Shown here: positions 1 through 64,000 of the stretch, piece after piece
Position numbering within the stretch: the first letter of the stretch is position 1
Layout of the letters: each line of letters opens with the position of its first letter
DNA from: Candidatus Woesearchaeota archaeon
GTDB taxonomy: Archaea > Nanobdellota > Nanobdellia > Woesearchaeales > B29-G15
Assembly: GCA_017610005.1 (NCBI GenBank)
Contig: JAFCCU010000002.1
Coordinates: forward strand, 18,118 to 82,117
Reading direction: 5' to 3'
DNA: 64,000 nucleotides
Program-made: the position numbers and the translations under genes
Notes under the pieces: model-generated
Database searches by the model: none
Told to the model about the DNA's origin: nothing
The model's input: the letters and a program-made list of their open reading frames with translations, nothing else

Positions 1-365
1 TTCACAGCAAAACAATCAACAGTAAAGTCTTGCAATTGCAAAATCTCAAGTTGAGTACATTGGCTTCTAACCCATTGATCTGAACATGGAAAGTTACAAT
101 CCATTTCAAGAGGTTCATTATATTGCATATCAAAAGGAAGCCCAATACATTTTGGTTCTCCATAAGTAAAGCCATAACAAGTGTCCGAATAACTATCTAC
201 AACAGTTGCTCTTGCAGTAAATCCAATACATGGTTTTTCCCAATAAAAAAGACCTCTTGAAGGACAAACTGGCCCACATAATGGTCCGCCTACACTTTTT
301 GGGAAAAAATATGCTCCAAGTGCCAAAATAAGAAGAATTACTAATATCACATGAACTAGTTTCAT
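1..365 (-). CDS. Secreted Cys-rich hypothetical protein (5' part only; the C-terminus runs off the window start)
   Basis: Minus-strand ATG near 363-365 followed by a hydrophobic signal peptide (MKLVHVILVILLILALGAYF). The open frame continues to position 1 with many Cys. It is absent from the ORF track because no stop lies inside the window. Confidence 0.45.
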   Translation of the reverse strand, partial: MKLVHVILVILLILALGAYFFPKSVGGPLCGPVCPSRGLFYWEKPCIGFTARATVVDSYSDTCYGFTYGEPKCIGLPFDMQYNEPLEMDCNFPCSDQWVRSQCTQLEILQLQDFTVDCFAV

Positions 366-437
366 TATCAATTATTCAATGTGCAAATATAAAAATCCTT
401 CGTTAGCTTTTTAATTGATGAATGATTCTTTTTTGGT

Positions 438-1064
438 ATGCACACTGCACTTTATTATAAATGGGAGGAGCAGGGTAGACCTGCTTTAACGAGGATAAAG
501 AAGAGGGATTCTATCCCTCCTCCAGAGAAACTAGAATTCTTAGCGATTTTACCCGAGAACCCAGCACAAGTTTTGGCTCAAATTTATCAAACTCAATTAG
601 TTTTCGCATATAGAGGGATAGCAAAGCCAATTGATTCTCGTTATCCTAATGGTGTTCAAGGTTTCGTGATTGAAGCAACAGATGAAGTTCCAGAAGAAGA
701 TGAAGCTCCAATAGAAAGAGGGTTTGATTTTCAAAGATGGAAAGCCCCAGTGGGGCTTCACAGGGAATTGGTAGACCATAGAAAGGCTTTAGGAGATGCG
801 GTAAGATTTTATCTATTTGATCCACTCTTGGCTGCTCGCTATGGAAATAAATCTTACTTGATTGTGAGAGACAAAGCGCTTAAAGAGTTAGAATGTAATG
901 ATCCTAATCTCCTTAATATACAAGACTTGATTGATTTGGAGTCTAAACTAGGGATTATCCTGAAAATTGCAGATGTTATGTTTGAAGGAAACGGGAAAGC
1001 GGAAATGAGGGCAATGGGGCTCTTCAATGTTAAAGACACTTCTAAACAATCAAGATACCTTTAA
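438..1064 (+). CDS. Hypothetical protein (208 aa), no recognisable domain
   Basis: Clean ATG-initiated ORF with codon usage consistent with its neighbours and no signal peptide. Confidence 0.5.
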   Translation: MHTALYYKWEEQGRPALTRIKKRDSIPPPEKLEFLAILPENPAQVLAQIYQTQLVFAYRGIAKPIDSRYPNGVQGFVIEATDEVPEEDEAPIERGFDFQRWKAPVGLHRELVDHRKALGDAVRFYLFDPLLAARYGNKSYLIVRDKALKELECNDPNLLNIQDLIDLESKLGIILKIADVMFEGNGKAEMRAMGLFNVKDTSKQSRYL

Positions 1065-1090
1065 CCCGAAAAGTTTAAATCCTCTTTTTT

Positions 1091-1345
1091 ATGAAGGATA
1101 CATTAATCCAGGGCTTGCACGCTGGTGGAAAAATAATCAAAGCTTATTTTGGTCAAACCTTAGAAACAGAAGTTAAACAATCTCAATCTCACATTGTTAC
1201 TAAGGCTGGGGCCAAGGTTACAGACTATAAGGGGGAAGAAATTAACTTTGAAGTCATTCCTGAAACTTACAAGAGAAATTTTGAGATTGCAATAGCTCCT
1301 CCATCGATACATCCAGAATTAATTGAGCTTATCCGAAAAGTTTAA
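1091..1345 (+). CDS. Small hypothetical protein (84 aa)
   Basis: ATG ORF in the same orientation, just upstream of the proteasome subunit. No motif recognised. Confidence 0.4.
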   Translation: MKDTLIQGLHAGGKIIKAYFGQTLETEVKQSQSHIVTKAGAKVTDYKGEEINFEVIPETYKRNFEIAIAPPSIHPELIELIRKV

Positions 1346-1412
1346 ATAAGACTGCTGATTCAATTGACTTAAGTTTTTCTGAAAATGATAAAGCTTCTGA
1401 GAGGGTAGTATA

Positions 1413-2057
1413 ATGGAAACCAAAGATAATGTACTAAAAACTGGCACCACTACTATGGGTTTAATGTGTAAAGATGGTGTAGTTCTAGCAGCTGACAAAA
1501 GAGCAACTGTTGGTAATTTTATCGCAGATTCAAAAGCACAGAAGATTCATGAGATCGCACCCCATATTGGAGTTACTATCGCAGGCAGTGTTTCAGATGC
1601 ACAATTAATTATTAAGATCTTAAAGGCAAATGTAAGATTAAAAGACATTGCCACTAGGAGAAGTTCAAGTGTAAGAGAAGTTGCAAATTTCCTTTCTGGA
1701 GTGATCTACTCAAGCATAAGAAAATTCTCTGCAATTCCTAGCATTTCTCATTTTATTATGGGTGGAAAAACATACGATGGATATGAGCTTTATGATATTT
1801 ATCCAGATGGTTCATTAACTGAAATTGAAACCTTTGTATCAAGTGGTTCTGGTTCAGTTATGGCACTTGGTGTTTTAGAAACTGATTACAAAGCAGGCAT
1901 CAGTATTGAGGAAGGAGTAACTCTAGCTAGAAAGGCATTAACGGCAGCACTTCGTCGTGATTCTGCATCTGGTTCAGGGGTAGAAATTATATCAATTACT
2001 AAAGATGGCATCAAAAAGATGTTTGAAAAGGATTTAAGTGTTGATATTAGAAAGTAA
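1413..2057 (+). CDS. psmB: Proteasome subunit beta
   Basis: Short propeptide followed by the G|TTT active-site threonine context (KTGTTTMGLMCKDGVVLAADKRAT). Length is 214 aa. The Ntn-hydrolase beta-subunit pattern is established. Confidence 0.9.
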   Translation: METKDNVLKTGTTTMGLMCKDGVVLAADKRATVGNFIADSKAQKIHEIAPHIGVTIAGSVSDAQLIIKILKANVRLKDIATRRSSSVREVANFLSGVIYSSIRKFSAIPSISHFIMGGKTYDGYELYDIYPDGSLTEIETFVSSGSGSVMALGVLETDYKAGISIEEGVTLARKALTAALRRDSASGSGVEIISITKDGIKKMFEKDLSVDIRK

Positions 2058-2059
2058 AG

Positions 2060-3967
2060 GTGTTTCTATTGCCAGATATAATAAAAGAAATACTCAAGCA
2101 TATACCGGATAAGAAAATCTCTGAAGCCGCATTTGAAGGAGCAAATATTGTGCTCTACACTAAAGATGCAAAGTTCTTTAGAGAGAATAGCAGTTTAATA
2201 AAAGAGATAGTTAATACTATCAAAAAAAGAATTGAATTAAGACCGGATCCTTCCATATCCATGGAGGAAGATGATGCTGAAAAAGAGATTAAAAAATTAA
2301 TCCCTAAAGAAGCAGGGATCACAAATATTATCTTTGATGGCCAACGTTCCAAGGTAATAATAGAGGCTGAAAAACCAGGACTTGCAATTGGAAAAAGAGG
2401 AGATATCTTAGCAACAATTCGAGAAAAATGTTTCTGGATCCCAGTTATTAGAAGAACTCCTCCGATTAAATCTGCATTAATTGAAAATATTAGGGGTGTA
2501 TTGTATGAGCATAGTGATTACAGAAGGAAATTTTTAGACAAAGTAGGCCATAGGATTTATGATGGCTGGATTCGAGAGAAGAAACAAGAATGGATAAGAG
2601 TTTCAGTACTTGGTGCAGGGAGGCAGGTAGGAAGATCATGCTTTTTATTACAAACTCCTGAAAGTAGGGTATTATTGGATTGTGGAATTGATGTTGCTTC
2701 TTCTGAAAAAGATGCTTACCCTTATCTTGATGCACCTGAATTTAATATTAAAGAACTTGATGCAGTAATCCTCTCTCATGCACATTTAGACCACTGTGGT
2801 TTTGTGCCTTATCTTTTTAAATTCGGTTTTAGGGGTCCAGTTTATTGCACTAAACCAACAAGAGATATTGCAGCATTATTGCTTTTAGATTATGTAAAAA
2901 TTATGCGTTCAGAAAATAAAAAACCAATATTTGACCAAGATGACATTAAAGAGATGGTTAAACATACTATAACTTTAGAATTTGAAGAAGTAACTGATAT
3001 CACACCTGATTTGAGAATTACATTATATAATGCTGGGCACACAATTGGTTCAGCAATGATTCACATACATGTGGGCAATGGTCTTCATAATATGATGTAT
3101 ACAGGAGACATGAAGTATGGAAAAACTGAATTATTGAACCCTGCTGCAACCTCTTTTCCAAGACTTGAAACTTGTATACTTGAAAGTACATACGGTGGAA
3201 GAGATGATATTTTACCAAGAAGGGCAGACTGTGAAAATGAATTAAAAGATATTATTGCAAAGACCATTAAAAGAAAAGGAAAGGTTTTAATTCCTGTTTT
3301 AGGTGTTGGACGAGCTCAGGAAGTGATGGTAGTTGTTGAAAAGATGTTAAAAGAGAAGAAGCTCAAAAAAGTTCCAGTTATAGTTGACGGAATGGTTTGG
3401 GATGTTACAGCAATTCATACAACCTATCCTGAATTTTTAAACAGAGAACTTAAAAAAATGATCTTTCATAAAGACACTAATCCTTTCTTATCTGAATGTT
3501 TCAGGAGAATTGGCTCTCAAAAAGAACGTAGTCAAGTTATCGAAGATGAAGGCCCTTGTATAATTATGGCAACCTCCGGAATGCTTGTTGGCGGCCCTTC
3601 TGTTGAATACTTAAAACGCCTTGGAGATAATCCTAAAAACTCCCTAGTCTTTGTATGTTATCAGGGAGCAGGCTCTTTAGGAAGAAGAATTCAGAGAGGA
3701 GAAAAAGAATTAATTATGGCAACAAATGGAACCAAGCAAGAGATATTGCATTTGAAAATGGAGCACCACACTATCTCTGGTTTAACTGGACACTCTGGAA
3801 GAAATGAATTAATGAACTTTATCCAAAACTGTAGTCCTAGACCTAATAAGGTAATTTTTAATCACGGTGAAAATTCAAAAGTTTTAAACTTAACAAGCTC
3901 CATGCATAAACGCTTTAGAATTGAAACAATCGCACCAAGAAATCTTGAATCTGTTAGAGTTAAGTAG
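2060..3967 (+). CDS. fttA: Archaeal CPSF1 homolog (aCPSF1/FttA-type KH + metallo-beta-lactamase + beta-CASP ribonuclease)
   Basis: 635 aa with an MBL motif HAHLDHCG and downstream beta-CASP motifs. N-terminal KH-like region. GTG start 1 nt after the proteasome stop, giving the typical psmB-aCPSF1 neighbourhood. Confidence 0.9.
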   Translation: MFLLPDIIKEILKHIPDKKISEAAFEGANIVLYTKDAKFFRENSSLIKEIVNTIKKRIELRPDPSISMEEDDAEKEIKKLIPKEAGITNIIFDGQRSKVIIEAEKPGLAIGKRGDILATIREKCFWIPVIRRTPPIKSALIENIRGVLYEHSDYRRKFLDKVGHRIYDGWIREKKQEWIRVSVLGAGRQVGRSCFLLQTPESRVLLDCGIDVASSEKDAYPYLDAPEFNIKELDAVILSHAHLDHCGFVPYLFKFGFRGPVYCTKPTRDIAALLLLDYVKIMRSENKKPIFDQDDIKEMVKHTITLEFEEVTDITPDLRITLYNAGHTIGSAMIHIHVGNGLHNMMYTGDMKYGKTELLNPAATSFPRLETCILESTYGGRDDILPRRADCENELKDIIAKTIKRKGKVLIPVLGVGRAQEVMVVVEKMLKEKKLKKVPVIVDGMVWDVTAIHTTYPEFLNRELKKMIFHKDTNPFLSECFRRIGSQKERSQVIEDEGPCIIMATSGMLVGGPSVEYLKRLGDNPKNSLVFVCYQGAGSLGRRIQRGEKELIMATNGTKQEILHLKMEHHTISGLTGHSGRNELMNFIQNCSPRPNKVIFNHGENSKVLNLTSSMHKRFRIETIAPRNLESVRVK

Positions 3968-4000
3968 TCTTCAGACTTCTTACTTCTTACTTCAGACTGC
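3965..4000. repeat. Octamer repeat family element (CTTCAGAC / GTCTGAAG units)
   Basis: agtcttcagacttcttacttcttacttcagactg immediately after the aCPSF1 stop. Part of the dispersed family listed in the findings. Confidence 0.5.
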
Positions 4001-4058
4001 TAACTGTTTGATCGCAAGTTTTATATATTTGTATAGTAAAATAGTGTCTGAGGGAAAA

Positions 4059-5507
4059 ATGTCAAAAAAGGTGTTTTTAGTATTACTAATACTGCTATGT
4101 GCTAGTTTTACATATGCAGAAGAATCATTAGATGTTCAAATTGAATTGATTGCAAATGACTTTTCACTTGTACAAGGCACTAATCAATTTGCAGAGTATG
4201 GGATAAAACTTACTAATCCTTATTCTTATGAAGATACCTTTGAATTTCGTGTAAAAGATTTTTCTTGGAATATTTGGACTAATCCCTTATCTGATTATGT
4301 TGGAGGGGGAGTGGATGTTCAACCAGGCGAAACTTATGAAGTCCAGCTTTTTATCGCCCCCACAGGAACTAAAAATATTGGAAGATATTCTATTCCTTTA
4401 ACAATCACAACAAGGTCTAATGGGGAAAAAATCCAAAAGAATCTTGTTGTAGATATTGTTTCAGGAGTCCCAACAATAAAAGAATATGAATTGGGGATTT
4501 TAGTTAATGTTGATCTACCTTCAGTTATCGATCCCCGTGGTAAAACCACCCTGGTTGTTGATGTAGAAAATGTATTTCCTCGAAATATTACTAACATAAA
4601 GTTAGAATTGATTTCAGAATTAATCAGGGGCAGGTCAAACTTTTCACTTGGAAGACTGGGTGAAGAAACATTAGAGTTTCCAATCGAATTAAATGATTAC
4701 CAAAGCCCTCTTCAAGACAAACTTGAATTAAGATTCTCTAAAGATGATGAAGTCTTTAAATCCGTTAAGGTGAATTATGCTGTTTTAAGTTACTCGATTG
4801 TAAATACTGTTTCTGATGAAACCTATGGCAAATTTTTAAAATCAACAAGAGTAATTGAAGTTCATAATGATGGAAATATCGCAAAAAGTCATCAGATTAG
4901 AATACCTTTAAAATTTGGAAGTGGAATTTTTACCAGGACAGATCCAAAAAACTATCTTGTAAAAGATGAAGAAGGCACATTTATGGTTTGGGATTTAAAT
5001 CTTGATAGTCAAGCCAAGTCAACAGTCACAATTAATCAAAATTATCAAGTATTATTTTGGTTTGGCGTTGTTATTATTTTGATAGGATTATTTTATTGGT
5101 TTATGCGTTCACCTGTGTTAATTGCAAAAGAGGCAAAAGTAGTTGAGATTAGAGATGGTGCAGTATCACAGTTGAAGGTATTGCTTCATTTAAGAAATAG
5201 AACTAACAAACCAATTACGGCAATTAAAATTGCAGATCGTGTCCCAGATATTGCACAAATTCTAGAAGAGTTTGACGTTGGTACAATTAGACCTGAAAAA
5301 ATTGTTAGAGACTCCAAAGGAGGTACTTTAATTAAATGGTCCATTTTGAAGCTTGATCCATATGAAGAACGAATTATCAGCTATAAATTAAGATCCAAAC
5401 TTCAAGTTCTTGGAAGCTTTGTCTTGCCTAGCGCCCTTGTTAAATTCAAGAGCCCCGGCGGTAGCAATCTAAAGTCTAAGAGTAAAATGGGGAAAATTAA
5501 TCAGTAA
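4059..5507 (+). CDS. Membrane protein with N-terminal signal peptide, large extracytoplasmic region, one internal TM helix and a C-terminal cytoplasmic domain
   Basis: The ORF-track ORF starts at 3921 but overlaps the aCPSF1 3' end. The in-frame ATG at 4059 (MSKKVFLVLLILLCASFTYA) gives a signal peptide. TM segment VLFWFGVVIILIGLFYWFM. Confidence 0.6.
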   Translation: MSKKVFLVLLILLCASFTYAEESLDVQIELIANDFSLVQGTNQFAEYGIKLTNPYSYEDTFEFRVKDFSWNIWTNPLSDYVGGGVDVQPGETYEVQLFIAPTGTKNIGRYSIPLTITTRSNGEKIQKNLVVDIVSGVPTIKEYELGILVNVDLPSVIDPRGKTTLVVDVENVFPRNITNIKLELISELIRGRSNFSLGRLGEETLEFPIELNDYQSPLQDKLELRFSKDDEVFKSVKVNYAVLSYSIVNTVSDETYGKFLKSTRVIEVHNDGNIAKSHQIRIPLKFGSGIFTRTDPKNYLVKDEEGTFMVWDLNLDSQAKSTVTINQNYQVLFWFGVVIILIGLFYWFMRSPVLIAKEAKVVEIRDGAVSQLKVLLHLRNRTNKPITAIKIADRVPDIAQILEEFDVGTIRPEKIVRDSKGGTLIKWSILKLDPYEERIISYKLRSKLQVLGSFVLPSALVKFKSPGGSNLKSKSKMGKINQ

Positions 5508-5526
5508 GAAGTCTGGAGTCTAAAGG
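5502..5526. repeat. Octamer repeat family element
   Basis: cagtaagaagtctggagtctaaagg overlapping and following the stop of the 4059..5507 gene. Confidence 0.4.
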
Positions 5527-5739
5527 GTATGGCTCAAAATTCAGGGGGGTTTGTAGTATTCAGTTTTTTAAATTTCTTTAGAGGGTTGTTAATTTTTTTG
5601 AAGATGTCATAATTGGGCCTGATTTAGAAAAACTCCAAAAAAGATTGTAAAAAATTAAAAAAATTAATTAAGGATGGCATAATACTTATTAATGAGAGAA
5701 CCCATTATGGATGATAAGTGCATAATAAAAATAAATTAA

Positions 5740-7551
5740 ATGGGTGAGATTATTAGGCAAAGATCTTGGTTAACAATTATTGTATCAATTTTGTTATTAT
5801 CTGTTCTTCTTTATTTGATTATGTTAAATGGCTATAAAGATAACAGAATTGCAGATGCAAAAGTAATATTCTGTGAGGTGATTTTAACACCTGCAACTGA
5901 AAGAGTGTGCGAAGTTGTAACAGGAAGTAATTCTTTGCTCATAAAAGGGAATGTGCTTGACCCAGATATAATTTATCATGGGGGAGAAGTTCTTGTTGAT
6001 GAAACTGGGTTAATTAGGTATGTTGGATGTAGTGAAAACAGACCAGAAGAGCTAGATGCTATCGCATTAGGGGCAACAAAAATTGAATGTGCAGAAGGTG
6101 TTGTTTCTCCAGGGCTTATTAATTCCCATGATCATTTGAATTATAATAATTACCCCTTAGCTGAAACTGGCAAGCGATATGACCATCGCAATGATTGGAG
6201 GTCAAGTTTATCTCCTTTCCCCTATAATTCTTCTCAAGAGAAAGTAACTTGGGCAGAGATGAGACAAACAATGGTGGGCACCACTTCTATTGTAGGCTCT
6301 GGGAATACATTTGGTTTTGTTCGTAACCTTGATTCTGAAAATGAACACTGGGAGATCGTTAACCAAACTGAAATAGTCTCAGATACATTCCCTCTTGAAT
6401 CTCCTGAAGATTATATTCAAAATGATAGGGAATGTTCCCTTTACTCCAAAAAGAATAGATTGAATCCTTATCCTGGGGTTTATGTGCCCCATGTTGCAGA
6501 AGGGGTTAATGAGGCCGCTCATAATGAATTTATTTGTTTAAGTAAGGAAATTGAGAGGAATTTCGCAATTGTTCATGGAATTGCTTTAGATGCTTATGAT
6601 GGAAAACTCATTGCAGAAAGGGGAGCTTCAATAATTTGGTCACCTAGGTCCAACGTAGCCCTGTATGGCAATACTGCCCCGGTTAAAATGCTAAAAAATC
6701 AAGGGGTATTAATTTCATTAAGCACCGATTGGACTCCCACTGGTTCAATGAACCTTGGGCGGGAACTTTTGTGTGCAGATGAATTGAATAAAAAATATTT
6801 TGGCAATATATTTAATGATAGGGAATTGTGGTTAATGGTTACTTATAATCCTGCGGTAGCATTACAAATTGATGATAAACTTGGATCATTAAAACCAGGC
6901 CTTTTTGGAGATATTGTAATTTATGATGGGAGGGGAAAAGATAATCCTTACCGTGCAGTTATAGAAGCGAATGTAAAAAGCACAGTTCTTGTTCTACAAA
7001 GATCATTATTTTCTCAAGGAAATTCTGTGTATGCTGGGAGTATTGCACTTTATGGGGATTCAGAAATATTAAAGGCATTGCCAGAACATGAGATTCAGGC
7101 GCCCCGTTTTGGATTTAGCAAACCCCTTTGCGAGCTAATTTCTGTTTGTGGTGTTGAAAAGACAATATGCCCCGTAAGGGAAACTTGGTGGACTATTTTA
7201 GAAGGTCATACTCCTCTTTCTATGGATGATTTATACAAAAAGAACCAAGATTCTTATCCTTTGTTCTTTTGTGGGGAACCCATTGATGAACCTACATGTA
7301 CTCCTTTTAGGTCAGGAGAATACACTGGAATTATTGCTAATAATGATCTTGATGGAGATGGGATACTTAATATTAATGATAACTGCAAAAATATCTTTAA
7401 TCCCATAAAACTAATGGATGGTAACATCCAACCAGATGCAGATAATGATGGAATTGGAGATGCGTGTGATAGATGCCCATTGGATGCAGGCAAAATGTGT
7501 AATTCATTTAATCCCTACACAAAAGAGATAATTAATATCTTTGATGGATAA
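5740..7551 (+). CDS. Membrane-anchored amidohydrolase-superfamily protein with C-terminal thrombospondin type-3-like Ca-binding repeats
   Basis: N-terminal TM (LTIIVSILLLSVLLYLIMLNG). Metal-binding HxH motif GLINSHDHLNYNNYP typical of amidohydrolases. C-terminal DxDxDGxxDxxDNC repeats (NNDLDGDGILNINDNC, DADNDGIGDACDRCPLD). Confidence 0.7.
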   Translation: MGEIIRQRSWLTIIVSILLLSVLLYLIMLNGYKDNRIADAKVIFCEVILTPATERVCEVVTGSNSLLIKGNVLDPDIIYHGGEVLVDETGLIRYVGCSENRPEELDAIALGATKIECAEGVVSPGLINSHDHLNYNNYPLAETGKRYDHRNDWRSSLSPFPYNSSQEKVTWAEMRQTMVGTTSIVGSGNTFGFVRNLDSENEHWEIVNQTEIVSDTFPLESPEDYIQNDRECSLYSKKNRLNPYPGVYVPHVAEGVNEAAHNEFICLSKEIERNFAIVHGIALDAYDGKLIAERGASIIWSPRSNVALYGNTAPVKMLKNQGVLISLSTDWTPTGSMNLGRELLCADELNKKYFGNIFNDRELWLMVTYNPAVALQIDDKLGSLKPGLFGDIVIYDGRGKDNPYRAVIEANVKSTVLVLQRSLFSQGNSVYAGSIALYGDSEILKALPEHEIQAPRFGFSKPLCELISVCGVEKTICPVRETWWTILEGHTPLSMDDLYKKNQDSYPLFFCGEPIDEPTCTPFRSGEYTGIIANNDLDGDGILNINDNCKNIFNPIKLMDGNIQPDADNDGIGDACDRCPLDAGKMCNSFNPYTKEIINIFDG

Positions 7552-7576
7552 AATTTTTTCTTATTTCCCCCACAAT

Positions 7577-7586
7577 CTTTATAAAT
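7577..7586 (+). promoter_or_regulatory. Putative archaeal TATA box for tRNA-Tyr
   Basis: ctttataaat centred ~27 nt upstream of the tRNA 5' end, the expected archaeal spacing. Confidence 0.4.
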
Positions 7587-7609
7587 CGGGTAATTTTTCA
7601 CAGTCTAAT

Positions 7610-7733
7610 CCTCGCCTAGCTCAATGGTAGAGCGTTCGGCTGTAGATCGTTGCTCGACTGTGTTATGATAACATCGAATGATAAGCAGCCAGCCGTTACC
7701 GAAAGGTTCCTGGTTCAAGTCCGGGGGCGGGGA
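7610..7733 (+). tRNA. tRNA-Tyr (anticodon GTA) with a ~52-nt intron at the canonical 37/38 position
   Basis: Hand-folded. Acceptor CCTCGCC/GGCGGGG plus discriminator A. D-arm GCTC-AATGGTA-GAGC. Anticodon stem TTCGG/CCGAA with loop CTGTAGA. Intron ~7647-7698. T-arm CCTGG-TTCAAGT-CCGGG. Short variable loop, i.e. archaeal/eukaryal class I Tyr. Confidence 0.75.
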
Positions 7734-7793
7734 CTCATTTTCTCAGTCTGAAGATAATAGTCTGGAGTACGGAGTCTGCAGTCTGGAGTAAAT
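7704..7793 (+). repeat. Direct repeat copy 1 (tRNA-Tyr 3' third plus ~55 nt downstream)
   Basis: aggttcctggttcaagtccgggggcggggactcattttctcagtctgaagataatagtctggagtacggagtctgcag is repeated almost exactly at 7878..7957. Confidence 0.8.
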
Positions 7794-7877
7794 ATATTTC
7801 CGCCATTCTCTTTAGAGGGTTAATTCGTAGAATTTACCCGAAAGTTTGCTCCTCTGCTTTACAAAGCAGAGACTGTA

Positions 7878-7957
7878 AAGGTTCCTGGTTCAAGTCCGGG
7901 GGCGGGGACTCATTTTCTCAGTCTGAAGATAATAGTCTGGAGTACGGAGTCTGCAGT
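7878..7957 (+). repeat. Direct repeat copy 2 (duplicate of the tRNA-Tyr 3' third plus downstream sequence)
   Basis: Same ~80-nt sequence as 7704..7793. It is preceded by two strong hairpins (gggttaattc-gta-gaatttaccc and ctctgcttt-aca-aagcagag). Confidence 0.8.
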
Positions 7958-8110
7958 AAATATGTATTGAAAACTGAATTTTTCTCTCGTCTAAGCTCCC
8001 TACAGAAAGATTTATAAACAACTCCCAAATCACACAGTAGAGATGGGGCATTTTATCTTCTGAGAGCAATAACAAGTTGTTATAGTTATTAGTAGGTCAA
8101 ATGCAAACAC

Positions 8111-8248
8111 GCCCTGGTGGTGTAGTCGGACTATCATAAAGCCCTGTCGAGTTATTGGAAATGAAAATTTTCAAACACAGCAAGGCTTTGACCCGGGTTC
8201 GAATGGTTGAGTGTGAAAGCACCAACACAGAAAATCCCGGCCGGGGCG
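8111..8248 (+). tRNA. tRNA-Asp (anticodon GTC) with two introns: canonical (after the anticodon loop) and non-canonical (just after the T-loop)
   Basis: Acceptor GCCCTGG/CCGGGGC plus discriminator G. D-arm GTGTAGTCGGACTATCAT, similar to known archaeal tRNA-Asp. Anticodon stem AAGCC/GGCTT with loop CTGTCGA. Intron 1 ~8151-8183. T-stem CCGGG, loop TTCGAAT, then a 31-nt insertion (8205-8235) before the T-stem 3' strand CCCGG. Confidence 0.65.
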
Positions 8249-8264
8249 TATCCCATAATATTTT

Positions 8265-8360
8265 GGGTCGGTAGCTCAGGCTGGTAGAGCGCTTGGCTTT
8301 TAACCAAGCGGTCGCGAGTTCGAATGGTTTTAAACAACCTAGAAAATCTCGTCCGACCCA
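8265..8360 (+). tRNA. tRNA-Lys (anticodon TTT) with a 22-nt non-canonical intron just after the T-loop
   Basis: Acceptor GGGTCGG/CCGACCC plus discriminator A. D-arm GCTC-AGGCTGGTA-GAGC. Anticodon arm CTTGG-CTTTTAA-CCAAG. T-stem GCGAG, loop TTCGAAT, insertion 8326-8347, T-stem 3' CTCGT. Confidence 0.7.
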
Positions 8361-8381
8361 ATAAACGGAGTGGGCCAAAAG

Positions 8382-8618
8382 ATGGAATTTGATATAACGA
8401 AACATTCACTTACCCCCAAGCACACTAAACTTGATTCTAAAGAGGAAGAAAAGTTCTTGGAAGATACAAAATATAGAAAAGTTCACTTGCCAAAGGTCTT
8501 TTTAGAGGATCCCAGCATTCAGCATTTAAAACCTGTTGTGGGAGATATTATAAAGATTGAGAGAAAATCTCCAACGGCAGGTGTAGCTTATTTTTACAGG
8601 GTGGTCTCAGATGAGTAA
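8382..8618 (+). CDS. rpoH: DNA-directed RNA polymerase subunit H (Rpb5 homolog)
   Basis: ~78 aa with the characteristic ITKHSLTPKH ... IIKIERKSPTAG ... YFYRVV pattern. ATG at 8382; the ORF-track GTG at 8370 lies only 10 nt after tRNA-Lys. Its stop overlaps the rpoB'' start (ATGAGTAA). Confidence 0.85.
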   Translation: MEFDITKHSLTPKHTKLDSKEEEKFLEDTKYRKVHLPKVFLEDPSIQHLKPVVGDIIKIERKSPTAGVAYFYRVVSDE

Positions 8619-10098
8619 TCACGGTAGAGTATTATTAAAAAAGTATTTTGAAGAACGCTCTTTAGTTCAGTCAGACATTGATTCTTTCAACAACTTTATT
8701 GATTTTGAGTTACAAAAAATCATTGATGAAAATAAGGAGATCGTTCCAACAATTATTCCTCAGAATATTGAGGAGTTTAAAATCAAACTTGAAAAAATTA
8801 AGGTAGGCAAACCAGAGATCACCGAAGCTGACGGCAGTAAAAGGCCCATTATGCCAATTGAAGCAAGAATTAGAAAGATTAGTTATGCTGCTCCAATTTT
8901 TTTAACAGTTTCTTCTTATATTAATGGCACTCAAAGGGAATCCTTTGAAACCCAGATTGGAAAGATTCCAATTATGCTTCGTTCTAAATACTGCAATATG
9001 CATGGCTTAAAACGTGAGCAGGTTATTGAAATGGGTGAAGACCCAGATGATCCGGGAGGCTATTTTGTCATAAATGGTTCAGAAAAAGTCTTAGTAAAAG
9101 TTGAAGATTTGGCAGCAAACCATTTTATGGTTGAAAGGACTCCAACAAGCCCATCTCCATTTACAGGTAGATTATTTTCAGAACACGGATCTTATAAGAT
9201 TCTTCACAACTTTGAACGCTTAAAAGATGGAATATTCTATGTTTCATTCGTAAGATTGCAAAGAGTGCCAATAATTGTAGTTTTAAAGGCACTTGGAATG
9301 CTTAAGGATGAAGAGATTATGAAGACAGTAACATCTGAAAAAGTGCTTGATGAAGTTTACATTAATCTTTATGAGTTCTCAGATATTAAAAACAGTGAAG
9401 ATGCAATGGATTATCTTGCAAAAAAGGCAGGTATTACTCAGAGCAGGCAAATCAGACTTGAAAGAATTCAGGACATGCTTGATAGATATTTATTACCTAA
9501 CATTGGTACTGATGAAAAGTCAAGAAAATTAAAAGCCTATAACCTTTGTAAAATGATTAAGAAGTTTATCTATATTGAACGGGGTATTGTTCCTACAGAT
9601 GATAAAGATCATTACAAAAACAAAAGGATCAAACAATCAGGAGATCTTTTGGCAGACTTATTTAGGGTAAACTTGAAAGTTTTAATTAGCGACTTACTTT
9701 ACAATTTCCAAAGAATTGTAAAGCGAGGTAAGTTCCCTTCAGTTAAGGTTATTATTAGAGAAAAATTACTTACTTCAAGAATTCAAAGTGCGATGGCGAC
9801 TGGTTCTTGGGTTGGTGGAAGAAAGGGTATCTCTCAGAGAATTCAAAGAAGAAATTATCTAGATTTGCTTTCACACTTGCAAAGAGTTGTGAGTCCACTT
9901 TCAGCAACACAAGAAAATTTCAAAGCAAGAGCACTTCACCCAACACATTTAGGAAGACTTTGTCCAATTGAAACTCCAGAAGGAACAAATATTGGATTAA
10001 AGAAAAACTTGTCAATTCTTTCAGACATTACAAACAATGAACCTGAAAAAGACTTATTAAAAAAACTCAAGGAAATGGGCTTGAGTATGGTGGGATAA
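8611..10098 (+). CDS. rpoB2: DNA-directed RNA polymerase subunit B'' (N-terminal half of split RpoB)
   Basis: 495 aa; immediately followed by B'. Split B''-then-B' order is typical of archaea. Confidence 0.9.
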   Translation: MSNHGRVLLKKYFEERSLVQSDIDSFNNFIDFELQKIIDENKEIVPTIIPQNIEEFKIKLEKIKVGKPEITEADGSKRPIMPIEARIRKISYAAPIFLTVSSYINGTQRESFETQIGKIPIMLRSKYCNMHGLKREQVIEMGEDPDDPGGYFVINGSEKVLVKVEDLAANHFMVERTPTSPSPFTGRLFSEHGSYKILHNFERLKDGIFYVSFVRLQRVPIIVVLKALGMLKDEEIMKTVTSEKVLDEVYINLYEFSDIKNSEDAMDYLAKKAGITQSRQIRLERIQDMLDRYLLPNIGTDEKSRKLKAYNLCKMIKKFIYIERGIVPTDDKDHYKNKRIKQSGDLLADLFRVNLKVLISDLLYNFQRIVKRGKFPSVKVIIREKLLTSRIQSAMATGSWVGGRKGISQRIQRRNYLDLLSHLQRVVSPLSATQENFKARALHPTHLGRLCPIETPEGTNIGLKKNLSILSDITNNEPEKDLLKKLKEMGLSMVG

Positions 10099-10099
10099 A

Positions 10100-11902
10100 A
10101 TGGCAGACGTACAACTCAACGGAAGATTCGTAGGAACTGTTGCAGACGCAAAAAAGTTCGTTGAATCAATTGTTACAGAAAGAAGAGCAGGAGGAGTTTC
10201 AAAAAATGTTAGTGTTCATTATTCTCCTGAAATTGATGAAGTTCATATTGAAAACCTAGGTGGTAGGCTAAGGCGACCTTTGGCAGTGGTAAATGATGGA
10301 AAAATCTTGCTAAGCGATAAAGAGATTGTAGGGTTAGAAAAGGGATCATTAAGTTTTACTGACTTGGTTTCTCAAGGGATCATTGAATACATTGACTCTG
10401 CAGAAGAAGAAAACTCATTAGTTGGATTCTTTGATACTGAAATCACACCAGATTCAACTCATGTTACAATGCATCCGATTGATATGTTTGGGTTGACTAC
10501 AGCACTAGTTCCTTATTCAAATTTTTCAACTACCCAGAAAGTTAATACTGGTTCAAAAAACCAAAAGCAGGCACTTGGATTTTATGCTGCAAATTTTCTA
10601 ATAAGAATTGATATGGATGTAAATCTTCTTCATACTCCACAAAGACCAATTGTAAAATCAATTATGCATGATCTACTAGATTATGATTCCCACCCATCTG
10701 GGCAAAATCTTGTAGTTGCAGTTATGTCTTACAAGGGGTACAATATGGAGGATGCAATTGTTATTAACGGCGGTTCAATTGAAAGAGGCATGGGTCGTTC
10801 TTCATATTATAGACCATCTGTTGCAGAAGAACTTCGATATTCCGGAGGCCTTTTAGATGAAATCTCAATTCCTGATAAAGAAGTTAGGGGCTATAAGAGT
10901 GAAGAAGATTATAGAATGCTAGAAGAAGATGGAATTATTTATCCTGAAGCAGTTGTAAGAGAAGGGGAGGTTGTTATTGGTAAGACTTCTCCTCCAAGAT
11001 TTTTAAGTAATTTAGGAGACTACCAACTTGCAACTACTACAAGACGTGAATCTAGTGAATACTTAAAACACGGAGAAAAAGGTAAGATTGATCTTGTGGT
11101 TTTAACTGAAAATGAAGAAGGAAATAGATTAGTTGAAGTTAAAATGCGTGATGAACGTGTTCCTGAAGTTGGGGATAAGTTTACCTCAAGACATGGACAA
11201 AAGGGAGTTATTGGTTTGATTGTACCTCATGAAGACATGCCATTTACTGCAAATGGTGTTGTTCCAGATTTAATTTTCTCACCAATGGGTATTCCTTCAA
11301 GAATGACAGTTTCACATTTAATAGAACTTCTTGCTGCAAAAACTGGTGCAATGGGCGGTAGATATGTTGATGGTACTGTTTTTGATGCTGAGCCTCAAGC
11401 AGATTTAAGAAAAGAACTTGAATCTTTGGGTTTTAGAGAAAATGGAACTGAAACTATGTACGATGGAATAACCGGAAGACAGTTTCAAGTTAAAATTTAC
11501 ATTGGAGATATGTATTATCTAAAATTAAAACACATGGTTGCGAATAAAATCCACGCAAGAGCACGTGGGCCAATCCAACTACTAACTAGACAACCAACTG
11601 AAGGTAGAGCAAAAGGCGGTGGTCTAAGATTAGGAGAAATGGAGAAAGATACTTTCATTGCTCATGGAGCATCTCTCTTATTAAAGGAGAGATTTAATTC
11701 AGATTCGGCAATGGTTCCTATCTGTGAAGAATGTGGCCTTGTGGCAATTCACGATTCTTACAAAAATAGAAAGTTCTGCCCAGTATGCGGAGAGGACGGC
11801 AAGATCGAGTTTGTGGAGATGGCGTATGCATTTAAGTTGCTGCTTGACGAACTTAAGAGTTTGTGCATTTATCCAAAATTAGTTTTGGGGGACAGGTATT
11901 AA
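10100..11902 (+). CDS. rpoB1: DNA-directed RNA polymerase subunit B' (C-terminal half of split RpoB)
   Basis: 600 aa. Conserved RpoB C-terminal motifs (SRHGQKGV, GGLRLGEME) and a C-terminal Zn ribbon CEECG...CPVCG. Confidence 0.95.
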   Translation: MADVQLNGRFVGTVADAKKFVESIVTERRAGGVSKNVSVHYSPEIDEVHIENLGGRLRRPLAVVNDGKILLSDKEIVGLEKGSLSFTDLVSQGIIEYIDSAEEENSLVGFFDTEITPDSTHVTMHPIDMFGLTTALVPYSNFSTTQKVNTGSKNQKQALGFYAANFLIRIDMDVNLLHTPQRPIVKSIMHDLLDYDSHPSGQNLVVAVMSYKGYNMEDAIVINGGSIERGMGRSSYYRPSVAEELRYSGGLLDEISIPDKEVRGYKSEEDYRMLEEDGIIYPEAVVREGEVVIGKTSPPRFLSNLGDYQLATTTRRESSEYLKHGEKGKIDLVVLTENEEGNRLVEVKMRDERVPEVGDKFTSRHGQKGVIGLIVPHEDMPFTANGVVPDLIFSPMGIPSRMTVSHLIELLAAKTGAMGGRYVDGTVFDAEPQADLRKELESLGFRENGTETMYDGITGRQFQVKIYIGDMYYLKLKHMVANKIHARARGPIQLLTRQPTEGRAKGGGLRLGEMEKDTFIAHGASLLLKERFNSDSAMVPICEECGLVAIHDSYKNRKFCPVCGEDGKIEFVEMAYAFKLLLDELKSLCIYPKLVLGDRY

Positions 11903-11903
11903 A

Positions 11904-14498
11904 ATGATAGCATCACCAGTATTCAAAAAAATCGACAAGATTGTCTTTAACGCATTATCACCTCAGATGATTAAGAAAATGTCATCAGCAAAGGTTGTTA
12001 CACCAGAACTGTATGATAAAGAAGGTTATCCTGTTGATGGTGGACTAATGGATGTAAGGCTTGGTGTTATTGATCCAGGGTTAAGATGCGCCACATGTGG
12101 TTCAAGACTAAAAGAGTGTCCAGGGCACTTTGGGCATATTTCTTTAGCAAGACCTGTTATTCATGTTAAATATATTAGAACAATTCTAAGTTTTTTAAGA
12201 GGAACTTGCCAGGAATGTTCTCATGCATTAATGGATGAAAAGAAAGCCAAGAGATATATCAAAGAATTAGCAGATTTAAGACAAATCAAACCTGATATCT
12301 ATTGGGATAAAGTTAGAAAGGTTATGGCAGAGATGACAAAACAAACTAAATGCCCTCACTGTAATGCTAAGCAAAACCATGTTGTTTTGGAAAAACCAAC
12401 TACTTTTGTTGAAAAAGAAACTCAATTAAGAATTAGTCCAATTGAAATTAGGAGCAGATTTGAAAAAATCCCTGATGAAGATTGTGAACTATTCGGATTA
12501 AATGCTGAATCATTAAGACCTGAATGGATGGTATTAACAATTCTTGCAATCCCCCCAGTCACAGCTAGACCCAGTATCACATTAGAGTCTGGTGAAAGGA
12601 GCGAAGATGATCTAACCCATAAATTGGGAGATATTGTTAGAATCAACCAAAGGTTATTTGAAAATATCAATGCTGGTGCCCCTGAAATTATTATTGAAGA
12701 TTTATGGGACTTATTACAATACCATGTTACAACTTTCTTTGATAACAATATTTCTCAAGTGCCCCCTGCAAGACATAGATCTGGCCAACCTCTAAAAACT
12801 CTTTCTGAGAGAATTAAGAGTAAGGAAGGGCGTGTTAGAAGGAATTTGGCAGGTAAAAGAACTAATTATTCTGGTCGTACTGTGATTTCACCAGATCCAA
12901 TGCTAGAACTATTTGAAGTTGGAGTTCCAATGGATATGGGAACAGTATTAACAGTTCCTGAAATTGTTACTGAATGGAATTTAGAATATCTAAAGAAATT
13001 TATTGAACGTGGACCAAAAGAGTACCCTGGTGCAAATTATGTTATAAGGCCTGACGGTAAAAAGAAGAAGATTACTGAAGAGACAAAAGAAACTGCAATG
13101 GAAGAACTTGAGCCAGGTTATATTGTTGAAAGACATATTATGGACGGAGATGTTGCATTATTTAACAGACAACCATCACTTCACAGAATGAGTATGATGG
13201 CTCACAGAATTAAGATGCTTAAGTATAAAACCTTAAGATTAAATCCAGCAGTTTGTCACCCATACAATGCAGATTTTGATGGGGATGAAATGAACTTGCA
13301 TATTCCACAAACTGAAGAAGCAAGAGCAGAAGCTGAATTATTACTTTCTGTAAAGAATCATTTAATCTCGCCAAGATATGGGTTGAGTATTATTGGTTGT
13401 GTGCAAGACGCTCTTGCAGGCAACTATCTTTTGACAAGAAGTGATATGAAAATGCCATTTAACGAGGCAGTTTCTCTTCTAAATAACTCAAATGTTACTG
13501 ATTTTTCAGGGCTTCCAAATAAGGATACTGTAACTGGTAAAGAAGTTTTTAGTGCACTGTTACCACCTGACTTTTCATTTACTGGGGAATCGAAAGCAAT
13601 CGATCTTGGTGAAACCGGTAAAGAAGTATTAATCAGAAAAGGTAAGTTGACTAAGGGAGTTATGGATTCAAATAACTTAGGTCAAGGCGCTGGAATGATG
13701 TTAAGAAAGCTTCACGAGATGTATGGCCCAAATACAACTATTATAATCTTGGGAAATATTTTCAAGCTTGGAATTCAAATGCTTATGAAAAGAGGATTTA
13801 CAATCGCATTGTCTGATATGGATCTTCCAAAAAAAGTAAGGGATGGAATTAATGCAGCACTTGATGGTGCCGAAGAAGATGTTGATAATTTAATTAATAG
13901 CTTTCATGCTGGAGAATTAAAAGCATTACCTGGCCGAAGCAGAAATGAAACTCTTGAATTAAAAATTATGGAGAGACTAAATGCTGCACGAGATGAGACA
14001 GGTAATATTGTTGCGGAAAATGCAGATCCTAAATCGCATACAATGATTATGGCAATTTCTGGAGCAAGAGGTAAACTTCTAAATCTTGCCCAGATTGCAG
14101 GCTCAGTTGGCCAACAGGCACTTCGTGGTCAAAGGATTAGTGGTGGATTTAAAGGAAGAACATTATCTTGCTTTAAAGAAGGCTCATTAACTCCTGCATC
14201 TAGGGGATTTATTAAAAGTTCATTTTCAGGTGGTATGAGGCCAGATGAATTTTTCTTCCAGGCAATAACTGGTAGGGATTCATTGATGGATACTGCTCTA
14301 AGAACTCCAAAATCTGGTTATCTTTACAGGAGACTCTCAAATGCAATGCAGGATCTAAAAGTTGAATATGATAATACTGTAAGGGATGTTTCAAAAAAGA
14401 TTATCCAATTTAGGTATGGAGAAGATTCAATAGATGTAAGTAAATCCGAGGGTGGAAAGCTAGATATTGCTCCAATCCTTGAAGAGGTGCAAAGATGA
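11904..14498 (+). CDS. rpoA1: DNA-directed RNA polymerase subunit A'
   Basis: 864 aa. Zn-binding CATCGS...CPGHFGHI, the [10 protein letters not shown] catalytic aspartate triad, and the clamp/trigger region. Confidence 0.95.
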
Positions 14499-15601
14499 AA
14501 CTCCCTCCAAAAATTAAAGATGATATTAAAGACGCAACAGCAAATTTAAATGTTGCCCAAAAGAAAATAGTCCAGGACATGGTTGAAAAGAAATATGCAC
14601 GTATGAGGGTTCAAGCTGGTGAATGTGTTGGTATTCTATCAGCTGAATCAATTGGCGAACCAGGCACCCAGATGACATTAAATACATTCCACTTTGCAGG
14701 AGTTGCTGAGATGAATGTTACTGTTGGACTTCCTAGATTAATTGAGATTTTAGATGGAAGAAAATCAATTTCCACCCCAAATATGGAAGTTTATTTGCAA
14801 CCCCCTTATAACAAGGGAAAAGATATTAAGAAAATTGCAAACGAAATTAAAGAGATTAAAATGAGTGAATTAATCTCAGAAATTTCATTAAATATTGCAG
14901 ATTCTTCTCTTGAACTTTCTTTAGATAAGGCAATTTTAGAAGATTTAGAATTAGACTCAAAAACTGTTAAAACTCTTCTTACAAAGAAATTAAAAGCAGG
15001 TTTTAAGGCTGAACTTGCTGAAGAATTTTTAATAATTGTAAGATTAAGTGAAAAAACAAAAGATTTAAAGGAACTTTATAGGCTTAAAGAGACTATTAAA
15101 GGAGTATATGTTAAGGGTGTAAAGGGTGTTACTCAAGTTTTGCCAATTAAGAAAGGTGATGAATTTATAATCATCACTGCAGGAAGTAACTTTAAGGCAA
15201 TTTTAAAGCTTGATTATGTTGATCCAATAAGAACTGTTACAAATGATATTTTCCAAATCGAAGAGGTTTTAGGAATAGAAGCAGCAAGATCTGCTATTAT
15301 CAATGAAGCTTATAAAGTCATTCAAGAACAAGGATTAAATGTTGATATTAGACATTTAATGCTTGTTGCAGACACAATGTGTGTGAATGGCAAAGTAAAA
15401 GGAATTACAAGGTATGGTATTATCAGAGAAAAAACAAGTGTGCTTGCAAGAGCATCTTTTGAAACTCCACTTAGGCATATTTTCAATGCTGCAAAGATTG
15501 GAGAAGAAGATGTTCTAAATTCAGTTGTTGAAAACGTCATGATAAACCAACCTGTACCAATTGGTACTGGACTTCCTGGGCTTGTTACAAAGGTGAAATG
15601 A
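14495..15601 (+). CDS. rpoA2: DNA-directed RNA polymerase subunit A''
   Basis: 368 aa. ATGA overlap with rpoA'. Trigger-loop-containing A'' region ([20 protein letters not shown]). Confidence 0.95.
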
Positions 15602-15602
15602 T

Positions 15603-15866
15603 ATGACATTAAATGATGAGATTAAAACTGGACTTGATAAGGGAACTATTGTCTTAGGTGAAAACGCAGTTATTAGAAGAATTAGGCAAAGTAAAATATC
15701 AAAGGTAGTATTGGCCTCAAATTGCTCACTTAAAGTTAAAGAAGAAGTAGTTTTTTTATGTGACACCTCAAGCATTGCATGTGAAAACATTAACTTGACA
15801 AATATTGACTTGGGAGCAATGTGTAAAAGAAGCCATTCAGTTTCAGTATTAGGGTTTACCAAGTGA
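15603..15866 (+). CDS. rpl30e: Ribosomal protein L30e
   Basis: 87 aa L7Ae/L30e-fold protein at the canonical position after rpoA'' in the archaeal RNAP operon. Confidence 0.8.
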   Translation: MTLNDEIKTGLDKGTIVLGENAVIRRIRQSKISKVVLASNCSLKVKEEVVFLCDTSSIACENINLTNIDLGAMCKRSHSVSVLGFTK

Positions 15867-16285
15867 AAAACATTAAGTTTGATAAAGATACAATAGGATT
15901 CATTTCACTATTTGAAAAACTCACCCATGCAAAAATAAAGGATTGTTTTACTGATCAAAATGAAATTTTGGTTTTTGTTGTTGAAGATGGAGATATTGCA
16001 AAAGCACTTGGTAAACAAGGGCGGACTGCAAAGATGGTTACAATAAAATTCAAGCGTAAAATCAAGATAGCTGAGTATTCAGCTGATTTGATTAAGTTTA
16101 TAAAGAACCTCATTCTCCCTTACAAAGTTGATGATATAACCCAAGTGGGTGGAATTGTCACTTTAAAGAGCGAGGACGTGCAAGTTAAAGGTTTGCTTAT
16201 TGGTAAAAACGGGAAAAATCTACGCAATTACGAGTCAATTGCAAAAAGGTATTTTTCTGATTTAGAAGAAATCAAGGTCATATAA
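15863..16285 (+). CDS. nusA: Archaeal NusA homolog (two KH domains)
   Basis: 140 aa with [10 protein letters not shown] and [18 protein letters not shown] motifs. Operon position between L30e and S12. Confidence 0.85.
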
Positions 16286-16286
16286 A

Positions 16287-16724
16287 ATGGGAAGAAAAAC
16301 AAGTGGCTTAAATGCTGCAAAAAAATTAGTAAAAAGAAGAACAAAGGGCAGATGGATGGATATTAAGTATAAGAAAAAAACCCTTCATTTAAAAGAAAAG
16401 TCAGATCCTTTGAGAGGATCATCTCAGGCAAAAGGGATTGTTCTTGAAAAAGTACAGCTAGAAGCAAAGCAACCAAATTCTGCAATGAGAAAATGCGTCC
16501 GTGTTCAGTTAATCAAGAACGCAAAGCAAGTAACTGCATTTGCACCAGGTGATGGAGCAATTAAGTTTATTGATGAACACGATGATGTAGTCATTGAATG
16601 TATTGGCGGTAATAAGGGCGGATCCAAGGGAGATATCCCTGGAGTTAGATGGCAAGTTATCAAAGTTAACGGCCAGTCACTCGTTGGCTTAATTAGCGGC
16701 AAGATTGAAAAAGCAAGAAGGTAA
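16287..16724 (+). CDS. rps12: Ribosomal protein uS12 (S12/S23e)
   Basis: 145 aa with the conserved [13 protein letters not shown] and GGxxxDIPGVRW motifs. Confidence 0.95.
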
Positions 16725-16726
16725 GG

Positions 16727-16785
16727 CAGTCAGAAGTCAGAAGTCTGAAGTCAGAAGTCAGAAGTCTGAAGTCTGAAGTCTTCGG
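16727..16785. repeat. Tandem octamer repeat (GTCAGAAG / GTCTGAAG x ~7) immediately 3' of rps12
   Basis: ggcagtcagaagtcagaagtctgaagtcagaagtcagaagtctgaagtctgaagtcttcgg. A related unit (cttcagac) sits at 16848-16860, directly after the stop of the convergent lipid-kinase gene. Confidence 0.85.
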
Positions 16786-16858
16786 TGTATATATTTATTG
16801 TAGATTTTAAATTGTTATTGGTTTTAATAGAAAATACTTTTTACTGTAAACTTCAGAC

Positions 16859-17830
16859 TCAAAATTGTTTCACAATTTTGTACGCTTTTGGGATAACTCT
16901 TACAGAATATTGAGTTTCTTGAAGTTGCCCAGATATTACATTTCCATCTGATTCAATGAAATGTCCTTCCCTCAGCTTAAACTCGATATGCTCTCCCTTG
17001 TATAATTTTGCATGTCTTGGTTCATGTTGATTAAGGCAGGTTAAGGGTGAATTTAGAATCTGACCTTTGTTCATTGCATCATAAACAACTATTCTTGCGA
17101 GTCCGTCATCAAGGGGCCCAGGAGGCGCTACCCAAATGCCTGCTCCAGGCGTGAAACCTTTTGCAATAATTAAATCAAATGCCGGTTTATTTCTTTCAAC
17201 AATCTTACCATCAACTTTCAACCATTCAATATAAATTGGTTTGTGGGGAATTAAATTCAGCAAGCCTGCTCCTACATGGGCTGGAATTCCCCTAGATTGT
17301 TTCCTTTCTTTTAATTTTTCAACCCTCTTAATATGTTCAGCAGTCCAGCCAAACCCAAGAAAGTTAAGTGAGTAAGCATCAATCCCTCCAGTTATTTCTA
17401 AAATATCTACTTCTTTTGATTTTCCTTCAACTCCTAAAAGAAATAAATCTTCAAGCGCGTTTGGCAAACCGAGAGCGAAAGCATACCCATTTCCTGTTCC
17501 TGCAGGAATCCATACAATTTCAGGCATATTTTCAAGATGATGGTGCCTTAAGTATGTAACAAAATCAAGCACAGTTCCATCCCCTCCAATCCCCCAAAGC
17601 CTTTCATGGATCCCTGGGTCAAAAAAAGGCATTTGAAACACACCATTAAGAAGCACGGTCTGAGAAATATCTGGGGTAAAGTCATGCCCCGCAGCATTGT
17701 AAACTTCAACATATTGTTCTATATCAAAAGAAATGGGTTGCTCCCGACTAAAAAAACTCCTCCTGCGCCTAACTCCTTCAGCTGCAGGATTAGTAAGTAT
17801 TAGGGCACCATTCACAAAAATGAGAAGCAA
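16859..17830 (-). CDS. DAGK-catalytic-domain family lipid kinase (YegS/BmrU-like)
   Basis: GIGGDGTVLDFV (GGDGT) and WIPAGTGNGYAF (P.GTGNDFAR-like) motifs. TTG start 16 nt downstream of the ileS stop. Confidence 0.7.
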   Translation of the reverse strand: MLLIFVNGALILTNPAAEGVRRRRSFFSREQPISFDIEQYVEVYNAAGHDFTPDISQTVLLNGVFQMPFFDPGIHERLWGIGGDGTVLDFVTYLRHHHLENMPEIVWIPAGTGNGYAFALGLPNALEDLFLLGVEGKSKEVDILEITGGIDAYSLNFLGFGWTAEHIKRVEKLKERKQSRGIPAHVGAGLLNLIPHKPIYIEWLKVDGKIVERNKPAFDLIIAKGFTPGAGIWVAPPGPLDDGLARIVVYDAMNKGQILNSPLTCLNQHEPRHAKLYKGEHIEFKLREGHFIESDGNVISGQLQETQYSVRVIPKAYKIVKQF

Positions 17831-17846
17831 TCATCGCTAAAAAGGG

Positions 17847-20800
17847 TTACGGTTTAAGAGAAATCACAAACTTCTTCCCAATAATCTCAAAACTTCCCTT
17901 ATGCTTAAACTTATTCTCCCCAAAAGAGAGCTTGCTAACACCACATTTTAGTTTTATCTGAGATGAAAAATTCTTAAACATTTTATCACTGACATCTAAT
18001 TCAACTTTATCTTCTTTTTTTAGCCCTGCCTTCTTTCTTAAGTCCTGTACTCTCCTCATAAGCTCTCTTGCTAAACCTTCTTTTTCAAGTTCTTTTGTTA
18101 GTTCAGTATTTAGATATACACGACCGTAGTGGCATTCTCCCATTTGGTAATCCCCTGGCAGGTGTTCTTCAATTACTAAATCATCTCCGTCTAGCTCATA
18201 TTTACCAAGTTTAAATTTTCCTGCTGTAGCTTTTCCTACAAGCTTAGCTGGATTCTCTTTTGCTATAAGTTTTTCAACGTCTCTAACCTCTGCACCATAT
18301 TTTTTACCAAGGGTTTTAAAGTTAGCTTTTACAGCATAATTCACTTTAAAGGTTTGTTTTGTAACAATACTTTTTACATTAGTATGCTTCTCCATCAATG
18401 AAATAAGTGGTTTGATTTTACTTGTAAATTCTTTTTTATTTGGAATGATTGTAGCTTCAATTACTGGCCACCTTATTCCTCTATTTGCTTTTTCTCTGGC
18501 AGCTAAAATTGCCCCAATAAATCCAGTTGCAAGGCCCATTGACTCTTCAAGTTTTTTGTCAATTACTCTTTCATCAGCTTTAGGCCATTTGCAAAGATGA
18601 ACTGATTCTTCTTTTAGATTTAATGGCTTGCGTAAATTTTGCCACATTGCTTCAGAAGCAAATGGGGTAATTGGTGCGAGTAATTTTAAAGAACCAACTA
18701 AAACTTTTCCAATTGTTTCTGCAACAAGCCCAGGATCAACAATTAATTTTTCTCTTGTAAATTGAATATAACTTCTAGACAATTCTAAGAAAAGCTCTTC
18801 AACCTTGCCAGGAATTTTATCAATCTTGTAATTATTAAATAATTCAGTTACTTCTTTGATTGTGGAATTTAATTTTGATAATATATATCTCTCAACTAAA
18901 TCTTCTTTGCCTTTTTTCTTGAAGTTAACATATCCAAGCAAGTAATTATGAACATTCCACAAAACCCCTAAACTTCTATACTTTGTTTTAACATCGTCTG
19001 CATTGTAATTTAAATCAAGCCCTGCATTTGCTCCACCAATACTATAAAAGCGAAAGGCATCTGCCCCAAAGTCTTTTATTACTTCTTGAGGTGAGATTAT
19101 ATTTCCTAAGGATTTTGACATCTTCCTTCCTTTAGAATCCTGGATAAAGCCGTGCATATAACAAGCCTTAAACGAAGGCTTTTTCATTGCAACCATTGAA
19201 CTAACGAGAAGCAGGTTAAACCACCCCCTAATTTGATCTTTACCTTCTAAAATAAAATCAGCAGGGAAAAGTTTTTCAAAATTTTTCTTTGTTGCAGGAA
19301 AGTCTAGGCAATTCCAAGATGAAGTGCCTGCATCAATCCAAACATCTAAAATATCAGGAGACCGAATCATAGTGCCCCCACATTTACATTTCCATGTGCA
19401 TTTGTCAATGTAAGGTTTATGTAAATCCTTTGGAACAAAACCCGCTTTCTTTTCTAGCTCCTTAACTGTACCAATTACATCATAGGCATTGCATTTTTCA
19501 CATTGCCAAATTGGCAACGGAGTTCCCCAGTACCTTTGTCTTGTAATTGAATTATCACGAAGTTGGGTTAACCAAGAATCAAACCAGTTTTGACCAGCCC
19601 AGGCAGGCTCCCATTTAATCTTTTCATTTTCTTTTTTTAAATCTTCAATTAAATCTTCAACCTTGAAAAACCATTGTTTGGTTGTTCTAAATATAACTGG
19701 ATCTTTGCAACGCCAGCAATGGGCATAATCGTGTTCAACTTTGGTTGTTGCAATTAACGCCCCTCTTGATTCTAAATCTTCAATAAATTTCCCATCATCC
19801 TTTTTGGCAGTAAGCCCAGAAAATTTCCCCATTGATTCAGGAAAAACTCCATCCTCCTGCAGGGAATTAAATGGAGGAATACCTTCTTTATGACCTACTT
19901 CATAATCCTCTGGCCCACAGCCAGGTGCCATATGGACAAGCCCTGTTCCAGCAGATAAATCCACGTAGTCTCTACTTAAAACTACTGTGTGGACTTTTTT
20001 ATTTTTTATTTTTTTAAAAAAATCAATTTCGTCAGTTTGTGGATGGACATATTTTAAACCCTCAAGCTCTTCACCTTTAAATTCTTCTATTACCTTGTAA
20101 GGTTTCCCTACAACTGCGTTTAGGAATGGTGCACAAAGTCCAGCCGACACAATCCAGATTTCTCCTTCAACTTCTATTCTTACATAATCTAGCTCGGGAT
20201 GAACCATGACCCCCATATTAAATGGAATTGTCCAAGGAGTAGTTGTCCAGATTACTAAATACTCTCCAGGTTTATCTTTAATTTGTAATTTTACAAAGAT
20301 TGAATCCTCTTTGACATTATGATATTCAAGCTCATGTTTTGCAAGCGCAGTTGAACATGATTTACACCAATGCATTGTTTTCTCGGCTTGGTAAAGCCTT
20401 TTATTTTTTTCTGCTTGTTTTATCAGCCACCATTCACCTTCAATGTATTCTTTTGTTATTGGCATATAAGCGTTATCAAAGTCCATCCAAACTCCAAGAC
20501 TTTGAAATTCTTCATTCATAAAACCCATATTTTCCAGGGCAAATCTCTTACATTCAATTATAAACTTGGCAATCCCATACTTTTCAATATCTTCTTTTGT
20601 TTCTAAATTTAATTTTGCTTGCACTTTTCTTGCAGTAGGGAGCCCATGCATATCATAGCCAGCTCGATCCCATACATCTCGCCCAGCCATCCTAAAATAT
20701 CTGAGAACAGTATCTTTTAGTGATTTATTCCAGGCAGTACCAATGTGAACATGTCCTGAAGTATAAGGCGGGCCATCTAGAAAATAGAAAGACTTTTTCC

Positions 20801-20906
20801 CAATATTTGCTTTTTTTGCCTTTTTGTAAGTATTATTATCCTTCCAAAATTTACTTATTTCCTTTTCTATCTTGTGTGGGTCAAAATTGGACATCATAAT
20901 CACCAA
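17847..20906 (-). CDS. ileS: Isoleucyl-tRNA synthetase
   Basis: 1019 aa class I aaRS. HIGH-type motif GPPYTSGHVHIGTAWNK, YDMHGLP (the IleRS WDCHGLP equivalent), KMSKSLGN, and a CP1 editing-size insertion. Length fits archaeal IleRS. Confidence 0.9.
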   Translation of the reverse strand: MVIMMSNFDPHKIEKEISKFWKDNNTYKKAKKANIGKKSFYFLDGPPYTSGHVHIGTAWNKSLKDTVLRYFRMAGRDVWDRAGYDMHGLPTARKVQAKLNLETKEDIEKYGIAKFIIECKRFALENMGFMNEEFQSLGVWMDFDNAYMPITKEYIEGEWWLIKQAEKNKRLYQAEKTMHWCKSCSTALAKHELEYHNVKEDSIFVKLQIKDKPGEYLVIWTTTPWTIPFNMGVMVHPELDYVRIEVEGEIWIVSAGLCAPFLNAVVGKPYKVIEEFKGEELEGLKYVHPQTDEIDFFKKIKNKKVHTVVLSRDYVDLSAGTGLVHMAPGCGPEDYEVGHKEGIPPFNSLQEDGVFPESMGKFSGLTAKKDDGKFIEDLESRGALIATTKVEHDYAHCWRCKDPVIFRTTKQWFFKVEDLIEDLKKENEKIKWEPAWAGQNWFDSWLTQLRDNSITRQRYWGTPLPIWQCEKCNAYDVIGTVKELEKKAGFVPKDLHKPYIDKCTWKCKCGGTMIRSPDILDVWIDAGTSSWNCLDFPATKKNFEKLFPADFILEGKDQIRGWFNLLLVSSMVAMKKPSFKACYMHGFIQDSKGRKMSKSLGNIISPQEVIKDFGADAFRFYSIGGANAGLDLNYNADDVKTKYRSLGVLWNVHNYLLGYVNFKKKGKEDLVERYILSKLNSTIKEVTELFNNYKIDKIPGKVEELFLELSRSYIQFTREKLIVDPGLVAETIGKVLVGSLKLLAPITPFASEAMWQNLRKPLNLKEESVHLCKWPKADERVIDKKLEESMGLATGFIGAILAAREKANRGIRWPVIEATIIPNKKEFTSKIKPLISLMEKHTNVKSIVTKQTFKVNYAVKANFKTLGKKYGAEVRDVEKLIAKENPAKLVGKATAGKFKLGKYELDGDDLVIEEHLPGDYQMGECHYGRVYLNTELTKELEKEGLARELMRRVQDLRKKAGLKKEDKVELDVSDKMFKNFSSQIKLKCGVSKLSFGENKFKHKGSFEIIGKKFVISLKP

Positions 20907-20929
20907 AAAACAATTGAGTATTTAATATT

Positions 20930-21075
20930 TTTCAAAAACCACCAGTGAGTTCACTTGTGGCCTGTTGAAAATAGTGGTTTTTGATGCTCAGAATTCTACC
21001 CACAAGTGGCATTTTTGAGCACACAGATTCCACTTTGACCACCCATCTGGGGTGGAATTCTGTTGTTTTAAAGAA
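20930..21075 (-). repeat. MITE-like intergenic repeat, copy A (reverse orientation)
   Basis: Shares termini TTTAAACAACAGAATTCCACCC ... CACTGGTGGTTTTTGA and internal blocks (gaattctgagcatcaaaaaccac; tgtgctcaaaaat) with copies at 27762..27932 and 54199..54485. Confidence 0.75.
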
Positions 21076-21198
21076 ATTGGCCCCTAGTTAATTCCTATAA
21101 TCATAAAATTTCCAAAGGATTTCATATTATCAAAGAATAAGAAGTATATTTTAAAGCTTTCGTAAGATTTATTAATCTGGAGCCATTATCAAGTTAAT

Positions 21199-21546
21199 AT
21201 GAAACCTCTTGCTGCAGAATCCCTAGACCAGGGGAGATATTATAATCTAATGGCCGGCGAAGATATTGTTATGGCAAAATACATTCTTGAAAGTGGGGAA
21301 TATTTACATTTTTTAAGTGTCTCTAAATTTCCTAAAAAAAGATCTGCTGTAATTGAATATAGAGTTCCCCTCAGATATGCGAAAGTAAATTGGAGAGGAA
21401 TAATAAGTGGAGGGATTGAAAAAATAACAATTGCCATGTGGTCGCCTACAACCCCATTATCTCCATCAGACTTATCTACACAAGTCTTGGAGACAGCAAA
21501 AAGAATATCTCTGCCCAAAATGCGGGCCTTGCAATCTCTAGGTTAG
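21199..21546 (+). CDS. Hypothetical small protein (115 aa); weak call
   Basis: ATG ORF in a ~900-nt intergenic region. A 92-aa antisense ORF overlaps it, so the coding status is uncertain. Confidence 0.25.
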   Translation: MKPLAAESLDQGRYYNLMAGEDIVMAKYILESGEYLHFLSVSKFPKKRSAVIEYRVPLRYAKVNWRGIISGGIEKITIAMWSPTTPLSPSDLSTQVLETAKRISLPKMRALQSLG

Positions 21547-21623
21547 AACAAGAAGTTACAAATTATTCTGATTTATCGAACACTTTATACCCTAGACTAT
21601 ATACTCTAGACTATTATTATGGG

Positions 21624-21768
21624 GTGTAAGGTTTAGGAGATAATATTTTTCACTCCAGACTCCAGACCCCAGACCCCGTACTCCAGATTGTTGTAGGGTA
21701 TAAGGTATAAGGTTTAGGAGATATTATTTTTCACTTCTGACTTTAGACTTCAAACTTCAGACTGATAG
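21624..21768. repeat. Tandem ~70-nt duplication upstream of the first surface-protein gene
   Basis: Two copies of ggtataaggtttaggagataatatttttcact-C/T-c-A/T-gact... Each ends in octamer-family units (ccagactccagacc / cttcagact). Confidence 0.7.
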
Positions 21769-21772
21769 AATA

Positions 21773-21782
21773 CTTTAAATAT
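21773..21782 (+). promoter_or_regulatory. Putative TATA box for surface-protein gene A
   Basis: ctttaaatat ~35 nt upstream of the ATG at 21814. Confidence 0.3.
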
Positions 21783-21813
21783 AAGTTAACCAGAAATAAC
21801 CCTTGTGATCACC

Positions 21814-23841
21814 ATGATAAAAAAGAGCTGGTTAATTTTCTTAGTAGCACTGCTACTTACATCAACAATAGTTACTGCAGGAGATTATTTATTTCCTGGC
21901 GCTTTTGAAGATAATTCTTTTTGGATCGTTTCAATTGAGAGAGATGATGCAATCCTCCCATGCCTTGGGATGATTGAGATTGGATCTGATGCAATTTTGG
22001 TTTCTCCAGAAGGAGAAGAACATCCTACTGAGATTATTTATGGGCCTCATTTCTTTTCTGAAACCTTTATGAATCGGTGGAGAATTGGTGCTGCAGGATT
22101 AAAATTACCTGAAGAACTATTGGGAGAAGGATGGCAACTTAAGTTAACTTGTGAAACCGAAACAGTAAATTGTGTTGACCAATTGTTTTACAGAGATGAT
22201 GATGGGGTTGAAGAAGAAAAATTACCTGGTTTTGCTTATGGTATTTATGAAGATGAACTACAAAGGGTTGATAATATTTGTGAAGATGATATTGTAACTC
22301 AAGCAGTTTGTAGTGATGACAACATAAGTGTTGAGATAGTAAATCTTGAATGCCCAGCAGGTTGCGCTGGGGCTCACTGTGCTCCTGTATTTGTATGCAT
22401 TGATTCAGATATTGATGAAGAAGATTTTACTGTTATTGCTGGTTTTGTTAATATAACAAGGTATGATGAGGAATATAATGAAACCATTTCTATTGCAGAA
22501 TCTTTAGATGTTTGCGATACTAGGGCATTAACAGAATATTATTGTGAAGATGAAACTGCAACAGAAGCAACTTCTGTTGTAATTTACTGTGATCCTGAAT
22601 GTGCTGACGAAGGATCTTGCATGACCCCAGAAGTTGTTATTGATTGGGATAATATCTCTGGATGTTGTTTAAACAAATTAACAGAGCCTTGCAGATATTA
22701 TGATTCGGCTTTAGAGTGTTGCCCAGTAGAAGGTTATGAAGATGTTGTCGATACCTTTGCGCCTCAAAATCAAGAGGAATGTTTGGCTGACTTCTTTTTC
22801 GAATCAGATAATGCTGAAGCATGTGCAGAGATGGGTCCTGAAGATGCAGAAAATTATAGACTTTGTGAAAAAGGATGCTGTTGTGAATATACGACTGCGG
22901 CTGTTGATTGTGGGCCTGAAGAGGAAACTTGTGAATCAACATTAACGGTTACTGCGGCAAATCAATTATCTAGTGTAGCATGTGCAGTAATTGAAGGCCA
23001 CAGGGCTTACTACACATTTGAAACTATTGAAACTTGTTCAATTGAGTCTTGCTCTGAAAGATTAGGAGGAATAGCTGAAAATCAACCTCCTGTATTTGAG
23101 TTATTAGAAGGTCAAATTGATGTATGCCTTGGAGATGAAGTTAAGTTTGATGTTCAGGCAATTGACGCCGATTCAGACTTTTTAATTTATTCAACTGGAG
23201 TTTTACCTGAAGGTGCAACCTTTCAACAAAAAACAATTCCTCAATATGTTGATGAAGGTTATTCAAGTGAGGGGTATGTCTTTACGTGGACTCCAAGTGA
23301 GGTAGAATCAGTTACTCTTAACTTTTCTGTAACTGATAATCTTTATGAAGTCTCACAAGGAGTTGTAATAAATATTAGTGATTGTAATCCAGTCACAATC
23401 AGCGAATGTAAACCAATGACTCCTCCAAATAATAATACAATTTGTTTGGGAGATAAATTCTCATTTTGTTTAGGGATGGGAGAAATATCAGCAGATTCAT
23501 TGCCTGAGGGAGCAACTTTTAACCAAAATTGCTTTGAATGGGAACCAACTGAAGAAGGCCAATATACTGTAACTTTCGTAAAGGAAGATTGTGAAGAACC
23601 ATTAAATCAAGAGCTGTTTGTACAAGATTGTGATAATGGTTTGGGAGAGTGGATAAAGGGTTTATTTATTGGGGCAGGCATTGCCGCAATAATTGTAGCA
23701 ATCCTTGCTTTTATTGTATGGAAAGGGGTCCTGACGATTGTTTGGTTTGGAATTTCCCTTGCAACAGCTCCTTTGCTATTTATGTCCATATTTGTAGCAA
23801 TCGGAGCAATAGTGGGCGCACTGGTCTGGGGGCTTCTCTAA
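21814..23841 (+). CDS. Cys-rich modular surface protein A: signal peptide, CxDxDGG-type Cys repeats, GCC...GCCC signature module, two He_PIG/cadherin-like domains, C-terminal double TM anchor
   Basis: ATG at 21814 (the ORF-track GTG at 21805). MIKKSWLIFLVALLLTSTIVTA signal. Signature module ~22660-23050 (GCCLNKLTEPCRYYDSALECCPVEGYE...EACAEM...GCCCEY). LPEGATF...W(T/E)P He_PIG-like motifs. C-terminal hydrophobic helices. Confidence 0.8.
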   Translation: MIKKSWLIFLVALLLTSTIVTAGDYLFPGAFEDNSFWIVSIERDDAILPCLGMIEIGSDAILVSPEGEEHPTEIIYGPHFFSETFMNRWRIGAAGLKLPEELLGEGWQLKLTCETETVNCVDQLFYRDDDGVEEEKLPGFAYGIYEDELQRVDNICEDDIVTQAVCSDDNISVEIVNLECPAGCAGAHCAPVFVCIDSDIDEEDFTVIAGFVNITRYDEEYNETISIAESLDVCDTRALTEYYCEDETATEATSVVIYCDPECADEGSCMTPEVVIDWDNISGCCLNKLTEPCRYYDSALECCPVEGYEDVVDTFAPQNQEECLADFFFESDNAEACAEMGPEDAENYRLCEKGCCCEYTTAAVDCGPEEETCESTLTVTAANQLSSVACAVIEGHRAYYTFETIETCSIESCSERLGGIAENQPPVFELLEGQIDVCLGDEVKFDVQAIDADSDFLIYSTGVLPEGATFQQKTIPQYVDEGYSSEGYVFTWTPSEVESVTLNFSVTDNLYEVSQGVVINISDCNPVTISECKPMTPPNNNTICLGDKFSFCLGMGEISADSLPEGATFNQNCFEWEPTEEGQYTVTFVKEDCEEPLNQELFVQDCDNGLGEWIKGLFIGAGIAAIIVAILAFIVWKGVLTIVWFGISLATAPLLFMSIFVAIGAIVGALVWGLL

Positions 23842-23930
23842 CTTTTTTTTAATTAACTCCTTTATGGAGACCATTTTAATACGAAATATTTAAAAGAACA
23901 AGCTAACTTTCGTATTCTTGGTGATTATTT

Positions 23931-24362
23931 ATGGCAATTGTAGGATTTGGATTCACAAAAATACTTGTTGAGAAGAAAAAACAGTTAACCTCAAAAATTA
24001 ACATTAAAAATAATATTGCAATAAAAGATATTGTAGAACATGATTTTCATGATGCAGGAAAAGATAGGCAAGGCCTAAAATTTATATTTGAGTTTATATC
24101 AAGTTATGATCCTGGAGCAGCCGAAATAAGACTTCTTGGAGAGGTTTTTTTTATTGCTGAAACAAAGAAATCTCAAGAAATATTAAACACATGGAAGAAA
24201 GACAAGAAAGTAACAAAAGAAGTTATGCCAATTGTCTTAAACTATGCTCTGTCAAGATCTAATGTTATGGCAATTTCATTATCAAAAGATGCTGGACTTC
24301 CACCTCCTTTGCCCATGCCAAGGGTAAACAATGAAAAGGCCGATAACTCTTATATTGGCTAA
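23931..24362 (+). CDS. Hypothetical cytoplasmic protein (143 aa) between surface-protein genes A and B
   Basis: ATG ORF with no signal peptide and no motif recognised. Confidence 0.4.
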   Translation: MAIVGFGFTKILVEKKKQLTSKINIKNNIAIKDIVEHDFHDAGKDRQGLKFIFEFISSYDPGAAEIRLLGEVFFIAETKKSQEILNTWKKDKKVTKEVMPIVLNYALSRSNVMAISLSKDAGLPPPLPMPRVNNEKADNSYIG

Positions 24363-24397
24363 AAGTTTATATATTTGTTATTCAATTTTTTATCTTA

Positions 24398-26581
24398 ATG
24401 ATTAGATATACTGCTTTCTTCATAGCATTTTTATTAGCAGTGTCAATTGCTTCGGCAGCTTGCACTGATACAGATAATGGTAAAACTTACTATGAACTGG
24501 GTAATTGCCAGGCCCCAAATGGATACCCTGGTGATGATGAATGCTGGGACTGGCAAATTGTTAGAGAAAAATTCTGTCAAGATGACGAATCCTGCTGGTT
24601 TTATGATCACCCCTGTAGATATGAATGTGAAGATGGGGCTTGTATTCCTAATCCTAACGAATATTTGATTCCTGTAGGATATGATGGCAAGTGGTACGGC
24701 GCAAGATATCCAAGTAAAAATGACAATATCCCACCTTGCCTTGCATCAGTTAATGAGGGAGATTCAATCAACCTTGTAACAGCAGAATGGCTGGAATTTC
24801 CTGCAAGGGTAGAAGAGGCGCCTCATTCATTTAGGGAGCATATGAATGATTTCCAGATTGTTATTACTGATAATTCAGTTTCAGAGGGACAAAGGCAAGG
24901 GTTAATATTTTCCGCAAGTTTAATTTGTGAAGATGATAGGATGCAATGTATTGATCAGGCAACAAAGGTTAATACTAATAGATACCCAGATGATGGTGAC
25001 TGGATGCCAGGCTTCGCATTTGGAAATTTTTCAGATGAAATTGTGAGAAAAAATAATTATTGTATTGATGATGAGAACTTAACAATATACACATGTGCTG
25101 ATAAATACAATATTCAAAATGTAACAGTTGTATGTGAAAATGGATGCAGTAATGGTCATTGTAAACCTAGATACTTCTGCGAGGATTTTGATGAAGGTCT
25201 TGATCTAAGAACCCCCTCATATGTGGAGATTACAATTGAGCTCGATGGAGAAGAGGATTTTGTTAGAGTATATGAAGATTATTGCAACGGGGATAAAAAA
25301 ATAACAGAGAGAACTTGCAATAGAGATGGAACCTACAAATCAAATATTGAATCATGCTCTTGTGAGGAAGAAGACTGCTGCGATGAAGGAGCATGTGTCA
25401 GTGGGGGGAGCATTAGTGATGTTCCAACAACAATAATCCCTCAAGACCCTGCAGGAACTGAAGATTCTGGATGTTGTTTAAACCCAAATAGGGAAGCATG
25501 CGCCTATTACGACCGGGCGGAAAATTGCTGCTTGGAATGGGAAGATGAATATTTAGTGGAGGGGGGCCCAGTTGATCAGGCAGATTGCCTTGCAAATTAC
25601 TTTTTTGTCTATGAGACAGATGATGCTTGTGCAGTAATGGGAGAAGCATACAATTCATTTGCAAATTATGAGATGTGTTCTTATGGGTGTTGTTGTGTCA
25701 AGGGCCCCATGGGAGATGAAGACTATGTTTATACTGCAACAATTGAAAGAGGGGCTCTTTGTATGGAAACAGATGATAAAATGTGGAGTCCTTTAGCAGA
25801 CATAATTAATTGCGATGAAGCAACTTGTAGGGGGATTATTGCAAATGGTGGGAGCATCAGTGATATTCCCACTATTGCTGACCCTATTATTGATGACCCA
25901 ATTATACCCTCCTCTACTGAACCAATCGAAGATGAAGTTTGCGCTAACGAGGAATTTAAATTATGTTTAGATACTATTGATCCCTTGGGGGGATTTTATC
26001 ACTTCCAAGCAACCTCTGTTCCTTCAGGGGTTGTATTTCATCAAGATCAAGGTTGTATTGTTTGGACTCCAATAATGGAGAATTTGGGTTGGAATATAAT
26101 GAAATTTCAAGACACTGAAAAGGGCAAGGAGGCCCAGATGGGAATAAATGTTTTGTCTTGCTGTCCTGAATTTGTTGAATTACCAAATCAAGAGTCTTGC
26201 ATTAACCAAAATTTAGAATTTTGTTTAGAGGCAGAACCCAATAATGGGAATTTAATCTTTTCAGCAACAACTTACCCTACTGGTGCTACTTTCACTCCCC
26301 TATCGGCTTGCTTTTTATGGAAACCAGAAAAAGAAGGACATTACACAGCTGATTTTTCAGTGTCCAACGGAGAATGTGGAGATCAAATGCAGGTTTCAAT
26401 TTATGCTGGCTCTTGTGGGGCAGAAATCAGCAGCGAGGATGGAGGAATTGATTGGGGACAAATGTGGGTGGGGATAGGTTTAGCGGTGTTGGGTATACTT
26501 GCAATAGCTTTAAGCTGGATTGCTTTCCCAGTATTTTTCGTTATAGAAGCAATTGCAATTGCAATTATGGTATTTTCATAA
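24398..26581 (+). CDS. Cys-rich modular surface protein B (closest paralog of A)
   Basis: Signal MIRYTAFFIAFLLAVSIASA. Signature module ~25469-25840 (GCCLNPNREACAYYDRAENCCLEWEDEY...DACAVM...GCCCVKG). Two He_PIG-like motifs (VPSGVVFHQDQGCIVWTP; YPTGATFTPLSACFLWKP). C-terminal TM. Confidence 0.8.
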   Translation: MIRYTAFFIAFLLAVSIASAACTDTDNGKTYYELGNCQAPNGYPGDDECWDWQIVREKFCQDDESCWFYDHPCRYECEDGACIPNPNEYLIPVGYDGKWYGARYPSKNDNIPPCLASVNEGDSINLVTAEWLEFPARVEEAPHSFREHMNDFQIVITDNSVSEGQRQGLIFSASLICEDDRMQCIDQATKVNTNRYPDDGDWMPGFAFGNFSDEIVRKNNYCIDDENLTIYTCADKYNIQNVTVVCENGCSNGHCKPRYFCEDFDEGLDLRTPSYVEITIELDGEEDFVRVYEDYCNGDKKITERTCNRDGTYKSNIESCSCEEEDCCDEGACVSGGSISDVPTTIIPQDPAGTEDSGCCLNPNREACAYYDRAENCCLEWEDEYLVEGGPVDQADCLANYFFVYETDDACAVMGEAYNSFANYEMCSYGCCCVKGPMGDEDYVYTATIERGALCMETDDKMWSPLADIINCDEATCRGIIANGGSISDIPTIADPIIDDPIIPSSTEPIEDEVCANEEFKLCLDTIDPLGGFYHFQATSVPSGVVFHQDQGCIVWTPIMENLGWNIMKFQDTEKGKEAQMGINVLSCCPEFVELPNQESCINQNLEFCLEAEPNNGNLIFSATTYPTGATFTPLSACFLWKPEKEGHYTADFSVSNGECGDQMQVSIYAGSCGAEISSEDGGIDWGQMWVGIGLAVLGILAIALSWIAFPVFFVIEAIAIAIMVFS

Positions 26582-26606
26582 TTTTTTAACATTAAATTTT
26601 GTAAAC

Positions 26607-27684
26607 ATGAAAAAAGTAATTCTCTTGCTAATTTTTCTTTTAAACATTTACACAGTCTCAGCAGGATGCTGCATCAATCCAAATAGCTACGCTTGTTAGA
26701 TAGTTGATACTCAATGTTGCCCAACAGATGGAGAATACTCTTCTCCTTTTGGCCCCTCTGGACCAAATGACTATAAGACTTATTGGTTTTATGATTCAAC
26801 ACATCCAGAAGCATGCGCAATAATGGGGCTTGAGTCAAGCCCAAATTACCAATTATGTGAATTTGGATGTTGCTGTGAGCTAATGCCAGAGGGGATAACG
26901 AATGGAAAGCCTATGGCCCAGGCAGCTTGCATGGATAATCATCAACGTTGGCACACTTTTGATCAAATACCAGATTGTTCACCAACAAATTGCGCAGCAA
27001 AATTTAACACAAAAGCTGTTGGAGCAACAACTACTACAATAAATTTAGAAACAGCAAGAAGGAGAACTGAGGAATCAGGAGTTGAAGCAGAAGACTTCTT
27101 TGAAAGAGTGCAAGCATGTATTGGAGAACAGTTAGTGTGGTGTCACGATTGGTATATAATTGAGGAAGGTAAAATCCTCCCAGTGGGCGCAATAAGGGTG
27201 AATGATTGCTTTCATTGGACTCCTGACCAGGAAGGAGAATATCAAATAAGTTTAGGATATACGTTTGATGTGCCAAGTTATATAGAAAGAATGTTGCCAG
27301 AACCCACTTTGAATATTTCAGTGGATTACTGTGGTGATTGCTTTCTTATTGCAGAGATTGCTGATGAAAATACTGCAGAAGGGATATGATCCCTTTTATG
27401 GTTGAAGCTGCAGATGAAGAAGGGGATTTACTCACTTACTCAGCATTAAATTTACCAGAGGGCGCAATTTTCAAAACTGATATTGGATTATTTTTTTGGC
27501 AGAGCAAGGATGCAACACCCGGCATATATGAATTAGAATTTGTTGTAACAGATGGAAAATGCACTGTTTTGAGAAAGTAACTCTTGAGATTGAAGAGTGC
27601 GGCGACACATCAATAGTATCACAGATTCTTGCTATGCTTGCTATAATTTTTGGTGGGGCAACTGTTTATACAATTGCTGCATGA
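26607..27684 (+). pseudogene. Decayed paralog C of the Cys-rich surface-protein family (in-frame TAG plus at least 2 frameshifts)
   Basis: Signal peptide and GCCINPNSYAC then TAG at 26697-26699, exactly where paralogs have the conserved Tyr (C-x-Y-x-D). The frame then continues through CCPTDGEY...EACAIM...GCCCE. Frameshifts near 27386 and ~27575. The He_PIG-like and C-terminal TM remnant (ILAMLAIIFGGATVYTIAA) are in other frames. Confidence 0.75.
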
Positions 27685-27761
27685 GTTGGTTTAATTGATG
27701 CCCCAGCCCATGTAAAACAATATGGTAAATTTCTCGCTGATACAACTGGTCTTGGAACTTT

Positions 27762-27932
27762 TTTAAACAAAAGAATTCCACCCTTCTATTGAAGGGTGGT
27801 CTAGGTGGAATTCTGTGTGCTCAAAAATTACCTATGATCGGTGGAATTCTGAGCATCAAAAACCACTCAACAGCGAGCAAGCTTTTCAACATGCCACCAA
27901 TGTATTCACTGGTGGTTTTTGACAAGCAGTTG
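27762..27932 (+). repeat. MITE-like intergenic repeat, copy B
   Basis: Same family as 20930..21075 and 54199..54485. Lies between the pseudogene and surface-protein gene D. Confidence 0.75.
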
Positions 27933-27985
27933 CAATGCATTTTAATAGAAAAATTTAAATGTTAAAACCTTAAATAATAATAACA

Positions 27986-29587
27986 ATGAAGAAATTTGTA
28001 TTTGTAGTCATTCTTTTTTTACTCTTTTTAACAGCGTGTGACAAAGATACAGATGGTGATGGAATTTCTGATACTGAAGATAATTGTATTGGTATTAGAA
28101 ACTCGGATCAAATAGATTCAGATAAAGATGGCTGGGGGGATCCATGCGATTTTAATGAAGATCTAAGTGAAACACTTTTATATTTTTCCGCAACCTGGTG
28201 TACTTATTGCCATGAACAGTTACCAATTATTCGAGAACTTGATCAAGACTTTCCAGATTTAGAAATTCAATATCTTGATTTTGATGCAAGGCAAGATTTA
28301 GTTAGGGAATATGGTATTGTGGGTGTGCCTCATTATGTATTTATAAAAGGAGATTGTTGGAAAAAAACAAGAGGTACAACAAGTTATTCAGAATTAGTTA
28401 ATTGGATGGGAAAGGGTGCTTGCGCAAGATCAGCAGCAGTCCGTAGCCAAGGAGTCAATTTGCAGTCTGAAGTCATAAGTCAGAAGTCACTCAAACCCCA
28501 AACCCCAAACCCCAAACCCCAAACCTTACCAACTGGTTGTTGTATAAATCCTAATGAAAATGCGTGTGTTTATTCTGATGATATTGATAAATGTTGCCCA
28601 GTAGATGGTTATGAAGAATCAATAGGACCGCAATCACAAGCTGAATGTAAAGAACATTGGTTCTTTCCCCACGCAACAGAAGAAGCATGCAGCGTAATGG
28701 ATCCATTAACTTATGAAAATGCACAATATTGTGAATTTGGGTGCTGTTGCGAGGCTACCCCCATAGGTATAGCTGCATTTGCCTCAGAAAAAATCAAGTG
28801 TAATGATTATTGGGGAAGTTATGAAGAATTAAATTGCACGGTAAATGATTGTTCTAAATTTATTGAAGGGGGGGCAACATTAAAGACTGCTTCTCGTGTT
28901 TCTCCAATGGCAACAATCTCAGTTACTCAAACAGAAGATGAAACTTGCGTTGATGAATTGTATATTTTTTGTACAGTAAATCCTTTAGCTACTGAGATAT
29001 CAAATTTACCTGCTGGCGCAATAATTACTAACAACTGCATTGAATTCACCCCCACTGAAGCCCGTAGTTATTCAATTACGTTTAGAGAGGGAGATTATTA
29101 TTCAGAGGTACTAAACTTAGAGGTAATAGACTGCTCTGATCCGCCAGTTTTAGGATTCTTGCGAAATCGGAATGTATACAAAAATCAGATATTTAGTATT
29201 AGGGTACGTGCTACTGGGACAGGAGATTTGACATATGTAGTAGAGGATATGCCTGATGATGCCAAATTCAATCCAAAAAAATTAAAATTTTCTTGGATTC
29301 CAAGAGAGGAGAACGTTGGCAAACAATATAATGTTAAATTTATTGTGATAGATTCAAATGGGAGAACTGATGAAAAAACAGTTGAACTTAATGTTAGAAA
29401 TTATTCTTTCATGTGGATAGCTGGTTTGTCATTGGCCCTTGCAGGTTTACTTTACTTAGGTGCATTATTTTCCGGATTGCTTGAATCTCTAACATGGTTT
29501 TCCTCTTCTGCATGGATATATGTTGCAGGGGCTTGTATTGCGATATCCTTTATTCTGGTCGCGCTTTATTTTCTTTCGGGATTATGA
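27986..29587 (+). CDS. Cys-rich modular surface protein D with thrombospondin type-3 repeats and a thioredoxin-like CxxC domain
   Basis: Lipobox-like signal (FLLFLTAC). TSP3 repeats DKDTDGDGISDTEDNC / DSDKDGWGDPCD. Trx-fold motif LLYFSATWCTYCHEQ...GVPHYVFI. Pro/Thr linker encoded by repeats. Signature module ~28535-28860 (GCCINPNENACVYSDDIDKCCPVDGYE...EACSVM...GCCCEA). He_PIG-like LPAGAIITNNCIEFTPT. C-terminal TMs. Confidence 0.8.
   Translation: MKKFVFVVILFLLFLTACDKDTDGDGISDTEDNCIGIRNSDQIDSDKDGWGDPCDFNEDLSETLLYFSATWCTYCHEQLPIIRELDQDFPDLEIQYLDFDARQDLVREYGIVGVPHYVFIKGDCWKKTRGTTSYSELVNWMGKGACARSAAVRSQGVNLQSEVISQKSLKPQTPNPKPQTLPTGCCINPNENACVYSDDIDKCCPVDGYEESIGPQSQAECKEHWFFPHATEEACSVMDPLTYENAQYCEFGCCCEATPIGIAAFASEKIKCNDYWGSYEELNCTVNDCSKFIEGGATLKTASRVSPMATISVTQTEDETCVDELYIFCTVNPLATEISNLPAGAIITNNCIEFTPTEARSYSITFREGDYYSEVLNLEVIDCSDPPVLGFLRNRNVYKNQIFSIRVRATGTGDLTYVVEDMPDDAKFNPKKLKFSWIPREENVGKQYNVKFIVIDSNGRTDEKTVELNVRNYSFMWIAGLSLALAGLLYLGALFSGLLESLTWFSSSAWIYVAGACIAISFILVALYFLSGL
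28461..28527. repeat. In-frame simple-sequence tract inside gene D: octamer-family units followed by (AAACCCC) x 4.7
   Basis: cagtctgaagtcataagtcagaagtcac then aaacccc x4 plus aaacc (28493-28525). It encodes QSEVISQKSLKPQTPNPKPQT. Confidence 0.85.
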
Positions 29588-29648
29588 GCTTAGATATACT
29601 TAAGGATTTATAAAAACCTTTTTAAGTTCTCTGATATAACCTAAACAA

Positions 29649-31037
29649 ATGCTAAGAGTATTTAACACATTAACAAGGAAGAAAGAAGAGTTTATCCCAA
29701 TAAAACAAGGAGAGGTAAGAATGTATTCTTGCGGACTTACTGTTTATGGATTTGGGCATATTGGAAATTTTCGCGCGTTTATTGCATCTGATTTAATTTC
29801 TAGGTATTTAAAATATAAGGGATATAAGGTTACAAAGGTAATTAACATAACAGATGTTGATGATAAAACAATCAGGGGAGCAATTAAAGAAGGAGTCTCT
29901 TTAAACAAATACACTGAAAAATATATTAAGGGTTTTTTTGATGATATTAATACATTAAATGTTGATCCTGCTAATTATTATCCTAAGGCAACTGATTATA
30001 TTAAAGAGATAGTTGAACTTATTGAAAAATTAAAGGCTAAAGGCCATACTTATGAACAAGATGGCTCAATTTATTTTAAGATTTCAAGCGATAAAAATTA
30101 TGGGAAATTAGCGCATTTAGATTTTTCTAAATTAGTTGATAACGCGCAAGGACGGTTAGATTCTGATGAATATGATAAAGATAATGCAAGAGACTTTGTA
30201 TTATGGAAGGGTTACAAAGAAACAGATGGCGAAATATTTTGGAATACAAAGCTTGGCAAGGGAAGACCTGGATGGCACATTGAATGTTCTGCAATGTCAA
30301 CCAAATTATTGGGTGACTCTTTTGATATTCATACGGGTGGAGTTGATTTAATATTCCCTCACCACACAAACGAAATAGCTCAAAGTGAAAATGCAACTTG
30401 CAAACATTATGTGAAGTATTGGCTTCATAATGAATACTTAAAAGTTGAAGGCGAAAAAATGTCAAAGTCTTTGGGGAACTTTTTCACATTAAAAGATTTA
30501 TTAGAAAAAGGACTTGATCCAATAGCAATTCGTTATGAACTTTTAGCAACAAATTATAGAATGCCATTAAATTTTACAATAGATGGCGTAGGGGCATCAA
30601 AGGTTGCAATTGAAAAATTAAATAATTTTGTGTGGGAATTGACTGTTGCAAAAGAAGGAAAGTTATCAGAAAATATTGAAGAATTAATCAAATCAGCAAA
30701 AGATAACTTTGAATCTGCAATGGATGATGATTTTAATATATCTAGGGCACTTGCAAGTATATTTGACTTTATGAAATCAATCTTTAAAGAAGGATTTACA
30801 TCTGCTGATTCAAAACTAATTCTAAGTTTCTTAAAAAGTATCGATTCTGTGCTAGGAGTTATCTCTTTTGAAAGAGATACTGAGATTGATAAGAATATTG
30901 AGCAACTAATTGAACAAAGAAATATTGCAAGAAAAAATAAAGACTTTACAACAAGTGACAGAATTAGAGATGATCTGCTCAAGAAGGGAATTGAACTTTT
31001 AGACGGGCCAGAAGGCACTAAATGGCGCAAAAAATAA
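29649..31037 (+). CDS. cysS: Cysteinyl-tRNA synthetase
   Basis: 462 aa class I aaRS with MYSCGLTVYGFGHIGNFR (HIGH), KMSKSLGN, and the CysRS length and anticodon-binding tail. Confidence 0.9.
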   Translation: MLRVFNTLTRKKEEFIPIKQGEVRMYSCGLTVYGFGHIGNFRAFIASDLISRYLKYKGYKVTKVINITDVDDKTIRGAIKEGVSLNKYTEKYIKGFFDDINTLNVDPANYYPKATDYIKEIVELIEKLKAKGHTYEQDGSIYFKISSDKNYGKLAHLDFSKLVDNAQGRLDSDEYDKDNARDFVLWKGYKETDGEIFWNTKLGKGRPGWHIECSAMSTKLLGDSFDIHTGGVDLIFPHHTNEIAQSENATCKHYVKYWLHNEYLKVEGEKMSKSLGNFFTLKDLLEKGLDPIAIRYELLATNYRMPLNFTIDGVGASKVAIEKLNNFVWELTVAKEGKLSENIEELIKSAKDNFESAMDDDFNISRALASIFDFMKSIFKEGFTSADSKLILSFLKSIDSVLGVISFERDTEIDKNIEQLIEQRNIARKNKDFTTSDRIRDDLLKKGIELLDGPEGTKWRKK

Positions 31038-31065
31038 ATACTAGGGTTGTTGATTCTTAAGTATT

Positions 31066-32469
31066 GTGAAAAAAGAACTTATATATTTTTTAATGGCATT
31101 AGTATTATCTTTCTCAGTTGTTGGTGCTGGTTGTGATGGTTCAACCGGATTATGTGATGCTCCAGAAGAAGGACAAGAATGTATTTACGAAACAGATTAT
31201 GGATTTAATCTATACTTAAAAGGAACTTGTTCTGATGGGCAGATTGATCCAGTGACAGATAAATGCTCACAAGAAAGAGTGGGCGTGCCAGTTCAAATTG
31301 AAGAGTATTACTGCAATACTTACGGGCAGTGCCACATGATGCAAAAATGGTGCCCCAATGGGTGTTTAAATGGGGAATGTTTGCCTTCTGGTATACCTAC
31401 AACTTCTGCTACTCCTGGATGTTATGATGAAGATGGGGGTATTTTTTACGATCGACAAGGTACTTGCACAGATAAATTTGGAACCCACACAGAAAGTTGT
31501 GATTATGCAAAAGGGTATAGAATAACTGAATATTATTGTGTAAATGTAACTGGGGGAGATGGATGTGGGGGAGGAGTTTGTGGGGATGATGATGTTCCTG
31601 AATTCCGATGCATGGCGCAAGGCACAAGATGTAGTGGGGGTTATTGTGAGAGGGGCGCTTGTACAACTGAACTTTATATGGATAGTGCAACTCCTGGTTG
31701 TTGTTTGAACCCTAAAACAAGACCTTGTGATTATGTTTCTAATATTAGATCTTGTTGTCCTTCATCTTGGCAGGGATATGCTGCATGGGATGAACCTGGA
31801 CCAAAAGGGATATTTGATTGTGCAGCTGCTTGGTTTTTCCCTTCTGACTCTCCAGAGGCTTGTGCAGCCATGGCAGAAGCTGAGCATCCAAAAGCAGACA
31901 TGTGTGGCTTTGGCTGTTGTTGTTACAAAACTCCTAGTGATGAAATAAGGTCAGACCAACAAACCCAGTCAGAATGTACTGGCACCGATAAACAATGGGT
32001 AAATTTTGGTACAATAACTGAATGTACCCCCCAATATTGCCATGGTTACTTTGATGGGGGCACGCTTGCAGATGACCCAGATGTTCCAACCACAACTACC
32101 AGTGTGGAATACACTCCTGGCTCACCTCAAGAAGATGATGATGGGGATGGGGTAGTGAATGGGATTGATAATTGCATAAATACATTCAATTCTCAGAATA
32201 ATATTGATAATGATGAGTTTGGAGACGCATGTGATCCTGATATGGACAATGATGGAATAATAAATGAGGAAGATGAATGTCCTCTTGATATTACAAAATC
32301 AGTTAAACCTTGCAGTGACAAACAAATAGCCCCATTGTGGTTTTTGGCAGGAGGCGCATTAGCGGGATTAATTGCATCTTTTTTTATTCCTGGCGCAACA
32401 ATTATTATTGGATTGCTTATTGGTGCGATTTTAGGATTAATTGCATTATTATTGGTGAGTTCATTATGA
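31066..32469 (+). CDS. Cys-rich modular surface protein E (two CxDxDGG-type repeats, signature module, TSP3 repeats, C-terminal TM)
   Basis: GTG start. Signal MKKELIYFLMALVLSFSVVGAGC. Signature module ~31696-32050 (GCCLNPKTRPCDYVSNIRSCCP...EACAAM...GCCCYK). TSP3 DDDGDGVVNGIDNC...DPDMDNDGIINEEDEC. TM FFIPGATIIIGLLIGAILGLIALLLV. Confidence 0.8.
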   Translation: MKKELIYFLMALVLSFSVVGAGCDGSTGLCDAPEEGQECIYETDYGFNLYLKGTCSDGQIDPVTDKCSQERVGVPVQIEEYYCNTYGQCHMMQKWCPNGCLNGECLPSGIPTTSATPGCYDEDGGIFYDRQGTCTDKFGTHTESCDYAKGYRITEYYCVNVTGGDGCGGGVCGDDDVPEFRCMAQGTRCSGGYCERGACTTELYMDSATPGCCLNPKTRPCDYVSNIRSCCPSSWQGYAAWDEPGPKGIFDCAAAWFFPSDSPEACAAMAEAEHPKADMCGFGCCCYKTPSDEIRSDQQTQSECTGTDKQWVNFGTITECTPQYCHGYFDGGTLADDPDVPTTTTSVEYTPGSPQEDDDGDGVVNGIDNCINTFNSQNNIDNDEFGDACDPDMDNDGIINEEDECPLDITKSVKPCSDKQIAPLWFLAGGALAGLIASFFIPGATIIIGLLIGAILGLIALLLVSSL

Positions 32470-33605
32470 AAAAGTATTATACTAAGAGTAATAATGCAAA
32501 TGATATCATGAAACAAATCATATATTTTTTAATTGCAGTTTTATTAATTTGGAATGCTACTGCTACAGCTTATGATCACAGTTGTACTGATAGTGATGGG
32601 GGTAAGAATTACCATATTAAAGGTAATTGTGTTGACTATGACCAATCTGAGATGGACTACTGCAATGGTTATAATTATATCCAAGAGTGGTATTGCTTTT
32701 CTGGCTGTATGGACTTCCCCATGGAAGCTAGTTCAGAATTGCAAGGCCATGATCCTAATTGTATCTGGGGTTGTTATGATGGTAGATGCGCAAGTAATGG
32801 AGAAATCATTGAAAGTTTAGGTTTAATTTACACTCCGGGAGAGTGCCTTGATACAGATGGAGGAATTGATAAATTCACTGATGGAATTTGTATAGACTCA
32901 GATGGGAAGTATTACATCGAACAATGCAATAAGGGGAATGTAGAGGAATATTATTGTGAAAGCAATATGTGCAAAAGAGCATTTGGAGAACAGGATACTT
33001 ATTGTCCTGGTGGAACAGGTGAGATGCAGGATCAGGGAGGATGTGAAGCTGGCGCTTGTAAGAAAGTTGATGAAACCTTAAGTGGGTGTTGTTTTAATCC
33101 TGATACTGTTGCTTGTGAATGGATAGATAAAAGAGATGACTGCTGTCCTGTTTTTGGAGATTATGAAAAAGATTTGCCTTTTGGGCCAGATAAGACAACT
33201 GATTGCATTAATAATTGGTTCTTTAAAACTGAAAAGAGCGAAGAATGCCCTCCTAAATTAGATGTGTTTGAAAATAGTAAACATTGTCTTAATGGTTGCT
33301 GTTGCTTTAGAGATCCTGAAGGAGTTGCTCACGCAACTATTCTTCCCCAATTAGTTTGTAAATGGTGGCAGCCTTTTGAAGCTGTAGAAGAATTTGGTTG
33401 TGTTGATTCATATTGTGAAGAAATTGTGCCAATTGTAGAAGCAGGGATTGTTCCGCCTAAAGCTACAACTACAATTTTACAAGAGTCTCCGACAACAATA
33501 AATATCCAAGAACCAGAAGGAACTGGACTAAATACGTTTCAAATCTCAATTATAATTTTTATTATCCTTGTATTGTTCATCCTTGCAGCCCTCTTTTTGC
33601 TGTAA
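32466..33605 (+). CDS. Cys-rich modular surface protein F
   Basis: ATG at 32466 overlaps the stop of gene E (ATGA), so the two are translationally coupled. The ORF-track N-terminal extension from 32337 is an artefact. Signal MKQIIYFLIAVLLIWNATA. Signature module ~33084-33420 (GCCFNPDTVACEWIDKRDDCCPVFGDYE...GCCCFR). C-terminal TM. Confidence 0.8.
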   Translation: MKKYYTKSNNANDIMKQIIYFLIAVLLIWNATATAYDHSCTDSDGGKNYHIKGNCVDYDQSEMDYCNGYNYIQEWYCFSGCMDFPMEASSELQGHDPNCIWGCYDGRCASNGEIIESLGLIYTPGECLDTDGGIDKFTDGICIDSDGKYYIEQCNKGNVEEYYCESNMCKRAFGEQDTYCPGGTGEMQDQGGCEAGACKKVDETLSGCCFNPDTVACEWIDKRDDCCPVFGDYEKDLPFGPDKTTDCINNWFFKTEKSEECPPKLDVFENSKHCLNGCCCFRDPEGVAHATILPQLVCKWWQPFEAVEEFGCVDSYCEEIVPIVEAGIVPPKATTTILQESPTTINIQEPEGTGLNTFQISIIIFIILVLFILAALFLL

Positions 33606-33659
33606 AATTGGGAAAATTTTATATACCTTGGACATAACTTTTATATCCATAGATAACAA

Positions 33660-35078
33660 ATGTGCAAAATGAAAAGATTAATACCCCTGTTTATATTCTT
33701 ATTTGTAATTAGTTTTGTGTATGGTGGGACATACAATCCTCCAGCTCAAGGAATTGGGGCAATGACTTCTGCTTGGTGTATTGATGGAGATGGGCCCGAC
33801 ACTGGAGATTTTAGTACTCATCCAGATTATAGTGGAGACACAAACTGGGCCCCAGAACCAAGAAAAGTTAAAAGTTTTTGTACAAGCCAAATAGATTACC
33901 CTCATCAAAGAGAAGATTCTTGTGTTGATGGATTGTACTCTTTAATGGAATGGGAATGTACTGGCTGTGCAGGTGGGGGCAGTCAAGAATGCGATAACCC
34001 TTTAGATACTTGCGAATTTGGGTGTGTTCATGGGGCATGTTTAGATTCAAGACAAGATTTATTGAACCACATTTATGGGGCAGATAGCCCTGCTTCACTT
34101 TGGTTTGAAGGCCAGTGTAAGGATTCTGATGATCATGATGGGTTTTTATATGATAAATATGATGGAATGGATTATACCGTCCAAGGGGTCTGTGTTGATA
34201 GTAGAGGAGATGTATTTATTGATTATTGCAATAAAGGGCATTTACAAGAATATGTTTGCACTACCGGGGGAGACTGCACTCCACTTGATGAACCAGATGA
34301 TAATGAATGTGACTTGTGTAAGAATGGTAAGTGTATTACTCTTGATAAAACAGTTAGTGGATGTTGCTTAAGTGAGTTTACAACTGGGTGTGGGTATGTT
34401 GATAAATTAGATCAATGCTGTCCAGATTATGGCACTTACGCAGGTGATGATGAGACTGGTCCCACTAGCCCCGGAGATTGCCGTGATAATTATTTTTATG
34501 AAAGAGAAGATACAGAAGCTTGCAGTTTAATTCCTGATACTTTTGAAAATAAAGATTTATGTTTTAGTGGCTGCTGTTGCGATCTTGATACTGAAGGTAA
34601 TCCTCTTGGAAAGCCTTTAAAAAAAGTTGAATGTAACTTATGGCTTGCAGATGGTGTAATGGAACAATTTGGGGGATGTAATCCAGAAAATTGTTTAGTC
34701 GCATCAGGGGGGCAATCATTAATTTCAGGAGAGAGGGATAGCGATCAAGATGGGGTTAATGACGCAGAAGATAATTGTATTTATATCCCAAATCCAATAA
34801 ATGATGATGGGATCCAACTAGATTCAGATAATGATGGTTTGGGAGATGCCTGCGATCCAGATGATGATAATGATGGTATTTTGGATGTAGATGATGACCC
34901 AATAGTCCCTGAAACTTTTATGGAAAAATTATTTGCTTCAGAATCTTTCTGGGGGATACTTATTGCAATATTTGTTGTCCTTGCATTAATATTTTTTACT
35001 TCATTAACTTGGATACCAATTACCCTAATAGGTATTGGAATAGCACTAGCAGGAGTTTTAATTGAGTTTTTGGGGTGA
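33660..35078 (+). CDS. Cys-rich modular surface protein G (signature module plus TSP3 repeats plus C-terminal TM)
   Basis: Signal MKRLIPLFIFLFVISFVYG. Signature module ~34359-34700 (GCCLSEFTTGCGYVDKLDQCCPDYGTY...EACSLI...GCCCDL). TSP3 DSDQDGVNDAEDNC...DSDNDGLGDACDPDDDNDGILD. Confidence 0.8.
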   Translation: MCKMKRLIPLFIFLFVISFVYGGTYNPPAQGIGAMTSAWCIDGDGPDTGDFSTHPDYSGDTNWAPEPRKVKSFCTSQIDYPHQREDSCVDGLYSLMEWECTGCAGGGSQECDNPLDTCEFGCVHGACLDSRQDLLNHIYGADSPASLWFEGQCKDSDDHDGFLYDKYDGMDYTVQGVCVDSRGDVFIDYCNKGHLQEYVCTTGGDCTPLDEPDDNECDLCKNGKCITLDKTVSGCCLSEFTTGCGYVDKLDQCCPDYGTYAGDDETGPTSPGDCRDNYFYEREDTEACSLIPDTFENKDLCFSGCCCDLDTEGNPLGKPLKKVECNLWLADGVMEQFGGCNPENCLVASGGQSLISGERDSDQDGVNDAEDNCIYIPNPINDDGIQLDSDNDGLGDACDPDDDNDGILDVDDDPIVPETFMEKLFASESFWGILIAIFVVLALIFFTSLTWIPITLIGIGIALAGVLIEFLG

Positions 35079-35131
35079 ATTATTAACATTTGCCCACAAA
35101 GTTTAAATAACATTTTTTTTATTTAATTAGA

Positions 35132-37624
35132 ATGAAGTATTCACTTTCTTTACTCCTTTTCTTACTAATCCCCCTAACCTTCGCCGCAACACTTGAGACT
35201 TATGAGGGCGGAGCTGTTGACCCAGCAGGATTTTCTATGAGTGCTAGTGGCGCGCAAACACTTAGCATTAGTAAAACTGTTTATACTGACAGCACAATTC
35301 CCTTACAAATCTCCAATTCAATATATGGTTTTTCAATTTCAGGCAACTTCAATTTACAAACAGACTCAGCAACATTAAGAGTGATTTTAATAGATAGTAA
35401 TGACCAAGAATACTTGGTTTTTGAAGCATATAACTTGCTTTATGGCCAAGGTTATGGCTCATTTAATTACATCTGCGAAGAAACCTGCTTACTTCATGGA
35501 GTTAACCCAAGTAATCTAAAAGTTGAAATTGATGGTGCAACAATGGATATAGCTAATGCCCATTATATAACCCAAAGGCCTCTTTCTCCGCAGGCCATTA
35601 GTACACAGAAAAGTGATAATCAACAATCTCAAACAAATTTTAAAATCCAAAAGTTAAATGAAAAAGCAGAAGGCTGGATTGCTGGAGAAACTGAGGTGGG
35701 GAATTTATTATATTCAGAAAAAAAAAATCTTTTTGGAGGAGAAAAACTTCCTAACTTGCAAGGATTTGAATATTATAAAGGAGGAGTATTCTCTTTTGGC
35801 AAAAGCACAACAGTTAATCAAAAAAATTTAAACTTCCAGTTTCCAATTAAATTTGATTGGCGTGACCGCCATGGCAAGTCTTGGATTCCCAATATTGAAT
35901 CTCAAGGTCATTGTGGCGCTTGCTGGGCGTTTGGAGTATCATCAACAGTTGATGCAGTAATTAATTTGTATTATAATCGAAGGTTAAACATTGACATGTC
36001 TGAACAACACATTATTTGTGATAAAAAGGGTTCGTGTGTGGGTGGAGCTTGGCCACAAAGAGCTTTAAACCTTTTTAAAAATGAGGGAATTGTTGAAGAG
36101 AATTGTATGTATTATTCTGCAAGGGATGATGATTGTGATAGGTTATGTAATGAATGGCAAAAATCTCTTTGGAAGATTGAGGATTACCATCTTGTATTGG
36201 GATCAGATGATTCAATAAAAAAAGCATTAATTGAGCATGGGCCTTTAACTTTTGCGACTGCATTTTGGGATGGGAGATCAATGGAAGGTTCAAATTACGG
36301 AAATTTCCCGGATGGTCCAAGGCCTTGGGCAAATCATGCGATGAGTCTTATTGGATATGAGACTGGTTCATTAGAGACTATTTGGATTGTTAAGAATTCC
36401 TGGGGCCGTACCTGGGGCCAAAATGGTTATGGCTATATTCAACTGCCTTTTATTCAAAGATGGTCTATATACTGGATTGAACATCCTTATTTGGAATATG
36501 ATCCTGATAGATTTGAAGTGAGATGTGAGGATAAGGATGGAGATAATTATTGTAATTGGGGAATAATTGGGGATAAACCTGTTACTTGCCCAGAGAATTG
36601 CCTTCAATTAAAAGATTGCGATGATTCAAATCCTCACTTTGGCCCATACTCAGATACATTTGAATGTATTGAAATAACCTCCAGCAGGGCAGGAATTTCA
36701 GTAAAGAATGATTCAAAAGGGTGTTGTGTAAATCCCTATAGCGAGGCATGTGTGATATCCACAAAAAATCAGTGTTGCCCAGATGAAGGATATGGGGTTA
36801 CAAAAGATTTGGGACCAATTTCAAGAGAAGAATGTGAATCTCATTTTTTTTACCCTTCTGAATCAGCTGAAGCATGCGTGCTTATGGATTTATCAAGTTT
36901 TCCAAATGCTAATTTTTGTAATGCTGGTTGCTGCTGCACTAGATTTGAAGATTCTAAATTTTCTTTCCCTCTGCTGGAGGGTGAAGAAAAAATAAAGGCT
37001 CAATGTTTAAATGATTATCAAAGATGGTATACTTATCAGGAAGTAGGAGGATATTGTTCTAATTGGGAATGTGGGAATATTGCTTCAGGCATAGCCAGTA
37101 CATCAGGAACTCTTTATGGATCGCATCCGATAGATGAGTTTAATAGGCCACTTATTTCTTCTGCTATAGAATACAAGGGAACTGTGGGTGAAGAGTTAAT
37201 GTTTAGAATTGAGGCCACTGGGGCAAAACCAATTACTTTTTTAATGTTAGAATTTGAAAAGCCAATCCCTAACGGTGTTGAATTTAATCCAATCACTGGG
37301 GTTTTTAAGTGGACTCCAAAAAAAGCAGATGTTTTTACATTCAAGGTTGTAGCTCAAAATAAGAATGGTTATGATTCTGAATTGATTCAAATAGATATTT
37401 TTGATAATTCTCCTGCAGGGAATAACCTTATGTGGGGGTTAATCTTAGCAGGATTAGCTCTTTTTGTGGCAATTATAGGGATTGCTTTTTATGGGCTTAT
37501 TGGTTTTGTTGCAGGGTTTTTGGGGCTTGCAGGGCTCTGGGGAATGATAATTTCTGGAGTAGCAATAATATTGGCTGCACCTTCAGCTGGTTTTATTTTA
37601 GGATGGATATTGGGTTTTTGTTAG
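35132..37624 (+). CDS. Cys-rich modular surface protein H carrying a papain-like (C1A) cysteine peptidase domain
   Basis: Signal MKYSLSLLLFLLIPLTFAA. C1 motifs ~35850-36450: FDWRDRHG, QGHCGACWAFG (catalytic Cys), ANHAMSLIGYE (His), VKNSWGRTWGQNGYGYI (Asn). Signature module ~36719-37080 (GCCVNPYSEACVISTKNQCCPDEGYG...EACVLM...GCCCTR). He_PIG-like IPNGVEFNPITGVFKWTP. C-terminal Gly-rich TMs. Confidence 0.85.
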   Translation: MKYSLSLLLFLLIPLTFAATLETYEGGAVDPAGFSMSASGAQTLSISKTVYTDSTIPLQISNSIYGFSISGNFNLQTDSATLRVILIDSNDQEYLVFEAYNLLYGQGYGSFNYICEETCLLHGVNPSNLKVEIDGATMDIANAHYITQRPLSPQAISTQKSDNQQSQTNFKIQKLNEKAEGWIAGETEVGNLLYSEKKNLFGGEKLPNLQGFEYYKGGVFSFGKSTTVNQKNLNFQFPIKFDWRDRHGKSWIPNIESQGHCGACWAFGVSSTVDAVINLYYNRRLNIDMSEQHIICDKKGSCVGGAWPQRALNLFKNEGIVEENCMYYSARDDDCDRLCNEWQKSLWKIEDYHLVLGSDDSIKKALIEHGPLTFATAFWDGRSMEGSNYGNFPDGPRPWANHAMSLIGYETGSLETIWIVKNSWGRTWGQNGYGYIQLPFIQRWSIYWIEHPYLEYDPDRFEVRCEDKDGDNYCNWGIIGDKPVTCPENCLQLKDCDDSNPHFGPYSDTFECIEITSSRAGISVKNDSKGCCVNPYSEACVISTKNQCCPDEGYGVTKDLGPISREECESHFFYPSESAEACVLMDLSSFPNANFCNAGCCCTRFEDSKFSFPLLEGEEKIKAQCLNDYQRWYTYQEVGGYCSNWECGNIASGIASTSGTLYGSHPIDEFNRPLISSAIEYKGTVGEELMFRIEATGAKPITFLMLEFEKPIPNGVEFNPITGVFKWTPKKADVFTFKVVAQNKNGYDSELIQIDIFDNSPAGNNLMWGLILAGLALFVAIIGIAFYGLIGFVAGFLGLAGLWGMIISGVAIILAAPSAGFILGWILGFC

Positions 37625-37781
37625 GAATATCCTATTGCTTACAGTGGATGGGTGAACATGAGCTACATAAAAATGGGGATTACTAACATTAAAAATACTC
37701 AGAAATGCCCTCATTTCTGGTACCAGAAACCCTGTTTCTTTGTACCCCTCAACTTGTTGAGGTTGGGATTTTTACTTAGTT

Positions 37782-40220
37782 TCACATGAGCTCTTCATGC
37801 AACTTAACATCCATCTTAATTTTAAATTCTTCAGAGACAAGTTCCATTGGGTCTCCATAAACAATTCTTAAAGAATTTGTGGTAGTCCTTAGGGTTTCTT
37901 CAAAGTCGGCAAATTGTTTTTGGTACTTTTTCTCAATTGTCAACACATCAATTTGCTTTTTTAAACTTAAATCGCGAATTGATTTAAACTTTCTAATCCT
38001 TGAGATAATATCAACAACTTGGTCTCCATGTTCTTGGACTTTTATTTCCTTTAATTCCTTGTCATAAGTTGGCCAAGAGGTTAAATGAATACTTTCAACA
38101 CTCTCATGATCCTTGAAGAAATAAGAGTATACTTCTTCAGTAATGTGGGGTAAGATCGGTGCCATCAACTTAAGAATTGTCAACATTACTTTATACAGAG
38201 TATACTGTGCAGATCTTCTTTCAGGAGAAGCTTTTTCTTCTGAATAAATCCTGCCCTTAATCATCTCTAGATAATTATCACAAAATGTATGCCAAAAGAA
38301 ATTTTCAACCATTTGTTTTGTCTTTGAAAATTCATAATTTTCAAAAGTAGCTGTACTTTCTTTAACAATATCTTGAAGTTTTGATAAAATCCATTGGTCA
38401 ACTGGATTAAGCACATCTGGTTTTGAAAAATCATAGTCTTCTAAGTGTATTATAGAAAACTTTGATGCATTCCAAAGTTTGTTTAGAAATTTAGTTCCAG
38501 TAACTAAGTCTTTTTCTTGGTAAGGAAGGTCATCTCCTAGTTTACTTGAGGCTGCCCAGAAACGGAGTGCATCAGCTGAATATTCTTTTAATACATCTCC
38601 AGGGGTAACAATGTTCCCTTTTGACTTAGACATTTTCTCTCCTTTTGGATCAAGTACAAATCCATTAATCATTGCATCTTTCCAAGGTAACTTCTTTTTA
38701 TGTAAGTAGGACTTTACAATTGCATTAAACAGCCAAAATGTAATGATGTCGTGCCCGTTGCTTCTAAGGGCGTATGGAAAAATTTTATCAAAATATGCCT
38801 CGTCTTCATGCCATTTTGCTGGCAAAAATGGAGTTAATGAACTTGTTGCCCAAGTATCTAAAATATCTTTTTCAGGAACAAATTCAGTGCATTTACATTT
38901 TGGACATTCTTTAACTGGTGGAGAATCAACAAGAGGGTCAACTGGCAATTGTTCTGGGGTAGCAACAATTTCAGTACCACATTCTTTACAATACCATACT
39001 GGAATTGGTACTCCGAAGTACCTTTGCCTAGAAATGCACCAGTCCCATTTTAATCCCTTTACCCAGTTGTCGTATCTAACTTTCATATGTGCAGGATACC
39101 AGTTTAATTTTTCACCTAGTTCTAAGAATTTTTCTTTTAAGTCTAAATATTTTATAAACCACTGTTTTGATACGATAAATTCAACTTCTGTACCACATCT
39201 TTCATGTACATTTACAAAATGGCTAATTGGTTTTTGATCTTTAAGTAAGGCCTTTGCTTCCATATCTTTTAAAATCTCTAATCTGGCTTCTTTCATTGAT
39301 AAGCCTTCATATTTGCCTGCAAGAGAGTTCATCTTGCCCCCTTCTGTAATGCAAATTCGAAGCGGCAGATTATGTTGTTTATACCATTCAATATCAGCTT
39401 GGTCCCCAAATGTGCAACACATAACAATTCCTGTGCCTTTTTCCATATCTACAGTATTATCCGCCAAGATCGGAACTTTGTGTTCAAATACTGGCACTTT
39501 TGCTTCTTTTCCTTCTAAATGCTTATATCTTTCATCATCGGGGTGATAAAAGAGTGCAACACAGGCAGGTAATAATTCTGGTCTTGTTGTTGCAATAATC
39601 AAATTACTTGATCCCACTTTAAACACAATATTATTAAACGTTGATGCAAATTGTTTATCTTTAAGTTCTACTTGGGCTATGGCTGTATGACATTCAGGAC
39701 ACCAGATAATTGGTGATTCTTTGCGGTATTCACGCCCTTGTTTGTAAATATCAAGAAAAGATAATTGAGACATCTTTTGAACTGGTTTGTCAATTGTATG
39801 GTAAATTGTATCTGTATCCGGAGAAATTCCTAGCGCTAAAAACTGTGATAACATTTTTTCTTCGGTTTCTTTTGTTGTTTCAAGGCATAATTTTACAAAG
39901 TCCTCGCGTTTCATTTCAGTTGCTTTTTTACCAGTTTTTCTCTCGACAAACCGTTCAGTTGCAAGCCCATTATCATCAAAACCCCAAGGATAAAACACTT
40001 CAAAATCATTCATTCGCTTAAATCGCATTACAAAGTCTGCTTGAGAATAGGCCATAGCATGCCCAATATGCATAGATCCAGAGACTGTTGGGGGAGGAGT
40101 ATCTAGGGCAAATACAGTTTTTTTAGTATCTTCATTAAACTTGTAAATGCCTTTATCTTTCCACTCTTTTTGTAACTTCTTTTCAACATCCTTTGGTTCG
40201 TATCTTCTGGGCAGTTCCAT
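37782..40220 (-). CDS. valS: Valyl-tRNA synthetase
   Basis: Class I aaRS with TPPPTVSGSMHIGHA (HIGH), KMSKSKGN, and FDDNGLATE. ATG at 40220 (MELPRRYEP...); the ORF-track TTG at 40280 extends through repeat sequence. Confidence 0.8.
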   Translation of the reverse strand: MELPRRYEPKDVEKKLQKEWKDKGIYKFNEDTKKTVFALDTPPPTVSGSMHIGHAMAYSQADFVMRFKRMNDFEVFYPWGFDDNGLATERFVERKTGKKATEMKREDFVKLCLETTKETEEKMLSQFLALGISPDTDTIYHTIDKPVQKMSQLSFLDIYKQGREYRKESPIIWCPECHTAIAQVELKDKQFASTFNNIVFKVGSSNLIIATTRPELLPACVALFYHPDDERYKHLEGKEAKVPVFEHKVPILADNTVDMEKGTGIVMCCTFGDQADIEWYKQHNLPLRICITEGGKMNSLAGKYEGLSMKEARLEILKDMEAKALLKDQKPISHFVNVHERCGTEVEFIVSKQWFIKYLDLKEKFLELGEKLNWYPAHMKVRYDNWVKGLKWDWCISRQRYFGVPIPVWYCKECGTEIVATPEQLPVDPLVDSPPVKECPKCKCTEFVPEKDILDTWATSSLTPFLPAKWHEDEAYFDKIFPYALRSNGHDIITFWLFNAIVKSYLHKKKLPWKDAMINGFVLDPKGEKMSKSKGNIVTPGDVLKEYSADALRFWAASSKLGDDLPYQEKDLVTGTKFLNKLWNASKFSIIHLEDYDFSKPDVLNPVDQWILSKLQDIVKESTATFENYEFSKTKQMVENFFWHTFCDNYLEMIKGRIYSEEKASPERRSAQYTLYKVMLTILKLMAPILPHITEEVYSYFFKDHESVESIHLTSWPTYDKELKEIKVQEHGDQVVDIISRIRKFKSIRDLSLKKQIDVLTIEKKYQKQFADFEETLRTTTNSLRIVYGDPMELVSEEFKIKMDVKLHEELM

Positions 40221-40297
40221 TTTAGAATATCTCTCTCTATTAAATTGATTTATATAGAAGAATAAGGTAGTCAGAATCAATTTATAAGGTTTGCCAT

Positions 40298-40415
40298 ATC
40301 AGTCTGGAGTTAGAAGATTGAAGTTTGAAGTTTGAAGTTTGAAGTTTGAAGTGAAAAAAGAAGTTCAAACCACAAAACTCACACCTCAAATCTCATATCA
40401 GTCTGAAGACTGAAC
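40298..40415. repeat. Octamer/heptamer repeat element in the divergent valS / ABCE1 intergenic region
   Basis: atcagtctggagttagaagattgaag then (gaagttt) x4 then ...atcagtctgaagactgaac, which ends in the hairpin cagtc-tgaa-gactg. Confidence 0.8.
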
Positions 40416-40460
40416 TATTTGCCCAAAAGATTAATAAAAGCGCTGGCAAAAATAGTCCTT

Positions 40461-42218
40461 ATGTCACGAATTGCAATTGTTGAGCGTAAGAAGTGTAATC
40501 CTACTAATTGTGGGAATTTTCTTTGCCAAAGAGTCTGCCCAGTTAACCGTAAGGGAGATGAATGTGTATTTGAAGCAGAAGGGAAGGTAGGAATTGATGA
40601 AAGTCTTTGTATTGGGTGTGGAATTTGCGTCAAAAAATGCCCATTTGAGGCTATTCAGATCATTAATCTACCTGCACAGCTTGATAAGCCACCAATTCAT
40701 TGCTATGGCAAGAATGGATTTCACTTATTTAACCTGCCAATGCCAATTTTTGGAAAAGTTGTGGGAATTATTGGGAAAAATGGGATTGGAAAGACAACTG
40801 CAATTAATATTTTATCTGGGCTTCTCAGTCCCAATCTTGGTGTGCCTAGAAAGAAAGCAAAATTAGCTGAACTTATTGAATATTTTAAGGGAACTGAACT
40901 TCATAATTACTTTGAAAAATTAAATGCTGGAGAAATAAATGTTGCAGTAAAACCTCAACAAGTATCAATGCTTCCAAAACACTTCAAGGGAAGCGTAAAA
41001 GAATTATTAATTGAGATGGATGAGAAAAAGCAACTTAATGAAATTGCTAAGACCCTTGAATTAGAGAATATTTTTGATAGAAAACTTGATCAAATTTCTG
41101 GTGGAGAATTACAAAGAGTTGCAATTGCTGCTTGTGTTTTACGTAAAGCAAATGTTTACTTTTTTGATGAACCAACTTCTTATTTAGATATTAAACAAAG
41201 AATTAAGGTTAGTAAATTTATTAGAAATTTAGCAGATGAAAATACTGCGGTAGTTGTGATTGAACATGATTTAATTATTCTAGATTATATGACTGACCAA
41301 ATTCACATAACTTTTGGTGCGCCTTCAGCTTATGGTGTTGTGTCAAGTATTGCGGCCACAAAAGAAGGGATTAATGAATACTTGGCAGGCTTTTTAAGAA
41401 AAGAAAATATGAGATTTAGGGCCAATACAATCTCTTTTGATGATAAACCTCCAGTAAAAACTATTCAAGGAGATTTGTTAGTTTCTTGGGATAATTTATC
41501 TAAGACTCTCGGAAGTTTTAAATTTAGGGCATCCCCTGGAGGACTTTCAAGAAAACATGTCATTGGAGTTTTAGGAGAAAATGGAATCGGCAAATCCACT
41601 TTTATGAAAATTTTAGCTGGAGAATTAAAAGTTGATTCTGGCAAGGTTTCAGATAAGGTTTCTTTAGCATATAAACCCCAATATATTGATACTGATTCAG
41701 ATATGATTGTAAGAGAATATCTTAAAGAAGTAATTGCAAAATTTTCAACCGAACTTGTTGCACCATTAAAACTTGAGAAATTGTTTAATGAACCATTAAA
41801 GCAGCTTTCAGGAGGAGAATTACAAAAAGTAATGATTGCAAAAACCCTTGGTCAAGAAGCTGTTAATCTATTCTTATTAGATGAGCCATCTGCCTACCTT
41901 GATGTTGAACAAAGGTTAATTACTTCAAAAGTCATTTCAAAGCTTATTCATAACAGCGGCAAAACTGCATTAATAATTGATCACGATTTATTATTCATGG
42001 ATTATTTGTCTGAAGATTTAATCGTATTTGAAGGTGAACCTGCAAAGCGAGGTCAACTTGAAGGCCCATTTGAAATGGAAAAAGGCATGAATAAATTTCT
42101 AACAGACTTAAACCTTTCAATGAGGCGTGATCAAGAAAGCAAACGCCCAAGAGTTAACAAACTAAACTCTCGACTAGACAGAGAACAAAAAGGAAAAAAG
42201 AAGTTATATTATAGTTGA
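40461..42218 (+). CDS. abcE1: ABCE1 / RNase L inhibitor homolog (ribosome recycling factor; 2 x 4Fe-4S plus two ABC ATPase domains)
   Basis: ATG at 40461 (MSRIAIVERKKCNPTNCG...). Fe-S clusters CNPTNCGNFLCQRVCPVN and CIGCGICVKKCP. Two Walker A sites (GKNGIGKTT; GENGIGKST) and two ABC signatures (LSGGELQ). Confidence 0.9.
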   Translation: MSRIAIVERKKCNPTNCGNFLCQRVCPVNRKGDECVFEAEGKVGIDESLCIGCGICVKKCPFEAIQIINLPAQLDKPPIHCYGKNGFHLFNLPMPIFGKVVGIIGKNGIGKTTAINILSGLLSPNLGVPRKKAKLAELIEYFKGTELHNYFEKLNAGEINVAVKPQQVSMLPKHFKGSVKELLIEMDEKKQLNEIAKTLELENIFDRKLDQISGGELQRVAIAACVLRKANVYFFDEPTSYLDIKQRIKVSKFIRNLADENTAVVVIEHDLIILDYMTDQIHITFGAPSAYGVVSSIAATKEGINEYLAGFLRKENMRFRANTISFDDKPPVKTIQGDLLVSWDNLSKTLGSFKFRASPGGLSRKHVIGVLGENGIGKSTFMKILAGELKVDSGKVSDKVSLAYKPQYIDTDSDMIVREYLKEVIAKFSTELVAPLKLEKLFNEPLKQLSGGELQKVMIAKTLGQEAVNLFLLDEPSAYLDVEQRLITSKVISKLIHNSGKTALIIDHDLLFMDYLSEDLIVFEGEPAKRGQLEGPFEMEKGMNKFLTDLNLSMRRDQESKRPRVNKLNSRLDREQKGKKKLYYS

Positions 42219-43978
42219 CCTTGCCCAATCATATAAGCCAGATTTCTTGGTTGGTTCATTAAAGAACTAGGCATTACTAAACTTCCATCTGGCTTAATAG
42301 TTTGGTAAATTAAGGCCCTTCCAAGTGGGAAGTGTGAAGTTGCCTGTTCAATCATGTTTTTTCTTGACATATCAATTGTTGCATCTCTAAAGGTTCTCCA
42401 ACCTTCAAGGTCACCAGTGGCCTTATAATCGCCTAGTCTTCCCAATAATTTTGGAATTTCTCTTCTCATAACCTGGAGGTCAACTTTGTAAGTTGGTGTT
42501 CCTGCGTGGCTAGTATCCTCAACAAATCCTCCTGTTTCAAGGAAATAGTGGAAGATTATATTTCTAGCACCGCTATGATCTAAAGGAGGAAATCTTAAGG
42601 AGCTAATTCCTGAAAGTAACATATCATAGTAACCTGCTAGTTCATGTTCTTTTGTTATAGCTCCTGCTTCAACTAATTGTGGTAAGGCCCACATTCCAAA
42701 GACCTCTGCTCTTGCTTCTTCAAGCACCGAATATTCTTTACCAAAGACCTTTCGGGGCATTTGAATAACACTGCCACCTAGTGCGTGACCTACTTCGTGT
42801 TCAGCGGTGTGGATATCTCCCACATAGGCCATCAAAGGTAAAATATCATTTAATAGCGCCGCATCAAAGAACAACTCACCCCATCTTCTATTTCCTCCCT
42901 CCCCAATTGCCGCTGAAACATTAATTGGAAGCACAATTATTGTACCATACTTTTCTCTAAATTCTTGTTCATCAGGTAAATTTTGGCCTGCAATTACTGA
43001 TGGCCAACAATTTGAGAAACCTGACCAGTTTACTGCATCTACAATTTTTAATACAGGCAAGACCTTGCCATCAATTGATTCTTTATGTTTCCATGGCGCA
43101 GTTTCAACTTGCATACTTACAAGATCAAGAATTTGAACTTCAAGATCCCTAAACTTTGGATTACTAACATAGAGTACTCCCTGTGCGGCCCCAAGTGCTC
43201 CATGAACTTTATCTAAGTAAGTTTCTCTTCCTGTTTCAATGATAAAATCAACTGGTTGAGTTTTATTGCCAAGCCAAATTCTATCTGTTTCAAATCTGCC
43301 TGGTTTTGAATCAGATTGTAATGATACTATCTTGGCCGCAAGGTAAGCTTTTAACTCAGGGTTTTTAGTTATCCCCATTGCTTTTCTCATATGGCCAAGC
43401 ACAACTTCTAGTTCTGGACCAAATCTCTCATAATTTGGAACAATTGCAGGAGTTCCATCCTCTCCCCGGACAACAGTGGAAGCTAAAGCATCCCCTAATT
43501 CAAGTTTCTTCCTCTCTTCTAGGGGCATATCTGCTGGATATAAACCAGAACCTTCAACAAACTTGGCATTTCCCCAAAGAACATCTGCAAATTCCATAAT
43601 AGGATCATCTTTAGGAATATCTCCCCATCCTACTGGAAAAACATAACTCATTTGAAAGCTATCAAATATTGTTGAACTTGCAGTTAATCTGTTTAAAAAA
43701 TGAGTAATTGCTTCAGGATTTTGGGCCCTGTCTCGGTAATCAATAACTGCTTTTACCAAAGGAATCACTTTTTCATCTTGCTGCTTGGCATAAATTGGCT
43801 GCAATGCATCAACAGCCAGAGAAAGTTCATGAATTAAGGCTGTTTGATCTGGAGTAAATCCTGACAAATCAACTTCTACAGGAATAATTTCTCCTGATTT
43901 TCTTGCCCCATCTGATCTTAGGTATTCAATAGTATTTAATTGTGTACTTACTTGTCCACCTGGTGGAAAATCATTCAT
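42209..43978 (-). CDS. Zn metallopeptidase, DPP III (M49)-like HExxH ... EExRAE motifs, paralog 1
   Basis: HEVGHALGG ... EEARAE. ATG at 43978 is preceded by AGGAGG 6 nt upstream; the ORF-track GTG at 44008 sits inside the conserved leader. Convergent 10-nt overlap with the abcE1 3' end. Confidence 0.55.
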   Translation of the reverse strand: MNDFPPGGQVSTQLNTIEYLRSDGARKSGEIIPVEVDLSGFTPDQTALIHELSLAVDALQPIYAKQQDEKVIPLVKAVIDYRDRAQNPEAITHFLNRLTASSTIFDSFQMSYVFPVGWGDIPKDDPIMEFADVLWGNAKFVEGSGLYPADMPLEERKKLELGDALASTVVRGEDGTPAIVPNYERFGPELEVVLGHMRKAMGITKNPELKAYLAAKIVSLQSDSKPGRFETDRIWLGNKTQPVDFIIETGRETYLDKVHGALGAAQGVLYVSNPKFRDLEVQILDLVSMQVETAPWKHKESIDGKVLPVLKIVDAVNWSGFSNCWPSVIAGQNLPDEQEFREKYGTIIVLPINVSAAIGEGGNRRWGELFFDAALLNDILPLMAYVGDIHTAEHEVGHALGGSVIQMPRKVFGKEYSVLEEARAEVFGMWALPQLVEAGAITKEHELAGYYDMLLSGISSLRFPPLDHSGARNIIFHYFLETGGFVEDTSHAGTPTYKVDLQVMRREIPKLLGRLGDYKATGDLEGWRTFRDATIDMSRKNMIEQATSHFPLGRALIYQTIKPDGSLVMPSSLMNQPRNLAYMIGQGQL

Positions 43979-43980
43979 TT

Positions 43981-44160
43981 TTATCCTCCTAAAAAATATA
44001 TATCTCACAGAATCGCAAGGTCTTCACCTCTTAAAAATTAGAATGAAGCTTGATTAATAAACTTTTGTATAAAGGAGTATATAACAAGGCCAAAACCCAC
44101 AATCATTATAACAATTAAACCTCAATATATTGGTTTATGCTGAGGATATCTTAGCAAAAT
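43981..44160. repeat. Conserved upstream block, copy 1 (shared with 46098..46262)
   Basis: ttatcctcct...cacagaatcgcaaggtcttcacctcttaaaaattagaatgaagcttgattaataaac...ggccaaaac...aaacctc is ~85-90% identical to the block upstream of the paralogous peptidase. Confidence 0.8.
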
Positions 44161-44226
44161 TTCTAACAGCGCTTGACCCCTCAATGAGATCAAGAGTTAA
44201 CTCGCGACTAGAGAACAAAAAGGAAG

Positions 44227-46095
44227 TTATAGTTGACCATTTTGAATCATGGCCGGAATAGTTCTCTTTTGATCCATATACTCTTTTGGCCATGATACCT
44301 CATAAGATGTTCTCCCCGAACCAGCAATTTCTCCCACTTTGATTTGTGGGAAGACCAACAATCTTCCAAGGGGTCTGTCTGAAGTAGTCTTTCTAACCCA
44401 ATGAGCCCTTTTCATGCTAATATACTTGTCAAGATGGGCTTCAGTGGATTCATAGTCTCCAACCGCTTTCCAATCAGTTAACTTACCAAGCAGTTCTGCA
44501 GTTGTAGCTTCCCATTTTTCAATATCAATTGTGAATTTCTGAGAAACACTTTCTCCTGGCCTTGCATGTGCCCTTGTGTGATGGGACACAATTGCTCCTT
44601 TTTCAAGGAAATAGTGGAAGCACATGTTGGCTGCTCCAGAATGATCTTCTGCAGGGAACATTAATGAAAATGCCCAACCTATTAACTCGTTATAATATCC
44701 TGCAATCTTTTGTTCTTCCGTAATTACTCCCATTTCAACTAGATCTGGGAGAGTCCAGGAGGCAAAAAGATTGGCTCTTGCCTCTTCAAATTCAGAGAAT
44801 CTTGCATCATGTTCTCCAAAGTAATCATCAGGAGATTTTGGAAGATCATAGCCTCCTGTGGTGTGCCCAAGTTCGTGTTGGCCCATGTGTAGCTGCGACA
44901 TAAATCCAAACAGTGAGACATATTGGTGAGCTTCAGGCATTAAGAATTGATCTGCAAGTTCTGTTCCAACAGTCAATTGAACTGCCCTGTGAATATTAGA
45001 GAATATCACATTGACTGTTCCATATTTTTCTGCAACTTTCTTGTCATTTGGTAAGGATTCTGCAGCAGTTATAAACGGGAAATGGTCGTAGTTTCCAGTC
45101 CAAGATAAAACCTCGAGGAATTTTATAATTGGGACATTTTCAAGCGTTGCTTCATCCTTCTTATGATCCCAAGGAGCATTTTTCTCCCAATAAGTCATCC
45201 TTGCCTTAAGTTTTTCGATTAATGGATCAAATTCATGATTTACAAGACCAACCACTCCTTGAGCCATTCCTCTAATTCTAGCTATTCCATCAGAATATTT
45301 TTCAATACCAGTGCCAATAATAAAATCAAGATCACTTTTACTACCAATCCAAGCAACTTCACTTGCAGTTAAACTCTCTTTTGATCCAACTTGAAATTGA
45401 TTAATTGTTGCATCAAGATATGCCTCTAAGGTTGGTTCCTGAGTTAACTCTTTAGCCCGTTGTAAGGAGCTAATAATTGGTCTTAATTCTATTGCAAATC
45501 TTTCTTCATTTAAGGGGGCTATGTACCCTTCAGAAGTTTTAACAACTGTTGAATTAACTGCATCCCAGTTTTTAAGCCGTTTAATTTGTTCAAGAGGTAA
45601 TTCATCAGCAACAAGTCCTCTTGCTTTTGGGGGATCGGTGTGATCCCAAAGAGGGAGATCTCCTTCTAAAAATCCTTCAGGGATTCTATCTCTAGGGATA
45701 GGGAAAGGCAATGACCAGTGAAAAGCATCCCAAGGCGTATTTGATGCACTAATAAGTCTTGCATAATCTGTAACTTTTGCTTTGTCTTCTTCATCTTCTA
45801 AGGAATCTCTAACCTGGATCAATTCTCTTTGAAAATCAATCATTCTAGGATCTTCCTGGATTGCATAAATCGGATTAATTGAATCAACCCCTTCAGCTAT
45901 AGCTAAAGCAGTTTGCATTTGTGAGGGGGGGGTGGCTCTTAAAACACTTTCATCAATATCAATAGGAATGATCCAATGATCTCTTGTTTCAGTTACCTTT
46001 CCATTTGTTCTAGTATAAGGAACCCTTTTTAGTTCTGGCTTTTCTCCTACTTCCCTAACAATTGTACCTGTTTTTCCAACATTACTTGCTCCCAT
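44227..46095 (-). CDS. Zn metallopeptidase, DPP III (M49)-like HExxH ... EExRAE motifs, paralog 2
   Basis: HELGHTTGG ... EEARAN. AGGAGGATAAG then ATG. ~30-35% aa identity to paralog 1, judged by eye. Confidence 0.55.
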   Translation of the reverse strand: MGASNVGKTGTIVREVGEKPELKRVPYTRTNGKVTETRDHWIIPIDIDESVLRATPPSQMQTALAIAEGVDSINPIYAIQEDPRMIDFQRELIQVRDSLEDEEDKAKVTDYARLISASNTPWDAFHWSLPFPIPRDRIPEGFLEGDLPLWDHTDPPKARGLVADELPLEQIKRLKNWDAVNSTVVKTSEGYIAPLNEERFAIELRPIISSLQRAKELTQEPTLEAYLDATINQFQVGSKESLTASEVAWIGSKSDLDFIIGTGIEKYSDGIARIRGMAQGVVGLVNHEFDPLIEKLKARMTYWEKNAPWDHKKDEATLENVPIIKFLEVLSWTGNYDHFPFITAAESLPNDKKVAEKYGTVNVIFSNIHRAVQLTVGTELADQFLMPEAHQYVSLFGFMSQLHMGQHELGHTTGGYDLPKSPDDYFGEHDARFSEFEEARANLFASWTLPDLVEMGVITEEQKIAGYYNELIGWAFSLMFPAEDHSGAANMCFHYFLEKGAIVSHHTRAHARPGESVSQKFTIDIEKWEATTAELLGKLTDWKAVGDYESTEAHLDKYISMKRAHWVRKTTSDRPLGRLLVFPQIKVGEIAGSGRTSYEVSWPKEYMDQKRTIPAMIQNGQL

Positions 46096-46097
46096 CT

Positions 46098-46262
46098 TAT
46101 CCTCCTATAAAAATAATAATTACCCCACAGAATCGCAAGGTCTTCACCTCTTAAAAATTAGAATGAAGCTTGATTAATAAACCTTTGTGTAAAGAAGTAA
46201 ATAAGGAGGCCAAAACTTACAATTATCACAACAATCAAACCTCCAATAAAAACAGAACTCTC
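46098..46262. repeat. Conserved upstream block, copy 2 (overlaps the 3' coding end of the 46158..46571 gene)
   Basis: See 43981..44160. Here the block also encodes the C-terminal TM anchor ...GLLIYFFTQRFINQASF of the neighbouring small secreted protein. In copy 1 this coding frame is broken by a 2-nt deletion. Confidence 0.8.
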
Positions 46263-46571
46263 CTTACCACTAACCTTCACTGGCACAATAATCTCACTAT
46301 TATTCTCCTTGATAATAACCTCATGCTCACCAGGTGGCAACTCAAAGGTTACCTTCGTCCAATCGTTAACAGTCTGAAGTTGAAAGTCTGAAGTTGAAAG
46401 TAACTTTAGACTTCGGACTTCGGACTTCTGACTTATTTGGGCTGTCCACACCTCAAACCCCTCTCCCCTAACCCGCAAAACAACTTCTCCATCAGTCTCA
46501 ATACTAGCTGGTGACACTGCAATTCCCTGGGCCAATGGAATTAATAATAAAAAAAGAATTAGATATTTCAT
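46158..46571 (-). CDS. Small secreted protein with a C-terminal TM anchor (137 aa)
   Basis: Signal MKYLILFLLLIPLAQG and a C-terminal hydrophobic helix. Translationally coupled to the upstream LTD protein (4-nt overlap). It contains an in-frame octamer-repeat palindrome at 46369-46435. Confidence 0.6.
   Translation of the reverse strand: MKYLILFLLLIPLAQGIAVSPASIETDGEVVLRVRGEGFEVWTAQISQKSEVRSLKLLSTSDFQLQTVNDWTKVTFELPPGEHEVIIKENNSEIIVPVKVSGKESSVFIGGLIVVIIVSFGLLIYFFTQRFINQASF
46369..46435. repeat. Octamer repeat family element, imperfect palindrome, in-frame inside a CDS
   Basis: cagtctgaagttgaaagtctgaagttgaaagtaactttagacttcggacttcggacttctgac. It encodes ...ISQKSEVRSLKLLSTSDFQLQTV... on the minus strand. 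Confidence 0.8.
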
Positions 46572-47605
46572 TTTGAAGCAGAGACCACAATTTCTCCAAA
46601 ATGTTTTCCTTCATTAATCCCTGGAGGGCTTTCAAATTGAAAGCTAACTGCCATCACTGTATTTACAAATAGTTCAAATTGAAAAGGCAATGTAAAAAAC
46701 TCATCCCCTAATGAAACTGAAATGTAATCACTTGTAATTGGACCAATTCCTGTACTTGAAAATTTTATATTGCATGGGACATTCCCAATGTTTTTTATTG
46801 TGGGGTGATTGATTGTATCAATGTCCGTGTCTCCAATAACGAGGAAGTTTTCAACAATTAGATTGTTTGTGTCCATAATAAAACCAAGAACTTCCATAAC
46901 AGTAAAATCAAAATTTTCAGTTGTACATTCTTGATTATTACAAATAATCACCATTAAATTATGAAGCCCTGGAATCATTGTTAAAGGAATATTTAAACTA
47001 ATAATCTCCACTCCATCCAGCAAAATTTGTGAAGAGGTAACCCCTCCTTGTACAATTAAATTAATCTCTTTTTCGCCAGGCAATACTTGGACTCCAGTAA
47101 TTTCAGATGCGTCATCAATAATAGAAAATTCAATTATGCTTGGAGCAGAACTTTCAACAGTTAATTCAACATTAATAATGTGAGAATTTTTGTAAGATCC
47201 ATCTGGGGTTGCAACTCCACAACCAGTTTCATAATAACTTTCTCCTTCGGTGCAGTCTCCAGGATAGGAAAGTTCAGCAACTATCCCTCCCTCAGAAAAT
47301 AATTTAACATAACCTCCTAAATTATTAAGAGTCATATCTTCTTCATAATCAGCTCCATTATTATAACCTTCATCAGCAATTAAGATTGTTCCAGAAAATG
47401 TAAAACCTAAAGGAAAAGTAACATCTCTTTCAGAGCTGGTTGTATTTAACCAAAACCCAGAGATATCAACTTCTGTTTTAGAATACAGTTCTACATACTC
47501 TGATTCATATTCAGATCCAATTGGATTGTAATGGATCTCATTTATAGTTATTGCATTTGCACTGCTAATGCAAATTAAGATTAAAAAGAGGGTTATTTGT
47601 TTCAT
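46568..47605 (-). CDS. Secreted lamin-tail-domain (LTD) protein
   Basis: Signal MKQITLFLILICISSANA followed by ITINEIHYNPIGSEYESEYVELYS, the characteristic LTD opening (INEIxYNP...E-hydrophobic-ELYN). Confidence 0.6.
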   Translation of the reverse strand: MKQITLFLILICISSANAITINEIHYNPIGSEYESEYVELYSKTEVDISGFWLNTTSSERDVTFPLGFTFSGTILIADEGYNNGADYEEDMTLNNLGGYVKLFSEGGIVAELSYPGDCTEGESYYETGCGVATPDGSYKNSHIINVELTVESSAPSIIEFSIIDDASEITGVQVLPGEKEINLIVQGGVTSSQILLDGVEIISLNIPLTMIPGLHNLMVIICNNQECTTENFDFTVMEVLGFIMDTNNLIVENFLVIGDTDIDTINHPTIKNIGNVPCNIKFSSTGIGPITSDYISVSLGDEFFTLPFQFELFVNTVMAVSFQFESPPGINEGKHFGEIVVSASK

Positions 47606-47767
47606 CTTTATTAGCCTTCCATTACCTTAAAAATAACTTACTACAAATTTTCCGGAAGATTTTCAAAGCAACTGCTAAAAATATATTTTTAATAGTAACC
47701 CTATTTTTTTAATAGCATTTAAATACCCTCCCCTGGTTTTTTAATATCTCTTAGAGGTGTGGAAAAA

Positions 47768-49495
47768 GTGTGTGGAATTGTGGGGATAACATCCAAAAAA
47801 CCATTTTCAGTTAAAGATGATTTAATATTTGCATTAAAGAAGCTTGAATATAGAGGATATGACTCTTCTGGTATTGCTACAACTGAAGGAATTGTTCAAA
47901 AAGAAATTGGTGGGATTTCAAATTTAATTAAGAAATTACCTGATTCTTTAAAGTCAGTTACCGGCATTGGCCATACTAGGTGGGCAACACATGGTGGAAT
48001 TACTAAAGCTAATTCTCATCCTCATCAATCAAATAATATTTTCTTAGCCCATAATGGGATTATTGAGAACTTTGAAGAATTAAAAGAAAATTTAGAGAAA
48101 AAAGGCTATAAATTCTACTCTGAAACTGATTCAGAAGTAATTGTTAATTATTTAGAAGAAGAATTAAAGAAAAAAACACCACAGGAAGCAATTAGAACCT
48201 TTATGAGGGAAGCTAAGGGCACTTATGGAGTATTATTCTTCCTTAAGGGAGAAGATACTTTATGGGCATTTAAGAAGGATTCTCCGCTATGCTTGGGAGT
48301 ACATGATGGCGTGACTCTTGTTGGATCAGATATCTATGCTTTTTCCCATGTAACAAATAAGGTAGTTTTCTTAGAAGATTATGAATTTGCAAAAATCACT
48401 CCTGGAAGTTATACATTATATAACTTGGAAGGAGACTTGAAAAAAGACACAATCACAATTGAATGGGAGCGTGAGCCAGTTTTTAAAAAACACTTTGATC
48501 ATTATATGTTAAAAGAGATTTATGAGCAACCTGAAGCAGTTAACAGATTATTAAAATCACTAAGAACTACTCAAAAAACCCAGGTTAAAGAAATCGGAGA
48601 AATGATTAAAGGCGCATCAAGAGTTTTATTTCTTGCTTGTGGCACATCCTACCATGCTTCTTTGATTGGTTCTTATTTATTAACCAGGCGTGGTTATGAA
48701 GCACACGCAGTTATTGCTTCTGAATTTGAGGCATTTTCATTAATTGATGAAAAGACTGTAATTATTGTTGTTTCTCAATCGGGAGAGACAATGGATATTA
48801 TATCAGTTTTAAAAGATGTTGCAAAATTTAATCCAAAACTTGTCGCAATTGTCAATTATCCTTATTCAACAATTCATAGAATGGCAGATAACTATCTTGA
48901 GATGATGGCTGGGCAAGAAATCTGTGTTGCTGCAACAAAAACTTTTACTAATAGTTTAATCGCATTATATGAAATTGCAAAAGTGCTTGATAACCACATT
49001 ACCCTTGATAAAATTCCAGAGAAAATTGAGTATGTGTTAAAGAACAATGAAAAGAAAATACAAAAGCTTGCTAAAAAATTAAAAAATTGTAAAGACATAT
49101 TTGTACTTGGTCATCAAATAAGTTATCCAGTATCAAGAGAAATTGCATTAAAATTAAAAGAGATTAGCTATGTGCACGCAGAAGGGATGATGGCAGGGGA
49201 GTTAAAACATGGTACAATTGCTCTTATTGAAAAGGGAGTGCCAGTAATTGGATTATCTTATGATACTGTTGCTACCCGAATGAAATCTGCATTAAGAGAA
49301 GTAGAAGCACATGGAGCAGATGTCTATAATATTGGCAATGGAGATTCAGACTTTGATTTGCCTGAAACAAATGAAGAAGAGTTTTCAATTTTATCAACAA
49401 TTATTGGCCACTTATTAAGTTATTATATTGCAGTAGAAAGAGGTCTGCCCATTGATAAACCAAGAAACTTAGCAAAAAGTGTGACTGTAAAGTGA
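47768..49495 (+). CDS. glmS: Glutamine--fructose-6-phosphate aminotransferase (isomerising)
   Basis: The GTG at 47768 gives an N-terminal M-CGIVGI, the Ntn Cys after Met removal; the ORF-track GTG at 47759 would put three residues ahead of it. Class II GATase domain followed by two SIS domains. ~575 aa. Confidence 0.9.
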   Translation: MCGIVGITSKKPFSVKDDLIFALKKLEYRGYDSSGIATTEGIVQKEIGGISNLIKKLPDSLKSVTGIGHTRWATHGGITKANSHPHQSNNIFLAHNGIIENFEELKENLEKKGYKFYSETDSEVIVNYLEEELKKKTPQEAIRTFMREAKGTYGVLFFLKGEDTLWAFKKDSPLCLGVHDGVTLVGSDIYAFSHVTNKVVFLEDYEFAKITPGSYTLYNLEGDLKKDTITIEWEREPVFKKHFDHYMLKEIYEQPEAVNRLLKSLRTTQKTQVKEIGEMIKGASRVLFLACGTSYHASLIGSYLLTRRGYEAHAVIASEFEAFSLIDEKTVIIVVSQSGETMDIISVLKDVAKFNPKLVAIVNYPYSTIHRMADNYLEMMAGQEICVAATKTFTNSLIALYEIAKVLDNHITLDKIPEKIEYVLKNNEKKIQKLAKKLKNCKDIFVLGHQISYPVSREIALKLKEISYVHAEGMMAGELKHGTIALIEKGVPVIGLSYDTVATRMKSALREVEAHGADVYNIGNGDSDFDLPETNEEEFSILSTIIGHLLSYYIAVERGLPIDKPRNLAKSVTVK

Positions 49496-50808
49496 GATAC
49501 TTTGGGACAGATGGTATCAGGGGGGAAGCAAATAAGTTTCCATTAGTTCCAGAATTCTTAGTTAAATTAGGAAAAGCTACTGTAACCTATTTTGATAATG
49601 ATAGCAGGGCAATAATTCTTGCAGGAGACACTAGGCAAAGTACAACAATGATTGCATCAGCATTATCTTCTGGAATTGTTGCTAGTGGTTGTGATGTTTT
49701 AGAATTAGGTATTGCCCCAACCCCTGTTTTAGCATATTTTACAAGAATATTAAAAGCAAAATGTGGAATAATGGTGACTGCATCTCACAATCCCTGGCAA
49801 GATAATGGGGTAAAATTTTACAAGAATGATGGAACTAAACTTTCTGAACACCAAGAAGAAAATTTTGAAAAATTAATTGATTTGGATATAAATGAAGATT
49901 CTGAGCCAGGTGCAATCCATCCACTAATTGAGTGGCAGGAAGATTATATTGCCCATCTAAAAACCTTATTTGATTTAGACCTTGCAAGCGTGGAAATTAC
50001 CTTGGATTGTGCAAATGGCCCCACTTCTTTTTTAGCTCCAATGGTCTTTGAAGCGTTTAATGCTAAACCAAAAGTAATTCATAATGCCCCCGATGGAAAA
50101 AACATTAATGAAAATTGCGGTGCAACAAGTCTAAATAATTTAAAAAAAGAAAGGCAAGGAGTGGGAATTGCATTTGATGGTGATGGGGATAGAGTAATAA
50201 TGATTGATGAATTGGGAAACACAATTGATGGTGACCATATTATGGGGATTATCGCAGTTGATTTAAAAGAAGAAAATAAACTGCAAAAAGATTCAATCGT
50301 GATTACTAAATACTCTAACATGGGATTAAGAGTTGCTCTTTGGGAAAAGGGAGTAAAGGTTGACTATGCTGATAATGGAGATCAATATGTTTCTGCATTA
50401 ATGAAAAACCACGGCTATTCTCTTGGTGGAGAAAAAACAGGGCATATTATCTTAAGCGAGTATGAAACTACTGGAAATGGCATCATTGTTGCACTAAAAG
50501 TGCTTGAGATTATGAAAAAGAAAAATAAAAAATTACATGAATTAAATTTCTTAAAAGAGTATCCTCAAATTTTGATCAATGTAGAAGTAAAAGAAAAAAT
50601 TCCAATTGAGAATTTGCCAAATGTAATCCTAGCAATTGAGGGCGTTGAATCCAAGCTTGGGGATAATGGGCGGGTGTTTGTAAGATACTCAGGCACCCAA
50701 AATCTTGTAAGAATCATGATTGAAGGCCAGGATAAAGATTTAATAAGAAGCTATGCAGATAAGATTGCAGAGGAATTTAAACAACAAAATTCCACAGGGA
50801 ATGAGTAG
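49492..50808 (+). CDS. glmM: Phosphoglucosamine mutase / phosphohexomutase
   Basis: Active-site TASHNPWQDNG motif, Mg site GIAFDGDGDR, 438 aa. GTG start overlapping the glmS stop. Confidence 0.85.
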   Translation: MRYFGTDGIRGEANKFPLVPEFLVKLGKATVTYFDNDSRAIILAGDTRQSTTMIASALSSGIVASGCDVLELGIAPTPVLAYFTRILKAKCGIMVTASHNPWQDNGVKFYKNDGTKLSEHQEENFEKLIDLDINEDSEPGAIHPLIEWQEDYIAHLKTLFDLDLASVEITLDCANGPTSFLAPMVFEAFNAKPKVIHNAPDGKNINENCGATSLNNLKKERQGVGIAFDGDGDRVIMIDELGNTIDGDHIMGIIAVDLKEENKLQKDSIVITKYSNMGLRVALWEKGVKVDYADNGDQYVSALMKNHGYSLGGEKTGHIILSEYETTGNGIIVALKVLEIMKKKNKKLHELNFLKEYPQILINVEVKEKIPIENLPNVILAIEGVESKLGDNGRVFVRYSGTQNLVRIMIEGQDKDLIRSYADKIAEEFKQQNSTGNE

Positions 50809-50863
50809 TGCTCTGAATGTGTTCCGAGCAAACACTTTAAAAACAATTTTACCAGAGGTTGAC

Positions 50864-52051
50864 ATGCAAGGAATAATACTAGCCGCAGGCCATTCAACAA
50901 GATGCTTTCCATTAACAGTTAATATTCACAAGGCATTACTAAATGTTGCTAACAAACGAATTATGGATTATAACCTTGATTGTTTTTTAGGGCTCGTAGA
51001 TGAAGTGATCATTGTAATTGGCAACAATGGAGATAAAATTAAGAAAGTTTATGGAGATAATTATAAAGGATTAAAATTAACTTATTTTAGGCAAAGAGGT
51101 TTGAAGGGAACTGGGGATGCAATGATCCAAGTTTCTAAATTAATCAAAGACAGTTTTATCTTAATGCATGGTGATGATATTTACAATAAAGAAGATATTA
51201 AACAATTAGCTAAGTTTGAAAATGCTATATTGGTTTCAGAATCAGAGAATCCAGAATTGTTTGGAGTGATCCAACATAAAGCGGGAAAAGTTACTGGCAT
51301 TATTGAGAAGCCAAAAAACCCAAAGAGTAAGCTTGTTAATGATGCATGCTATATACTTGAAAATGCTATTTTTGAAGAACTCAAAAACTTATCTCCAAGC
51401 GAAAGAGGAGAACTTGAGTTTACTGATGCAATAACTGCGTATGCTAAACAGTACGAGGTAAACTTTTCTGTTGCCAAGAACTGGATTCCAATTGGATACT
51501 CTTGGGATTTACTTGTTGCAAATGAGAAAATACTAAGAACTATGAAGAAAAAAATCCAGGGAAAAGTTGAAAGAGGAGCTACAGTAAAAGGAAAATTAAT
51601 TTTGGGCAAGGGTTCAATAATCAAATCAGGCGCATATCTAGAAGGAGATATTTGTATTGGAGAAAATACTGTGATCGGCCCTAATTGTTATATTCGTGGC
51701 CCAACTTCAATTGGATCAGATTGTAAGGTTGGAAACGCAGTTGAAATTAAAAATGCAATTTTGATGGACGGAGCAAAGATTGGTCATTTAGGCTATTTTG
51801 GAGATTCAATAATGGGTGAAAAGAGTAATTTTGGTGCCGGAACAAAAGTTGCAAATCTAAGACATGATGGCAAAAACGTTTTCTCAGCAATCAAGGAAGA
51901 GCTTGTAGACACCGGCAGAAGAAAGCTTGGAGCAATTATCGCAGAACATGTTCACACAGGTATTAACACAAGTATTTACCCAGGCAGAAAACTCTGGCCA
52001 AATACTATGACTCTTCCCGGGGAAGTTGTGCAGAAGGATATTACAGAGTAA
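50864..52051 (+). CDS. glmU: Bifunctional sugar-1-phosphate nucleotidylyltransferase / acetyltransferase (GlmU-like; N-terminal NTP-transferase plus C-terminal left-handed beta-helix)
   Basis: ATG at 50864 (MQGIILAAGHSTRCFPLT); the ORF-track start at 50753 overlaps glmM. Hexapeptide repeats GDICIGENTVIGPNCYIRGPTSIGSDCKVGNAVEIKNA. Sits in a glmS-glmM context. Confidence 0.7.
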   Translation: MQGIILAAGHSTRCFPLTVNIHKALLNVANKRIMDYNLDCFLGLVDEVIIVIGNNGDKIKKVYGDNYKGLKLTYFRQRGLKGTGDAMIQVSKLIKDSFILMHGDDIYNKEDIKQLAKFENAILVSESENPELFGVIQHKAGKVTGIIEKPKNPKSKLVNDACYILENAIFEELKNLSPSERGELEFTDAITAYAKQYEVNFSVAKNWIPIGYSWDLLVANEKILRTMKKKIQGKVERGATVKGKLILGKGSIIKSGAYLEGDICIGENTVIGPNCYIRGPTSIGSDCKVGNAVEIKNAILMDGAKIGHLGYFGDSIMGEKSNFGAGTKVANLRHDGKNVFSAIKEELVDTGRRKLGAIIAEHVHTGINTSIYPGRKLWPNTMTLPGEVVQKDITE

Positions 52052-52089
52052 TCGATATATTTATTAGTATAAGATTTTCTAAAGTATAT

Positions 52090-53844
52090 ATGCTAAAGGA
52101 GTTTAAAGAAATTCTTCAAGGATTTGGAAAAGTTACTAAACTATTACACAGAAAAGAAAAAATTACTTTAGGCTTTGCAACATTTATCATGCTCATCACA
52201 GGATTTTTAGTCAACTTACCTGCTGTAATCTTAGGAAAGTTTGTTGATAGAATGATTGGGATGGAAAACGCCACTTTTGCTATTGCAGTCCCATTTTTAG
52301 TCTTAATTATTATTATAATCATTTCTAAAGAACTTCTTAATGTGCTGAGAAAATACTTAGTAGAAAATATAGCAACTCAAACAGAAAAGAAGCAAACTGT
52401 TGCAGTAATTGATAGATTACTTAGGACAGATATTACTTCATTTATTAACAAATTCCAAATTGGCGCGTTGCACGGCAAAATGTTTAGATCAATCCAAGGC
52501 TTAATCAAGCTTTTAAAGCTTGGTTTTTTAGATTTCTATCCAGCACTTTTTGCAGGAATTGCAGCACTAGTTATTGCTTTTGTTCAAAAACCTGCATTGG
52601 CTTCTTTCATGATTCTTGTAATCCCCACAGGGCTATATATTGTGGTAAGGCAAGTTGCATCTCAGAAAGGTATTAGGGTTTCTTTACTTCGTGGAAAAGA
52701 AAAGATAGATGGAAAGGTTGTTGAAATGATGGGTGGTCTTGAAACAATAAGGGTTGCAAATACAACAGATATTGAAGTTAGCAAAGTTGAAGCAATAACT
52801 GAAGATTTAAGAAAGATTGAAATTAAACATCACATCTGGATGGCTTTTTATGATGCCTTAAAATATCTAAATGAAGCATTTTTCTATGTGCTTGTTGTTT
52901 CTGTTTCAATATATTTTGCAGTTAATGGAATGATCACAAAAGGAGATATTTTAACTTACTCAATATTGTTTATGAGCGTCATCGGCCCCTTAAGACAAAT
53001 TCATAGGATATTAGATGAAGCGCATGAAAGCTCAATTAAGGTGCAAGATTTGCATGATTTAATGACTCAACCCTTAGATGAATCTTTTTCAAAATCATTG
53101 AGAATCAAAGGTAAAAAATCCAAATTTGTATTAGAAGCAAAAAACATTGCTTTCAAATACGGAAAAGAAAAAGTACTTGAGAATGTTAACGTAAAGATAT
53201 TGTATGGAGAAAAAATTGGGGTTGCAGGGGCTTCAGGGTGCGGCAAATCCACTTTTGTTAAGCTTCTTTTGCGATTAATTCATAATTACACTGGAGAACT
53301 ATTATTCTTGGGAAAAGACATTAAACAATTATCAAGAAAAGAAATAGCAGAAAAAATCGCATATGTGCCTCAAAAAACTTACATTTTCTCTGGCACAATT
53401 GAAGAAAATATTGTTTACGGCTGTGGCAAAGTAACTAAGAATGATTTAATTAAAGCGGCAAAGAAAGCCAATATTTACAATGAAATTGTTAAAAAGCTAG
53501 GAGGCTTTGAAGGATACGTAGCAGAAAATGGCAACAACTTAAGTGGAGGCCAGAGACAAAGATTGGCAATTGCAAGACTAATCTTAAAATCCCCAGAAGT
53601 ATTAATCTTTGATGAGGCGACATCTGCTCTTGATAACACAAATGAAACAATCATCCAAAAAAACATCGAGCAAATCTTTAAAGATAAAACTATGATAACA
53701 ATCGCACACAGATTAACGACTTTAAAAAATTCTGATAAGATCTTAGTATTCGATAAAGGCACAATTATTCAAGAAGGTAAGTTTGAAGCGCTTTCTAGCG
53801 TAGAAGGGAAGTTTAAAGAGTTTTTGCATCAGAAGAAGGAATAA
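52090..53844 (+). CDS. ABC exporter, fused permease plus ATPase (MsbA/lipid-multidrug exporter type)
   Basis: Six predicted N-terminal TM helices. Walker A GASGCGKST, signature LSGGQRQRLAIAR, Walker B LIFDEATSALD. Confidence 0.85.
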   Translation: MLKEFKEILQGFGKVTKLLHRKEKITLGFATFIMLITGFLVNLPAVILGKFVDRMIGMENATFAIAVPFLVLIIIIIISKELLNVLRKYLVENIATQTEKKQTVAVIDRLLRTDITSFINKFQIGALHGKMFRSIQGLIKLLKLGFLDFYPALFAGIAALVIAFVQKPALASFMILVIPTGLYIVVRQVASQKGIRVSLLRGKEKIDGKVVEMMGGLETIRVANTTDIEVSKVEAITEDLRKIEIKHHIWMAFYDALKYLNEAFFYVLVVSVSIYFAVNGMITKGDILTYSILFMSVIGPLRQIHRILDEAHESSIKVQDLHDLMTQPLDESFSKSLRIKGKKSKFVLEAKNIAFKYGKEKVLENVNVKILYGEKIGVAGASGCGKSTFVKLLLRLIHNYTGELLFLGKDIKQLSRKEIAEKIAYVPQKTYIFSGTIEENIVYGCGKVTKNDLIKAAKKANIYNEIVKKLGGFEGYVAENGNNLSGGQRQRLAIARLILKSPEVLIFDEATSALDNTNETIIQKNIEQIFKDKTMITIAHRLTTLKNSDKILVFDKGTIIQEGKFEALSSVEGKFKEFLHQKKE

Positions 53845-54130
53845 TTCTTAAACCTTCCTTTTCAGGGATAATTGAAACACTTTCAGATTCTTTTAACTTA
53901 TACTTCTTAACAAGCTCCCTTGGAATCCTTATGCCCAGGCTCATCCCCCATTTAGAAAGTTTAGCATTATATTTTTTTAAAGTTCTGTATTTATCGGCAA
54001 TTGCGTGGAGCTGGGACATATCAACAATCTCTTCCCCACAAGAACATTTGAAATATTTATATTCCATTCCTTCAGGCGTCTTGCCAGTAAGTTCCTTCAT
54101 CCCTTTCCCGCAAACTGAACACTTTTTCAT
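53813..54130 (-). CDS. Zn-ribbon plus AbrB/SpoVT-like swapped-hairpin DNA-binding protein
   Basis: N-terminal CSVCG...CSCG. C-terminal LSKWGMSLGIRIPRELVKKYKLKESESVSIIPEKEGLRI resembles the AbrB/MazE fold. Convergent 32-nt overlap with the ABC exporter. Confidence 0.55.
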   Translation of the reverse strand: MKKCSVCGKGMKELTGKTPEGMEYKYFKCSCGEEIVDMSQLHAIADKYRTLKKYNAKLSKWGMSLGIRIPRELVKKYKLKESESVSIIPEKEGLRIIPSSDAKTL

Positions 54131-54198
54131 TTTTTCATCACAGTTATTATCTTAATTTTATTATTTGTCCTCACACCAATGCAAATGACCTTTATTCG

Positions 54199-54485
54199 TT
54201 TAAACAACAGAATTCCACCCATCTCATGGAAATGCAAAGCATTTCTAGGACAACAGAAATCGAGATTTCTATTTGTAATGATAGGTGGTAAATGTGGAAT
54301 CTGTTTGCTCAAATGCTTAAAAATCAAAGATTTTTAGCACTCTGAGAAGCAAAGCTTTTCAGTTGAACCACCAAACAGCGAGCAAGCTTTTCAACATGCC
54401 ACCAGTGTCTTTGAAATTGTAACAATTTCTAAGGCACAAAAAACACAAAGTGTTTTTTCGTGTATTCACTGGTGGTTTTTGACAG
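54199..54485 (+). repeat. MITE-like intergenic repeat, copy C (longest copy)
   Basis: Termini tttaaacaacagaattccaccc ... cactggtggtttttgaca. Shares the ccaccaaacagcgagcaagcttttcaacatgccacca core with copy B. ORF-track ORFs 54127..54327 and the N-terminal part of 54460.. lie inside it and are probably not coding. Confidence 0.75.
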
Positions 54486-54633
54486 TTTATATCGCTTTCC
54501 AAAATCAGATATTTTTATTGTACTTTCTTTTCTGATTTTCTCAAGCTTTTTTAAGTATTCTTCTTTAGCTTTTTTCTCCATAAAGATTTTTAAAATCCTA
54601 ACTTATTTAAATATTACTAACTTCCCAAAACCC

Positions 54634-54987
54634 ATGACTGATATCGTAATAACTTTAGGCTCAGGTAAGGGCACATGGACTTACTTAGTTGAATTAATCA
54701 AAAGAGAGAACTGGACAAATGTTATAGTTGTGACAAATGCTTTTGGTGCAGAAAATTTTACTGTTGAAGGCAAACAACTTACCTTTGTTATAATTGATGA
54801 CAGAAAGAAGATGAGGCTTCTCGTTGAAGATATCTTGCCTCAATTAAAACTAAGTGGCACAACAGTTGCCTTAAATATGGTCTCAGGAGAGGGTAAGCTG
54901 CATATGGCAGTATTGGCATCAATTCTTAAAACAGGACTTGGAGTGAGGCTTGTTGGAATAAAGGACTATAAGGTAACAGAATTATAA
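54634..54987 (+). CDS. Hypothetical protein (117 aa from the ATG at 54634)
   Basis: The ORF-track GTG start at 54460 is inside the MITE-like repeat. The in-frame ATG (MTDIVITLGSGKGTW...) gives a compact soluble protein. No motif recognised. Confidence 0.45.
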   Translation: MTDIVITLGSGKGTWTYLVELIKRENWTNVIVVTNAFGAENFTVEGKQLTFVIIDDRKKMRLLVEDILPQLKLSGTTVALNMVSGEGKLHMAVLASILKTGLGVRLVGIKDYKVTEL

Positions 54988-55176
54988 CACTTGCTCATCA
55001 ATAAATTTCTGTAATTTTTTAGCTTCTTGCTCAACTTTTAGAAGTAGTTTTGTATCATTAAAAAGCTCTTTAGCACATTTTTTACAATAGTAATTATTTG
55101 TACCTTTAATTTGATACTCTGCAGGTCCGTCACAAATATTACACTTAGGCATTTTGATAAACTCTAAATCCTCCAC
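54982..55176 (-). CDS. Small Zn-ribbon protein (CxxC ... CxxC)
   Basis: MPKCNICDGPAEYQIKGTNNYYCKKCAKE. The start is either the GTG at 55176 or the ATG at 55152. Overlaps the stop of the upstream methyltransferase gene. Confidence 0.45.
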   Translation of the reverse strand: MEDLEFIKMPKCNICDGPAEYQIKGTNNYYCKKCAKELFNDTKLLLKVEQEAKKLQKFIDEQVL

Positions 55177-55729
55177 TTCTTTCTAAGGTAATTGAGCTAC
55201 CAAATATATTCTCCATAAAGCTATTTAAACTTTTCCCACCCTTGTTATGCCTAGCAACAAAGTTTAGTTTACCGTCGGGAGTTAAAAAATTCTTACTTTC
55301 TTCAATCAATTTTTCACATAGCTTTTTCCCAGCAGTTTGTGGGGGGTTAAGTAAGATTAAATCAAACTTTCCTTCAATTTTACTAAATCCATCACTTTTA
55401 AAAGCAATTGCATTAGATATCTTATTTAATCTTATATTCCTTTTTGTAGTTGTAATTGCTCTTTCATTAATATCACACATTACAACCACGCATTTAGCTG
55501 ATTTGGCAATTGAAATTCCAATAATCCCATTACCACACCCTAAATCAAGGACTCTTTGCCCATCTGTAACAACCGCGGTTTTAGCTAGTAAATAAGAACC
55601 CTTATCAACTTTCTTAGCTGAAAACACTCCGGAGGCTAGATAAAATACCAAATCATTGCCCCTCATCTTAATTTCTAACTTTGTTAGTCTTAATTGAGAG
55701 TCTTGTTTTTCAGAGTAATAATGTTCCAT
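55145..55729 (-). CDS. Class I SAM-dependent methyltransferase, MTS family (RsmC/RsmD-like, NPPQ motif)
   Basis: Motif I VLDLGCGNGIIGI, acidic-loop MCDIN, motif IV LILLNPPQ, 194 aa. Confidence 0.8.
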   Translation of the reverse strand: MEHYYSEKQDSQLRLTKLEIKMRGNDLVFYLASGVFSAKKVDKGSYLLAKTAVVTDGQRVLDLGCGNGIIGISIAKSAKCVVVMCDINERAITTTKRNIRLNKISNAIAFKSDGFSKIEGKFDLILLNPPQTAGKKLCEKLIEESKNFLTPDGKLNFVARHNKGGKSLNSFMENIFGSSITLERSGGFRVYQNA

Positions 55730-55731
55730 TT

Positions 55732-56328
55732 TTACATAATCCCATATAGCATAAACAAAAATCTGTCAACTGCTCTTACAAGTTCAAAACCGCTGCCTTG
55801 GAAAATAATGCAGTTATCTACTGCTGTGATGCTTGTGACATTTGATTTTTGAAGAAGGAATACTGATTCATTGGTATTGGTGCAGGTTATAATTTCTTTA
55901 GGGGGGCAAACTCCTTCAAATTCTTCTGTGCATGCTGAAGTAGGGATAATTTTGAAAATTTTAGCTAAAGAGATTGATAATTCGCTAGCAGCTAATGCAA
56001 CATATTGCAAATCTGTATCTTCTGGGTTAAAAGTGATATACAGGGGGTCAAGAGAAAATTCGTATATTTCACCATTAATTGTAACATTTTCAGTCTGCTC
56101 TGGATTATACCTAAAAGGAATTGTATACTCTGTGTTGCCAGAAATCCACTTGGTCCACCACATATCTGCAATTCTTTCAAATTCAAAATGATTATATGTT
56201 AGAAAATTGTCTTCTTCATATTGCTTTTGCTCTCGAATATTATTATATCTTGTTATTCCGATAATAACAAGTACAATTAAAACTAAAATCAAAAAAGCTT
56301 TTGTTCCAGAACTAAATTTAATTTTCAT
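55732..56328 (-). CDS. Membrane-anchored hypothetical protein (tandem paralog of 56325..56912)
   Basis: ATG at 56328 overlaps the upstream gene's stop (ATGA). N-terminal TM AFLILVLIVLVIIGI. C-terminal region alignable by eye with the neighbour (ITC.N...NC..I...A.D...L.GI). Confidence 0.55.
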   Translation of the reverse strand: MKIKFSSGTKAFLILVLIVLVIIGITRYNNIREQKQYEEDNFLTYNHFEFERIADMWWTKWISGNTEYTIPFRYNPEQTENVTINGEIYEFSLDPLYITFNPEDTDLQYVALAASELSISLAKIFKIIPTSACTEEFEGVCPPKEIITCTNTNESVFLLQKSNVTSITAVDNCIIFQGSGFELVRAVDRFLFMLYGIM

Positions 56329-56912
56329 AGTATTCCTAAGAGCTTGTACACAATCCAATCCTTAACTGCAAAAAATTCATAACGCGTTTTTGCAGTAATT
56401 TTTAGACAGTTTCCAAATGGTTTTATCGCTGTTTCATCCCTTTGTTCAAGGTAGATTACTGGATTTTCGGGAGTTGAATTGAGGCAGGTTATAACTGGTC
56501 TTTTGGAGACGCCTTCTAATGTATAGGAAGGAATTGGCCTGATACCTAATTTGATTAGGTTAGTGCCAAGTAAGTACTCTGTTTCAGCAATGTCTTGTGC
56601 AATATCAGATAATGGATCAGAGGTTGTATAAACAACTTTTTTACCTTGAATTACTTCAATTCCACTAAATGAATTATTTGTAAATGAACTAGGCAGGAAA
56701 TGAAATTCAAATGGCACATTTTGAATCTTTAATTCATAAGTTCCCCTATCAGTTATTTTAAAGGAATAGTCGCCAAATTTTATTTTGCCACTTCCTTCAG
56801 AACCAATGATTCCTAAGATTGAAGAGACCATAATAAAGATAATAACTCCTCCTATGATGTACTTGGCTTTCTTATTCTCGTGATGTACCTGCTTGTCCTT
56901 AATCTGTTTCAT
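56325..56912 (-). CDS. Membrane-anchored hypothetical protein (tandem paralog)
   Basis: N-terminal TM YIIGGVIIFIMVSSILGIIG. Shares a C-terminal pattern with 55732..56328. Confidence 0.55.
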   Translation of the reverse strand: MKQIKDKQVHHENKKAKYIIGGVIIFIMVSSILGIIGSEGSGKIKFGDYSFKITDRGTYELKIQNVPFEFHFLPSSFTNNSFSGIEVIQGKKVVYTTSDPLSDIAQDIAETEYLLGTNLIKLGIRPIPSYTLEGVSKRPVITCLNSTPENPVIYLEQRDETAIKPFGNCLKITAKTRYEFFAVKDWIVYKLLGIL

Positions 56913-57036
56913 TTTTAAATAAGTAAAAAACGCCTATTTAAATTCTTTTTGATAGATTTTGGTGGATAAATAAGATACCACTTAATAGTACTAAAATACA
57001 AAAACATTTATAAATGATTAATACATGATATTGTAA

Positions 57037-58044
57037 ATGCTCCCAAGAGATGTTAAAGATTGGTTGATTTTGTGTAGTGCGAATGGTATGCGAAGTCCAG
57101 TGTTTCATAGATTTTTAGAATATGAGTTACTTGAAAGAGGTATTGATGCTAATGTAGTTAGTAGAATGGCTGCAAAAGGTGAGAGAGTAGGGGAAGGACT
57201 TTCTTTGATTGCAGAGGAGACAATTTTGAAATTTTTTAATGACCAAGAATTTGTAGAATCTCATAGATCCCTTGATGCTTCTGCTCGCGATCTTAGTAAT
57301 GCATCTATAATTCTTGGAATGTCTAATGACCATGCTACAAGAATGAGAAGATTAGTTGAATCATATGATGAGAATAATTGTTGCAAGGCATATTCAATTT
57401 GGGAACTTTTACAAAGGGAAGACACCCTTGCAGGATGGATTTCCTCTTTTAGGGAAGCAACAAGAAGGGGGGCGAGAGAGAATATTGTGACTTCCTATGG
57501 GAGAGAGATGAGTTCCCTTGTTAAGTCACTTTTAAATTTAGAGAATTTGCCCCTAAAGACATTAGACACAGTTTTTGGAGAAGAGATAACGAAACGTTTT
57601 GAGAATTTTAACTTGACTTTTTTAGGGACAGATGAAAGGAGAATTGAGTTGGGATCTGATTCCCTATTTGCATATAAGGCTTTGGTTGGTTTAGTTGATC
57701 AGGCAAGGTATCTCATGAGGCAAGGAGAAATAGAAACTCCGTTAATTGAATTTAATAAGGCACTTAATCTGGAAATTAAGCAATATTTTCCAGAAGGGAC
57801 CAAATTTGTTGGAGGATGCAATGAAAAAGATCCCTTACTGGCTGGAGAACATAGAAGATTTGCCGGTACAACCTTGTACACTCATCTAAGAGGCATGGCT
57901 CAACTTGCAAGAAAAAAGATGATTAATTCTCCAAGAAAAATTGCTGTTGCATATTCAAATTTGGGTTATTTGGTGGAAGAGGTTGGAAGTAAGGTATTGG
58001 GTCTTGAGGCAATTAAACATTTATACCAAGATCTTTCTAACTAA
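57037..58044 (+). CDS. Hypothetical protein (335 aa), Arg/Glu-rich, no recognised domain
   Basis: Long clean ATG ORF. Its coding strand looks visibly more G-rich than its neighbours. Confidence 0.5.
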   Translation: MLPRDVKDWLILCSANGMRSPVFHRFLEYELLERGIDANVVSRMAAKGERVGEGLSLIAEETILKFFNDQEFVESHRSLDASARDLSNASIILGMSNDHATRMRRLVESYDENNCCKAYSIWELLQREDTLAGWISSFREATRRGARENIVTSYGREMSSLVKSLLNLENLPLKTLDTVFGEEITKRFENFNLTFLGTDERRIELGSDSLFAYKALVGLVDQARYLMRQGEIETPLIEFNKALNLEIKQYFPEGTKFVGGCNEKDPLLAGEHRRFAGTTLYTHLRGMAQLARKKMINSPRKIAVAYSNLGYLVEEVGSKVLGLEAIKHLYQDLSN

Positions 58045-58357
58045 TACAAACACTACACCCAACATACCCAAGCGCTTCTGCATCAGCAATTGTCTTTATG
58101 CAGATCATATTTTCTTGCTTTATCCTATCAGCAAAAGCACAGTCACATAGATGATACTTATTAGAAGTCTTGCTGGCCACAATATTTGTTCCTTCAGGAC
58201 AGCCAAAAGCTTGACATCCAGTAAAGGTGTTTCCAACAGTTATGTTTGTCGCACAAGAGTGTACATTCCACACTCCAACTTCTTTTGCAACAAAACACAA
58301 TAGGGCAACAATTAACAATGATAAAAATACATAGAAAAACCATGTGCCACTCTTCAT
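58037..58357 (-). CDS. Small secreted Cys-rich protein (106 aa)
   Basis: Signal MKSGTWFFYVFLSLLIVALLCFVA, 10 Cys, and a C-terminal CSVC. Confidence 0.45.
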   Translation of the reverse strand: MKSGTWFFYVFLSLLIVALLCFVAKEVGVWNVHSCATNITVGNTFTGCQAFGCPEGTNIVASKTSNKYHLCDCAFADRIKQENMICIKTIADAEALGYVGCSVCIS

Positions 58358-58467
58358 GTGGTTAGTTTGGATTACAAACTATATAAATTATTCTCCCAAA
58401 ACAACTTCTGATTTATACCCGTGTACAATAAGGGTTGGAGAAACTGAGAAGTATTGTACAATGGTTG

Positions 58468-60264
58468 TTAAATAGCTAAAATTAATATGCTATAAAAAAC
58501 AGCCGATATTGCTAAGAACATCAAACTAAAAGAAATTAAAAAACTGGCATTTACATTTTCTTTGTAGTATATATTAACCCAGACATTCTTCTTAAAATAC
58601 TTTTCATATACAATTAAGGTTAGAATCGTAAATGCAAAAGCAGTAGATATAACCCCTAAAATTAGGGGTAAATCAAAATAAAAAAAAGCAGATAGTAATA
58701 TTATATAAATTGGAAAGCTTACTGCAATTATAATATATTTGTAAATATTTCTCACAGTAAAATCAAATTTATATTTTGGATATTCGCGAGTAAGTTTCAC
58801 AGCCATAACAATTATTCCAATAACTGCAATTGTGCCAATTAATGCAGCAAATCCTTCTAAATCCCAGTTCATTGATGTAACAATCACAAATAATCCAGCT
58901 AGGAAAAATAATGTAAAAGCAGTCCAATACATTTTCCAAGGTGAAAAGTAAGTTTCTTTATCTTTAATATTATAAGGCAATTCATTTTTCCTTGATTTAA
59001 TAAAACTACTCGAGGCAAAACCGTATCCAAAGAGAGTTGCAAAATTAAATAATCCTAGGTAAAAAAGTAAGCTCTTTTTTTGTGATTTGTAATAAATTGA
59101 TCCAGCAATAAAAGATGCAAGACAAGAAGAAATTGCAAAAATTATTATAGCGATTAATCCAGTGTTTCTTCTTAAGAAATTAAAGTAACTAATTTTTGCA
59201 GGCACTTTATCTTCAATATACAAATCATTAACATAAGCATTTGATTTACCATTAATCAAGATTCTTGTGTACTCTACGGAAGATGCAAATCCAACTGTTA
59301 CATCCCTTGTTTCCATTCTTTTATAGTTCTCATCAAAATAGTACTCTCTTATGTGGTCATTTAATGTGTACTCTTCATCAGAAAAAAATCTTTCTAATTC
59401 TAAATCAAAAGTTACTCTCCCTTTTCTATAAGTTACTTCTTCTTCAAGTCCTGGGAACAATTCAGGACTCACATAACCTATCACATAGATTGCTGCAGGA
59501 ACCTTTTTATTTCCATAAACAGAGGTTGGTTTAAGAGGAAAAAACATCTTTTCTGTTGGGAACTTAACATATGCACCAACTTTAAACTGATTATATCCAT
59601 CTCTTCTATACCCTCTCGCTACCACATTATCTTCATTAAACTCTTTAATATCTGTAATAAACCCTACAACAAAAGAATAATCTTCTCCCAAATATTCGCT
59701 CTTTAGCACAGGAGAAAGTTCAGTTGGAAGTATCAAATCTTTACTTGCCAAATATTCTTCAAATTCAACAATATTTTTAGCTGTTACAAGTTCAAGGGTT
59801 AACCCCCTCCTGGTTACTGATTGATGAACTTCCGCACCTCCCTGTATTGAGGCAAAGTCCGCCATTTTAGAAAATCCTCCAATTCTAGATAATAATGTAA
59901 AAGGAATTGGCCAAAGTTGGGATGCTGCAAATGAGGCATAGGGCGCAATCAGAATTTCTTTTAATCCAACTTCAATATCTTCGCCCATAAATTGAGGAAA
60001 TCCTTTTAAAATATCAATGTCAATATTTTCTGGATTTCCAGGGATTGGGAAAAGCCACACAGCTTCATTATAAGAGTCTCCTGTGTCAATTCCAATTAAA
60101 AGTTCTTGAATACCTTTATCATATTTTATTGCAGCAAATTGTTGTTCTTCATCTCCAAGTAACCATGGTTGCCCCATGTCTGGAGGGGGCCTAAAGACAC
60201 AACCATCACCGTAAACAGCAGGAATAAGTAAAAGAAGTAACAAAACAACATATAGCTTCGCCAT
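58468..60264 (-). CDS. Large membrane protein: signal peptide, ~380-aa extracytoplasmic domain, C-terminal polytopic region (at least 6 TM)
   Basis: MAKLYVVLLLLLLIPAVYG signal, followed by multiple C-terminal hydrophobic helices. Confidence 0.6.
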   Translation of the reverse strand: MAKLYVVLLLLLLIPAVYGDGCVFRPPPDMGQPWLLGDEEQQFAAIKYDKGIQELLIGIDTGDSYNEAVWLFPIPGNPENIDIDILKGFPQFMGEDIEVGLKEILIAPYASFAASQLWPIPFTLLSRIGGFSKMADFASIQGGAEVHQSVTRRGLTLELVTAKNIVEFEEYLASKDLILPTELSPVLKSEYLGEDYSFVVGFITDIKEFNEDNVVARGYRRDGYNQFKVGAYVKFPTEKMFFPLKPTSVYGNKKVPAAIYVIGYVSPELFPGLEEEVTYRKGRVTFDLELERFFSDEEYTLNDHIREYYFDENYKRMETRDVTVGFASSVEYTRILINGKSNAYVNDLYIEDKVPAKISYFNFLRRNTGLIAIIIFAISSCLASFIAGSIYYKSQKKSLLFYLGLFNFATLFGYGFASSSFIKSRKNELPYNIKDKETYFSPWKMYWTAFTLFFLAGLFVIVTSMNWDLEGFAALIGTIAVIGIIVMAVKLTREYPKYKFDFTVRNIYKYIIIAVSFPIYIILLSAFFYFDLPLILGVISTAFAFTILTLIVYEKYFKKNVWVNIYYKENVNASFLISFSLMFLAISAVFYSILILAI

Positions 60265-60316
60265 GATTTATATTAAAAAAAAGAGTATTTAAACTTATTG
60301 AAAACTTCAATTGAAG

Positions 60317-61771
60317 TTATAGGCTTTTTGCAATATAAACTACTGCTTTAGCCTCATTGCCTGTAAAGGGGCATTTAGCACCTTTTTTAGGCACTTCATC
60401 AAAAGGAATAATAATTGTCTTACCGCCAGTTTGAGCTTTAATGATTTCATCAGTGTCTTTCTCTCTGTCAAAGATAGTCTTTACAATCTTGCCTTCCTTA
60501 ACATACTTGGCAATCTTTTTAACATCTTTTTCTTCTACAACAATTGAATCATCTAAGAATTTTTTTGCTTTGTTATACATATCCTTGTGCATTGTTTCAA
60601 GCATCTTACTTACTTTTTCCTTAAGATTTTTTGCAGGTATATTCTCCTTTTGTAATATGTCGCGCCTTACAACAGTAACTTTTTTTGCATCAACTTCTTG
60701 TTCTCCAATTTCAATTCTGATTGGATAACCATAAAGTTCAGCTTCATTAAATTTCCAACCAACAGAATAATTCTCTCTGTCATCTAAGAATGGATTAAAA
60801 GTTGCAAGCTCTTTTTTAATATTCTCTGCAAATTTCAAGACTTTTTCTTTATTATCTTTCCTTATAATTGGTACAATTATAACTTTATGTTCAGCAACTT
60901 TTGGTGGTAACACCAAACCATGAGAATCTGAATGCATCATAACCATTGCCCCAATTGATCTGGTTGATAATCCCCAAGAATTTTGATGAACAAACTTCTT
61001 CTTTTGGTCAGTATCAGTAAATTGGATATTAAATGCTTTAGCAAAGTTTTGGCCAAGGTAATGAGTGGTTCCGCCCTGGATTGCTTTTCCAATTGGTAAA
61101 AAAGGCTCAACAGACATTGTGTGAACTGCTCCAGCAAATTTTTCTTTTTCAGATTTAAACCCAAATAAAACTGGAATTGCAAGCACCTCTTCATACATCT
61201 TTTTGTAAACATCAATTAAGATGTCTTTTGTTTCTAAAACAGCTTCCTCTTTTGTTGCAAATACAGTATGTCCTTCTTGCCAATAAAATTCTCTTGTTCT
61301 AAGAAATGGTTGAGGATGTTTAAATTCCCATCTTACAACATTGCACCATTGATTTAATTTTAATGGGAGATCATTATGGCTCCTTACCCATTTAGAATAA
61401 GCAGCATACATTACTGTTTCAGAAGTAGGTCTAATTGCAAGTCTCTCGGCAAGCTTTGAGTTCCCACCATGGGTAACCCATGCAACTTCGGGCGCAAATC
61501 CTTCAACATGTTCTTTTTCTTTTGTTAGCAAATGTTCTGGAATAAATAGGGGGAAGGCGGCATTTTTAACTCCTTTTTTCTTAATTTTCTTATCCATATA
61601 CGCTTGAATTTGCTCCCAGATATACCAGGCTCTTGGTTTTAGAATATAACACCCAGATACATCAGTGTATTCAATAAGATTTGCTTTATTAATTACGTCA
61701 GTATACCATTCATTGGTCTGCTCGGTCTTGTCAAATTCTATTCCTGATTTGTTTTTTCCCATATTAGGCAA
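60317..61771 (-). CDS. proS: Prolyl-tRNA synthetase (archaeal/eukaryal type)
   Basis: 484 aa class II aaRS with the archaeal-type N-terminus (FDKTEQTNEWYTDVINKANLIEY...), motif 2/3 regions, and the C-terminal Zn-binding extension ending ...YIAKSL. Confidence 0.85.
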   Translation of the reverse strand: MPNMGKNKSGIEFDKTEQTNEWYTDVINKANLIEYTDVSGCYILKPRAWYIWEQIQAYMDKKIKKKGVKNAAFPLFIPEHLLTKEKEHVEGFAPEVAWVTHGGNSKLAERLAIRPTSETVMYAAYSKWVRSHNDLPLKLNQWCNVVRWEFKHPQPFLRTREFYWQEGHTVFATKEEAVLETKDILIDVYKKMYEEVLAIPVLFGFKSEKEKFAGAVHTMSVEPFLPIGKAIQGGTTHYLGQNFAKAFNIQFTDTDQKKKFVHQNSWGLSTRSIGAMVMMHSDSHGLVLPPKVAEHKVIIVPIIRKDNKEKVLKFAENIKKELATFNPFLDDRENYSVGWKFNEAELYGYPIRIEIGEQEVDAKKVTVVRRDILQKENIPAKNLKEKVSKMLETMHKDMYNKAKKFLDDSIVVEEKDVKKIAKYVKEGKIVKTIFDREKDTDEIIKAQTGGKTIIIPFDEVPKKGAKCPFTGNEAKAVVYIAKSL

Positions 61772-61847
61772 TAAGCAAGATTTGCTTTATAAAGGTTTTT
61801 ACTGGAATTCAAAAAGTTTAAAAAAAGAAGCAGAATATCTGATTCTT

Positions 61848-62597
61848 ATGGACCTGTCTATATTAGTAAAAGACCCCCTGGAAAATTTACCTCAAAATAG
61901 GGCGTTATTGGTAGTAAATGACTCCTCACCGGTTTCTTTAGAGGACGCGCTTAAAATTGATATTGAGCTTGCTGTTTTAATAGACGGAACCGATGAAGAA
62001 AAAGAAAGATTTTATGAAACTTTTAAGGGCAGAGAATCAAGTGATGATGGAAAATTTATTGTTGCGCCCCTCCCTTATTATGAGGGTGCAGATATCGTAA
62101 TTGCATACACACAAGGGTGGGAGTTTTTTAACCCTCCAGATACTCATGACGGATCTGATGCTGATTATTTTGCACATCACAAGGATAAGCAAATGGCCTT
62201 ACAAGGATTTGGAGATAAGGCCATTTCCACTGTTCATAAGCACCTTTTTGGGGATCCTAAAAGTGTAAGAGAATTATTCTGGTCATTTCATGGAGAGCTA
62301 TGGGACCTTGTAGAAAATAAACTTCATGGACTTTCAAGGGATAAACATGTTGTATTTGATGTTGGAAAAAATTATGAACTTTCTCAAGATGGTAAACTGT
62401 ATGTTCCTGGAACTCCTGTTATTTGGACTCATTCTGGTCAGCCATTAAAGATATATTCCAATGAAGTTCATCAAGCAGGAACCTCTAGGAAACCATCATT
62501 GGCAGCCTTATGGATGGGAGAATTTATGGTCCATGATCATTGCAAACGTAATGAGCGCATAGGGGAAGCGCTTAGAAGAAACCAGTTTTACAAGTGA
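61848..62597 (+). CDS. Hypothetical protein (249 aa from the ATG at 61848)
   Basis: The ORF-track GTG start at 61665 would overlap the proS 5' end by ~100 nt. The internal ATG (MDLSILVKDPLENL...) avoids that overlap. Confidence 0.45.
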   Translation: MDLSILVKDPLENLPQNRALLVVNDSSPVSLEDALKIDIELAVLIDGTDEEKERFYETFKGRESSDDGKFIVAPLPYYEGADIVIAYTQGWEFFNPPDTHDGSDADYFAHHKDKQMALQGFGDKAISTVHKHLFGDPKSVRELFWSFHGELWDLVENKLHGLSRDKHVVFDVGKNYELSQDGKLYVPGTPVIWTHSGQPLKIYSNEVHQAGTSRKPSLAALWMGEFMVHDHCKRNERIGEALRRNQFYK

Positions 62598-63279
62598 AAA
62601 TTGCCATATATGCAATTGGTGAGAGCTTTTCAATAACTATTTCAAGTTCAACTTTTTTAGCAAGATTCTTTAGCGTATCTTTTGAGAATCTTAAAGAAGT
62701 TATTCCTCCTTCAAGTGATACTGAAGAGATTTTATCTTGGATTATTTTTAGATCATTTTTCATATACCATTCTAGTTGCGCTTCTCTTGCATTTTCAGAA
62801 TATGCACTGATCAATATTTTTCCATCCTTTTTTATTACTCTTTTCATCTCTTTAAGAATTCCAAACCTTGTTTTTTCGTCCCAATTGCCAGCAGTTGCCC
62901 CTAAGCAAATTACGAAGTCAAATCTTTTGGTCCAAAATCTCGGTAAGTTGAGCGCGTTCCATTTTGAAATATGGACATTTAATTGATTCTTAAATCTCTC
63001 CTTGCACATATTAATTTGATGTTCTGCAAGGTCTATTCCAAAAATTTCAATAGGCAATTTACTAATGCCCATAATCCCATTTCCATGACCTCAACCAACA
63101 TCCAAAACTATTCCAATTTTATTCCCAATATGCTTCTTAATACATTCTTTTTCTGCTTTATGGTACAAAGAAATTGCTGGAGTTTTCTTTTCTTCCATCA
63201 TCACTATATGACTTAGCCTTGGAGACTCGAAAAATTCTCTCAACTTCACTAGATTTTCATCCAATCCTTTTTTTGCCAT
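62572..63279 (-). pseudogene. Class I SAM-dependent methyltransferase interrupted by a single in-frame TGA inside motif I
   Basis: Two same-frame ORFs (63279..63091 and 63072..62572) read ...KIGIVLDVG-TGA-GHGNGIMGISKLP...FDFVICLG...LKEMKRVIKKDGKILIS. The TGA at 63091-63093 sits where motif I (VLDVGxGxG) normally has Cys/Ser/Ala, and TGY to TGA is a single substitution. Confidence 0.65.
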
Positions 63280-63382
63280 ATGTAATCACTATACAGTAAT
63301 ATCTACTTATTTATTAAACTATCTTGAGAATATTTTAACAGAAGGAAAAACTTTTAAGTGATTAACTCTTTAAGTTAATAAA

Positions 63383-64000
63383 ATGACAAGTATTTCCATA
63401 GATCAGAAGGACAAGCGTATTCTTTTTGAACTTTCCATTAATGCCAGGGCTTCAATTTCATATATAGCAAAAAAAGTGGGACTTTCTAAACAAGTTGTTA
63501 AGTATAGGATGGACCTGCTTGAAAAAAGAGGTATTCTGGAAGGTTATTATGTATTAATCAATATTGCTAAACTAGGATATAGCTACTACAGATGTTTCTT
63601 AAATTTTAGAAATGTTGATCCAGAAACTGAGCAAGAAATTGTAGAATATTGTGTTAAGAATAAAAGCATAATGTGGGTTGCACAGGTTGATGGAGACTTA
63701 GATTTTATTTTTGTAGTCAATGTAAAAAATGCAGTTGAATTTCAAGAAGTTTTAGGGGAAATGCTCAATAAATACGGCCAGTTTTTTGAGGAGAAATATA
63801 TTTCAATTGCAACTTCAATCCATCATTACCCCCATAAGTTTTTATTAAATATTAAGGCTGACGATGAAATAATTATGGGTGGTCCAATACAAAACTTGAC
63901 ATTAGATAAAATTGATTTTCAAATTCTTGAACAATTAACAATTAATGCAAGAAGGTCTCTCTTAGACATTGGATCAAAATTAAAAATTCATGCAAAGGTC
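63383..64000 (+). CDS. Lrp/AsnC-family transcriptional regulator (appears to carry two HTH-AsnC units); 3' end beyond the window
   Basis: MTSISIDQKDKRILFELSINARASISYIAKKVGLSKQVVKYRMDLLEKRGIL (HTH_AsnC), followed by a RAM-like region and a second DKIDFQILEQLTINARRSLLDIGSKL unit. Confidence 0.7.
   Translation, partial: MTSISIDQKDKRILFELSINARASISYIAKKVGLSKQVVKYRMDLLEKRGILEGYYVLINIAKLGYSYYRCFLNFRNVDPETEQEIVEYCVKNKSIMWVAQVDGDLDFIFVVNVKNAVEFQEVLGEMLNKYGQFFEEKYISIATSIHHYPHKFLLNIKADDEIIMGGPIQNLTLDKIDFQILEQLTINARRSLLDIGSKLKIHAKV

Follow-up and report, generated by a model that had tools for sequence, protein, structure and literature searches.

Partial copies of tRNA genes are reportedly left behind in archaea and bacteria by integrative elements as attR/attL remnants, an observation attributed to Reiter in 1989 and to Williams in 2002. 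In the Thermococcaceae, a review describes partial tRNA copies as usually being attR or attL sites, with repeats of approximately 44 bp and 9-23 kb of element DNA (PMC9897764). The locus studied here resembles such remnants, as a complete tRNA gene is accompanied by a direct repeat of only its 3' part, which starts near the anticodon arm and runs on past the 3' end, and the fragment can readily pass for an unusual tRNA. Unlike those remnants, which come with an integrase, 9-23 kb or more of DNA and repeats of 40-50 bp, it has only 94 nt between the copies, no integrase and a repeat of 81-87 nt; moreover, the repeat includes a host-specific trailer and the spacer resembles the promoter and intron of the host gene. 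The locus also shares features with tandem tRNA duplicates and pseudogenes that undergo concerted evolution, namely a head-to-tail order, an intact copy beside a degenerate one and perfect identity over a tract bounded by divergence. It departs from them in that the whole 5' half was lost and one third of the tRNA is left, in that the identical tract contains a non-tRNA trailer and in that conversion is here something we infer. Heavily interrupted tRNAs and a fragment near a complete gene are likewise reminiscent of the split and tri-split tRNA genes of Nanoarchaeum equitans and Caldivirga maquilingensis, but the locus has no complementary leader/trailer pair, no partner 5' half within the 64-kb window, no BHB (bulge-helix-bulge) that could be recognised by eye at the junction and no conservation. 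In Caldiarchaeum subterraneum, a tRNA-Thr fragment and intron gain have been linked to an inserted element (PMC3293823); there the fragment is a 5' one and a 1.8-kb element encoding a recombinase lies in between, whereas the fragment described here is a 3' one.

The window (the whole 64-kb stretch of DNA that was analysed) is archaeal core chromosome of approximately 35% GC and is DPANN/Woesearchaeota-like. Genes for a proteasome subunit, for the termination factor FttA and for an amidohydrolase (5740-7551) precede a tRNA cluster, which is followed by rpoH, by rpoB split into B'' and B', and by rpoA' and rpoA''. Elsewhere the window encodes aminoacyl-tRNA synthetases, ABC proteins, enzymes of sugar-nucleotide metabolism and surface proteins. 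The relatives of RpoB'' were Woesearchaeota and Nanoarchaeota MAGs, the nearest of which (locus L001) showed 86% identity and the next approximately 68%, while the best match among metagenome contigs reached 78%. A protein search with the amidohydrolase (P0001) returned the source contig at 100% identity and a next best match at 60%. Thrombospondin type 3 (calcium-binding) repeats were observed in several large proteins (5740-7551, 27986-29587, 31066-32469 and 33660-35078), combined with varying partner domains (amidohydrolase, thioredoxin or unknown); probably they are secreted or sit at the cell surface, as is typical of DPANN archaea.

The tRNA genes of the locus encode tRNA-Tyr, tRNA-Asp and tRNA-Lys, each bears at least one intron and all are located 5' of rpoH, in an order (tRNA-Tyr, tRNA-Asp, tRNA-Lys, rpoH) that is common in Woesearchaeota. 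Default ARAGORN reported no tRNA in the window and missed all three genes, because every tRNA in the window has introns. The tRNA-Asp(GUC) gene (8111-8248) contains two introns, of approximately 33 nt by the anticodon loop and 31 nt in the T loop, and tRNA-Lys(UUU) (8265-8360) contains a T-loop intron of approximately 22 nt. In L001 (3215-3365), tRNA-Tyr has a T-loop intron that is absent from the tRNA-Tyr of the window, and tRNA-Asp lacks the anticodon-side intron; introns are therefore gained and lost rapidly in this lineage. The tRNA-Asp gene is preceded by a promoter and leader of approximately 100 nt, composed of TTTATAAA, approximately 12 nt, AAATCACA and then ATGGGG.AT.TTATCTTCTG(A), and found also in L001 (3397-3495) and L081 (2495-2585). 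This element was kept in relatives at 78-86% RpoB'' identity, even in L081, which has no tRNA-Tyr. The leader had no Rfam match and could represent a small RNA or a leader that is processed. The coordinates of the features are collected in Table 1.

Table 1. Positions of the features of the tRNA-Tyr locus and of the period-7 arrays, counted from the first nucleotide of the window.
Feature	Position	Strand	Description
TATA box of tRNA-Tyr	7578-7585	+	TTTATAAA; 24 nt 5' of the tRNA start; putative promoter element
tRNA-Tyr(GUA), intact	7610-7733	+	Rfam RF00005, 50.1 bits; ARAGORN -i Tyr(gta) i(37,52)
tRNA-Tyr exon 1	7610-7645	+	
tRNA-Tyr intron	7646-7697	+	
tRNA-Tyr exon 2	7698-7733	+	
Repeat copy 1	7702-7782	+	100% identity between copies; last 32 nt of tRNA-Tyr and 49 nt of trailer
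T-run	7738-7744	+	TTTTCTC; directly 3' of tRNA-Tyr; second copy at 7913-7919
Heptad array in trailer	7745-7793	+	AGTCTGA AGATAAT AGTCTGG AGTACGG AGTCTGC AGTCTGG AGTAAAT
Spacer (B), 94 nt	7783-7876	+	Read as decayed, internally deleted tRNA-Tyr promoter, anticodon region and intron ends
Promoter-like relic	7795-7825	+	TATTTCCGCCATTCTCTTTAGAGGGTTAATT; matches 7562-7596 (TATTTCCCCCACAATCTTTATAAATCGGGTAATT)
Hairpin 1	7817-7839	+	GGGTTAATTC-GTA-GAATTTACCC; 10 pairs, one T-T mismatch, loop GTA
Hairpin 2	7852-7871	+	CTCTGCTT-TACA-AAGCAGAG; 8 bp, loop TACA
Repeat copy 2	7877-7957	+	tRNA-Tyr 3' fragment (7877-7908) and trailer; no 5' exon, no usable acceptor partner
tRNA-Asp conserved promoter and leader	8011-8110	+	TTTATAAA..AAATCACA..ATGGGG..TTCTG, common to L001 and L081; right-hand limit of the lineage-specific extra DNA, tRNA-Asp next
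Further period-7 array	3964-4005	-	
Further period-7 array	5503-5523	+	
Further period-7 array	16728-16776	+	
Further period-7 array	16839-16859	-	
Further period-7 array	21602-21687 and 21736-21763	-	
Further period-7 array	28464-28489	+	
Further period-7 array	40301-40352	+	
Further period-7 array	46371-46434		

The intact tRNA-Tyr gene has a C1-G72 pair and a 52-nt intron at the canonical 37/38 position, and a homologous intron was found in the tRNA-Tyr orthologues of many Woesearchaeota loci. The anticodon-loop intron was conserved in L001, L009, L010, L030, L037, L069, L070, L073, L076 and L078, with the common pattern CTGCTCGAC ... hairpin ... GGATGA ... CAGNCAGCCG. The GA/GATGA elements of this intron resemble a K-turn or a C'/D'-like motif, and its CAGCCG is complementary to CGGCUG of the tRNA-Tyr anticodon stem-loop. 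Judging from what is known of archaeal promoters, the TATA box upstream of the gene would act as a promoter element, and CTTTATAAA is also present 5' of tRNA-Tyr in L001 and L076. Both copies of the T-run were flagged by a terminator-like scan, and this motif is likely an archaeal termination signal.

The repeat search of the window revealed a direct repeat that is exact over 81 nt, with 175 nt from start to start; an exact match of this length cannot arise by chance. The first-pass annotation had described a block of approximately 80 nt recurring 174 nt downstream, of which the recurrence was confirmed and the distance was corrected by one nucleotide. It had also placed the start of the block in the variable loop, and this proved to be inaccurate, as the repeat begins two nucleotides earlier, with nucleotide 5 of exon 2, which belongs to the anticodon stem (3' strand). 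The tRNA part of the repeat comprises 2 nt of the anticodon stem, the variable loop, the T arm, the acceptor 3' strand and A73. Beyond the exact block, copy 1 contains an extra heptad (AGTCTGG), after which AGTAAATAT is present in both copies (7787-7795 and 7955-7963). The matched repeat is 87 nt with a one-heptad (7-nt) indel, and both copies read AT before diverging. Accordingly, the array of copy 2 (7920-7961) lacks the sixth heptad of copy 1. The identical part accounts for 81 of the 175 nt of the period, and the two copies lie head-to-tail with no foreign DNA between them.

The heptads of the trailer belong to a genome-specific family of period-7 tandem repeats with the variants AGTCTGA, AGTCAGA and AGTTTGA. 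The motif AGTCTGGAGTA, allowing at most one mismatch, was found 10 times in the window against 0.73 matches expected. Most of the arrays are intergenic, located directly past stop codons and oriented as the upstream gene, and some form inverted pairs between convergent genes. No heptad arrays were found in approximately 1 Mb of related Woesearchaeota loci. As a guess, the arrays could have a role associated with 3' ends or terminators, and, being slippage-prone, they are a plausible substrate for rearrangements such as the one described here.

The DNA between the two copies was compared with the part of the tRNA-Tyr unit that lies 5' of the repeat. Semi-global alignment of the spacer to positions 7540-7701 gave a score of 40.5, in comparison to 20.4 ± 4.7 for shuffled sequences; this score was reached by 2 of 2000 dinucleotide shuffles and by none of 2973 random windows. 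An independent alignment with MAFFT recovered the same colinear blocks, and the identity of the spacer to the tRNA-Tyr 5' unit was approximately 60%. BLAST searches with the spacer returned no match elsewhere in the window or in 160 related loci. Within the promoter-like relic, TATTTCCGCCATTCTCTTTAGA-GGGTTAATT aligned with TATTTCCCCCACAATCTTTATAAATCGGGTAATT of the tRNA-Tyr promoter, with the TATA core destroyed (TTTATAAA changed to TTTAGAGG). This block is followed by GTAGA, which matches the end of exon 1, by TTGCTCCTCTG, which aligned with TTGCTCGACTG at the 5' end of the intron, and by AAGCAGAGACTGT, which aligned with AAGCAGCCAGCCGTTACCG across the boundary between the intron and exon 2. 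Against the upstream region of the window's own tRNA-Tyr, the local score of the promoter-like part was 30, in comparison to 15.1 ± 3.1 for random windows (6 of 4974 reached it), and exceeded the scores of all 217 tRNA upstream regions of the relatives (mean 14.8, maximum 27). Three other places in the window scored 30-34 against the relic, two of them gappy matches in coding DNA and the third at 5575. In an alignment of 14 sequences, including 13 orthologous introns, the spacer kept the invariant intron-end columns AGC.G..AC.G, although the intron-like block taken by itself was not significant. Left of the exact block the similarity to the intact gene faded gradually (AGCAGAGACTG versus AGCCGTTACCG). 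On these alignments, the spacer is probably homologous to the promoter and 5' part of tRNA-Tyr, with a similarity that is significant but modest. Two other derivations of the spacer were rejected. Its reading as a full degenerate intron-less tRNA-Tyr gave z=2.1 for the mature 5' part and conflicted with the better promoter alignment, and homology to the DNA 3' of copy 2 gave no signal.

The spacer is 94 nt long, not approximately 85 nt as first described, and it does contain the two hairpins that were noted in it. The 10-bp hairpin (gggttaattc/gaatttaccc) is present, with the correction that it includes one T-T mismatch and a GTA loop. The other, given as 9 bp (ctctgcttt/aaagcagag) with the loop aca, forms with 8 bp and the loop TACA; arms of 9 nt would leave a loop of 2 nt. 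Both hairpins belong to the predicted minimum-energy fold, and the spacer was more structured than its shuffles (z of approximately -3, 1 of 200). The GTAGA of hairpin 1 is located at the expected anticodon end of exon 1. In the pairwise alignments, the two arms of hairpin 2 fall in separate blocks, the 5' arm in one that matches the intron 5' end (TTGCTCgaCTG) and the 3' arm in one that matches the intron 3' end (AAGCAGccAG), and the intron centre is absent; the multiple alignment instead treated the 5' arm as inserted. The window contains exactly two copies of the 13-mer TCTTTAGAGGGTT with (GT)TAATT after it (5575-5587 and 7809-7821), in each case a few tens of nucleotides 3' of a heptad array. 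It may be a recurrent promoter-like intergenic module or a chance match (BLAST E of approximately 0.07). As a common promoter motif it was discarded, with two exact copies only and a count at two mismatches that was not enriched.

The first-pass annotation had also raised the possibility of a second, highly unusual tRNA (split, permuted or multi-intron) sharing the 3' segment, which the searches did not bear out. The Rfam tRNA model detected nothing on copy 2 even at E<=10. Every segment of 8-99 nt within 7783-7915 was then deleted in turn and the products were submitted to ARAGORN with anticodon-intron detection, a scan that covers two-intron models. It returned only two models, both junk, in which the anticodon had 4 nt and the acceptor stem was built from G-U pairs plus a mismatch, in comparison to 35 variants for tRNA-Asp and 57 for tRNA-Lys (both multi-intron) when applied to the neighbouring genes. 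A 'tRNA-Ser(gct)' proposed by ARAGORN at a lowered threshold (7801-7909) was rejected for its mismatched stems. The TTCCGCC at 7798-7804, previously suggested to be a 5' acceptor strand, aligned with TTCCCCC of the promoter region and not with the acceptor stem. In the predicted folds, the flanks of hairpin 2 formed directly opposed loops of 2 nt and 3 nt, not two 3-nt bulges 4 bp apart (judged by eye), and the 64-kb window contained no second 5' part of tRNA-Tyr. The functional elements lost in copy 2 are the TATA core, exon 1 save GTAGA and the acceptor 5' strand. The fragment has no D arm, anticodon arm or acceptor partner and therefore cannot make a tRNA.

Related genomes were compared for the presence of the extra segment, and it was absent from them. 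L001 has one tRNA-Tyr gene, located approximately 30 nt before the conserved tRNA-Asp promoter, and none of the 160 related Woesearchaeota loci contained two tRNA-Tyr 3' ends, so that copy 2 is the sole second 3' end in the window or in these loci. The relatives have a single copy, and the extra 175 nt are therefore lineage-specific. The closest relative is only 86% identical in RpoB'', and the single copy in all relatives fits any lineage-specific event. Exact protein look-ups with RpoH, RpoB'' and the amidohydrolase, together with the metagenome contigs, gave no copy of the locus from the same species, and an exact 21-mer across the tRNA end and trailer had no matches in the metagenome contigs.

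With moderate confidence, we favour the interpretation that copy 2 is a non-functional fragment of a local, lineage-specific duplication of the tRNA-Tyr unit. According to this interpretation, a unit of approximately 230 nt, comprising the promoter, tRNA-Tyr with its intron, the T-run and the heptad trailer, would have been duplicated in tandem, with the join in the AT-rich end of the heptad array (AGTAAATAT to TATTTCC). In copy 2, the TATA core would then have mutated, and deletion would have removed the greater part of exon 1 together with the central part of the intron, a loss of approximately 60 nt, after which the remainder could have diverged into the present spacer of 94 nt and two hairpins. 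The 3' 81-87 nt of copy 2 would have been homogenised recently, probably by gene conversion, or re-copied, and the sole difference between the copies may be the slippage of one heptad. The intact upstream gene supplies tRNA-Tyr. The contrast between approximately 60% and 100% identity and the fading left boundary fit a later conversion tract or re-copying over the 3' part. The spacer is colinear with the part of the unit 5' of the repeat, even though the effect is modest and competing local matches at chance level exist. Weighing against this history, 100% identity over 81 nt next to a spacer of approximately 60% requires a second event, presumably conversion or re-copying, and three other places in the window, including the one at 5575 that shares TCTTTAGAGGGTT, reach the local score between spacer and promoter. 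The simple tandem duplication offered by the first-pass annotation is retained as to the duplication and not as to its simplicity, with 81 of 175 nt identical and the rest apparently descending from an old copy of the promoter and 5' part that suffered an internal deletion.

The most familiar alternative is the integration scar that had been proposed at the outset, in which an element or virus targeting tRNA-Tyr through an att site of at least 81 nt left copy 1 as attL and copy 2 as attR, and was deleted almost wholly, down to 94 nt. Partial 3' copies at integrated elements are the commonest source of archaeal tRNA fragments (PMC9897764), and the locus has a complete gene, a fragment with its trailer and an exact 81-nt repeat that runs from the anticodon stem past the 3' end, as in att sites; a left boundary in the anticodon stem is what tRNA-targeting integrases also produce, and the duplication is missing in relatives. 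Against this, the 94 nt between the copies contain no ORF and look less like foreign DNA than like the promoter and intron of the host tRNA-Tyr, and the identical block takes in the host-specific heptad array. The nearby integrase that a scar would lead one to expect did not materialise: no integrase, transposase or viral protein was present among the 40 largest ORFs of the 64-kb window, and 2.9 million viral contigs contained no exact match to the tRNA 3' end, hairpin 1 or the trailer. Loss through att x att recombination would, moreover, have removed one of the copies. We consider a scar unlikely. An ORF for a split integrase reading through the repeat was also sought, and none exists. Rather improbable, too, is a copying event in one step, whereby the 81-87-nt block was placed approximately 94 nt downstream by template switching or slippage primed in the heptads, the spacer being intergenic DNA that was already there and that resembles the promoter by chance or through a shared promoter-type motif. 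The right boundary within a period-7 array and the difference of exactly one heptad are in line with such an event, as are the second occurrence of TCTTTAGAGGGTT at 5575, again 3' of a heptad array and suggestive of an intergenic module that recurs, and the few other places in the window that match the spacer-promoter score. It is at odds with the colinear similarity of the whole spacer, which beats 2973 of 2973 random windows, with the invariant intron-end columns kept in the spacer and with L001, where no spacer-like DNA lies 3' of tRNA-Tyr.

A functional RNA gene, with the spacer and copy 2 transcribed from a TATA-like AAATATAT at 7790 or from the TCTTTAGAGGGTT element to give a tRNA-like RNA, the 3' half of a split tRNA, or an element serving in processing or as a decoy, seems very unlikely to us. 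The minimum-energy fold of positions 7783-7910 is cloverleaf-like (z=-2.1) and shows three hairpins, a T arm and an acceptor-like helix (TTTCCGCC/GGCGGGGA), the excess structure of the spacer points in the same direction, the genome has many fragmented, multi-intron tRNAs and the 100% identity could reflect constraint. Nevertheless, the tRNA models do not fit, the fold has no D loop with G18G19, a C occupies position 33, the pairs at positions 1 and 2 are U-G, and inspection of the candidate junctions by eye revealed no bulge-helix-bulge. By our own estimate, an acceptor-like 7-mer occurs by chance in about one in four stretches of 94 nt, and the one found here aligns with promoter DNA. One anticodon suffices for Tyr, the window has no second 5' half, the arrangement is absent from all relatives (160 loci) and recency or conversion accounts better than selection for the identity of the non-coding trailer. 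The narrower proposal of an expressed tRNA-Tyr-derived RNA whose 3' part is held identical by selection, as a 3' half working in trans, which would be a new split-tRNA arrangement for Woesearchaeota, or as a two-hairpin decoy or processing element with a T-arm/acceptor minihelix, is one we regard as extremely improbable. If the fragment were expressed, it would bear on the origin of split tRNA genes; nothing here points that way. We likewise give little credence to an assembly artefact, in which the A-B-A order was made by the metagenome assembler and exists in no single genome. The window apparently derives from a single metagenome-derived contig, the sole protein match at 100% identity lying on one contig of 111 kb, and an independent copy of the locus was not found, but for an assembler to build A-B-A, reads must bridge both junctions, from A into B and from B back into A. 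Furthermore, 81 nt is shorter than the usual maximal k-mers and paired reads and would normally be resolved correctly, and the one-heptad difference and the diverged homologous spacer are unlike a collapsed or looped graph.

The feature is real but ordinary, a truncated and most likely non-functional duplicate of the tRNA-Tyr 3' end that probably arose by local duplication, and copy 2 can be set aside in the gene set of the locus. Such fragments are routinely mis-annotated as extra, odd or split tRNAs, and the risk is high in DPANN archaea, whose multi-intron tRNAs are missed by default finders. The locus provides a small example of a tRNA gene fragment probably formed without a mobile element, beside a slippage-prone heptad family.

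Follow-up and report, generated by a model that had tools for sequence, protein, structure and literature searches.

Archaeal tRNA introns are described in terms of a motif known as bulge-helix-bulge (BHB): a 4-bp helix lies between two 3-nt bulges, and the first two anticodon bases fall within that helix (PMC4090602). Introns also occur away from the canonical site, and position 59/60 is among the listed non-canonical positions. The presence of canonical and non-canonical introns together in one tRNA, and the existence of relaxed BHB variants, are likewise already published (PMC4090602). For the DPANN archaea, the available text of Kaneta et al. 2018 (PMC5829648) describes: raised numbers of disrupted tRNA genes, including in one Woesearchaeota genome (RBG_13_36_6); an EndA that bears an L3 insert, is often alpha4-type and is linked to a marked rise in disrupted tRNA genes; and a larger number of non-canonical and multiple introns in cases where EndA has a specific insert in a loop, implying broad substrate specificity. 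The same text notes that incomplete DPANN tRNA sets point to undetected disrupted genes.

The window analysed here, meaning the whole 64,000-nt stretch of DNA, has a GC content of ~35% and comes from a Woesearchaeota (DPANN) host. It contains a tRNA-Asp and a tRNA-Lys gene that each carry an insert in the T-loop. The folding, geometric and comparative data suggest, with a probability of roughly nine in ten, that both inserts are archaeal protein-spliced BHB introns located between tRNA positions 59 and 60. The two genes would thus be examples of the undetected disrupted tRNA genes anticipated for DPANN archaea.

Results

Organization of the tRNA cluster

Positions 7600-8620 of the forward strand hold three tRNA genes in the order Tyr(GUA), Asp(GUC) and Lys(UUU), followed by rpoH (Table 1). 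The tRNA-Lys gene starts 16 nt past tRNA-Asp and stops 22 nt short of the rpoH ATG. Downstream of rpoB' are rpoA', rpoA'', L30e, NusA and S12.

Table 1. Coordinates of the tRNA cluster, its introns and the adjoining polymerase genes in the window
Feature	Position	Strand	Basis or remark
tRNA-Tyr(GUA), first in the Tyr-Asp-Lys cluster	7610-7733	+	Rfam 50.1 bits; ARAGORN intron mode
Canonical tRNA-Tyr intron, 52 nt	7647-7698	+	no T-loop intron in the window tRNA-Tyr
tRNA-Asp(GUC), three exons, no encoded CCA	8111-8248	+	spliced fold; ARAGORN after T-loop deletion
tRNA-Asp exons	8111-8149 (positions 1-37), 8183-8203 (38-59), 8235-8248 (60-73)	+	
Canonical 37/38 intron of tRNA-Asp, 33 nt	8150-8182	+	perfect hBHBh' motif
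Predicted T-loop intron of tRNA-Asp at 59/60, 31 nt, TGGTTGAGTGTGAAAGCACCAACACAGAAAA	8204-8234	+	BHB geometry, covariation in relatives
tRNA-Lys(UUU), two exons	8265-8360	+	spliced fold; partial Rfam match; ARAGORN after deletion
tRNA-Lys exons	8265-8324 (positions 1-59), 8347-8360 (60-73)	+	
Predicted T-loop intron of tRNA-Lys at 59/60, 22 nt, TGGTTTTAAACAACCTAGAAAA	8325-8346	+	BHB geometry, fold
rpoH, syntenic anchor for fetching orthologous loci	8383-8618	+	ATG at 8383
Split rpoB	rpoB'' 8611-10098, rpoB' 10100-11902	+	directly 3' of rpoH

Two further features of the window were recorded. The closest TATA-like box 5' of tRNA-Asp, TTTATAAA, is ~95 nt off (window 8011-8060), and 3' of it lies a segment, ATGGGG(C/T)AT(T/C)TTATCTTCTG, that is conserved in the window and in the closest relative, locus L001 (L001 2398-2450). 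This conservation suggests that tRNA-Asp is preceded either by a leader that is long and conserved or by some small element not yet annotated. Several large open reading frames (5740-7551, 27986-29587, 31066-32469 and 33660-35078) encode amidohydrolase or thioredoxin domains in combination with thrombospondin type 3 repeats (Pfam TSP_3), and several open reading frames that adjoin them have no Pfam match at all.

In-silico excision of the inserts restores the tRNA fold

Removal of 22 nt from the tRNA-Lys gene (8326-8347, or equivalently 8325-8346) leaves a 73-nt tRNA-Lys(UUU) that adopts the cloverleaf as its minimum-energy fold; the stems have 7/4/5/5 pairs. Removal of the 33-nt and 31-nt inserts from the tRNA-Asp gene leaves a tRNA-Asp(GUC) with 7, 3, 5 and 5 pairs in the acceptor, D, anticodon and T stems, respectively. 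The lone unpaired position of its D-stem is U13.U22, a mismatch that is usual for archaeal tRNA-Asp.

The behaviour of tRNA-finding programs parallels these folds. As long as the inserts are present, ARAGORN calls no tRNA anywhere in the window, and its intron mode finds neither the Asp nor the Lys gene; both are reported once the two T-loop inserts are deleted at the coordinates of Table 1. Above threshold, Rfam recovers tRNA-Tyr alone, and tRNA-Lys appears as a partial match of 24 bits over its 5' two-thirds. No intron-free alternative fold emerged from ARAGORN in default and intron modes or from Rfam at gathering and E-value thresholds. A preliminary description of this DNA had held that tRNA-Asp folds only without its 31-nt T-loop insert, that tRNA-Lys likewise needs 22 nt removed, and that tRNA-Asp also has a canonical 33-nt intron. 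The cloverleaves and the ARAGORN calls, obtained only after excision, bear out the first two statements, and the perfect BHB at the canonical junctions bears out the third.

For the T-loop-spliced Asp gene, ARAGORN offers the label 'tRNA-Ala(agc)', which arises by sliding the canonical intron. This label was rejected on several grounds: the BHB register of the canonical intron supports GUC; orthologues without that intron fix the anticodon as GTC by reading contiguous CTGTCGA (L001); and, alongside a G73 discriminator and an Asp-type D-arm, the gene contains C3-G70 and not the G3.U70 required for Ala identity.

Position and geometry of the predicted T-loop introns

The exon upstream of each T-loop intron ends in ...TTCGAAT and both introns end in ...GAAAAT, and this AAT repeat leaves four equivalent registers for the junction, 57/58 to 60/61. 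The register was derived from the geometry of the canonical intron within the same tRNA-Asp gene. There, C32-U35 (8144-8147, CUGU) pairs with ACAG (8177-8180) in a 4/4 central helix, and the two bulges are 8148-8150 (C36-G37 and the first intron base) and 8181-8183 (the last two intron bases and A38). The anticodon stem provides a 5-bp outer helix, and an inner helix of at least 3 bp leads into an inner hairpin. As the canonical intron fits the BHB geometry perfectly, the register used for the T-loop is validated. In this framework, 59/60 in the T-arm is the structural counterpart of 37/38 in the anticodon arm.

In both T-loop introns the outer helix is the 5-bp T-stem, and U54-G57 is opposed to intron positions -6 to -3, giving three UUC:GAA pairs and a G57.A mismatch. 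Two exact 3-nt AAU bulges complete the motif: A58-A59 and the first intron base form the 5' bulge, and the last two intron bases and U60 form the 3' bulge, with a splice site in each. For tRNA-Asp, U54-G57 (8198-8201) faces AGAA (8229-8232), the bulges are 8202-8204 and 8233-8235, and the inner hairpin spans 8205-8228, its helix consisting of G:C, GUUG:CAAC and a GUGU:GCAC hairpin. For tRNA-Lys, U54-G57 (8319-8322) faces AGAA (8341-8344), the bulges are 8323-8325 and 8345-8347, and the inner helix is GGUU:AACC; this motif has one extra unpaired U facing the 5' bulge. Compared with shuffled sequences, the whole precursors fold far more stably (z = -4.0 and -4.3). In the minimum-energy fold of the Asp T-arm, UUC:GAA is left unpaired within a 6x6 internal loop.

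A script that scored every junction-equivalent register returned 59/60 as the best. Inspected by hand, registers 57/58, 58/59 and 60/61 each give at most 1-2 central-helix pairs. Relatives with unambiguous boundaries also put the T-loop junction at 59/60. The junction had initially been placed at about 60/61; the BHB geometry and the unambiguous relatives move it one base to the left. Judged by their predicted pairing, both window T-loop introns are slightly relaxed BHBs, with a BHB-like motif at each junction and a central helix of 3/4 plus G57.A. Given such BHB-like, non-canonical junctions, splicing in the host would have to accept sites that are non-canonical and slightly relaxed, in agreement with the earlier proposal of a processing system that accepts them.

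Orthologous loci and covariation of the junction

A search of genome assemblies with RpoB'' yielded 80 loci, the best of which, L001, has 86% identity; most have 57-68%. The labels of many name Woesearchaeota or Nanoarchaeota, and those of many others 'uncultured Methanosarcinales archaeon'. The exact RpoB'' protein of the window has no entry in the assembly index. The mature Asp and Lys sequences were aligned to the region upstream of rpoH in each locus by a spliced-alignment script, and in a refinement of these alignments raw Lys placements at query 40-46 were reassigned to canonical 37/38 introns. The order Asp-Lys-rpoH is conserved. tRNA-Asp was recognised in 68/80 loci and tRNA-Lys in 64/80 (69 and 65 genes with the window), and splicing in silico gave fully paired stems in every scorable orthologue, despite differing stem sequences. 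By this comparison, in which the same genes recur across related loci and splicing restores their stems, the T-loop inserts are real, far past what chance would give.

The number of introns per gene varies from 0 to 3, and the sites used are the D-loop, 30/31, 37/38, 53/54 (once) and 59/60. With the window included, the 59/60 intron is present in 37/69 Asp genes and 17/65 Lys genes, with lengths of 14-131 nt; four relatives have T-arm introns in tRNA-Tyr. Introns at this place had been described as rare and restricted to a few archaeal lineages, but in this lineage, to judge by the frequency among these orthologues, they are not rare. In L073, L074, L076 and L078 (57-58% RpoB'' identity), the most distant loci with both genes recognised, Asp and Lys are intron-free, which argues that intron proliferation was limited to a subclade.

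Compensatory change keeps the proposed junction helix intact. Of 54 59/60 introns (52 from relatives and the 2 of the window), 41 have a 4/4 central helix and 13 a 3/4 one; pairing percentages are somewhat inflated, as ambiguous junctions were assigned to the best BHB register, and the 25 introns with unambiguous boundaries agree (4/4 in 22). Covarying examples include TCCA:TGGA, TCCG:TGGG, TTCG:CGGA and TTCG:CGAG. For the 41 junctions that differ in sequence, this best-register assignment leaves 97% of cells paired, versus 21-61% with the 3' strand slid by 1-3 columns. Two of the four pairs vary on both sides, and the covariation score is reached by 0/500 shuffles. The pair 57:intron(-6) is AU in 18 cases, GC in 8, GU in 6 and unpaired in 9. 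The G57.A variant found in the window recurs in 7/54 introns, which suggests that relaxed sites are tolerated in the lineage.

Several other introns were noted in these loci. About 13 relatives (for example L005, L006, L022, L032 and L045) have a D-loop intron in tRNA-Lys after G19, with a 4-bp GCCT:GGGC helix that is HBh'-like; these D-loop introns have no adjacent outer helix. Lys 30/31 introns with full BHB motifs are present in L002 and L025, and the Lys 53/54 intron in L036. In L061, 100 N (~1985-2084) fall exactly at the expected tRNA-Asp 59/60 intron; either this sequence was masked or the scaffold has a gap there.

The tRNA-Tyr gene and its repeat

A canonical intron of 48-75 nt is present in 20/20 tRNA-Tyr genes found (the window and 19 relatives), including those of the distant genomes in which Asp and Lys are intron-free. 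The central helix of its BHB is just 3/4 in both the window and L001, with a mismatch at U33; a conserved ...AAGCAG(C/T)CAGC(C/T)G... within the intron offers an alternative pairing with C29-G34. The L001 tRNA-Tyr (2215-2370) contains both the canonical intron and a 31-nt T-loop intron ending in AGAAAA. The window tRNA-Tyr is without the latter, and intron presence thus differs between the window and L001 at 86% RpoB'' identity.

The final 32 nt of the window gene, from about position 43 to A73, together with 49 nt of downstream flank, make up a perfect 81-nt direct repeat (7702-7782 and 7877-7957, at a distance of 175 nt). The 94-nt spacer between the repeats (7783-7876) is unique, with no match in the 80 relatives, and L001 has no duplication of the tRNA-Tyr 3' part. 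The spacer and second repeat were considered as a second tRNA; the fold is cloverleaf-like (z = -2.2) but has no valid anticodon loop or BHB. The repeat could be a scar of integration or excision or a pseudo-tRNA, or could have arisen by tandem duplication or as an artefact of assembly.

Alternative readings and the origin of the two introns

Two other readings would dispense with BHB splicing of the T-loop inserts, and both are very improbable. One holds that the Asp and Lys genes are pseudogenes in which disruptive inserts are retained, with functional copies elsewhere in the genome. The failure of standard tRNA finders to detect either gene, and the fact that only 64 kb of the genome is in view, would suit such a situation, but the exons are intact, the stems are perfect and there are no further lesions. 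Moreover, the Asp-Lys-rpoH order, the intron position and the compensatory junction changes are kept across dozens of species, and conservation with compensatory change across species is not expected under neutral decay. DPANN genomes are also small and typically have single tRNA gene copies, which counts against functional copies elsewhere. Slightly less credible again is removal of the inserts by a route other than BHB splicing, such as self-splicing, or their origin as assembly artefacts. The same architecture in dozens of independently assembled genomes rules out the artefact. A self-splicing route could draw on the imperfection of the window BHB (the G.A mismatch) and on the occurrence of group I introns in archaea, noted in the available part of PMC6125680; against this, inserts of 22 and 31 nt are far below the size of group I or group II introns, they have no match among the Rfam families, and the junction helix covaries as a BHB. 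Protein-spliced BHB introns are thus the preferred reading of both inserts.

A different matter, compatible with the BHB mechanism, is where the two introns came from. From their position and their similar ends (GGTT ... AGAAAAT), the preliminary description proposed transposition or duplication. Copying between Asp and Lys, by transposition or gene conversion and followed by internal insertion or deletion, is a possible origin of the window pair, though a rather doubtful one. The 3' ends carry little weight here: over the 54 introns the last six bases are [T 33, C 11, A 8] G53 A44 A50 A50 [G 34, A 17], with the consensus [T/C]GAAA[G/A], and the shared ...AGAAAA(T) can be attributed to pairing with the near-invariant T-loop UUCR together with the bulge bases. 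Accounted for by this structural constraint, the conspicuous common end is no evidence for common descent and need not reflect it. The 5' ends are less easily set aside. Both introns begin with TGGTT, and a shared prefix of at least 5 nt occurs in just 8/1431 pairs, the other 7 of which involve the same tRNA gene across relatives. In a statistic that combines the prefix after the first intron base with positions -12 to -7, leaving BHB-constrained bases out, the window pair ranks 8/1431. This end-focused statistic was devised after viewing the data, and the shared bases amount to 4 + 4, GGUU on one strand of the inner helix and CAAC on the other. When the unconstrained intron cores are aligned locally, the score is 8 and the rank 706/1431, the median. 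As a hint of common descent, the shared 5' TGGTT is only suggestive. A metagenome scan for GTTCGAATGGTT N(5-35) AGAAAATC (TGGTT...AGAAAA after GTTCGAA) gave 71 matches, none of them a tRNA; T-stem-like pairing was present in 7/71, of which at least 5 related ones lie in apparent protein-coding sequence.

What copying can look like in this lineage is seen in a relative, L068. Its 59/60 introns in Asp (92 nt, ~2455-2548) and Lys (89 nt, ~2637-2727) are ~88% identical over ~85 nt, and the exons differ. To judge by this identity, L068 clearly represents intron copying between neighbouring Asp and Lys genes, so the process occurs in the lineage. A precedent from further afield comes from Thermoproteales, for which intron transposition has been documented (Fujishima et al. 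2010, as referred to in the available text of PMC4033280). L001 has 59/60 introns in Asp, Lys and Tyr, all with sequences unrelated to those of the window, and the canonical Asp intron is absent from it. Intron sequence thus turns over fast, and any likeness between introns within one genome would have to be recent. For the window pair, then, copying is conceivable in light of TGGTT and L068, and it is unproven, with core similarity at the median and an AGAAAAT end that is constrained.

Discussion

Proposed splicing of the precursors

If both inserts are BHB introns, the precursor would use the T-stem as outer helix, U54-U55-C56-G57 would pair with AGAA, and the remainder of the intron would form the inner hairpin. 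By analogy with known archaeal tRNA splicing, EndA would cut in both bulges (PMC4090602), an RtcB-type ligase would join the exons, and CCA, which is not encoded, would be added post-splicing. tRNA-Asp would need two independent excisions. EndA cleavage leaves a 2',3'-cyclic phosphate and a 5'-OH. With U54-G57 engaged by the intron, neither the T-loop nor the D-loop/T-loop elbow that depends on it would be able to form before splicing. Among the scanned open reading frames of the 64-kb window, there is no Pfam match to EndA (tRNA_int_endo) or RtcB.

Implications

With ARAGORN, or with the Rfam tRNA model at its gathering threshold, tRNA-Asp and tRNA-Lys would look missing from this genome. Inferences of genome completeness and codon usage in DPANN archaea hinge on recognising such intron-bearing genes. 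The window also provides a clear further case of relaxed non-canonical BHB sites in Woesearchaeota. If the junctions are read as above, the Woesearchaeota endonuclease must have broad specificity, even though DPANN enzymes are reported to be alpha4-like. The epsilon2 EndA, of ARMAN-2, is reportedly also associated with disrupted DPANN tRNA genes.

The set of ~70 orthologous loci constitutes a natural experiment on intron gain, loss and copying: the number of introns per gene ranges from 0 to 3, 59/60 is a hot spot, and one copy between neighbours is unambiguous. One speculative interpretation, a long shot, is that within a large Woesearchaeota subclade the 59/60 intron is long-lived and selectively maintained in particular tRNAs (Asp in more than half of the species, Lys, and in the T-arm of some Tyr), with fast sequence turnover and occasional copying between neighbours. 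Such maintenance could be functional, for example by interrupting integrase attachment sites in the T-arm/3'-end. Two observations fit the attachment-site idea anecdotally: in the window, tRNA-Tyr is the only tRNA without a T-loop intron and the only one with its 3' part duplicated; and in L001, tRNA-Tyr has a T-loop intron and no duplication.

Comparison with known systems

The closest described counterparts are the non-canonical introns of Crenarchaeota/Thermoproteales (PMC4090602), with which the window introns share the 4-bp helix, the two 3-nt bulges, the 59/60 position and the presence of a canonical 37/38 intron in the same gene. At 22-33 nt, the window introns are also within the 11-129 nt range reported for known archaeal introns (PMC4090602). 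The differences from the Crenarchaeota/Thermoproteales introns are threefold: the host is a low-GC Woesearchaeota; 59/60 is a hot spot in the orthologous Asp and Lys genes of many Woesearchaeota species; and the window motifs carry the G57.A mismatch.

The disrupted DPANN tRNA genes associated with EndA inserts, as presented in the available text of PMC5829648, belong to the same superphylum as the window host. That survey includes one Woesearchaeota genome and, in the portion available, describes neither the 59/60 hot spot nor the variation of 0-3 introns among orthologues that the loci compared here reveal. With regard to copying, the transposed introns of Thermoproteales (PMC4090602 and the available text of PMC4033280) are near-identical introns in different tRNA genes, and the L068 pair is alike in this respect. 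The likeness of the window pair, in contrast, comes down to a few end bases. As the L068 genes are adjacent, transposition is no more plausible there than local gene conversion or unequal recombination. In the literature searched, there was no account of a Woesearchaeota-wide 59/60 hot spot in Asp and Lys, nor of copying between these neighbours. Nothing in these comparisons overturns current understanding; the window introns extend a known framework.

Follow-up and report, generated by a model that had tools for sequence, protein, structure and literature searches.

A run of short, near-identical units follows the gene for ribosomal protein S12 (rps12) at 16727-16785, and similar units recur at other gene ends in the same DNA, which raises the question of what kind of repeat this is, how it came to lie there and whether it serves the genes beside it. 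The question was addressed in one 64-kb window of one genome, the window being the whole stretch of 64,000 nucleotides that was analysed. The window has a GC content of ~35% and is ~90% coding. Pfam calls include aCPSF1/FttA, S12, a DAGK/YegS-like kinase, IleRS, ValRS, ABCE1 and CysRS together with a set of secreted Cys-rich TSP3/He_PIG proteins, and the S12 protein shares at most 83% identity with sequences from metagenome-assembled genomes of Woesearchaeota/Nanoarchaeota, which places the window in a DPANN archaeon. The initial annotation had described a dispersed family of three octamers, GTCTGAAG, GTCAGAAG and GTCTGGAG, at ten loci.

The family is real and non-random, since GTCTGAAG occurs 15 times in the window against 1.73 expected, a count reached in 0 of 100 shuffles. 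GTCAGAAG and GTCTGGAG are each present 8 times, against 1.4 and 0.9 expected. The k-mer count against expectation that had been suggested as a check, run here on the window, thus places the octamers above the level given by base composition, and all of the excess lies inside arrays: when these are masked, the three octamers number 2, 1 and 1 against 1.3, 1.3 and 0.8 expected, which is background. The organisation is therefore one of tandem arrays rather than of a dispersed motif. The unit also had to be redefined, because the period is 7 nt and an octamer consists of a heptamer and the base that opens the following one. Tandem Repeats Finder (TRF) reports period 7 for the rps12 array at 16728-16780 (7.6 copies, 93% matches, with a 21-nt super-period) and gives period-7 rows at 10 places in the window. 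In a scan of lags 4-14, self-similar runs that are not AT-rich appear only at lag 7 and its multiple 14, with five arrays at lag 7 and none at the other lags from 4 to 13. Three AGT trinucleotides spaced 7 nt apart occur 34 times, against 0-2 times for any other spacing from 4 to 12, and AGT/ACT ranks first among all 64 trinucleotides for recurrence at 7-nt spacing. A three-unit heptamer pattern has 10 matches in the window and an expectation of 0.00.

The family consensus is AGT-[C/T/A]-[T/A]-[G/A]-[A/G], also written AGTNNNR. In a profile of ~65 units the three AGT positions have an information content of 1.2-1.9 bits each, against 0.3-0.5 bits at positions 4-7. The family is wider than the three octamers, with a conserved core and degenerate remaining positions. 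The commonest units are AGTCTGA (11), AGTCAGA (7), AGTTTGA (5) and AGTCTGG (4). Most arrays are imperfect, with heterogeneous units inside one array. Their start is nevertheless sharp: C precedes the first unit in 9 of 11 independent arrays, giving C-AGTC and the palindrome CAGTCTG, and AGT[G/A]AAA is the terminal unit in about half of the arrays. Altogether ~15 tandem arrays were counted; their 8-10 loci all fall between 3.9 and 46.5 kb, and they comprise 566 array bases or ~8.8 bp per kb of window. The last 17 kb (47-64 kb) contain no arrays and no octamers despite many genes. All ten loci originally listed carry heptamer units as described, and the arrays are as follows.

3966-4005, minus strand: array AGTTAGC AGTCTGA AGTAAGA AGTAAGA AGTCTGA AGACTAC, overlapping the TAG stop of aCPSF1/FttA (gene 2060-3967); the array stops ~15 nt short of a TATA-like box that precedes the following gene (ATG at 4059).
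5503-5526, plus strand: short array AGTAAGA AGTCTGG AGTCTAA, whose first unit holds the TAA stop of a 482-aa secreted or membrane protein (4059-5507).
7745-7793, plus strand: seven-unit array AGTCTGA AGATAAT AGTCTGG AGTACGG AGTCTGC AGTCTGG AGTAAAT, beginning 11 nt past tRNA-Tyr(GUA).
7920-7961, plus strand: paralogue of the preceding array, within an 81-nt perfect direct repeat and shorter by one AGTCTGG unit.
16728-16782, plus strand: the rps12 array that was originally flagged, two copies of AGTCAGA AGTCAGA AGTCTGA followed by AGTCTGA AGTCTTC, 3 nt past the rps12 stop.
16836-16859, minus strand: array AGTCTGA AGTTTAC AGTAAAA AGTATTT, sense to the convergent DAGK/YegS-like gene and beginning with the A of the TGA stop of that gene.
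21582-21614, minus strand: array AGTCTAG AGTATAT AGTCTAG GGTATAA, with a 14-nt super-period.
21652-21692, minus strand: array AATCTGG AGTACGG GGTCTGG GGTCTGG AGTCTGG AGTGAAA, the first of two composite units spaced by 81 nt.
21733-21766, minus strand: array AGTCTGA AGTTTGA AGTCTAA AGTCAGA AGTGAAA, ending ~7 nt before the TATA-like box of a He_PIG surface-protein gene (21805).
28464-28526, plus strand: in-frame 63-nt tract of nine units in gene D, AGTCTGA AGTCATA AGTCAGA AGTCACT followed by five CAAACCC units, encoding QSEVISQKSLKPQTPNPKPQTLP.
40301-40354, plus strand: array in the divergent valS/abcE1 spacer, AGTCTGG AGTTAGA AGATTGA, four AGTTTGA units and AGTGAAA.
40365-40395, plus strand: reverse-type units TCAAACC ACAAAAC TCACACC TCAAATC TCATATC, an imperfect complement of the array at 40301-40354.
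40399-40413, plus strand: terminal unit pair forming the hairpin CAGTC-TGAA-GACTG, as noted originally for this intergenic region.
46371-46401, plus strand: left arm of the palindrome in the gene for a 137-aa secreted protein, two copies of AGTCTGA AGTTGAA and then AGTAACT, antisense to the gene.
46403-46433, minus strand: right arm of the palindrome, AGTCAGA AGTCCGA AGTCCGA AGTCTAA AGTTACT, in coding sense.

The flagged stretch 16727-16785 itself reads GC-AGTCAGA-AGTCAGA-AGTCTGA-AGTCAGA-AGTCAGA-AGTCTGA-AGTCTGA-AGTCTTC. The repetition at 21650-21768 is tandem, as had been claimed, but its units are not 70-mers: two copies lie 81 nt apart and are 81% identical, each composed of ~30 nt of unique sequence and a heptamer array. 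The array loci also have strings outside the arrays in common, in consistent orientation (CTCAAACCCC, ACACCTCAAA, TCTTTAGAGGGTT and TATCAGTCTG), which point to dispersal of longer segments and not to independent birth of arrays. The strand opposite the gene D tract reads GGGGTTTGGGGTTTGGGGTTTGGGG, a G-quadruplex motif (28496-28520, minus strand) that is the only one in the window derived from the repeats; the family as a whole is not of the GGGNATC type. A second G-quadruplex motif, unrelated to the repeats, lies at 37514-37542. The repeat also resembles a restriction site, the CTGRAG of Eco57I-type enzymes; no gene for such an enzyme was seen in the window.

The arrays are placed almost entirely in otherwise unconstrained DNA, namely after native stops, before promoters and in surface-protein linkers, and the non-coding 10% of the window holds 76% of the array bases. 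A position mostly just 3' of genes, as first reported, is borne out for 5 of the 8 intergenic clusters, which start at most 11 nt from the native 3' end of a gene (aCPSF1, the 482-aa protein, tRNA-Tyr, rps12 and the DAGK-like gene). Permutation within intergenic DNA gives a mean of 0.38 clusters near a 3' end and reached five in 0 of 20000 trials (P<5e-5). Four of these five arrays are sense to the upstream gene, and the one after aCPSF1 is antisense. Several arrays end just before TATA-like boxes of downstream genes; with starts at stops, this means that arrays take up the DNA from a stop codon to the promoter that follows. Capture of stop codons by gene truncation was ruled out as a source of the pattern, because aCPSF1 and S12 are full-length, with alignments to orthologues that run to the last residue, and the DAGK-like kinase is complete, with Pfam YegS_C matched to position 157 of 158.

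Two arrays were correctly reported to lie in frame inside coding sequences. Both tracts consist of nine units, and their length of 63 nt is a multiple of 21 nt. The first (28464-28526) lies in gene D (27986-29587), which encodes a 533-aa thioredoxin/TSP3/He_PIG membrane protein, and forms the linker between the thioredoxin domain and the Cys-rich domain; in an alignment of gene D with its paralogues, two of the paralogues lack ~28 residues exactly at this site. The second is the imperfect palindrome noted previously in the small secreted-protein gene, whose two arms (46371-46433) together encode SQKSEVRSLKLLSTSDFQLQT. The SQKSEV-like peptide common to both copies was confirmed and follows from the reading cycle: three heptamers pass through all frames, so that sense-oriented AGTCWGA units yield the same S-Q/L-K-S-E-V peptide. 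In both genes, units that would put TGA in frame read GTC-ATA or GTC-CGA instead. By computation, gain or loss of one unit cuts the 533-aa gene D product to 184 or 191 aa and the 137-aa secreted protein to 52 or 70 aa, whereas loss of three units keeps the frame in both. The CAAACCC portion of the gene D tract is a perfect tract of 4.9 copies according to TRF. Gene D has no full-length homologue among 5.8 billion proteins. A search with the 137-aa protein returned only itself and four weak homologues, from which no insertion boundary was mapped; these homologues align across the tract, as if the array had replaced sequence without a change in length.

Indications of turnover come from paralogous copies and from relatives. 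The 3' part of tRNA-Tyr and its trailer are duplicated perfectly over 81 nt (7702-7782 = 7877-7957), and beyond the duplication the two trailer arrays differ by exactly one AGTCTGG unit, a difference between paralogous copies within one genome, for which the closest ValRS relative is 76% identical. The ValRS protein cluster of the window has one member, and the next relative is the one at 76%. AGT-phase matches number 34 in the window but average 0.33 per 64 kb across 81 Woesearchaeota loci (1.18 Mb), which contain no other GC-containing heptamer family. In the relative with the 76% identical ValRS (L081), the valS/abcE1 spacer measures 249 nt against 253 nt in the window; its flanks can be aligned, and its middle holds unrelated sequence and no array where the window has the AGTTTGA repeats. 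The reverse-type tract at 40365-40395 is partly ancestral, since a similar AAACCCTCAAAACCTCA is found in this relative. The relative with the closest S12 (L001) shares the S12/DAGK/IleRS synteny, and its S12 and kinase reading frames overlap without a spacer, whereas in the window they are separated by 134 nt bounded by inverted arrays.

The suggestion that transcripts of the arrays form stem-loops holds for some loci only. Mixed arrays can pair with themselves because TCAGA and TCTGA are reverse complements. Three segments outdo their shuffles in folding, with z -3.5 for the rps12 array, z -2.5 for the valS/abcE1 spacer and z -4.35 for the small-gene palindrome. The seven remaining segments tested fold no better than shuffles (z -1.0 to +1.3), so stem-loop formation is not a property of the family and a general stem-loop role is not supported. 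Termination in archaea depends on oligo-T tracts and not on hairpins, the sense-oriented arrays are free of T runs, and none of those inspected is directly followed by one. A role as terminators, which had also been put forward, is therefore unlikely. In intrinsic-terminator-like or REP-like elements every copy forms a stable hairpin, accompanied in terminators by a T run, and the arrays do not show this pattern.

Tandem heptamers are common elsewhere. A three-unit AGTC pattern matches at least 120 viral contigs in IMG/VR and at least 120 metagenome contigs that range from 33 to 71% GC. Many of these contigs pair a forward array with an inverted copy behind it. Two permuted control heptamers have equally many IMG/VR matches among those listed, and these are also mostly true tandem arrays. 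The controls show the same conservation of the first three positions, which is thus a selection effect of the pattern, and the notion of a universal AGTC heptamer was dropped: AGTC is not demonstrably special, and public data abound in tandem heptamers of diverse sequence. No annotated phage matches were found for the heptamer-bearing viral contigs.

Taken together, the arrays are probably a lineage-specific family of heptanucleotide simple-sequence repeats that grew by slippage, spread through a copying step and survived where it did no harm. Among the options listed in the initial annotation, a selfish simple-sequence family lies closest to the evidence. Replication slippage would add or remove one, two or three units at a time, and new loci would come from the copying of longer segments that include an array, whether by ectopic recombination, by templated repair or by some other mobility. 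Purifying selection may then remove arrays that harm coding sequence or promoters, which would explain why arrays lie preferentially just after stops. Most arrays would have no dedicated function; as side effects, a few untranslated regions could form hairpins and the two surface-protein genes might be switched by frameshifts. Several observations sit poorly with slippage by itself, which does not explain the spread of one unit family to 8-10 loci, the C-AGTC starts and AGT[G/A]AAA ends, or starts 0-3 nt from stops even between convergent genes, where no promoter constrains them. Array imperfection lowers slippage rates, and at two sites, the valS/abcE1 spacer and the small protein, the array seems to replace sequence.

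Other explanations were weighed against this one. If the arrays were cis-acting 3'-UTR or intergenic elements, bound by a protein or structured, that set mRNA 3'-end stability or processing as a small post-transcriptional regulon, then the strong placement at native 3' ends, the prevailing sense orientation there, the retention of the AGT core while positions 4-7 drift, the conserved CAGTCTG start and the folding of three loci would all fit. Such a role is nonetheless unlikely, given mixed orientation (antisense after aCPSF1 and upstream of a He_PIG gene, and one array in a divergent promoter spacer), seven segments that fold like shuffles, a tRNA-Tyr array lying past the T-rich stretch that probably ends the transcript, nothing conserved in the relatives examined, 17 kb of genes without arrays, and the dependence of archaeal termination on oligo-T instead of hairpins. 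A parallel proposal has been made for the TAACTGA repeats of Beggiatoaceae (PMC4679880). Inverted pairs at 16728-16859, 40301-40413, 46371-46433 and 3966-4005 suggest instead a miniature non-autonomous mobile element or other hairpin-forming insertion with heptamer-built ends (...CAGTCTGAAGT ... ACTTCAGACTG...), inserted at gene boundaries and expanded internally by slippage. The 134-nt spacer where the genes of L001 overlap, the sharp 5' edge with C at -1, the strings common to loci, and forward-plus-inverted AGTC-heptamer arrays in unrelated high-GC metagenome contigs (e.g. L450, L507, L457, L461 and L519) agree with such an element. It is improbable all the same: no constant length, internal core or target-site duplications were seen in the 64-kb window, the arrays at 7745, 21582-21766 and 5503 run in one orientation, no transposase or HUH nuclease gene was found beside any array in the window, and the valS/abcE1 spacer is not lengthened.

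The position of some arrays in or just upstream of surface-protein genes would also suit contingency loci, that is, slippage switches for phase variation of the surface of an episymbiotic archaeon. A 7-nt unit is not a multiple of 3, a one-unit change would truncate both proteins where a three-unit loss would not, the CAAACCC tract is perfect, further arrays lie just upstream of promoters for secreted or He_PIG proteins, and the tRNA-Tyr trailers differ by one unit. This reading is nevertheless very doubtful, since the longest array follows rps12 and others follow the housekeeping genes for aCPSF1, tRNA and the lipid kinase, most tracts are imperfect, no off-state variant was observed in the one assembled sequence, and the association is weak because the window is rich in surface-protein genes anyway. 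Phase variation was likewise judged unlikely for bacterial heptamer families (PMC4692102). Over-representation of the octamer and inverted pairs after genes could further indicate a DNA-uptake or other genome-wide signal motif, similar to Neisseria DUS or Haemophilus USS. The Neisseria uptake sequence DUS, GCCGTCTGAA, contains GTCTGAA, which the octamer has in common with it. This explanation can hardly be right, and it was refuted within the window by the masked counts given above, which leave octamers at background outside arrays; octamers are absent from 47-64 kb, and uptake sequences are single copies, about one per kb and also inside genes, unlike the tandem layout found here. A mobile-element or templated-copy origin keeps a slim chance on account of the CAGTCTG starts, the AGT[G/A]AAA ends, the shared strings and the length-neutral replacement. 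In a broader form, and as a long shot, the arrays could be the footprint of an unrecognised copy-and-insert process, that lays polar heptamer tracts at gene ends, each with a sharp CAGTCTG start, a degenerate AGTRAAA end and often an inverted partner. The process would also act in unrelated bacteria, in whose metagenome contigs AGTC-heptamer arrays have the same paired forward and inverted layout. If true, this process would explain the spread of heptamer families, a question open since the cyanobacterial repeats were described.

Under the preferred reading as a slippage-grown simple-sequence family, the window offers a clear case, in a tiny streamlined DPANN genome, of the heptanucleotide families that have long been known and unexplained in some bacterial genomes. 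Such families accordingly depend neither on bacterial replication machinery nor on a large genome, their bias to positions just after stops recurs across domains, and their repeats can be absorbed into surface-protein linkers. For annotation, such tracts should not be read as terminators or motifs. The family lends itself, as a small and tractable case, to asking how such repeats spread; it is a modest further example of a known repeat kind and by itself reveals no new mechanism.

Among known systems, the 7-bp repeats upstream of Haemophilus influenzae hmw1A/hmw2A are reportedly phase-variable simple-sequence repeats. They resemble the present arrays as heptamer tracts whose unit number could switch or tune expression of a surface protein by slippage, but the arrays in the window are mostly imperfect and follow housekeeping genes, and no allelic variation was observed in the one sequence analysed. 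Tandem repeats are also carried by the Borg extrachromosomal elements of Methanoperedens (PMC9879509). Both sets of repeats are archaeal, occur in intergenic and genic positions and form low-complexity disordered linkers in proteins, and the window arrays may, like the Borg repeats, be fast-evolving and recent. Borg repeats have longer, locus-specific units with a length divisible by 3 inside genes (PMC9879509), whereas the window has one 7-nt family at all loci, in which only the total tract of 63 nt keeps the frame; locus-specific perfect units of the Borg type are thus not what is found here. Short tandem repeats in general are sparser in archaea than in any other domain, at 1.02 bp per kb (PMC12699852), a value that rests on a different definition from the ~8.8 bp per kb of heptamer arrays in the window. 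In the literature searched, no description of a heptanucleotide repeat family in an archaeon was found.

The initial annotation did not recognise the repeat, but its kind has already been described in bacteria as heptanucleotide simple-sequence-repeat families. TAACTGA direct repeats occur in marine Beggiatoaceae and in some cyanobacteria and Bacteroidetes (PMC4679880). As in the window, there is one heptamer family with 2-6 repeats at many intergenic sites including ribosomal-protein operons, with occasional copies in reading frames and a patchy phylogeny without a known spreading mechanism, and the reverse complement of TAACTGA, read as AGTTATC, also begins with AGT. The TAACTGA repeats mostly precede start codons directly and run in forward orientation, from which translational control was suggested (PMC4679880), whereas the window arrays have another unit sequence, lie mostly directly after stops and are of mixed orientation. 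According to the summary in the same paper, heptamers outnumber every other class of long simple-sequence repeats (LSSRs) in many bacteria, and polymerase slippage is named as their source (PMC4679880). Described heptamer families include the GGGAATC repeats of Xanthomonas, the GGGGA(C/T)T repeats of Nostoc and the heptanucleotide repeats of Calothrix and Anabaena, the last of which are known as STRRs (PMC4692102). The GGGAATC repeats and the Calothrix/Nostoc heptamers are intergenic, sometimes in inverted pairs, and concentrate 0-50 bp past stops on the coding strand, some of them overlapping the stop; they vary extensively between relatives, and no function has been assigned to them (PMC4692102).

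The window family differs from these LSSRs and STRRs in its host, a DPANN archaeon of ~35% GC where the published hosts are bacteria with mostly large or high-GC genomes, and in a unit, AGTCWGA, that is not G-rich, in the mixture of units within arrays and in the retention of two arrays in frame in genes. It shares with them head-to-tail units of 7 nt that recur in many dispersed short arrays (2 to ~8 units), a bias to non-coding DNA and the ends of reading frames, in particular to the first 50 bp after stops on the coding strand with some arrays overlapping the stop, the inverted pairs and, at one locus (28496-28520, minus strand), a four-tract G-quadruplex motif. The lack of arrays at orthologous sites in L081 and L001 and the one-unit difference between paralogous copies may correspond to the variation between relatives seen in bacteria. 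By this comparison, the window family appears to match the features of the published bacterial heptamer families point by point.

Two of the heptamer (AGTNNNR) array loci in the window share an exact 13-mer, TCTTTAGAGGGTT, at 5575-5587 and 7809-7821. At both sites AATT follows it, and each time it stands 64-72 nt downstream of where a different array begins. The common 13-mer suggests that the array loci near 5575 and 7809 have their origin in one longer segment.

Features of the window other than the heptamer arrays
7610-7733, tRNA-Tyr(GUA) with an intron of ~53 nt (Rfam, 50.1 bits)
20929-21047 (-), dispersed repeat of ~100-150 nt, intergenic
27824-27925 (+), the same repeat, intergenic
54280-54411 (+), the same repeat, intergenic
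21805-23841, 26823-27389, 27986-29587 (gene D), 31066-32469, 33660-35078 and 35132-37624, secreted or membrane-anchored proteins that form a family of paralogues
37514-37542 (+), G-quadruplex motif GGGTTTTTGGGGCTTGCAGGGCTCTGGGG, near the 3' end of an 830-aa gene
42209-44008 and 44227-46095, adjacent M49-peptidase-like paralogues

The tRNA-Tyr gene is undetected by ARAGORN. Its 3' part (from ~position 41) and 48 nt of trailer form a perfect repeat, 7702-7782 and 7877-7957, with a spacing of 175 nt; there is no second complete tRNA. This repeat looks like either an attachment-site pair from an integrated, later lost element or a local duplication.

The dispersed repeat of ~100-150 nt is unrelated to the heptamer arrays. 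It contains the sub-repeats GTGGAATCTGTGTGCTCAAAAAT and GGTGGAATTCTGAGCATCAAAAACCAC along with the inverted pair AAAAACCAC...GTGGTTTTT, has no Rfam match at the gathering score, and may represent either a MITE or a family of small RNA genes. The G-quadruplex motif, the second in the window, has no relation to the heptamer repeats.

The surface-protein paralogues have in common a Cys-rich module (GCCxN...CCPxxGY...CxxGCCC), joined to thrombospondin type 3 repeats or to He_PIG, thioredoxin or papain-like parts. For gene D, no full-length homologues were found among 5.8 billion proteins. A 133-nt repeat (43991-44123 and 46111-46243, 87% identical) spans the start and upstream regions of the M49-peptidase-like paralogues, and the second copy also takes in part of the small secreted-protein gene, at the 3' end of that gene.

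Mechanically assigned ORF starts are overlong for ValRS, ABCE1 and the 528-aa ORF at 3921. The ValRS start is probably 40220, because the database protein P0001 (812 aa) is 100% identical, and that of ABCE1 is probably the ATG at 40474, which by alignment matches the start in the related locus L081. For the 528-aa ORF, the true start is probably the ATG at 4059, ahead of the signal peptide.

In the Woesearchaeota loci compared (16287-24362 of the window and L001-L080), S12 is the last gene of the RNA polymerase/L30e/NusA cluster, and the product of 23931-24362 in the window (candidate S7) does not directly follow it. Among these loci, the S12/DAGK(-)/IleRS(-) arrangement of the window is found only in L001, the closest S12 relative.

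AGT-phase heptamer arrays are extremely dense, among the matches listed, in the metagenome contigs L527, L529, L500, L516 and L545 (GC 0.46-0.50) and in the IMG/VR contigs L107/L116/L160 and L108, with up to 25 arrays per 3.6 kb and AGTGTGA/AGTGTGG as the chief units. Other metagenome contigs among the matches listed (L450, L507, L457/L523, L461, L519, L526 and L512/L489; GC 0.57-0.68) carry heterogeneous AGTC-heptamer arrays followed by a short loop and then the reverse complement, as in AGTCTGAAGTCTGGAGTCTGAAGTCAAAAGCAGTTTTTGACTTCAGACTCCAGACTTCAGACT from L450. Long hairpins built from heptamers are thereby present in these unrelated contigs, which are probably bacterial.

Follow-up and report, generated by a model that had tools for sequence, protein, structure and literature searches.

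The window, by which we mean the whole 64,000-nucleotide stretch of DNA that was analysed, has a GC content of 35.5% and the gene content of an ordinary archaeal chromosome of the housekeeping type. Its synthetase genes encode IleRS, CysRS, ProRS and one enzyme of ValRS/LeuRS type, two families that Pfam cannot separate, and they are accompanied by genes for RNA polymerase subunits, ribosomal protein S12, NusA, a proteasome subunit, FttA, an ABCE1-like ATPase, sugar-nucleotide enzymes and an array of secreted TSP3/He_PIG proteins. At gathering thresholds, Rfam matches a single feature of the window, a tRNA with a 55-nt intron. The closest named relatives of the IleRS belong to Woesearchaeota and Nanoarchaeota, with 68% identity for the best non-identical match, and the host is a Woesearchaeota/Nanoarchaeota-type (DPANN) archaeon.

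Three complete copies of a repeat, here called A, B and C, are dispersed among these genes (Table 1). The original prediction had placed three intergenic copies at these sites from their termini and internal blocks; the copies are indeed present, with their ends refined to 21072, 27924 and 54484, the quoted termini and blocks proved correct on direct reading and alignment, and the intergenic location of all three was borne out. Each copy lies upstream of a co-oriented gene, at 32, 60 and 150 nt from the start codon for A, B and C, respectively. Copy A, in the orientation of the IleRS gene that it precedes, sits between divergent genes, copy B is upstream of a thioredoxin/TSP3 surface-protein gene starting at 27986, and copy C is found between a MazE-like gene (-) and a 117-aa ORF (+). 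The GC content of copies A and B reaches 41%, versus 32-33% in their flanks, and CCACC/GGTGG boxes occur six to eight times per copy.

The copies end sharply, at TTTAAACA... on the 5′ side and ...CACTGGTGGTTTTTGACA on the 3′ side, and they have in common a 5′ end of the form TTTAAACA-A(A/C)AGAATTCCACCC and a 3′ end of the form (C/T)TCACTGGTGGTTTTTGA(C/A)A, in addition to the internal blocks. The 17-mer TCACTGGTGGTTTTTGA has exactly three matches in the window, one per copy, where 0.27 would be expected by chance even with three mismatches, while the 5′ box AGAATTCCACCC, with one mismatch at most, has seven matches against an expected 0.36, six of them inside the copies. The covariance model used for scoring was built from family members other than the window copies. 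It recovered copy C in two parts (23.5 and 17 bits), a low and split score due to the inserts that interrupt this copy. Away from the copies, the best match to the model attained 16.2 bits (E 0.07), and neither a profile search nor an unfiltered covariance-model search of the window yielded a fourth copy; therefore, the window holds exactly three. Short ORFs overlap copies B and C (27789-27965, 54127-54327, 54179-54337 and 54359-54502), and since they are spread over both strands on hairpin DNA, they were judged by eye to be probably spurious.

Table 1. Positions of the three repeat copies and of their structural parts in the window (copy A on the - strand, copies B and C on the + strand)
Feature	Copy A (-)	Copy B (+)	Copy C (+)	Evidence or remark
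Whole element	20930..21072 (complete, 143 nt)	27762..27924 (complete, 163 nt)	54199..54484 (complete, ~285 nt, six additional inserted hairpins)	Covariance model 109.6 bits (A) and 129.8 bits (B); folding z -6.2 and covariance model (C)
5′ edge motif TTTAAACA	21064-21072	27762..27769	54199-54206	Consensus of 14 complete copies
Helix P1, 5′ arm AAGAATTCCACC	21052-21062	27771..27782	54208-54218
Helix P1, 3′ arm GGTGGAATTCTGT	21024-21033	27804..27816	54294-54303
Second P1 3′ arm	20989-20999	27840-27852
H1, 5′-proximal palindrome CCACCCTTC-TATT-GAAGGGTGG	21039-21055	27778..27799	54215-54223 and 54280-54288 (arms)
Helix P2, 5′ arm TCAAAAACCAC	20974-20984	27856..27866	54366-54373
Helix P2, 3′ arm GTGGTTTTTGA	20932-20942	27912..27922	54470-54477	Followed by CA, the 3′ edge
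P3, 3′-proximal palindrome GCCACCAATG-TATT-CACTGGTGGT	20938-20961	27893..27916	54398-54407 and 54467-54476 (arms)	Followed by T5
H1-loop insert			54228..54270 (54228-54245; 54255-54270)	Two small hairpins
Inter-domain insert			54318..54360 (54318-54336; 54344-54360)	Two small hairpins
P3-loop insert			54413..54462 (54413-54429; 54435-54462)	Two small hairpins

Comparison with relatives resolved the scaffold common to the copies into two fold-back domains that lie side by side. Helix P1, formed by the 5′ box CAGAATTCCACC and GGTGGAATTCTG, closes domain I, and helix P2, formed by TCAAAAACCAC and GTGGTTTTTGA, closes domain II. Domain I contains H1 (CCACCC..GGGTGG), located 10-12 nt from the 5′ edge, and domain II contains P3 (GCCACCAGTG..CACTGGTGGT), separated from the 3′ edge by 8 nt and immediately followed by T5, so that H1 and P3 are similar CCACC...GGTGG palindromes on the same strand, each near one end of the element. 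The P1 3′ arm is duplicated in copies A and B, and P2 and P3 are partly mutually exclusive pairings around the T5 run. Small A/T-rich hairpins in the loops are gained and lost between members, and it is the addition of such hairpins to the scaffold that produces the variation in internal length already remarked in the original prediction. Two of the hairpins of copy C have counterparts outside the window, that at 54318-54336 recurring at the same position in three loci (L118, L105 and L119) and that at 54435-54462 being common to two others (L099 and L106).

At the 5′ edge, the consensus consists of a T-rich stretch followed by TTTAAACA, whereas at the 3′ edge ...TTTTTGA is followed by C in 19 of 21 sequences and by A in all 21, after which the bases are random. 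The conserved edge motifs are TTTAAACA at the 5′ and TTTTGACA at the 3′ end, although some of their bases may belong to the flank. The 5′ motif could be a target motif of the TAM kind or a TATA-like box. The 5′ edge TTTAAACA/TTTATACA agrees with the TATA-box consensus of archaea, and a hairpin followed by T5 forms the 3′ end, features that together would suit a free-standing small-RNA gene and speak against the PATE-type reading discussed below.

Copies outside the window were sought with one exact 17-mer from the 3′ end, a choice that favours close relatives and copies intact at that end. In a scan covering one genome per species it matched 71 loci, approximately the number expected by chance, five of which contain a whole element (L028, L045, L053, L064 and L071), and the scan of metagenome contigs gave 105 loci, 13 of which are real members. 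Whether the repeat extends beyond the window, a point left for checking by the original prediction, can thus be answered with about 18 further loci in public MAGs and metagenomes, whose flanks are unrelated and whose elements range from 44 to 480 nt. The covariance model also retrieved members without the 17-mer. A second copy in L152 comprises domain I alone and lies tail to tail with the first one; L106 has, at 936-1057, a very divergent two-domain member (P1 AAAAATTCG/CGAATTTTT, P2 CCTAAAAACTCGC/GCGAGTTTTTAGG); and in L064 the model indicated an additional, weaker candidate copy. No family member was recovered from viral contigs searched with three patterns or from plasmid and phage collections searched by blastn.

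All five MAG loci are titled 'uncultured Methanosarcinales archaeon'. In L064, the nearest named relatives of the proteins are from Nanoarchaeota/Woesearchaeota and the intron-bearing tRNA is 76% identical to that of the window; therefore, the title is probably wrong for this locus, and spread across phyla is not claimed. tRNA genes abut the element in three loci (L028, L045 and L064). Over all loci, and according to rough ORF maps, the element is co-oriented with the downstream gene in about 11 cases and convergent in about 6, and beyond the element the downstream genes have retained TTTAAATA-type promoters of their own. A description of this family was not found in the literature on repeats and non-coding RNAs of DPANN/Woesearchaeota; the family appears to be new, and its general kind is already known.

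The genomic position of the element is not conserved, since the flanks differ between all copies and no synteny is kept among relatives. Three relatives for which DNA was available have 102-168 nt upstream of IleRS and lack copy A there, whereas the corresponding region of the window measures 301 nt, of which 143 are copy A; in a fourth relative, represented by its gene table only, the intergenic region of 135 nt is too short to hold it. No family member was present in the 38 kb of DNA from these relatives. The IleRS of the nearest relatives are only 61-68% identical, the orthologous intergenic DNA is not alignable, and no pair of filled and empty sites at nucleotide resolution was found among the loci compared. 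An IleRS riboswitch or 5′ leader was rejected in view of the unrelated neighbours, the mixed orientation and the absence from the IleRS orthologues.

Altered forms of the element are common, and some copies are found at rearrangement points. A single 72-nt hairpin insert distinguishes two copies of one MAG (L053 and L071), and six loci (L105, L119, L155, L173, L134 and L165) share 155-180 nt at 88-97% identity in different flanks, with L105 and L165 having a common 5′ flank and distinct 3′ flanks. Truncated forms include two members reduced to their 3′ parts (L173 and L134) and a 44-nt version consisting of the ends only, with the 5′ box joined directly to the 3′ end (L094). Two pairs of contigs (L099/L106 and L118/L122) have their first bases within the repeat and part precisely where it ends on the 3′ side, a pattern expected of assemblies broken by a multi-copy repeat. 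In the window itself, the 13-kb block from IleRS to RpoB is inverted relative to L258, with copy A at one breakpoint, and 6.7 kb of surface-protein genes lie between copies A and B, which are inverted relative to each other; on the P0003 contig, this segment is missing between IleRS and CysRS/thioredoxin. The original prediction had allowed for a recombination hotspot, and the association with rearrangement points holds.

It was verified that the three copies fold much better than shuffled sequences, with z values of -3.75 (A), -4.88 (B) and -6.23 (C), and that their opposite strands fold about as well. In hand-aligned arms from 12 distinct members, P1 is 90.8% paired and 12 of its 13 pairs have changed on both sides, values that none of 500 shuffles reached, and H1 is 93.4% paired with four covarying pairs. 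P3 is 92.6% paired, which carries little information because its 3′ arm was fixed by the way in which copies were retrieved. In a model-based alignment of 17 matches, 93.4% of the cells are paired and 20 of 24 pairs have changed on both sides (equalled by 0 of 500 shuffles), in comparison with 34-57% paired in slid controls. These figures should be read considering that the hand alignments were made with pairing in view, that the model alignment favours its own structure and that several sequences are close relatives. The compensatory changes in P1 and P2 are kept even in the very divergent member of L106. On the evidence of the alignments, these counts show the inverted complementarity of P1 and P2 to be under selection; the covariation would fit a folded RNA, hairpins of single-stranded DNA or co-evolving inverted half-sites for a protein alike. 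Long-range helices such as P1 and P2 are no known requirement of IS200/IS605 ends, and their strong conservation is more suggestive of selection on a folded RNA, a further point against the PATE-type reading.

The active strand was also sought in the wobble pairs. The departures of G.U and A.C type in P3 (9 versus about 5) equal the expectation from base composition alone, so that the wobble counts reveal no strand bias beyond composition and, given composition and the ascertainment of the 3′ arm, are uninformative on strand assignment. A simple bacterial-type terminator scan, which flagged H1 on the opposite strand and left P3 unflagged, was equally uninformative. Rfam 15 has no match to the family, either in the window at gathering thresholds or in copies B and C under permissive settings, where the best sub-threshold match attained 25 bits against a gathering score of 208. 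Readings as tRNA, tmRNA, C/D-box, H/ACA, SRP or RNase P RNA were dropped by eye, as no conserved boxes are common to all copies. A replication origin with ORB-like boxes, an integron attC site and a DGR template were discarded on the grounds of three copies in 64 kb and of the wrong sizes, and Orc/Cdc6, IntI and reverse transcriptase are all absent nearby.

Different readings of the family have to be weighed. The defining features of MITEs are terminal inverted repeats and target-site duplications. The repeat was originally described as a MITE-like non-autonomous element, and much of this description stands, as it is a short, non-coding, multi-copy and intergenic repeat with defined ends, copies elsewhere and no transposase nearby: Pfam detected no transposase of any type in 40 window ORFs, as had been predicted, and about 20 ORFs beside the outside copies, read by eye, included none that looked like one. 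The MITE label itself fared worse. A classical MITE would be a deletion derivative of a cut-and-paste IS, with a DDE transposase binding inverted subterminal CCACC boxes, and a rough two-fold symmetry of the whole element and an inverted match of 7/12 positions, CCACC included, between the 5′ box CAGAATTCCACC and the 3′ end, which reads TCAAAAACCACC in reverse complement, are in its favour. However, no inverted repeat is formed by the real termini, TTTAAACA... and ...TTTTTGACA, the proposed check for target-site duplications came out negative in 14 complete copies under six boundary definitions, in which the only letters shared were an invariant CA, and the search for a full-length IS with matching ends found none in the window or in any fetched locus, which represent a small part of each genome. 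This origin is considered very unlikely. The layout is nearer to that of PATEs, which are transposase-less haloarchaeal relatives of IS200/IS605 (IS1341-type) elements (Dyall-Smith et al. 2011, PMC3119063).

The main rival of a PATE-type element is a reading that takes the copies as multi-copy genes for a structured small non-coding RNA of two hairpin domains, transcribed from its own or a nearby promoter and ending at the hairpin followed by T5, or as an omega-RNA-like scaffold borne by a mobile element and acting in trans. This reading is rather unlikely, and it is kept alive by the strong P1/P2 covariation and by edges resembling an archaeal TATA box and an oligo-T terminator; folding far above that of shuffled sequences, variation in length confined to the loops, as in structured RNAs, the raised GC content of copies A and B and the report that PATEs often encode omega RNAs (PMC10055086) are also compatible with it. 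However, Rfam has no match, the nearly equal folding of both strands and a P3 wobble ratio explained by composition provide no strand or RNA signature, and no conserved promoter lies at a fixed upstream distance. With TTTAAACA as the TATA box, the transcript would begin about 22 nt inside the element and omit the covarying P1 5′ arm, and internal T5-T6 runs would end archaeal transcription early. The idea that the shared blocks could be parts of a structured RNA gene, named in the original prediction as the outcome that would count against it, was thus half borne out: the blocks are arms of a covarying structure, but the copies are non-syntenic, absent from the orthologous IleRS site and commonly truncated, reduced to one domain or to the ends only. 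A cis-acting role, as an operator array, a 5′ leader or attenuator, or an insulator or terminator for the neighbours, would agree with the upstream, co-oriented placement of the three window copies within 150 nt of a start codon, with the terminator/antiterminator-like alternation of P2 and P3 around T5 and with the binding-site-like repetition of the CCACC/GGTGG boxes. This role is nevertheless highly improbable, considering that orientation is mixed across loci, that the neighbouring genes are functionally unrelated and retain promoters of their own downstream of the element, that the IleRS genes of relatives do without it, and that a terminator would have no function at copy A, whose neighbouring genes diverge.

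Since its layout matches the published description of PATEs, the family is regarded, tentatively and at somewhat below an even chance, as a non-autonomous, hairpin-ended mobile repeat of PATE-type layout that would be moved in trans. Membership in the PATEs is unproven, because no matching transposase was found in the small parts of the host genomes that were covered. Mobility, a single-stranded-DNA mechanism and the link to a transposase are what we infer in the following model. A transposase encoded elsewhere would move the element as single-stranded DNA, recognising the two near-terminal hairpins as the IS200/IS605 TnpA does in peel-and-paste transposition; insertion would take place adjoining a TTTAAACA-like motif, without duplication of the target, and recombination and rearrangement would then act on the dispersed copies. 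In IS200/IS605 elements, the adjacent (TAM) motif resembles the end (TEM) motif, and subterminal DNA 'guides' read both (PMC10055086). In the present family, the left motif and the 5 nt before H1 appear to vary together (TTTAA/GAATT, TTTAT/GAATA and TAAAA/ATTTT), which represents one or two events with flexible spacing and may be a hint of guide-like covariation. The mobile-element and small-RNA readings are compatible, and both could be true if the element carries an omega-RNA-like scaffold. In a bolder form, considered unlikely, the two-domain fold would itself be the functional product, with trans-acting structured RNAs carried on, or derived from, a mobile element of genome-reduced DPANN archaea, for instance the RNA component of an unknown ribonucleoprotein or an omega-RNA-type guide scaffold for a nuclease encoded at another locus; RNA function would then account for the conservation of P1 and P2, with the small hairpins as expansion segments.

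Repeats are expected to be scarce in the very small genomes of DPANN archaea. A dispersed structured repeat that breaks assemblies, is found at an inversion breakpoint and brackets a lineage-specific surface-protein segment would visibly drive genome plasticity, and it would be a practical marker of mis-assembly in these MAGs. If a matching TnpA/TnpB were found, hairpin-ended single-strand transposition, possibly with RNA-guided homing, would extend to Woesearchaeota; if the element were transcribed as a discrete RNA, it would represent a new archaeal RNA family with unusually clear covariation. Under either reading, the covariance model built here is a direct means to annotate the family. The finding of the family is modest and not surprising, its interest being in the plasticity of tiny archaeal genomes and in a possible transposon-borne RNA.

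Among known systems, the Sulfolobus SM elements, which are archaeal MITEs, are likewise small non-autonomous repeats of archaeal intergenic DNA. They have target duplications and terminal inverted repeats matching known IS, whereas both features were looked for in the present family and not found. The BOX repeats of Streptococcus pneumoniae, Correia/NEMIS and REP/BIME are bacterial intergenic repeats, modular and multi-copy, that form hairpins and combine conserved end modules with internal modules in varying number; they are often adjacent to promoters and are associated with rearrangements. Terminal inverted repeats and a TA duplication characterise the Correia elements, and the REPs are linked to RAYT transposases. 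The family resembles them as a modular hairpin repeat with conserved ends, although they are bacterial and unrelated in sequence.

The ends of IS200/IS605 elements (IS608, ISDra2, ISGst; Meers et al. 2023, PMC10055086) have, as in this family, subterminal hairpins on one strand and no target duplication; the counterparts of their similar TAM and TEM motifs would be TTTAAACA and TTTTGACA in the family. Additionally, the right-end region of the family is highly structured, as the scaffold of a TnpB omega RNA would be. In contrast, a transposase or nuclease gene is absent from the family, which has no Rfam match. The PATEs differ from it in their haloarchaeal hosts, the family belonging to a small-genome DPANN archaeon and having no sequence similarity to the PATEs described. 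The family also has long-range covarying helices, P1 and P2, around its palindromes, and no IS200/IS605 element, tnpA or tnpB with matching ends occurs in the window or in 22 related loci. In other respects, the two are closely alike. Both are archaeal, short and non-coding, and PATEs are described as devoid of terminal inverted repeats and target duplications, with similar palindromes near both termini (PMC3119063), a layout that the family shares in its one-strand palindromes, which are about 93% paired. PATEs also have a short 5′-junction motif and a conserved terminal oligonucleotide (PMC3119063), and the family has conserved motifs that may correspond to both, the latter at the 3′ end. 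Finally, core deletions leave terminal-only versions of PATEs and other small repeats are inserted in their palindromes (PMC3119063), just as the 44-nt L094 version retains only the ends of the family element, small repeats are nested in its palindromes and its copies are heterogeneous except at the ends.

The gene order on one side of element copy A was compared with the relatives' DNA (L258, L257 and L179) and proved to be rearranged. Relative to the proteasome-FttA genes, and by comparison with L258, the segment 8611-20897, which runs from RpoB, RpoA, NusA, S12 and DAGK to IleRS, was found inverted, with copy A located at one of the two breakpoints. The other breakpoint region, 3967-8611, contains two extra ORFs together with a duplicated tRNA 3' half. 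This tRNA gene carries an intron and was missed by ARAGORN run in bacterial mode; the duplication consists of an 81-nt exact repeat (7702-7782 and 7877-7957, the second copy lying 175 nt downstream) comprising the 3' part of the tRNA and 50 nt of trailer. The repeat could have arisen by tandem duplication, could be an att-like duplication, or could belong to a second tRNA whose 5' half differs.

On the other side of copy A, copies A (minus strand) and B (plus strand) form inverted repeats with 74.5% identity across 165 nt, and the 6.7 kb enclosed between them (21073-27763) encodes secreted He_PIG-type proteins and proteins of unknown function. The P0003 contig, also from a relative, has no such surface-protein segment where IleRS adjoins a 147-aa gene, CysRS and a thioredoxin gene. 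The 6.7-kb segment may be an insertion specific to the lineage, or it may be invertible.

Features located in the window and in other element-bearing loci
Feature	Locus	Coordinates	Strand	Remark
Short ORFs overlapping copies B and C	window	27789-27965, 54127-54327, 54179-54337, 54359-54502	both	
N-terminal ORF extension over copy C	window	54460-54633		upstream part of ORF 54460-54987
Heptad repeats	window	3966-4005, 7741-7791, 7916-7952, 16724-16781, 21659-21767, 28453-28489, 40297-40358, 46367-46437		
tRNA gene, anticodon GUN	window	7610-7733		55-nt intron; found by Rfam
Flanking repeat	L173	about 780-870 and 560-625	minus-strand reading	
841-aa ORF	L028	2-2524	minus	

The ORFs overlapping copies B and C, as well as the N-terminal extension over copy C, pass through hairpin DNA, and the true gene downstream of copy C most likely begins at ATG 54634 (MTDIVITLGSGKG...). 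Small hairpins in the style of those nested inside the element also stand free in the window, at 16860-16880 and 37700-37760; one of them, CAAAATTGTTTCACAATTTTG, shares its core with a hairpin within the element copy of the metagenome locus L118, and three others, including CAGAAATGCCCTCATTTCTG, are found between convergent genes. Since hairpins of this style also occur outside the element, the nested hairpins may constitute a separate genome-wide class of mini-palindromes.

Two further kinds of repeat were observed in the window. A second intergenic family, unrelated in sequence to the element of copies A, B and C, repeats the heptads AGTCAGA/AGTCTGA, or the complementary heptads, in runs on both strands, mostly directly past the 3' ends of genes, and may correspond to a terminator or to another small repeat. 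In addition, two neighbouring paralogous genes of about 600 aa each, the second of which matches Peptidase_M49, are each preceded by a stretch of about 150 nt (43981-44127 and 46097-46248), and the two stretches are 87.5% identical; this looks like a tandem gene duplication that extended into the promoter region and the end of the small ORF before it.

Among the other element-bearing loci, the truncated copy in the metagenome locus L173 has a similar 20-nt sequence on each side, GGATAGGTGTTCAACTATAT and GGATGGGTGTTCAACTATGG, both belonging to a larger inverted repeat, TTGAACACC...GGTGTTCAA. This inverted repeat may be a different repeat that served as the insertion site of the element. The genome records of L028, L045, L053, L064 and L071 bear the title 'uncultured Methanosarcinales archaeon'. 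The best named relatives of the L064 proteins are Nanoarchaeota/Woesearchaeota, and the L064 tRNA, with two introns, is 76% identical to that of the window. The binchicken MAGs behind these five loci look either taxonomically mislabelled or mixed as bins. Finally, judged by eye from its translation, the long L028 ORF resembles the catalytic subunit of an A-type ATPase with an interrupting intein-like insert.
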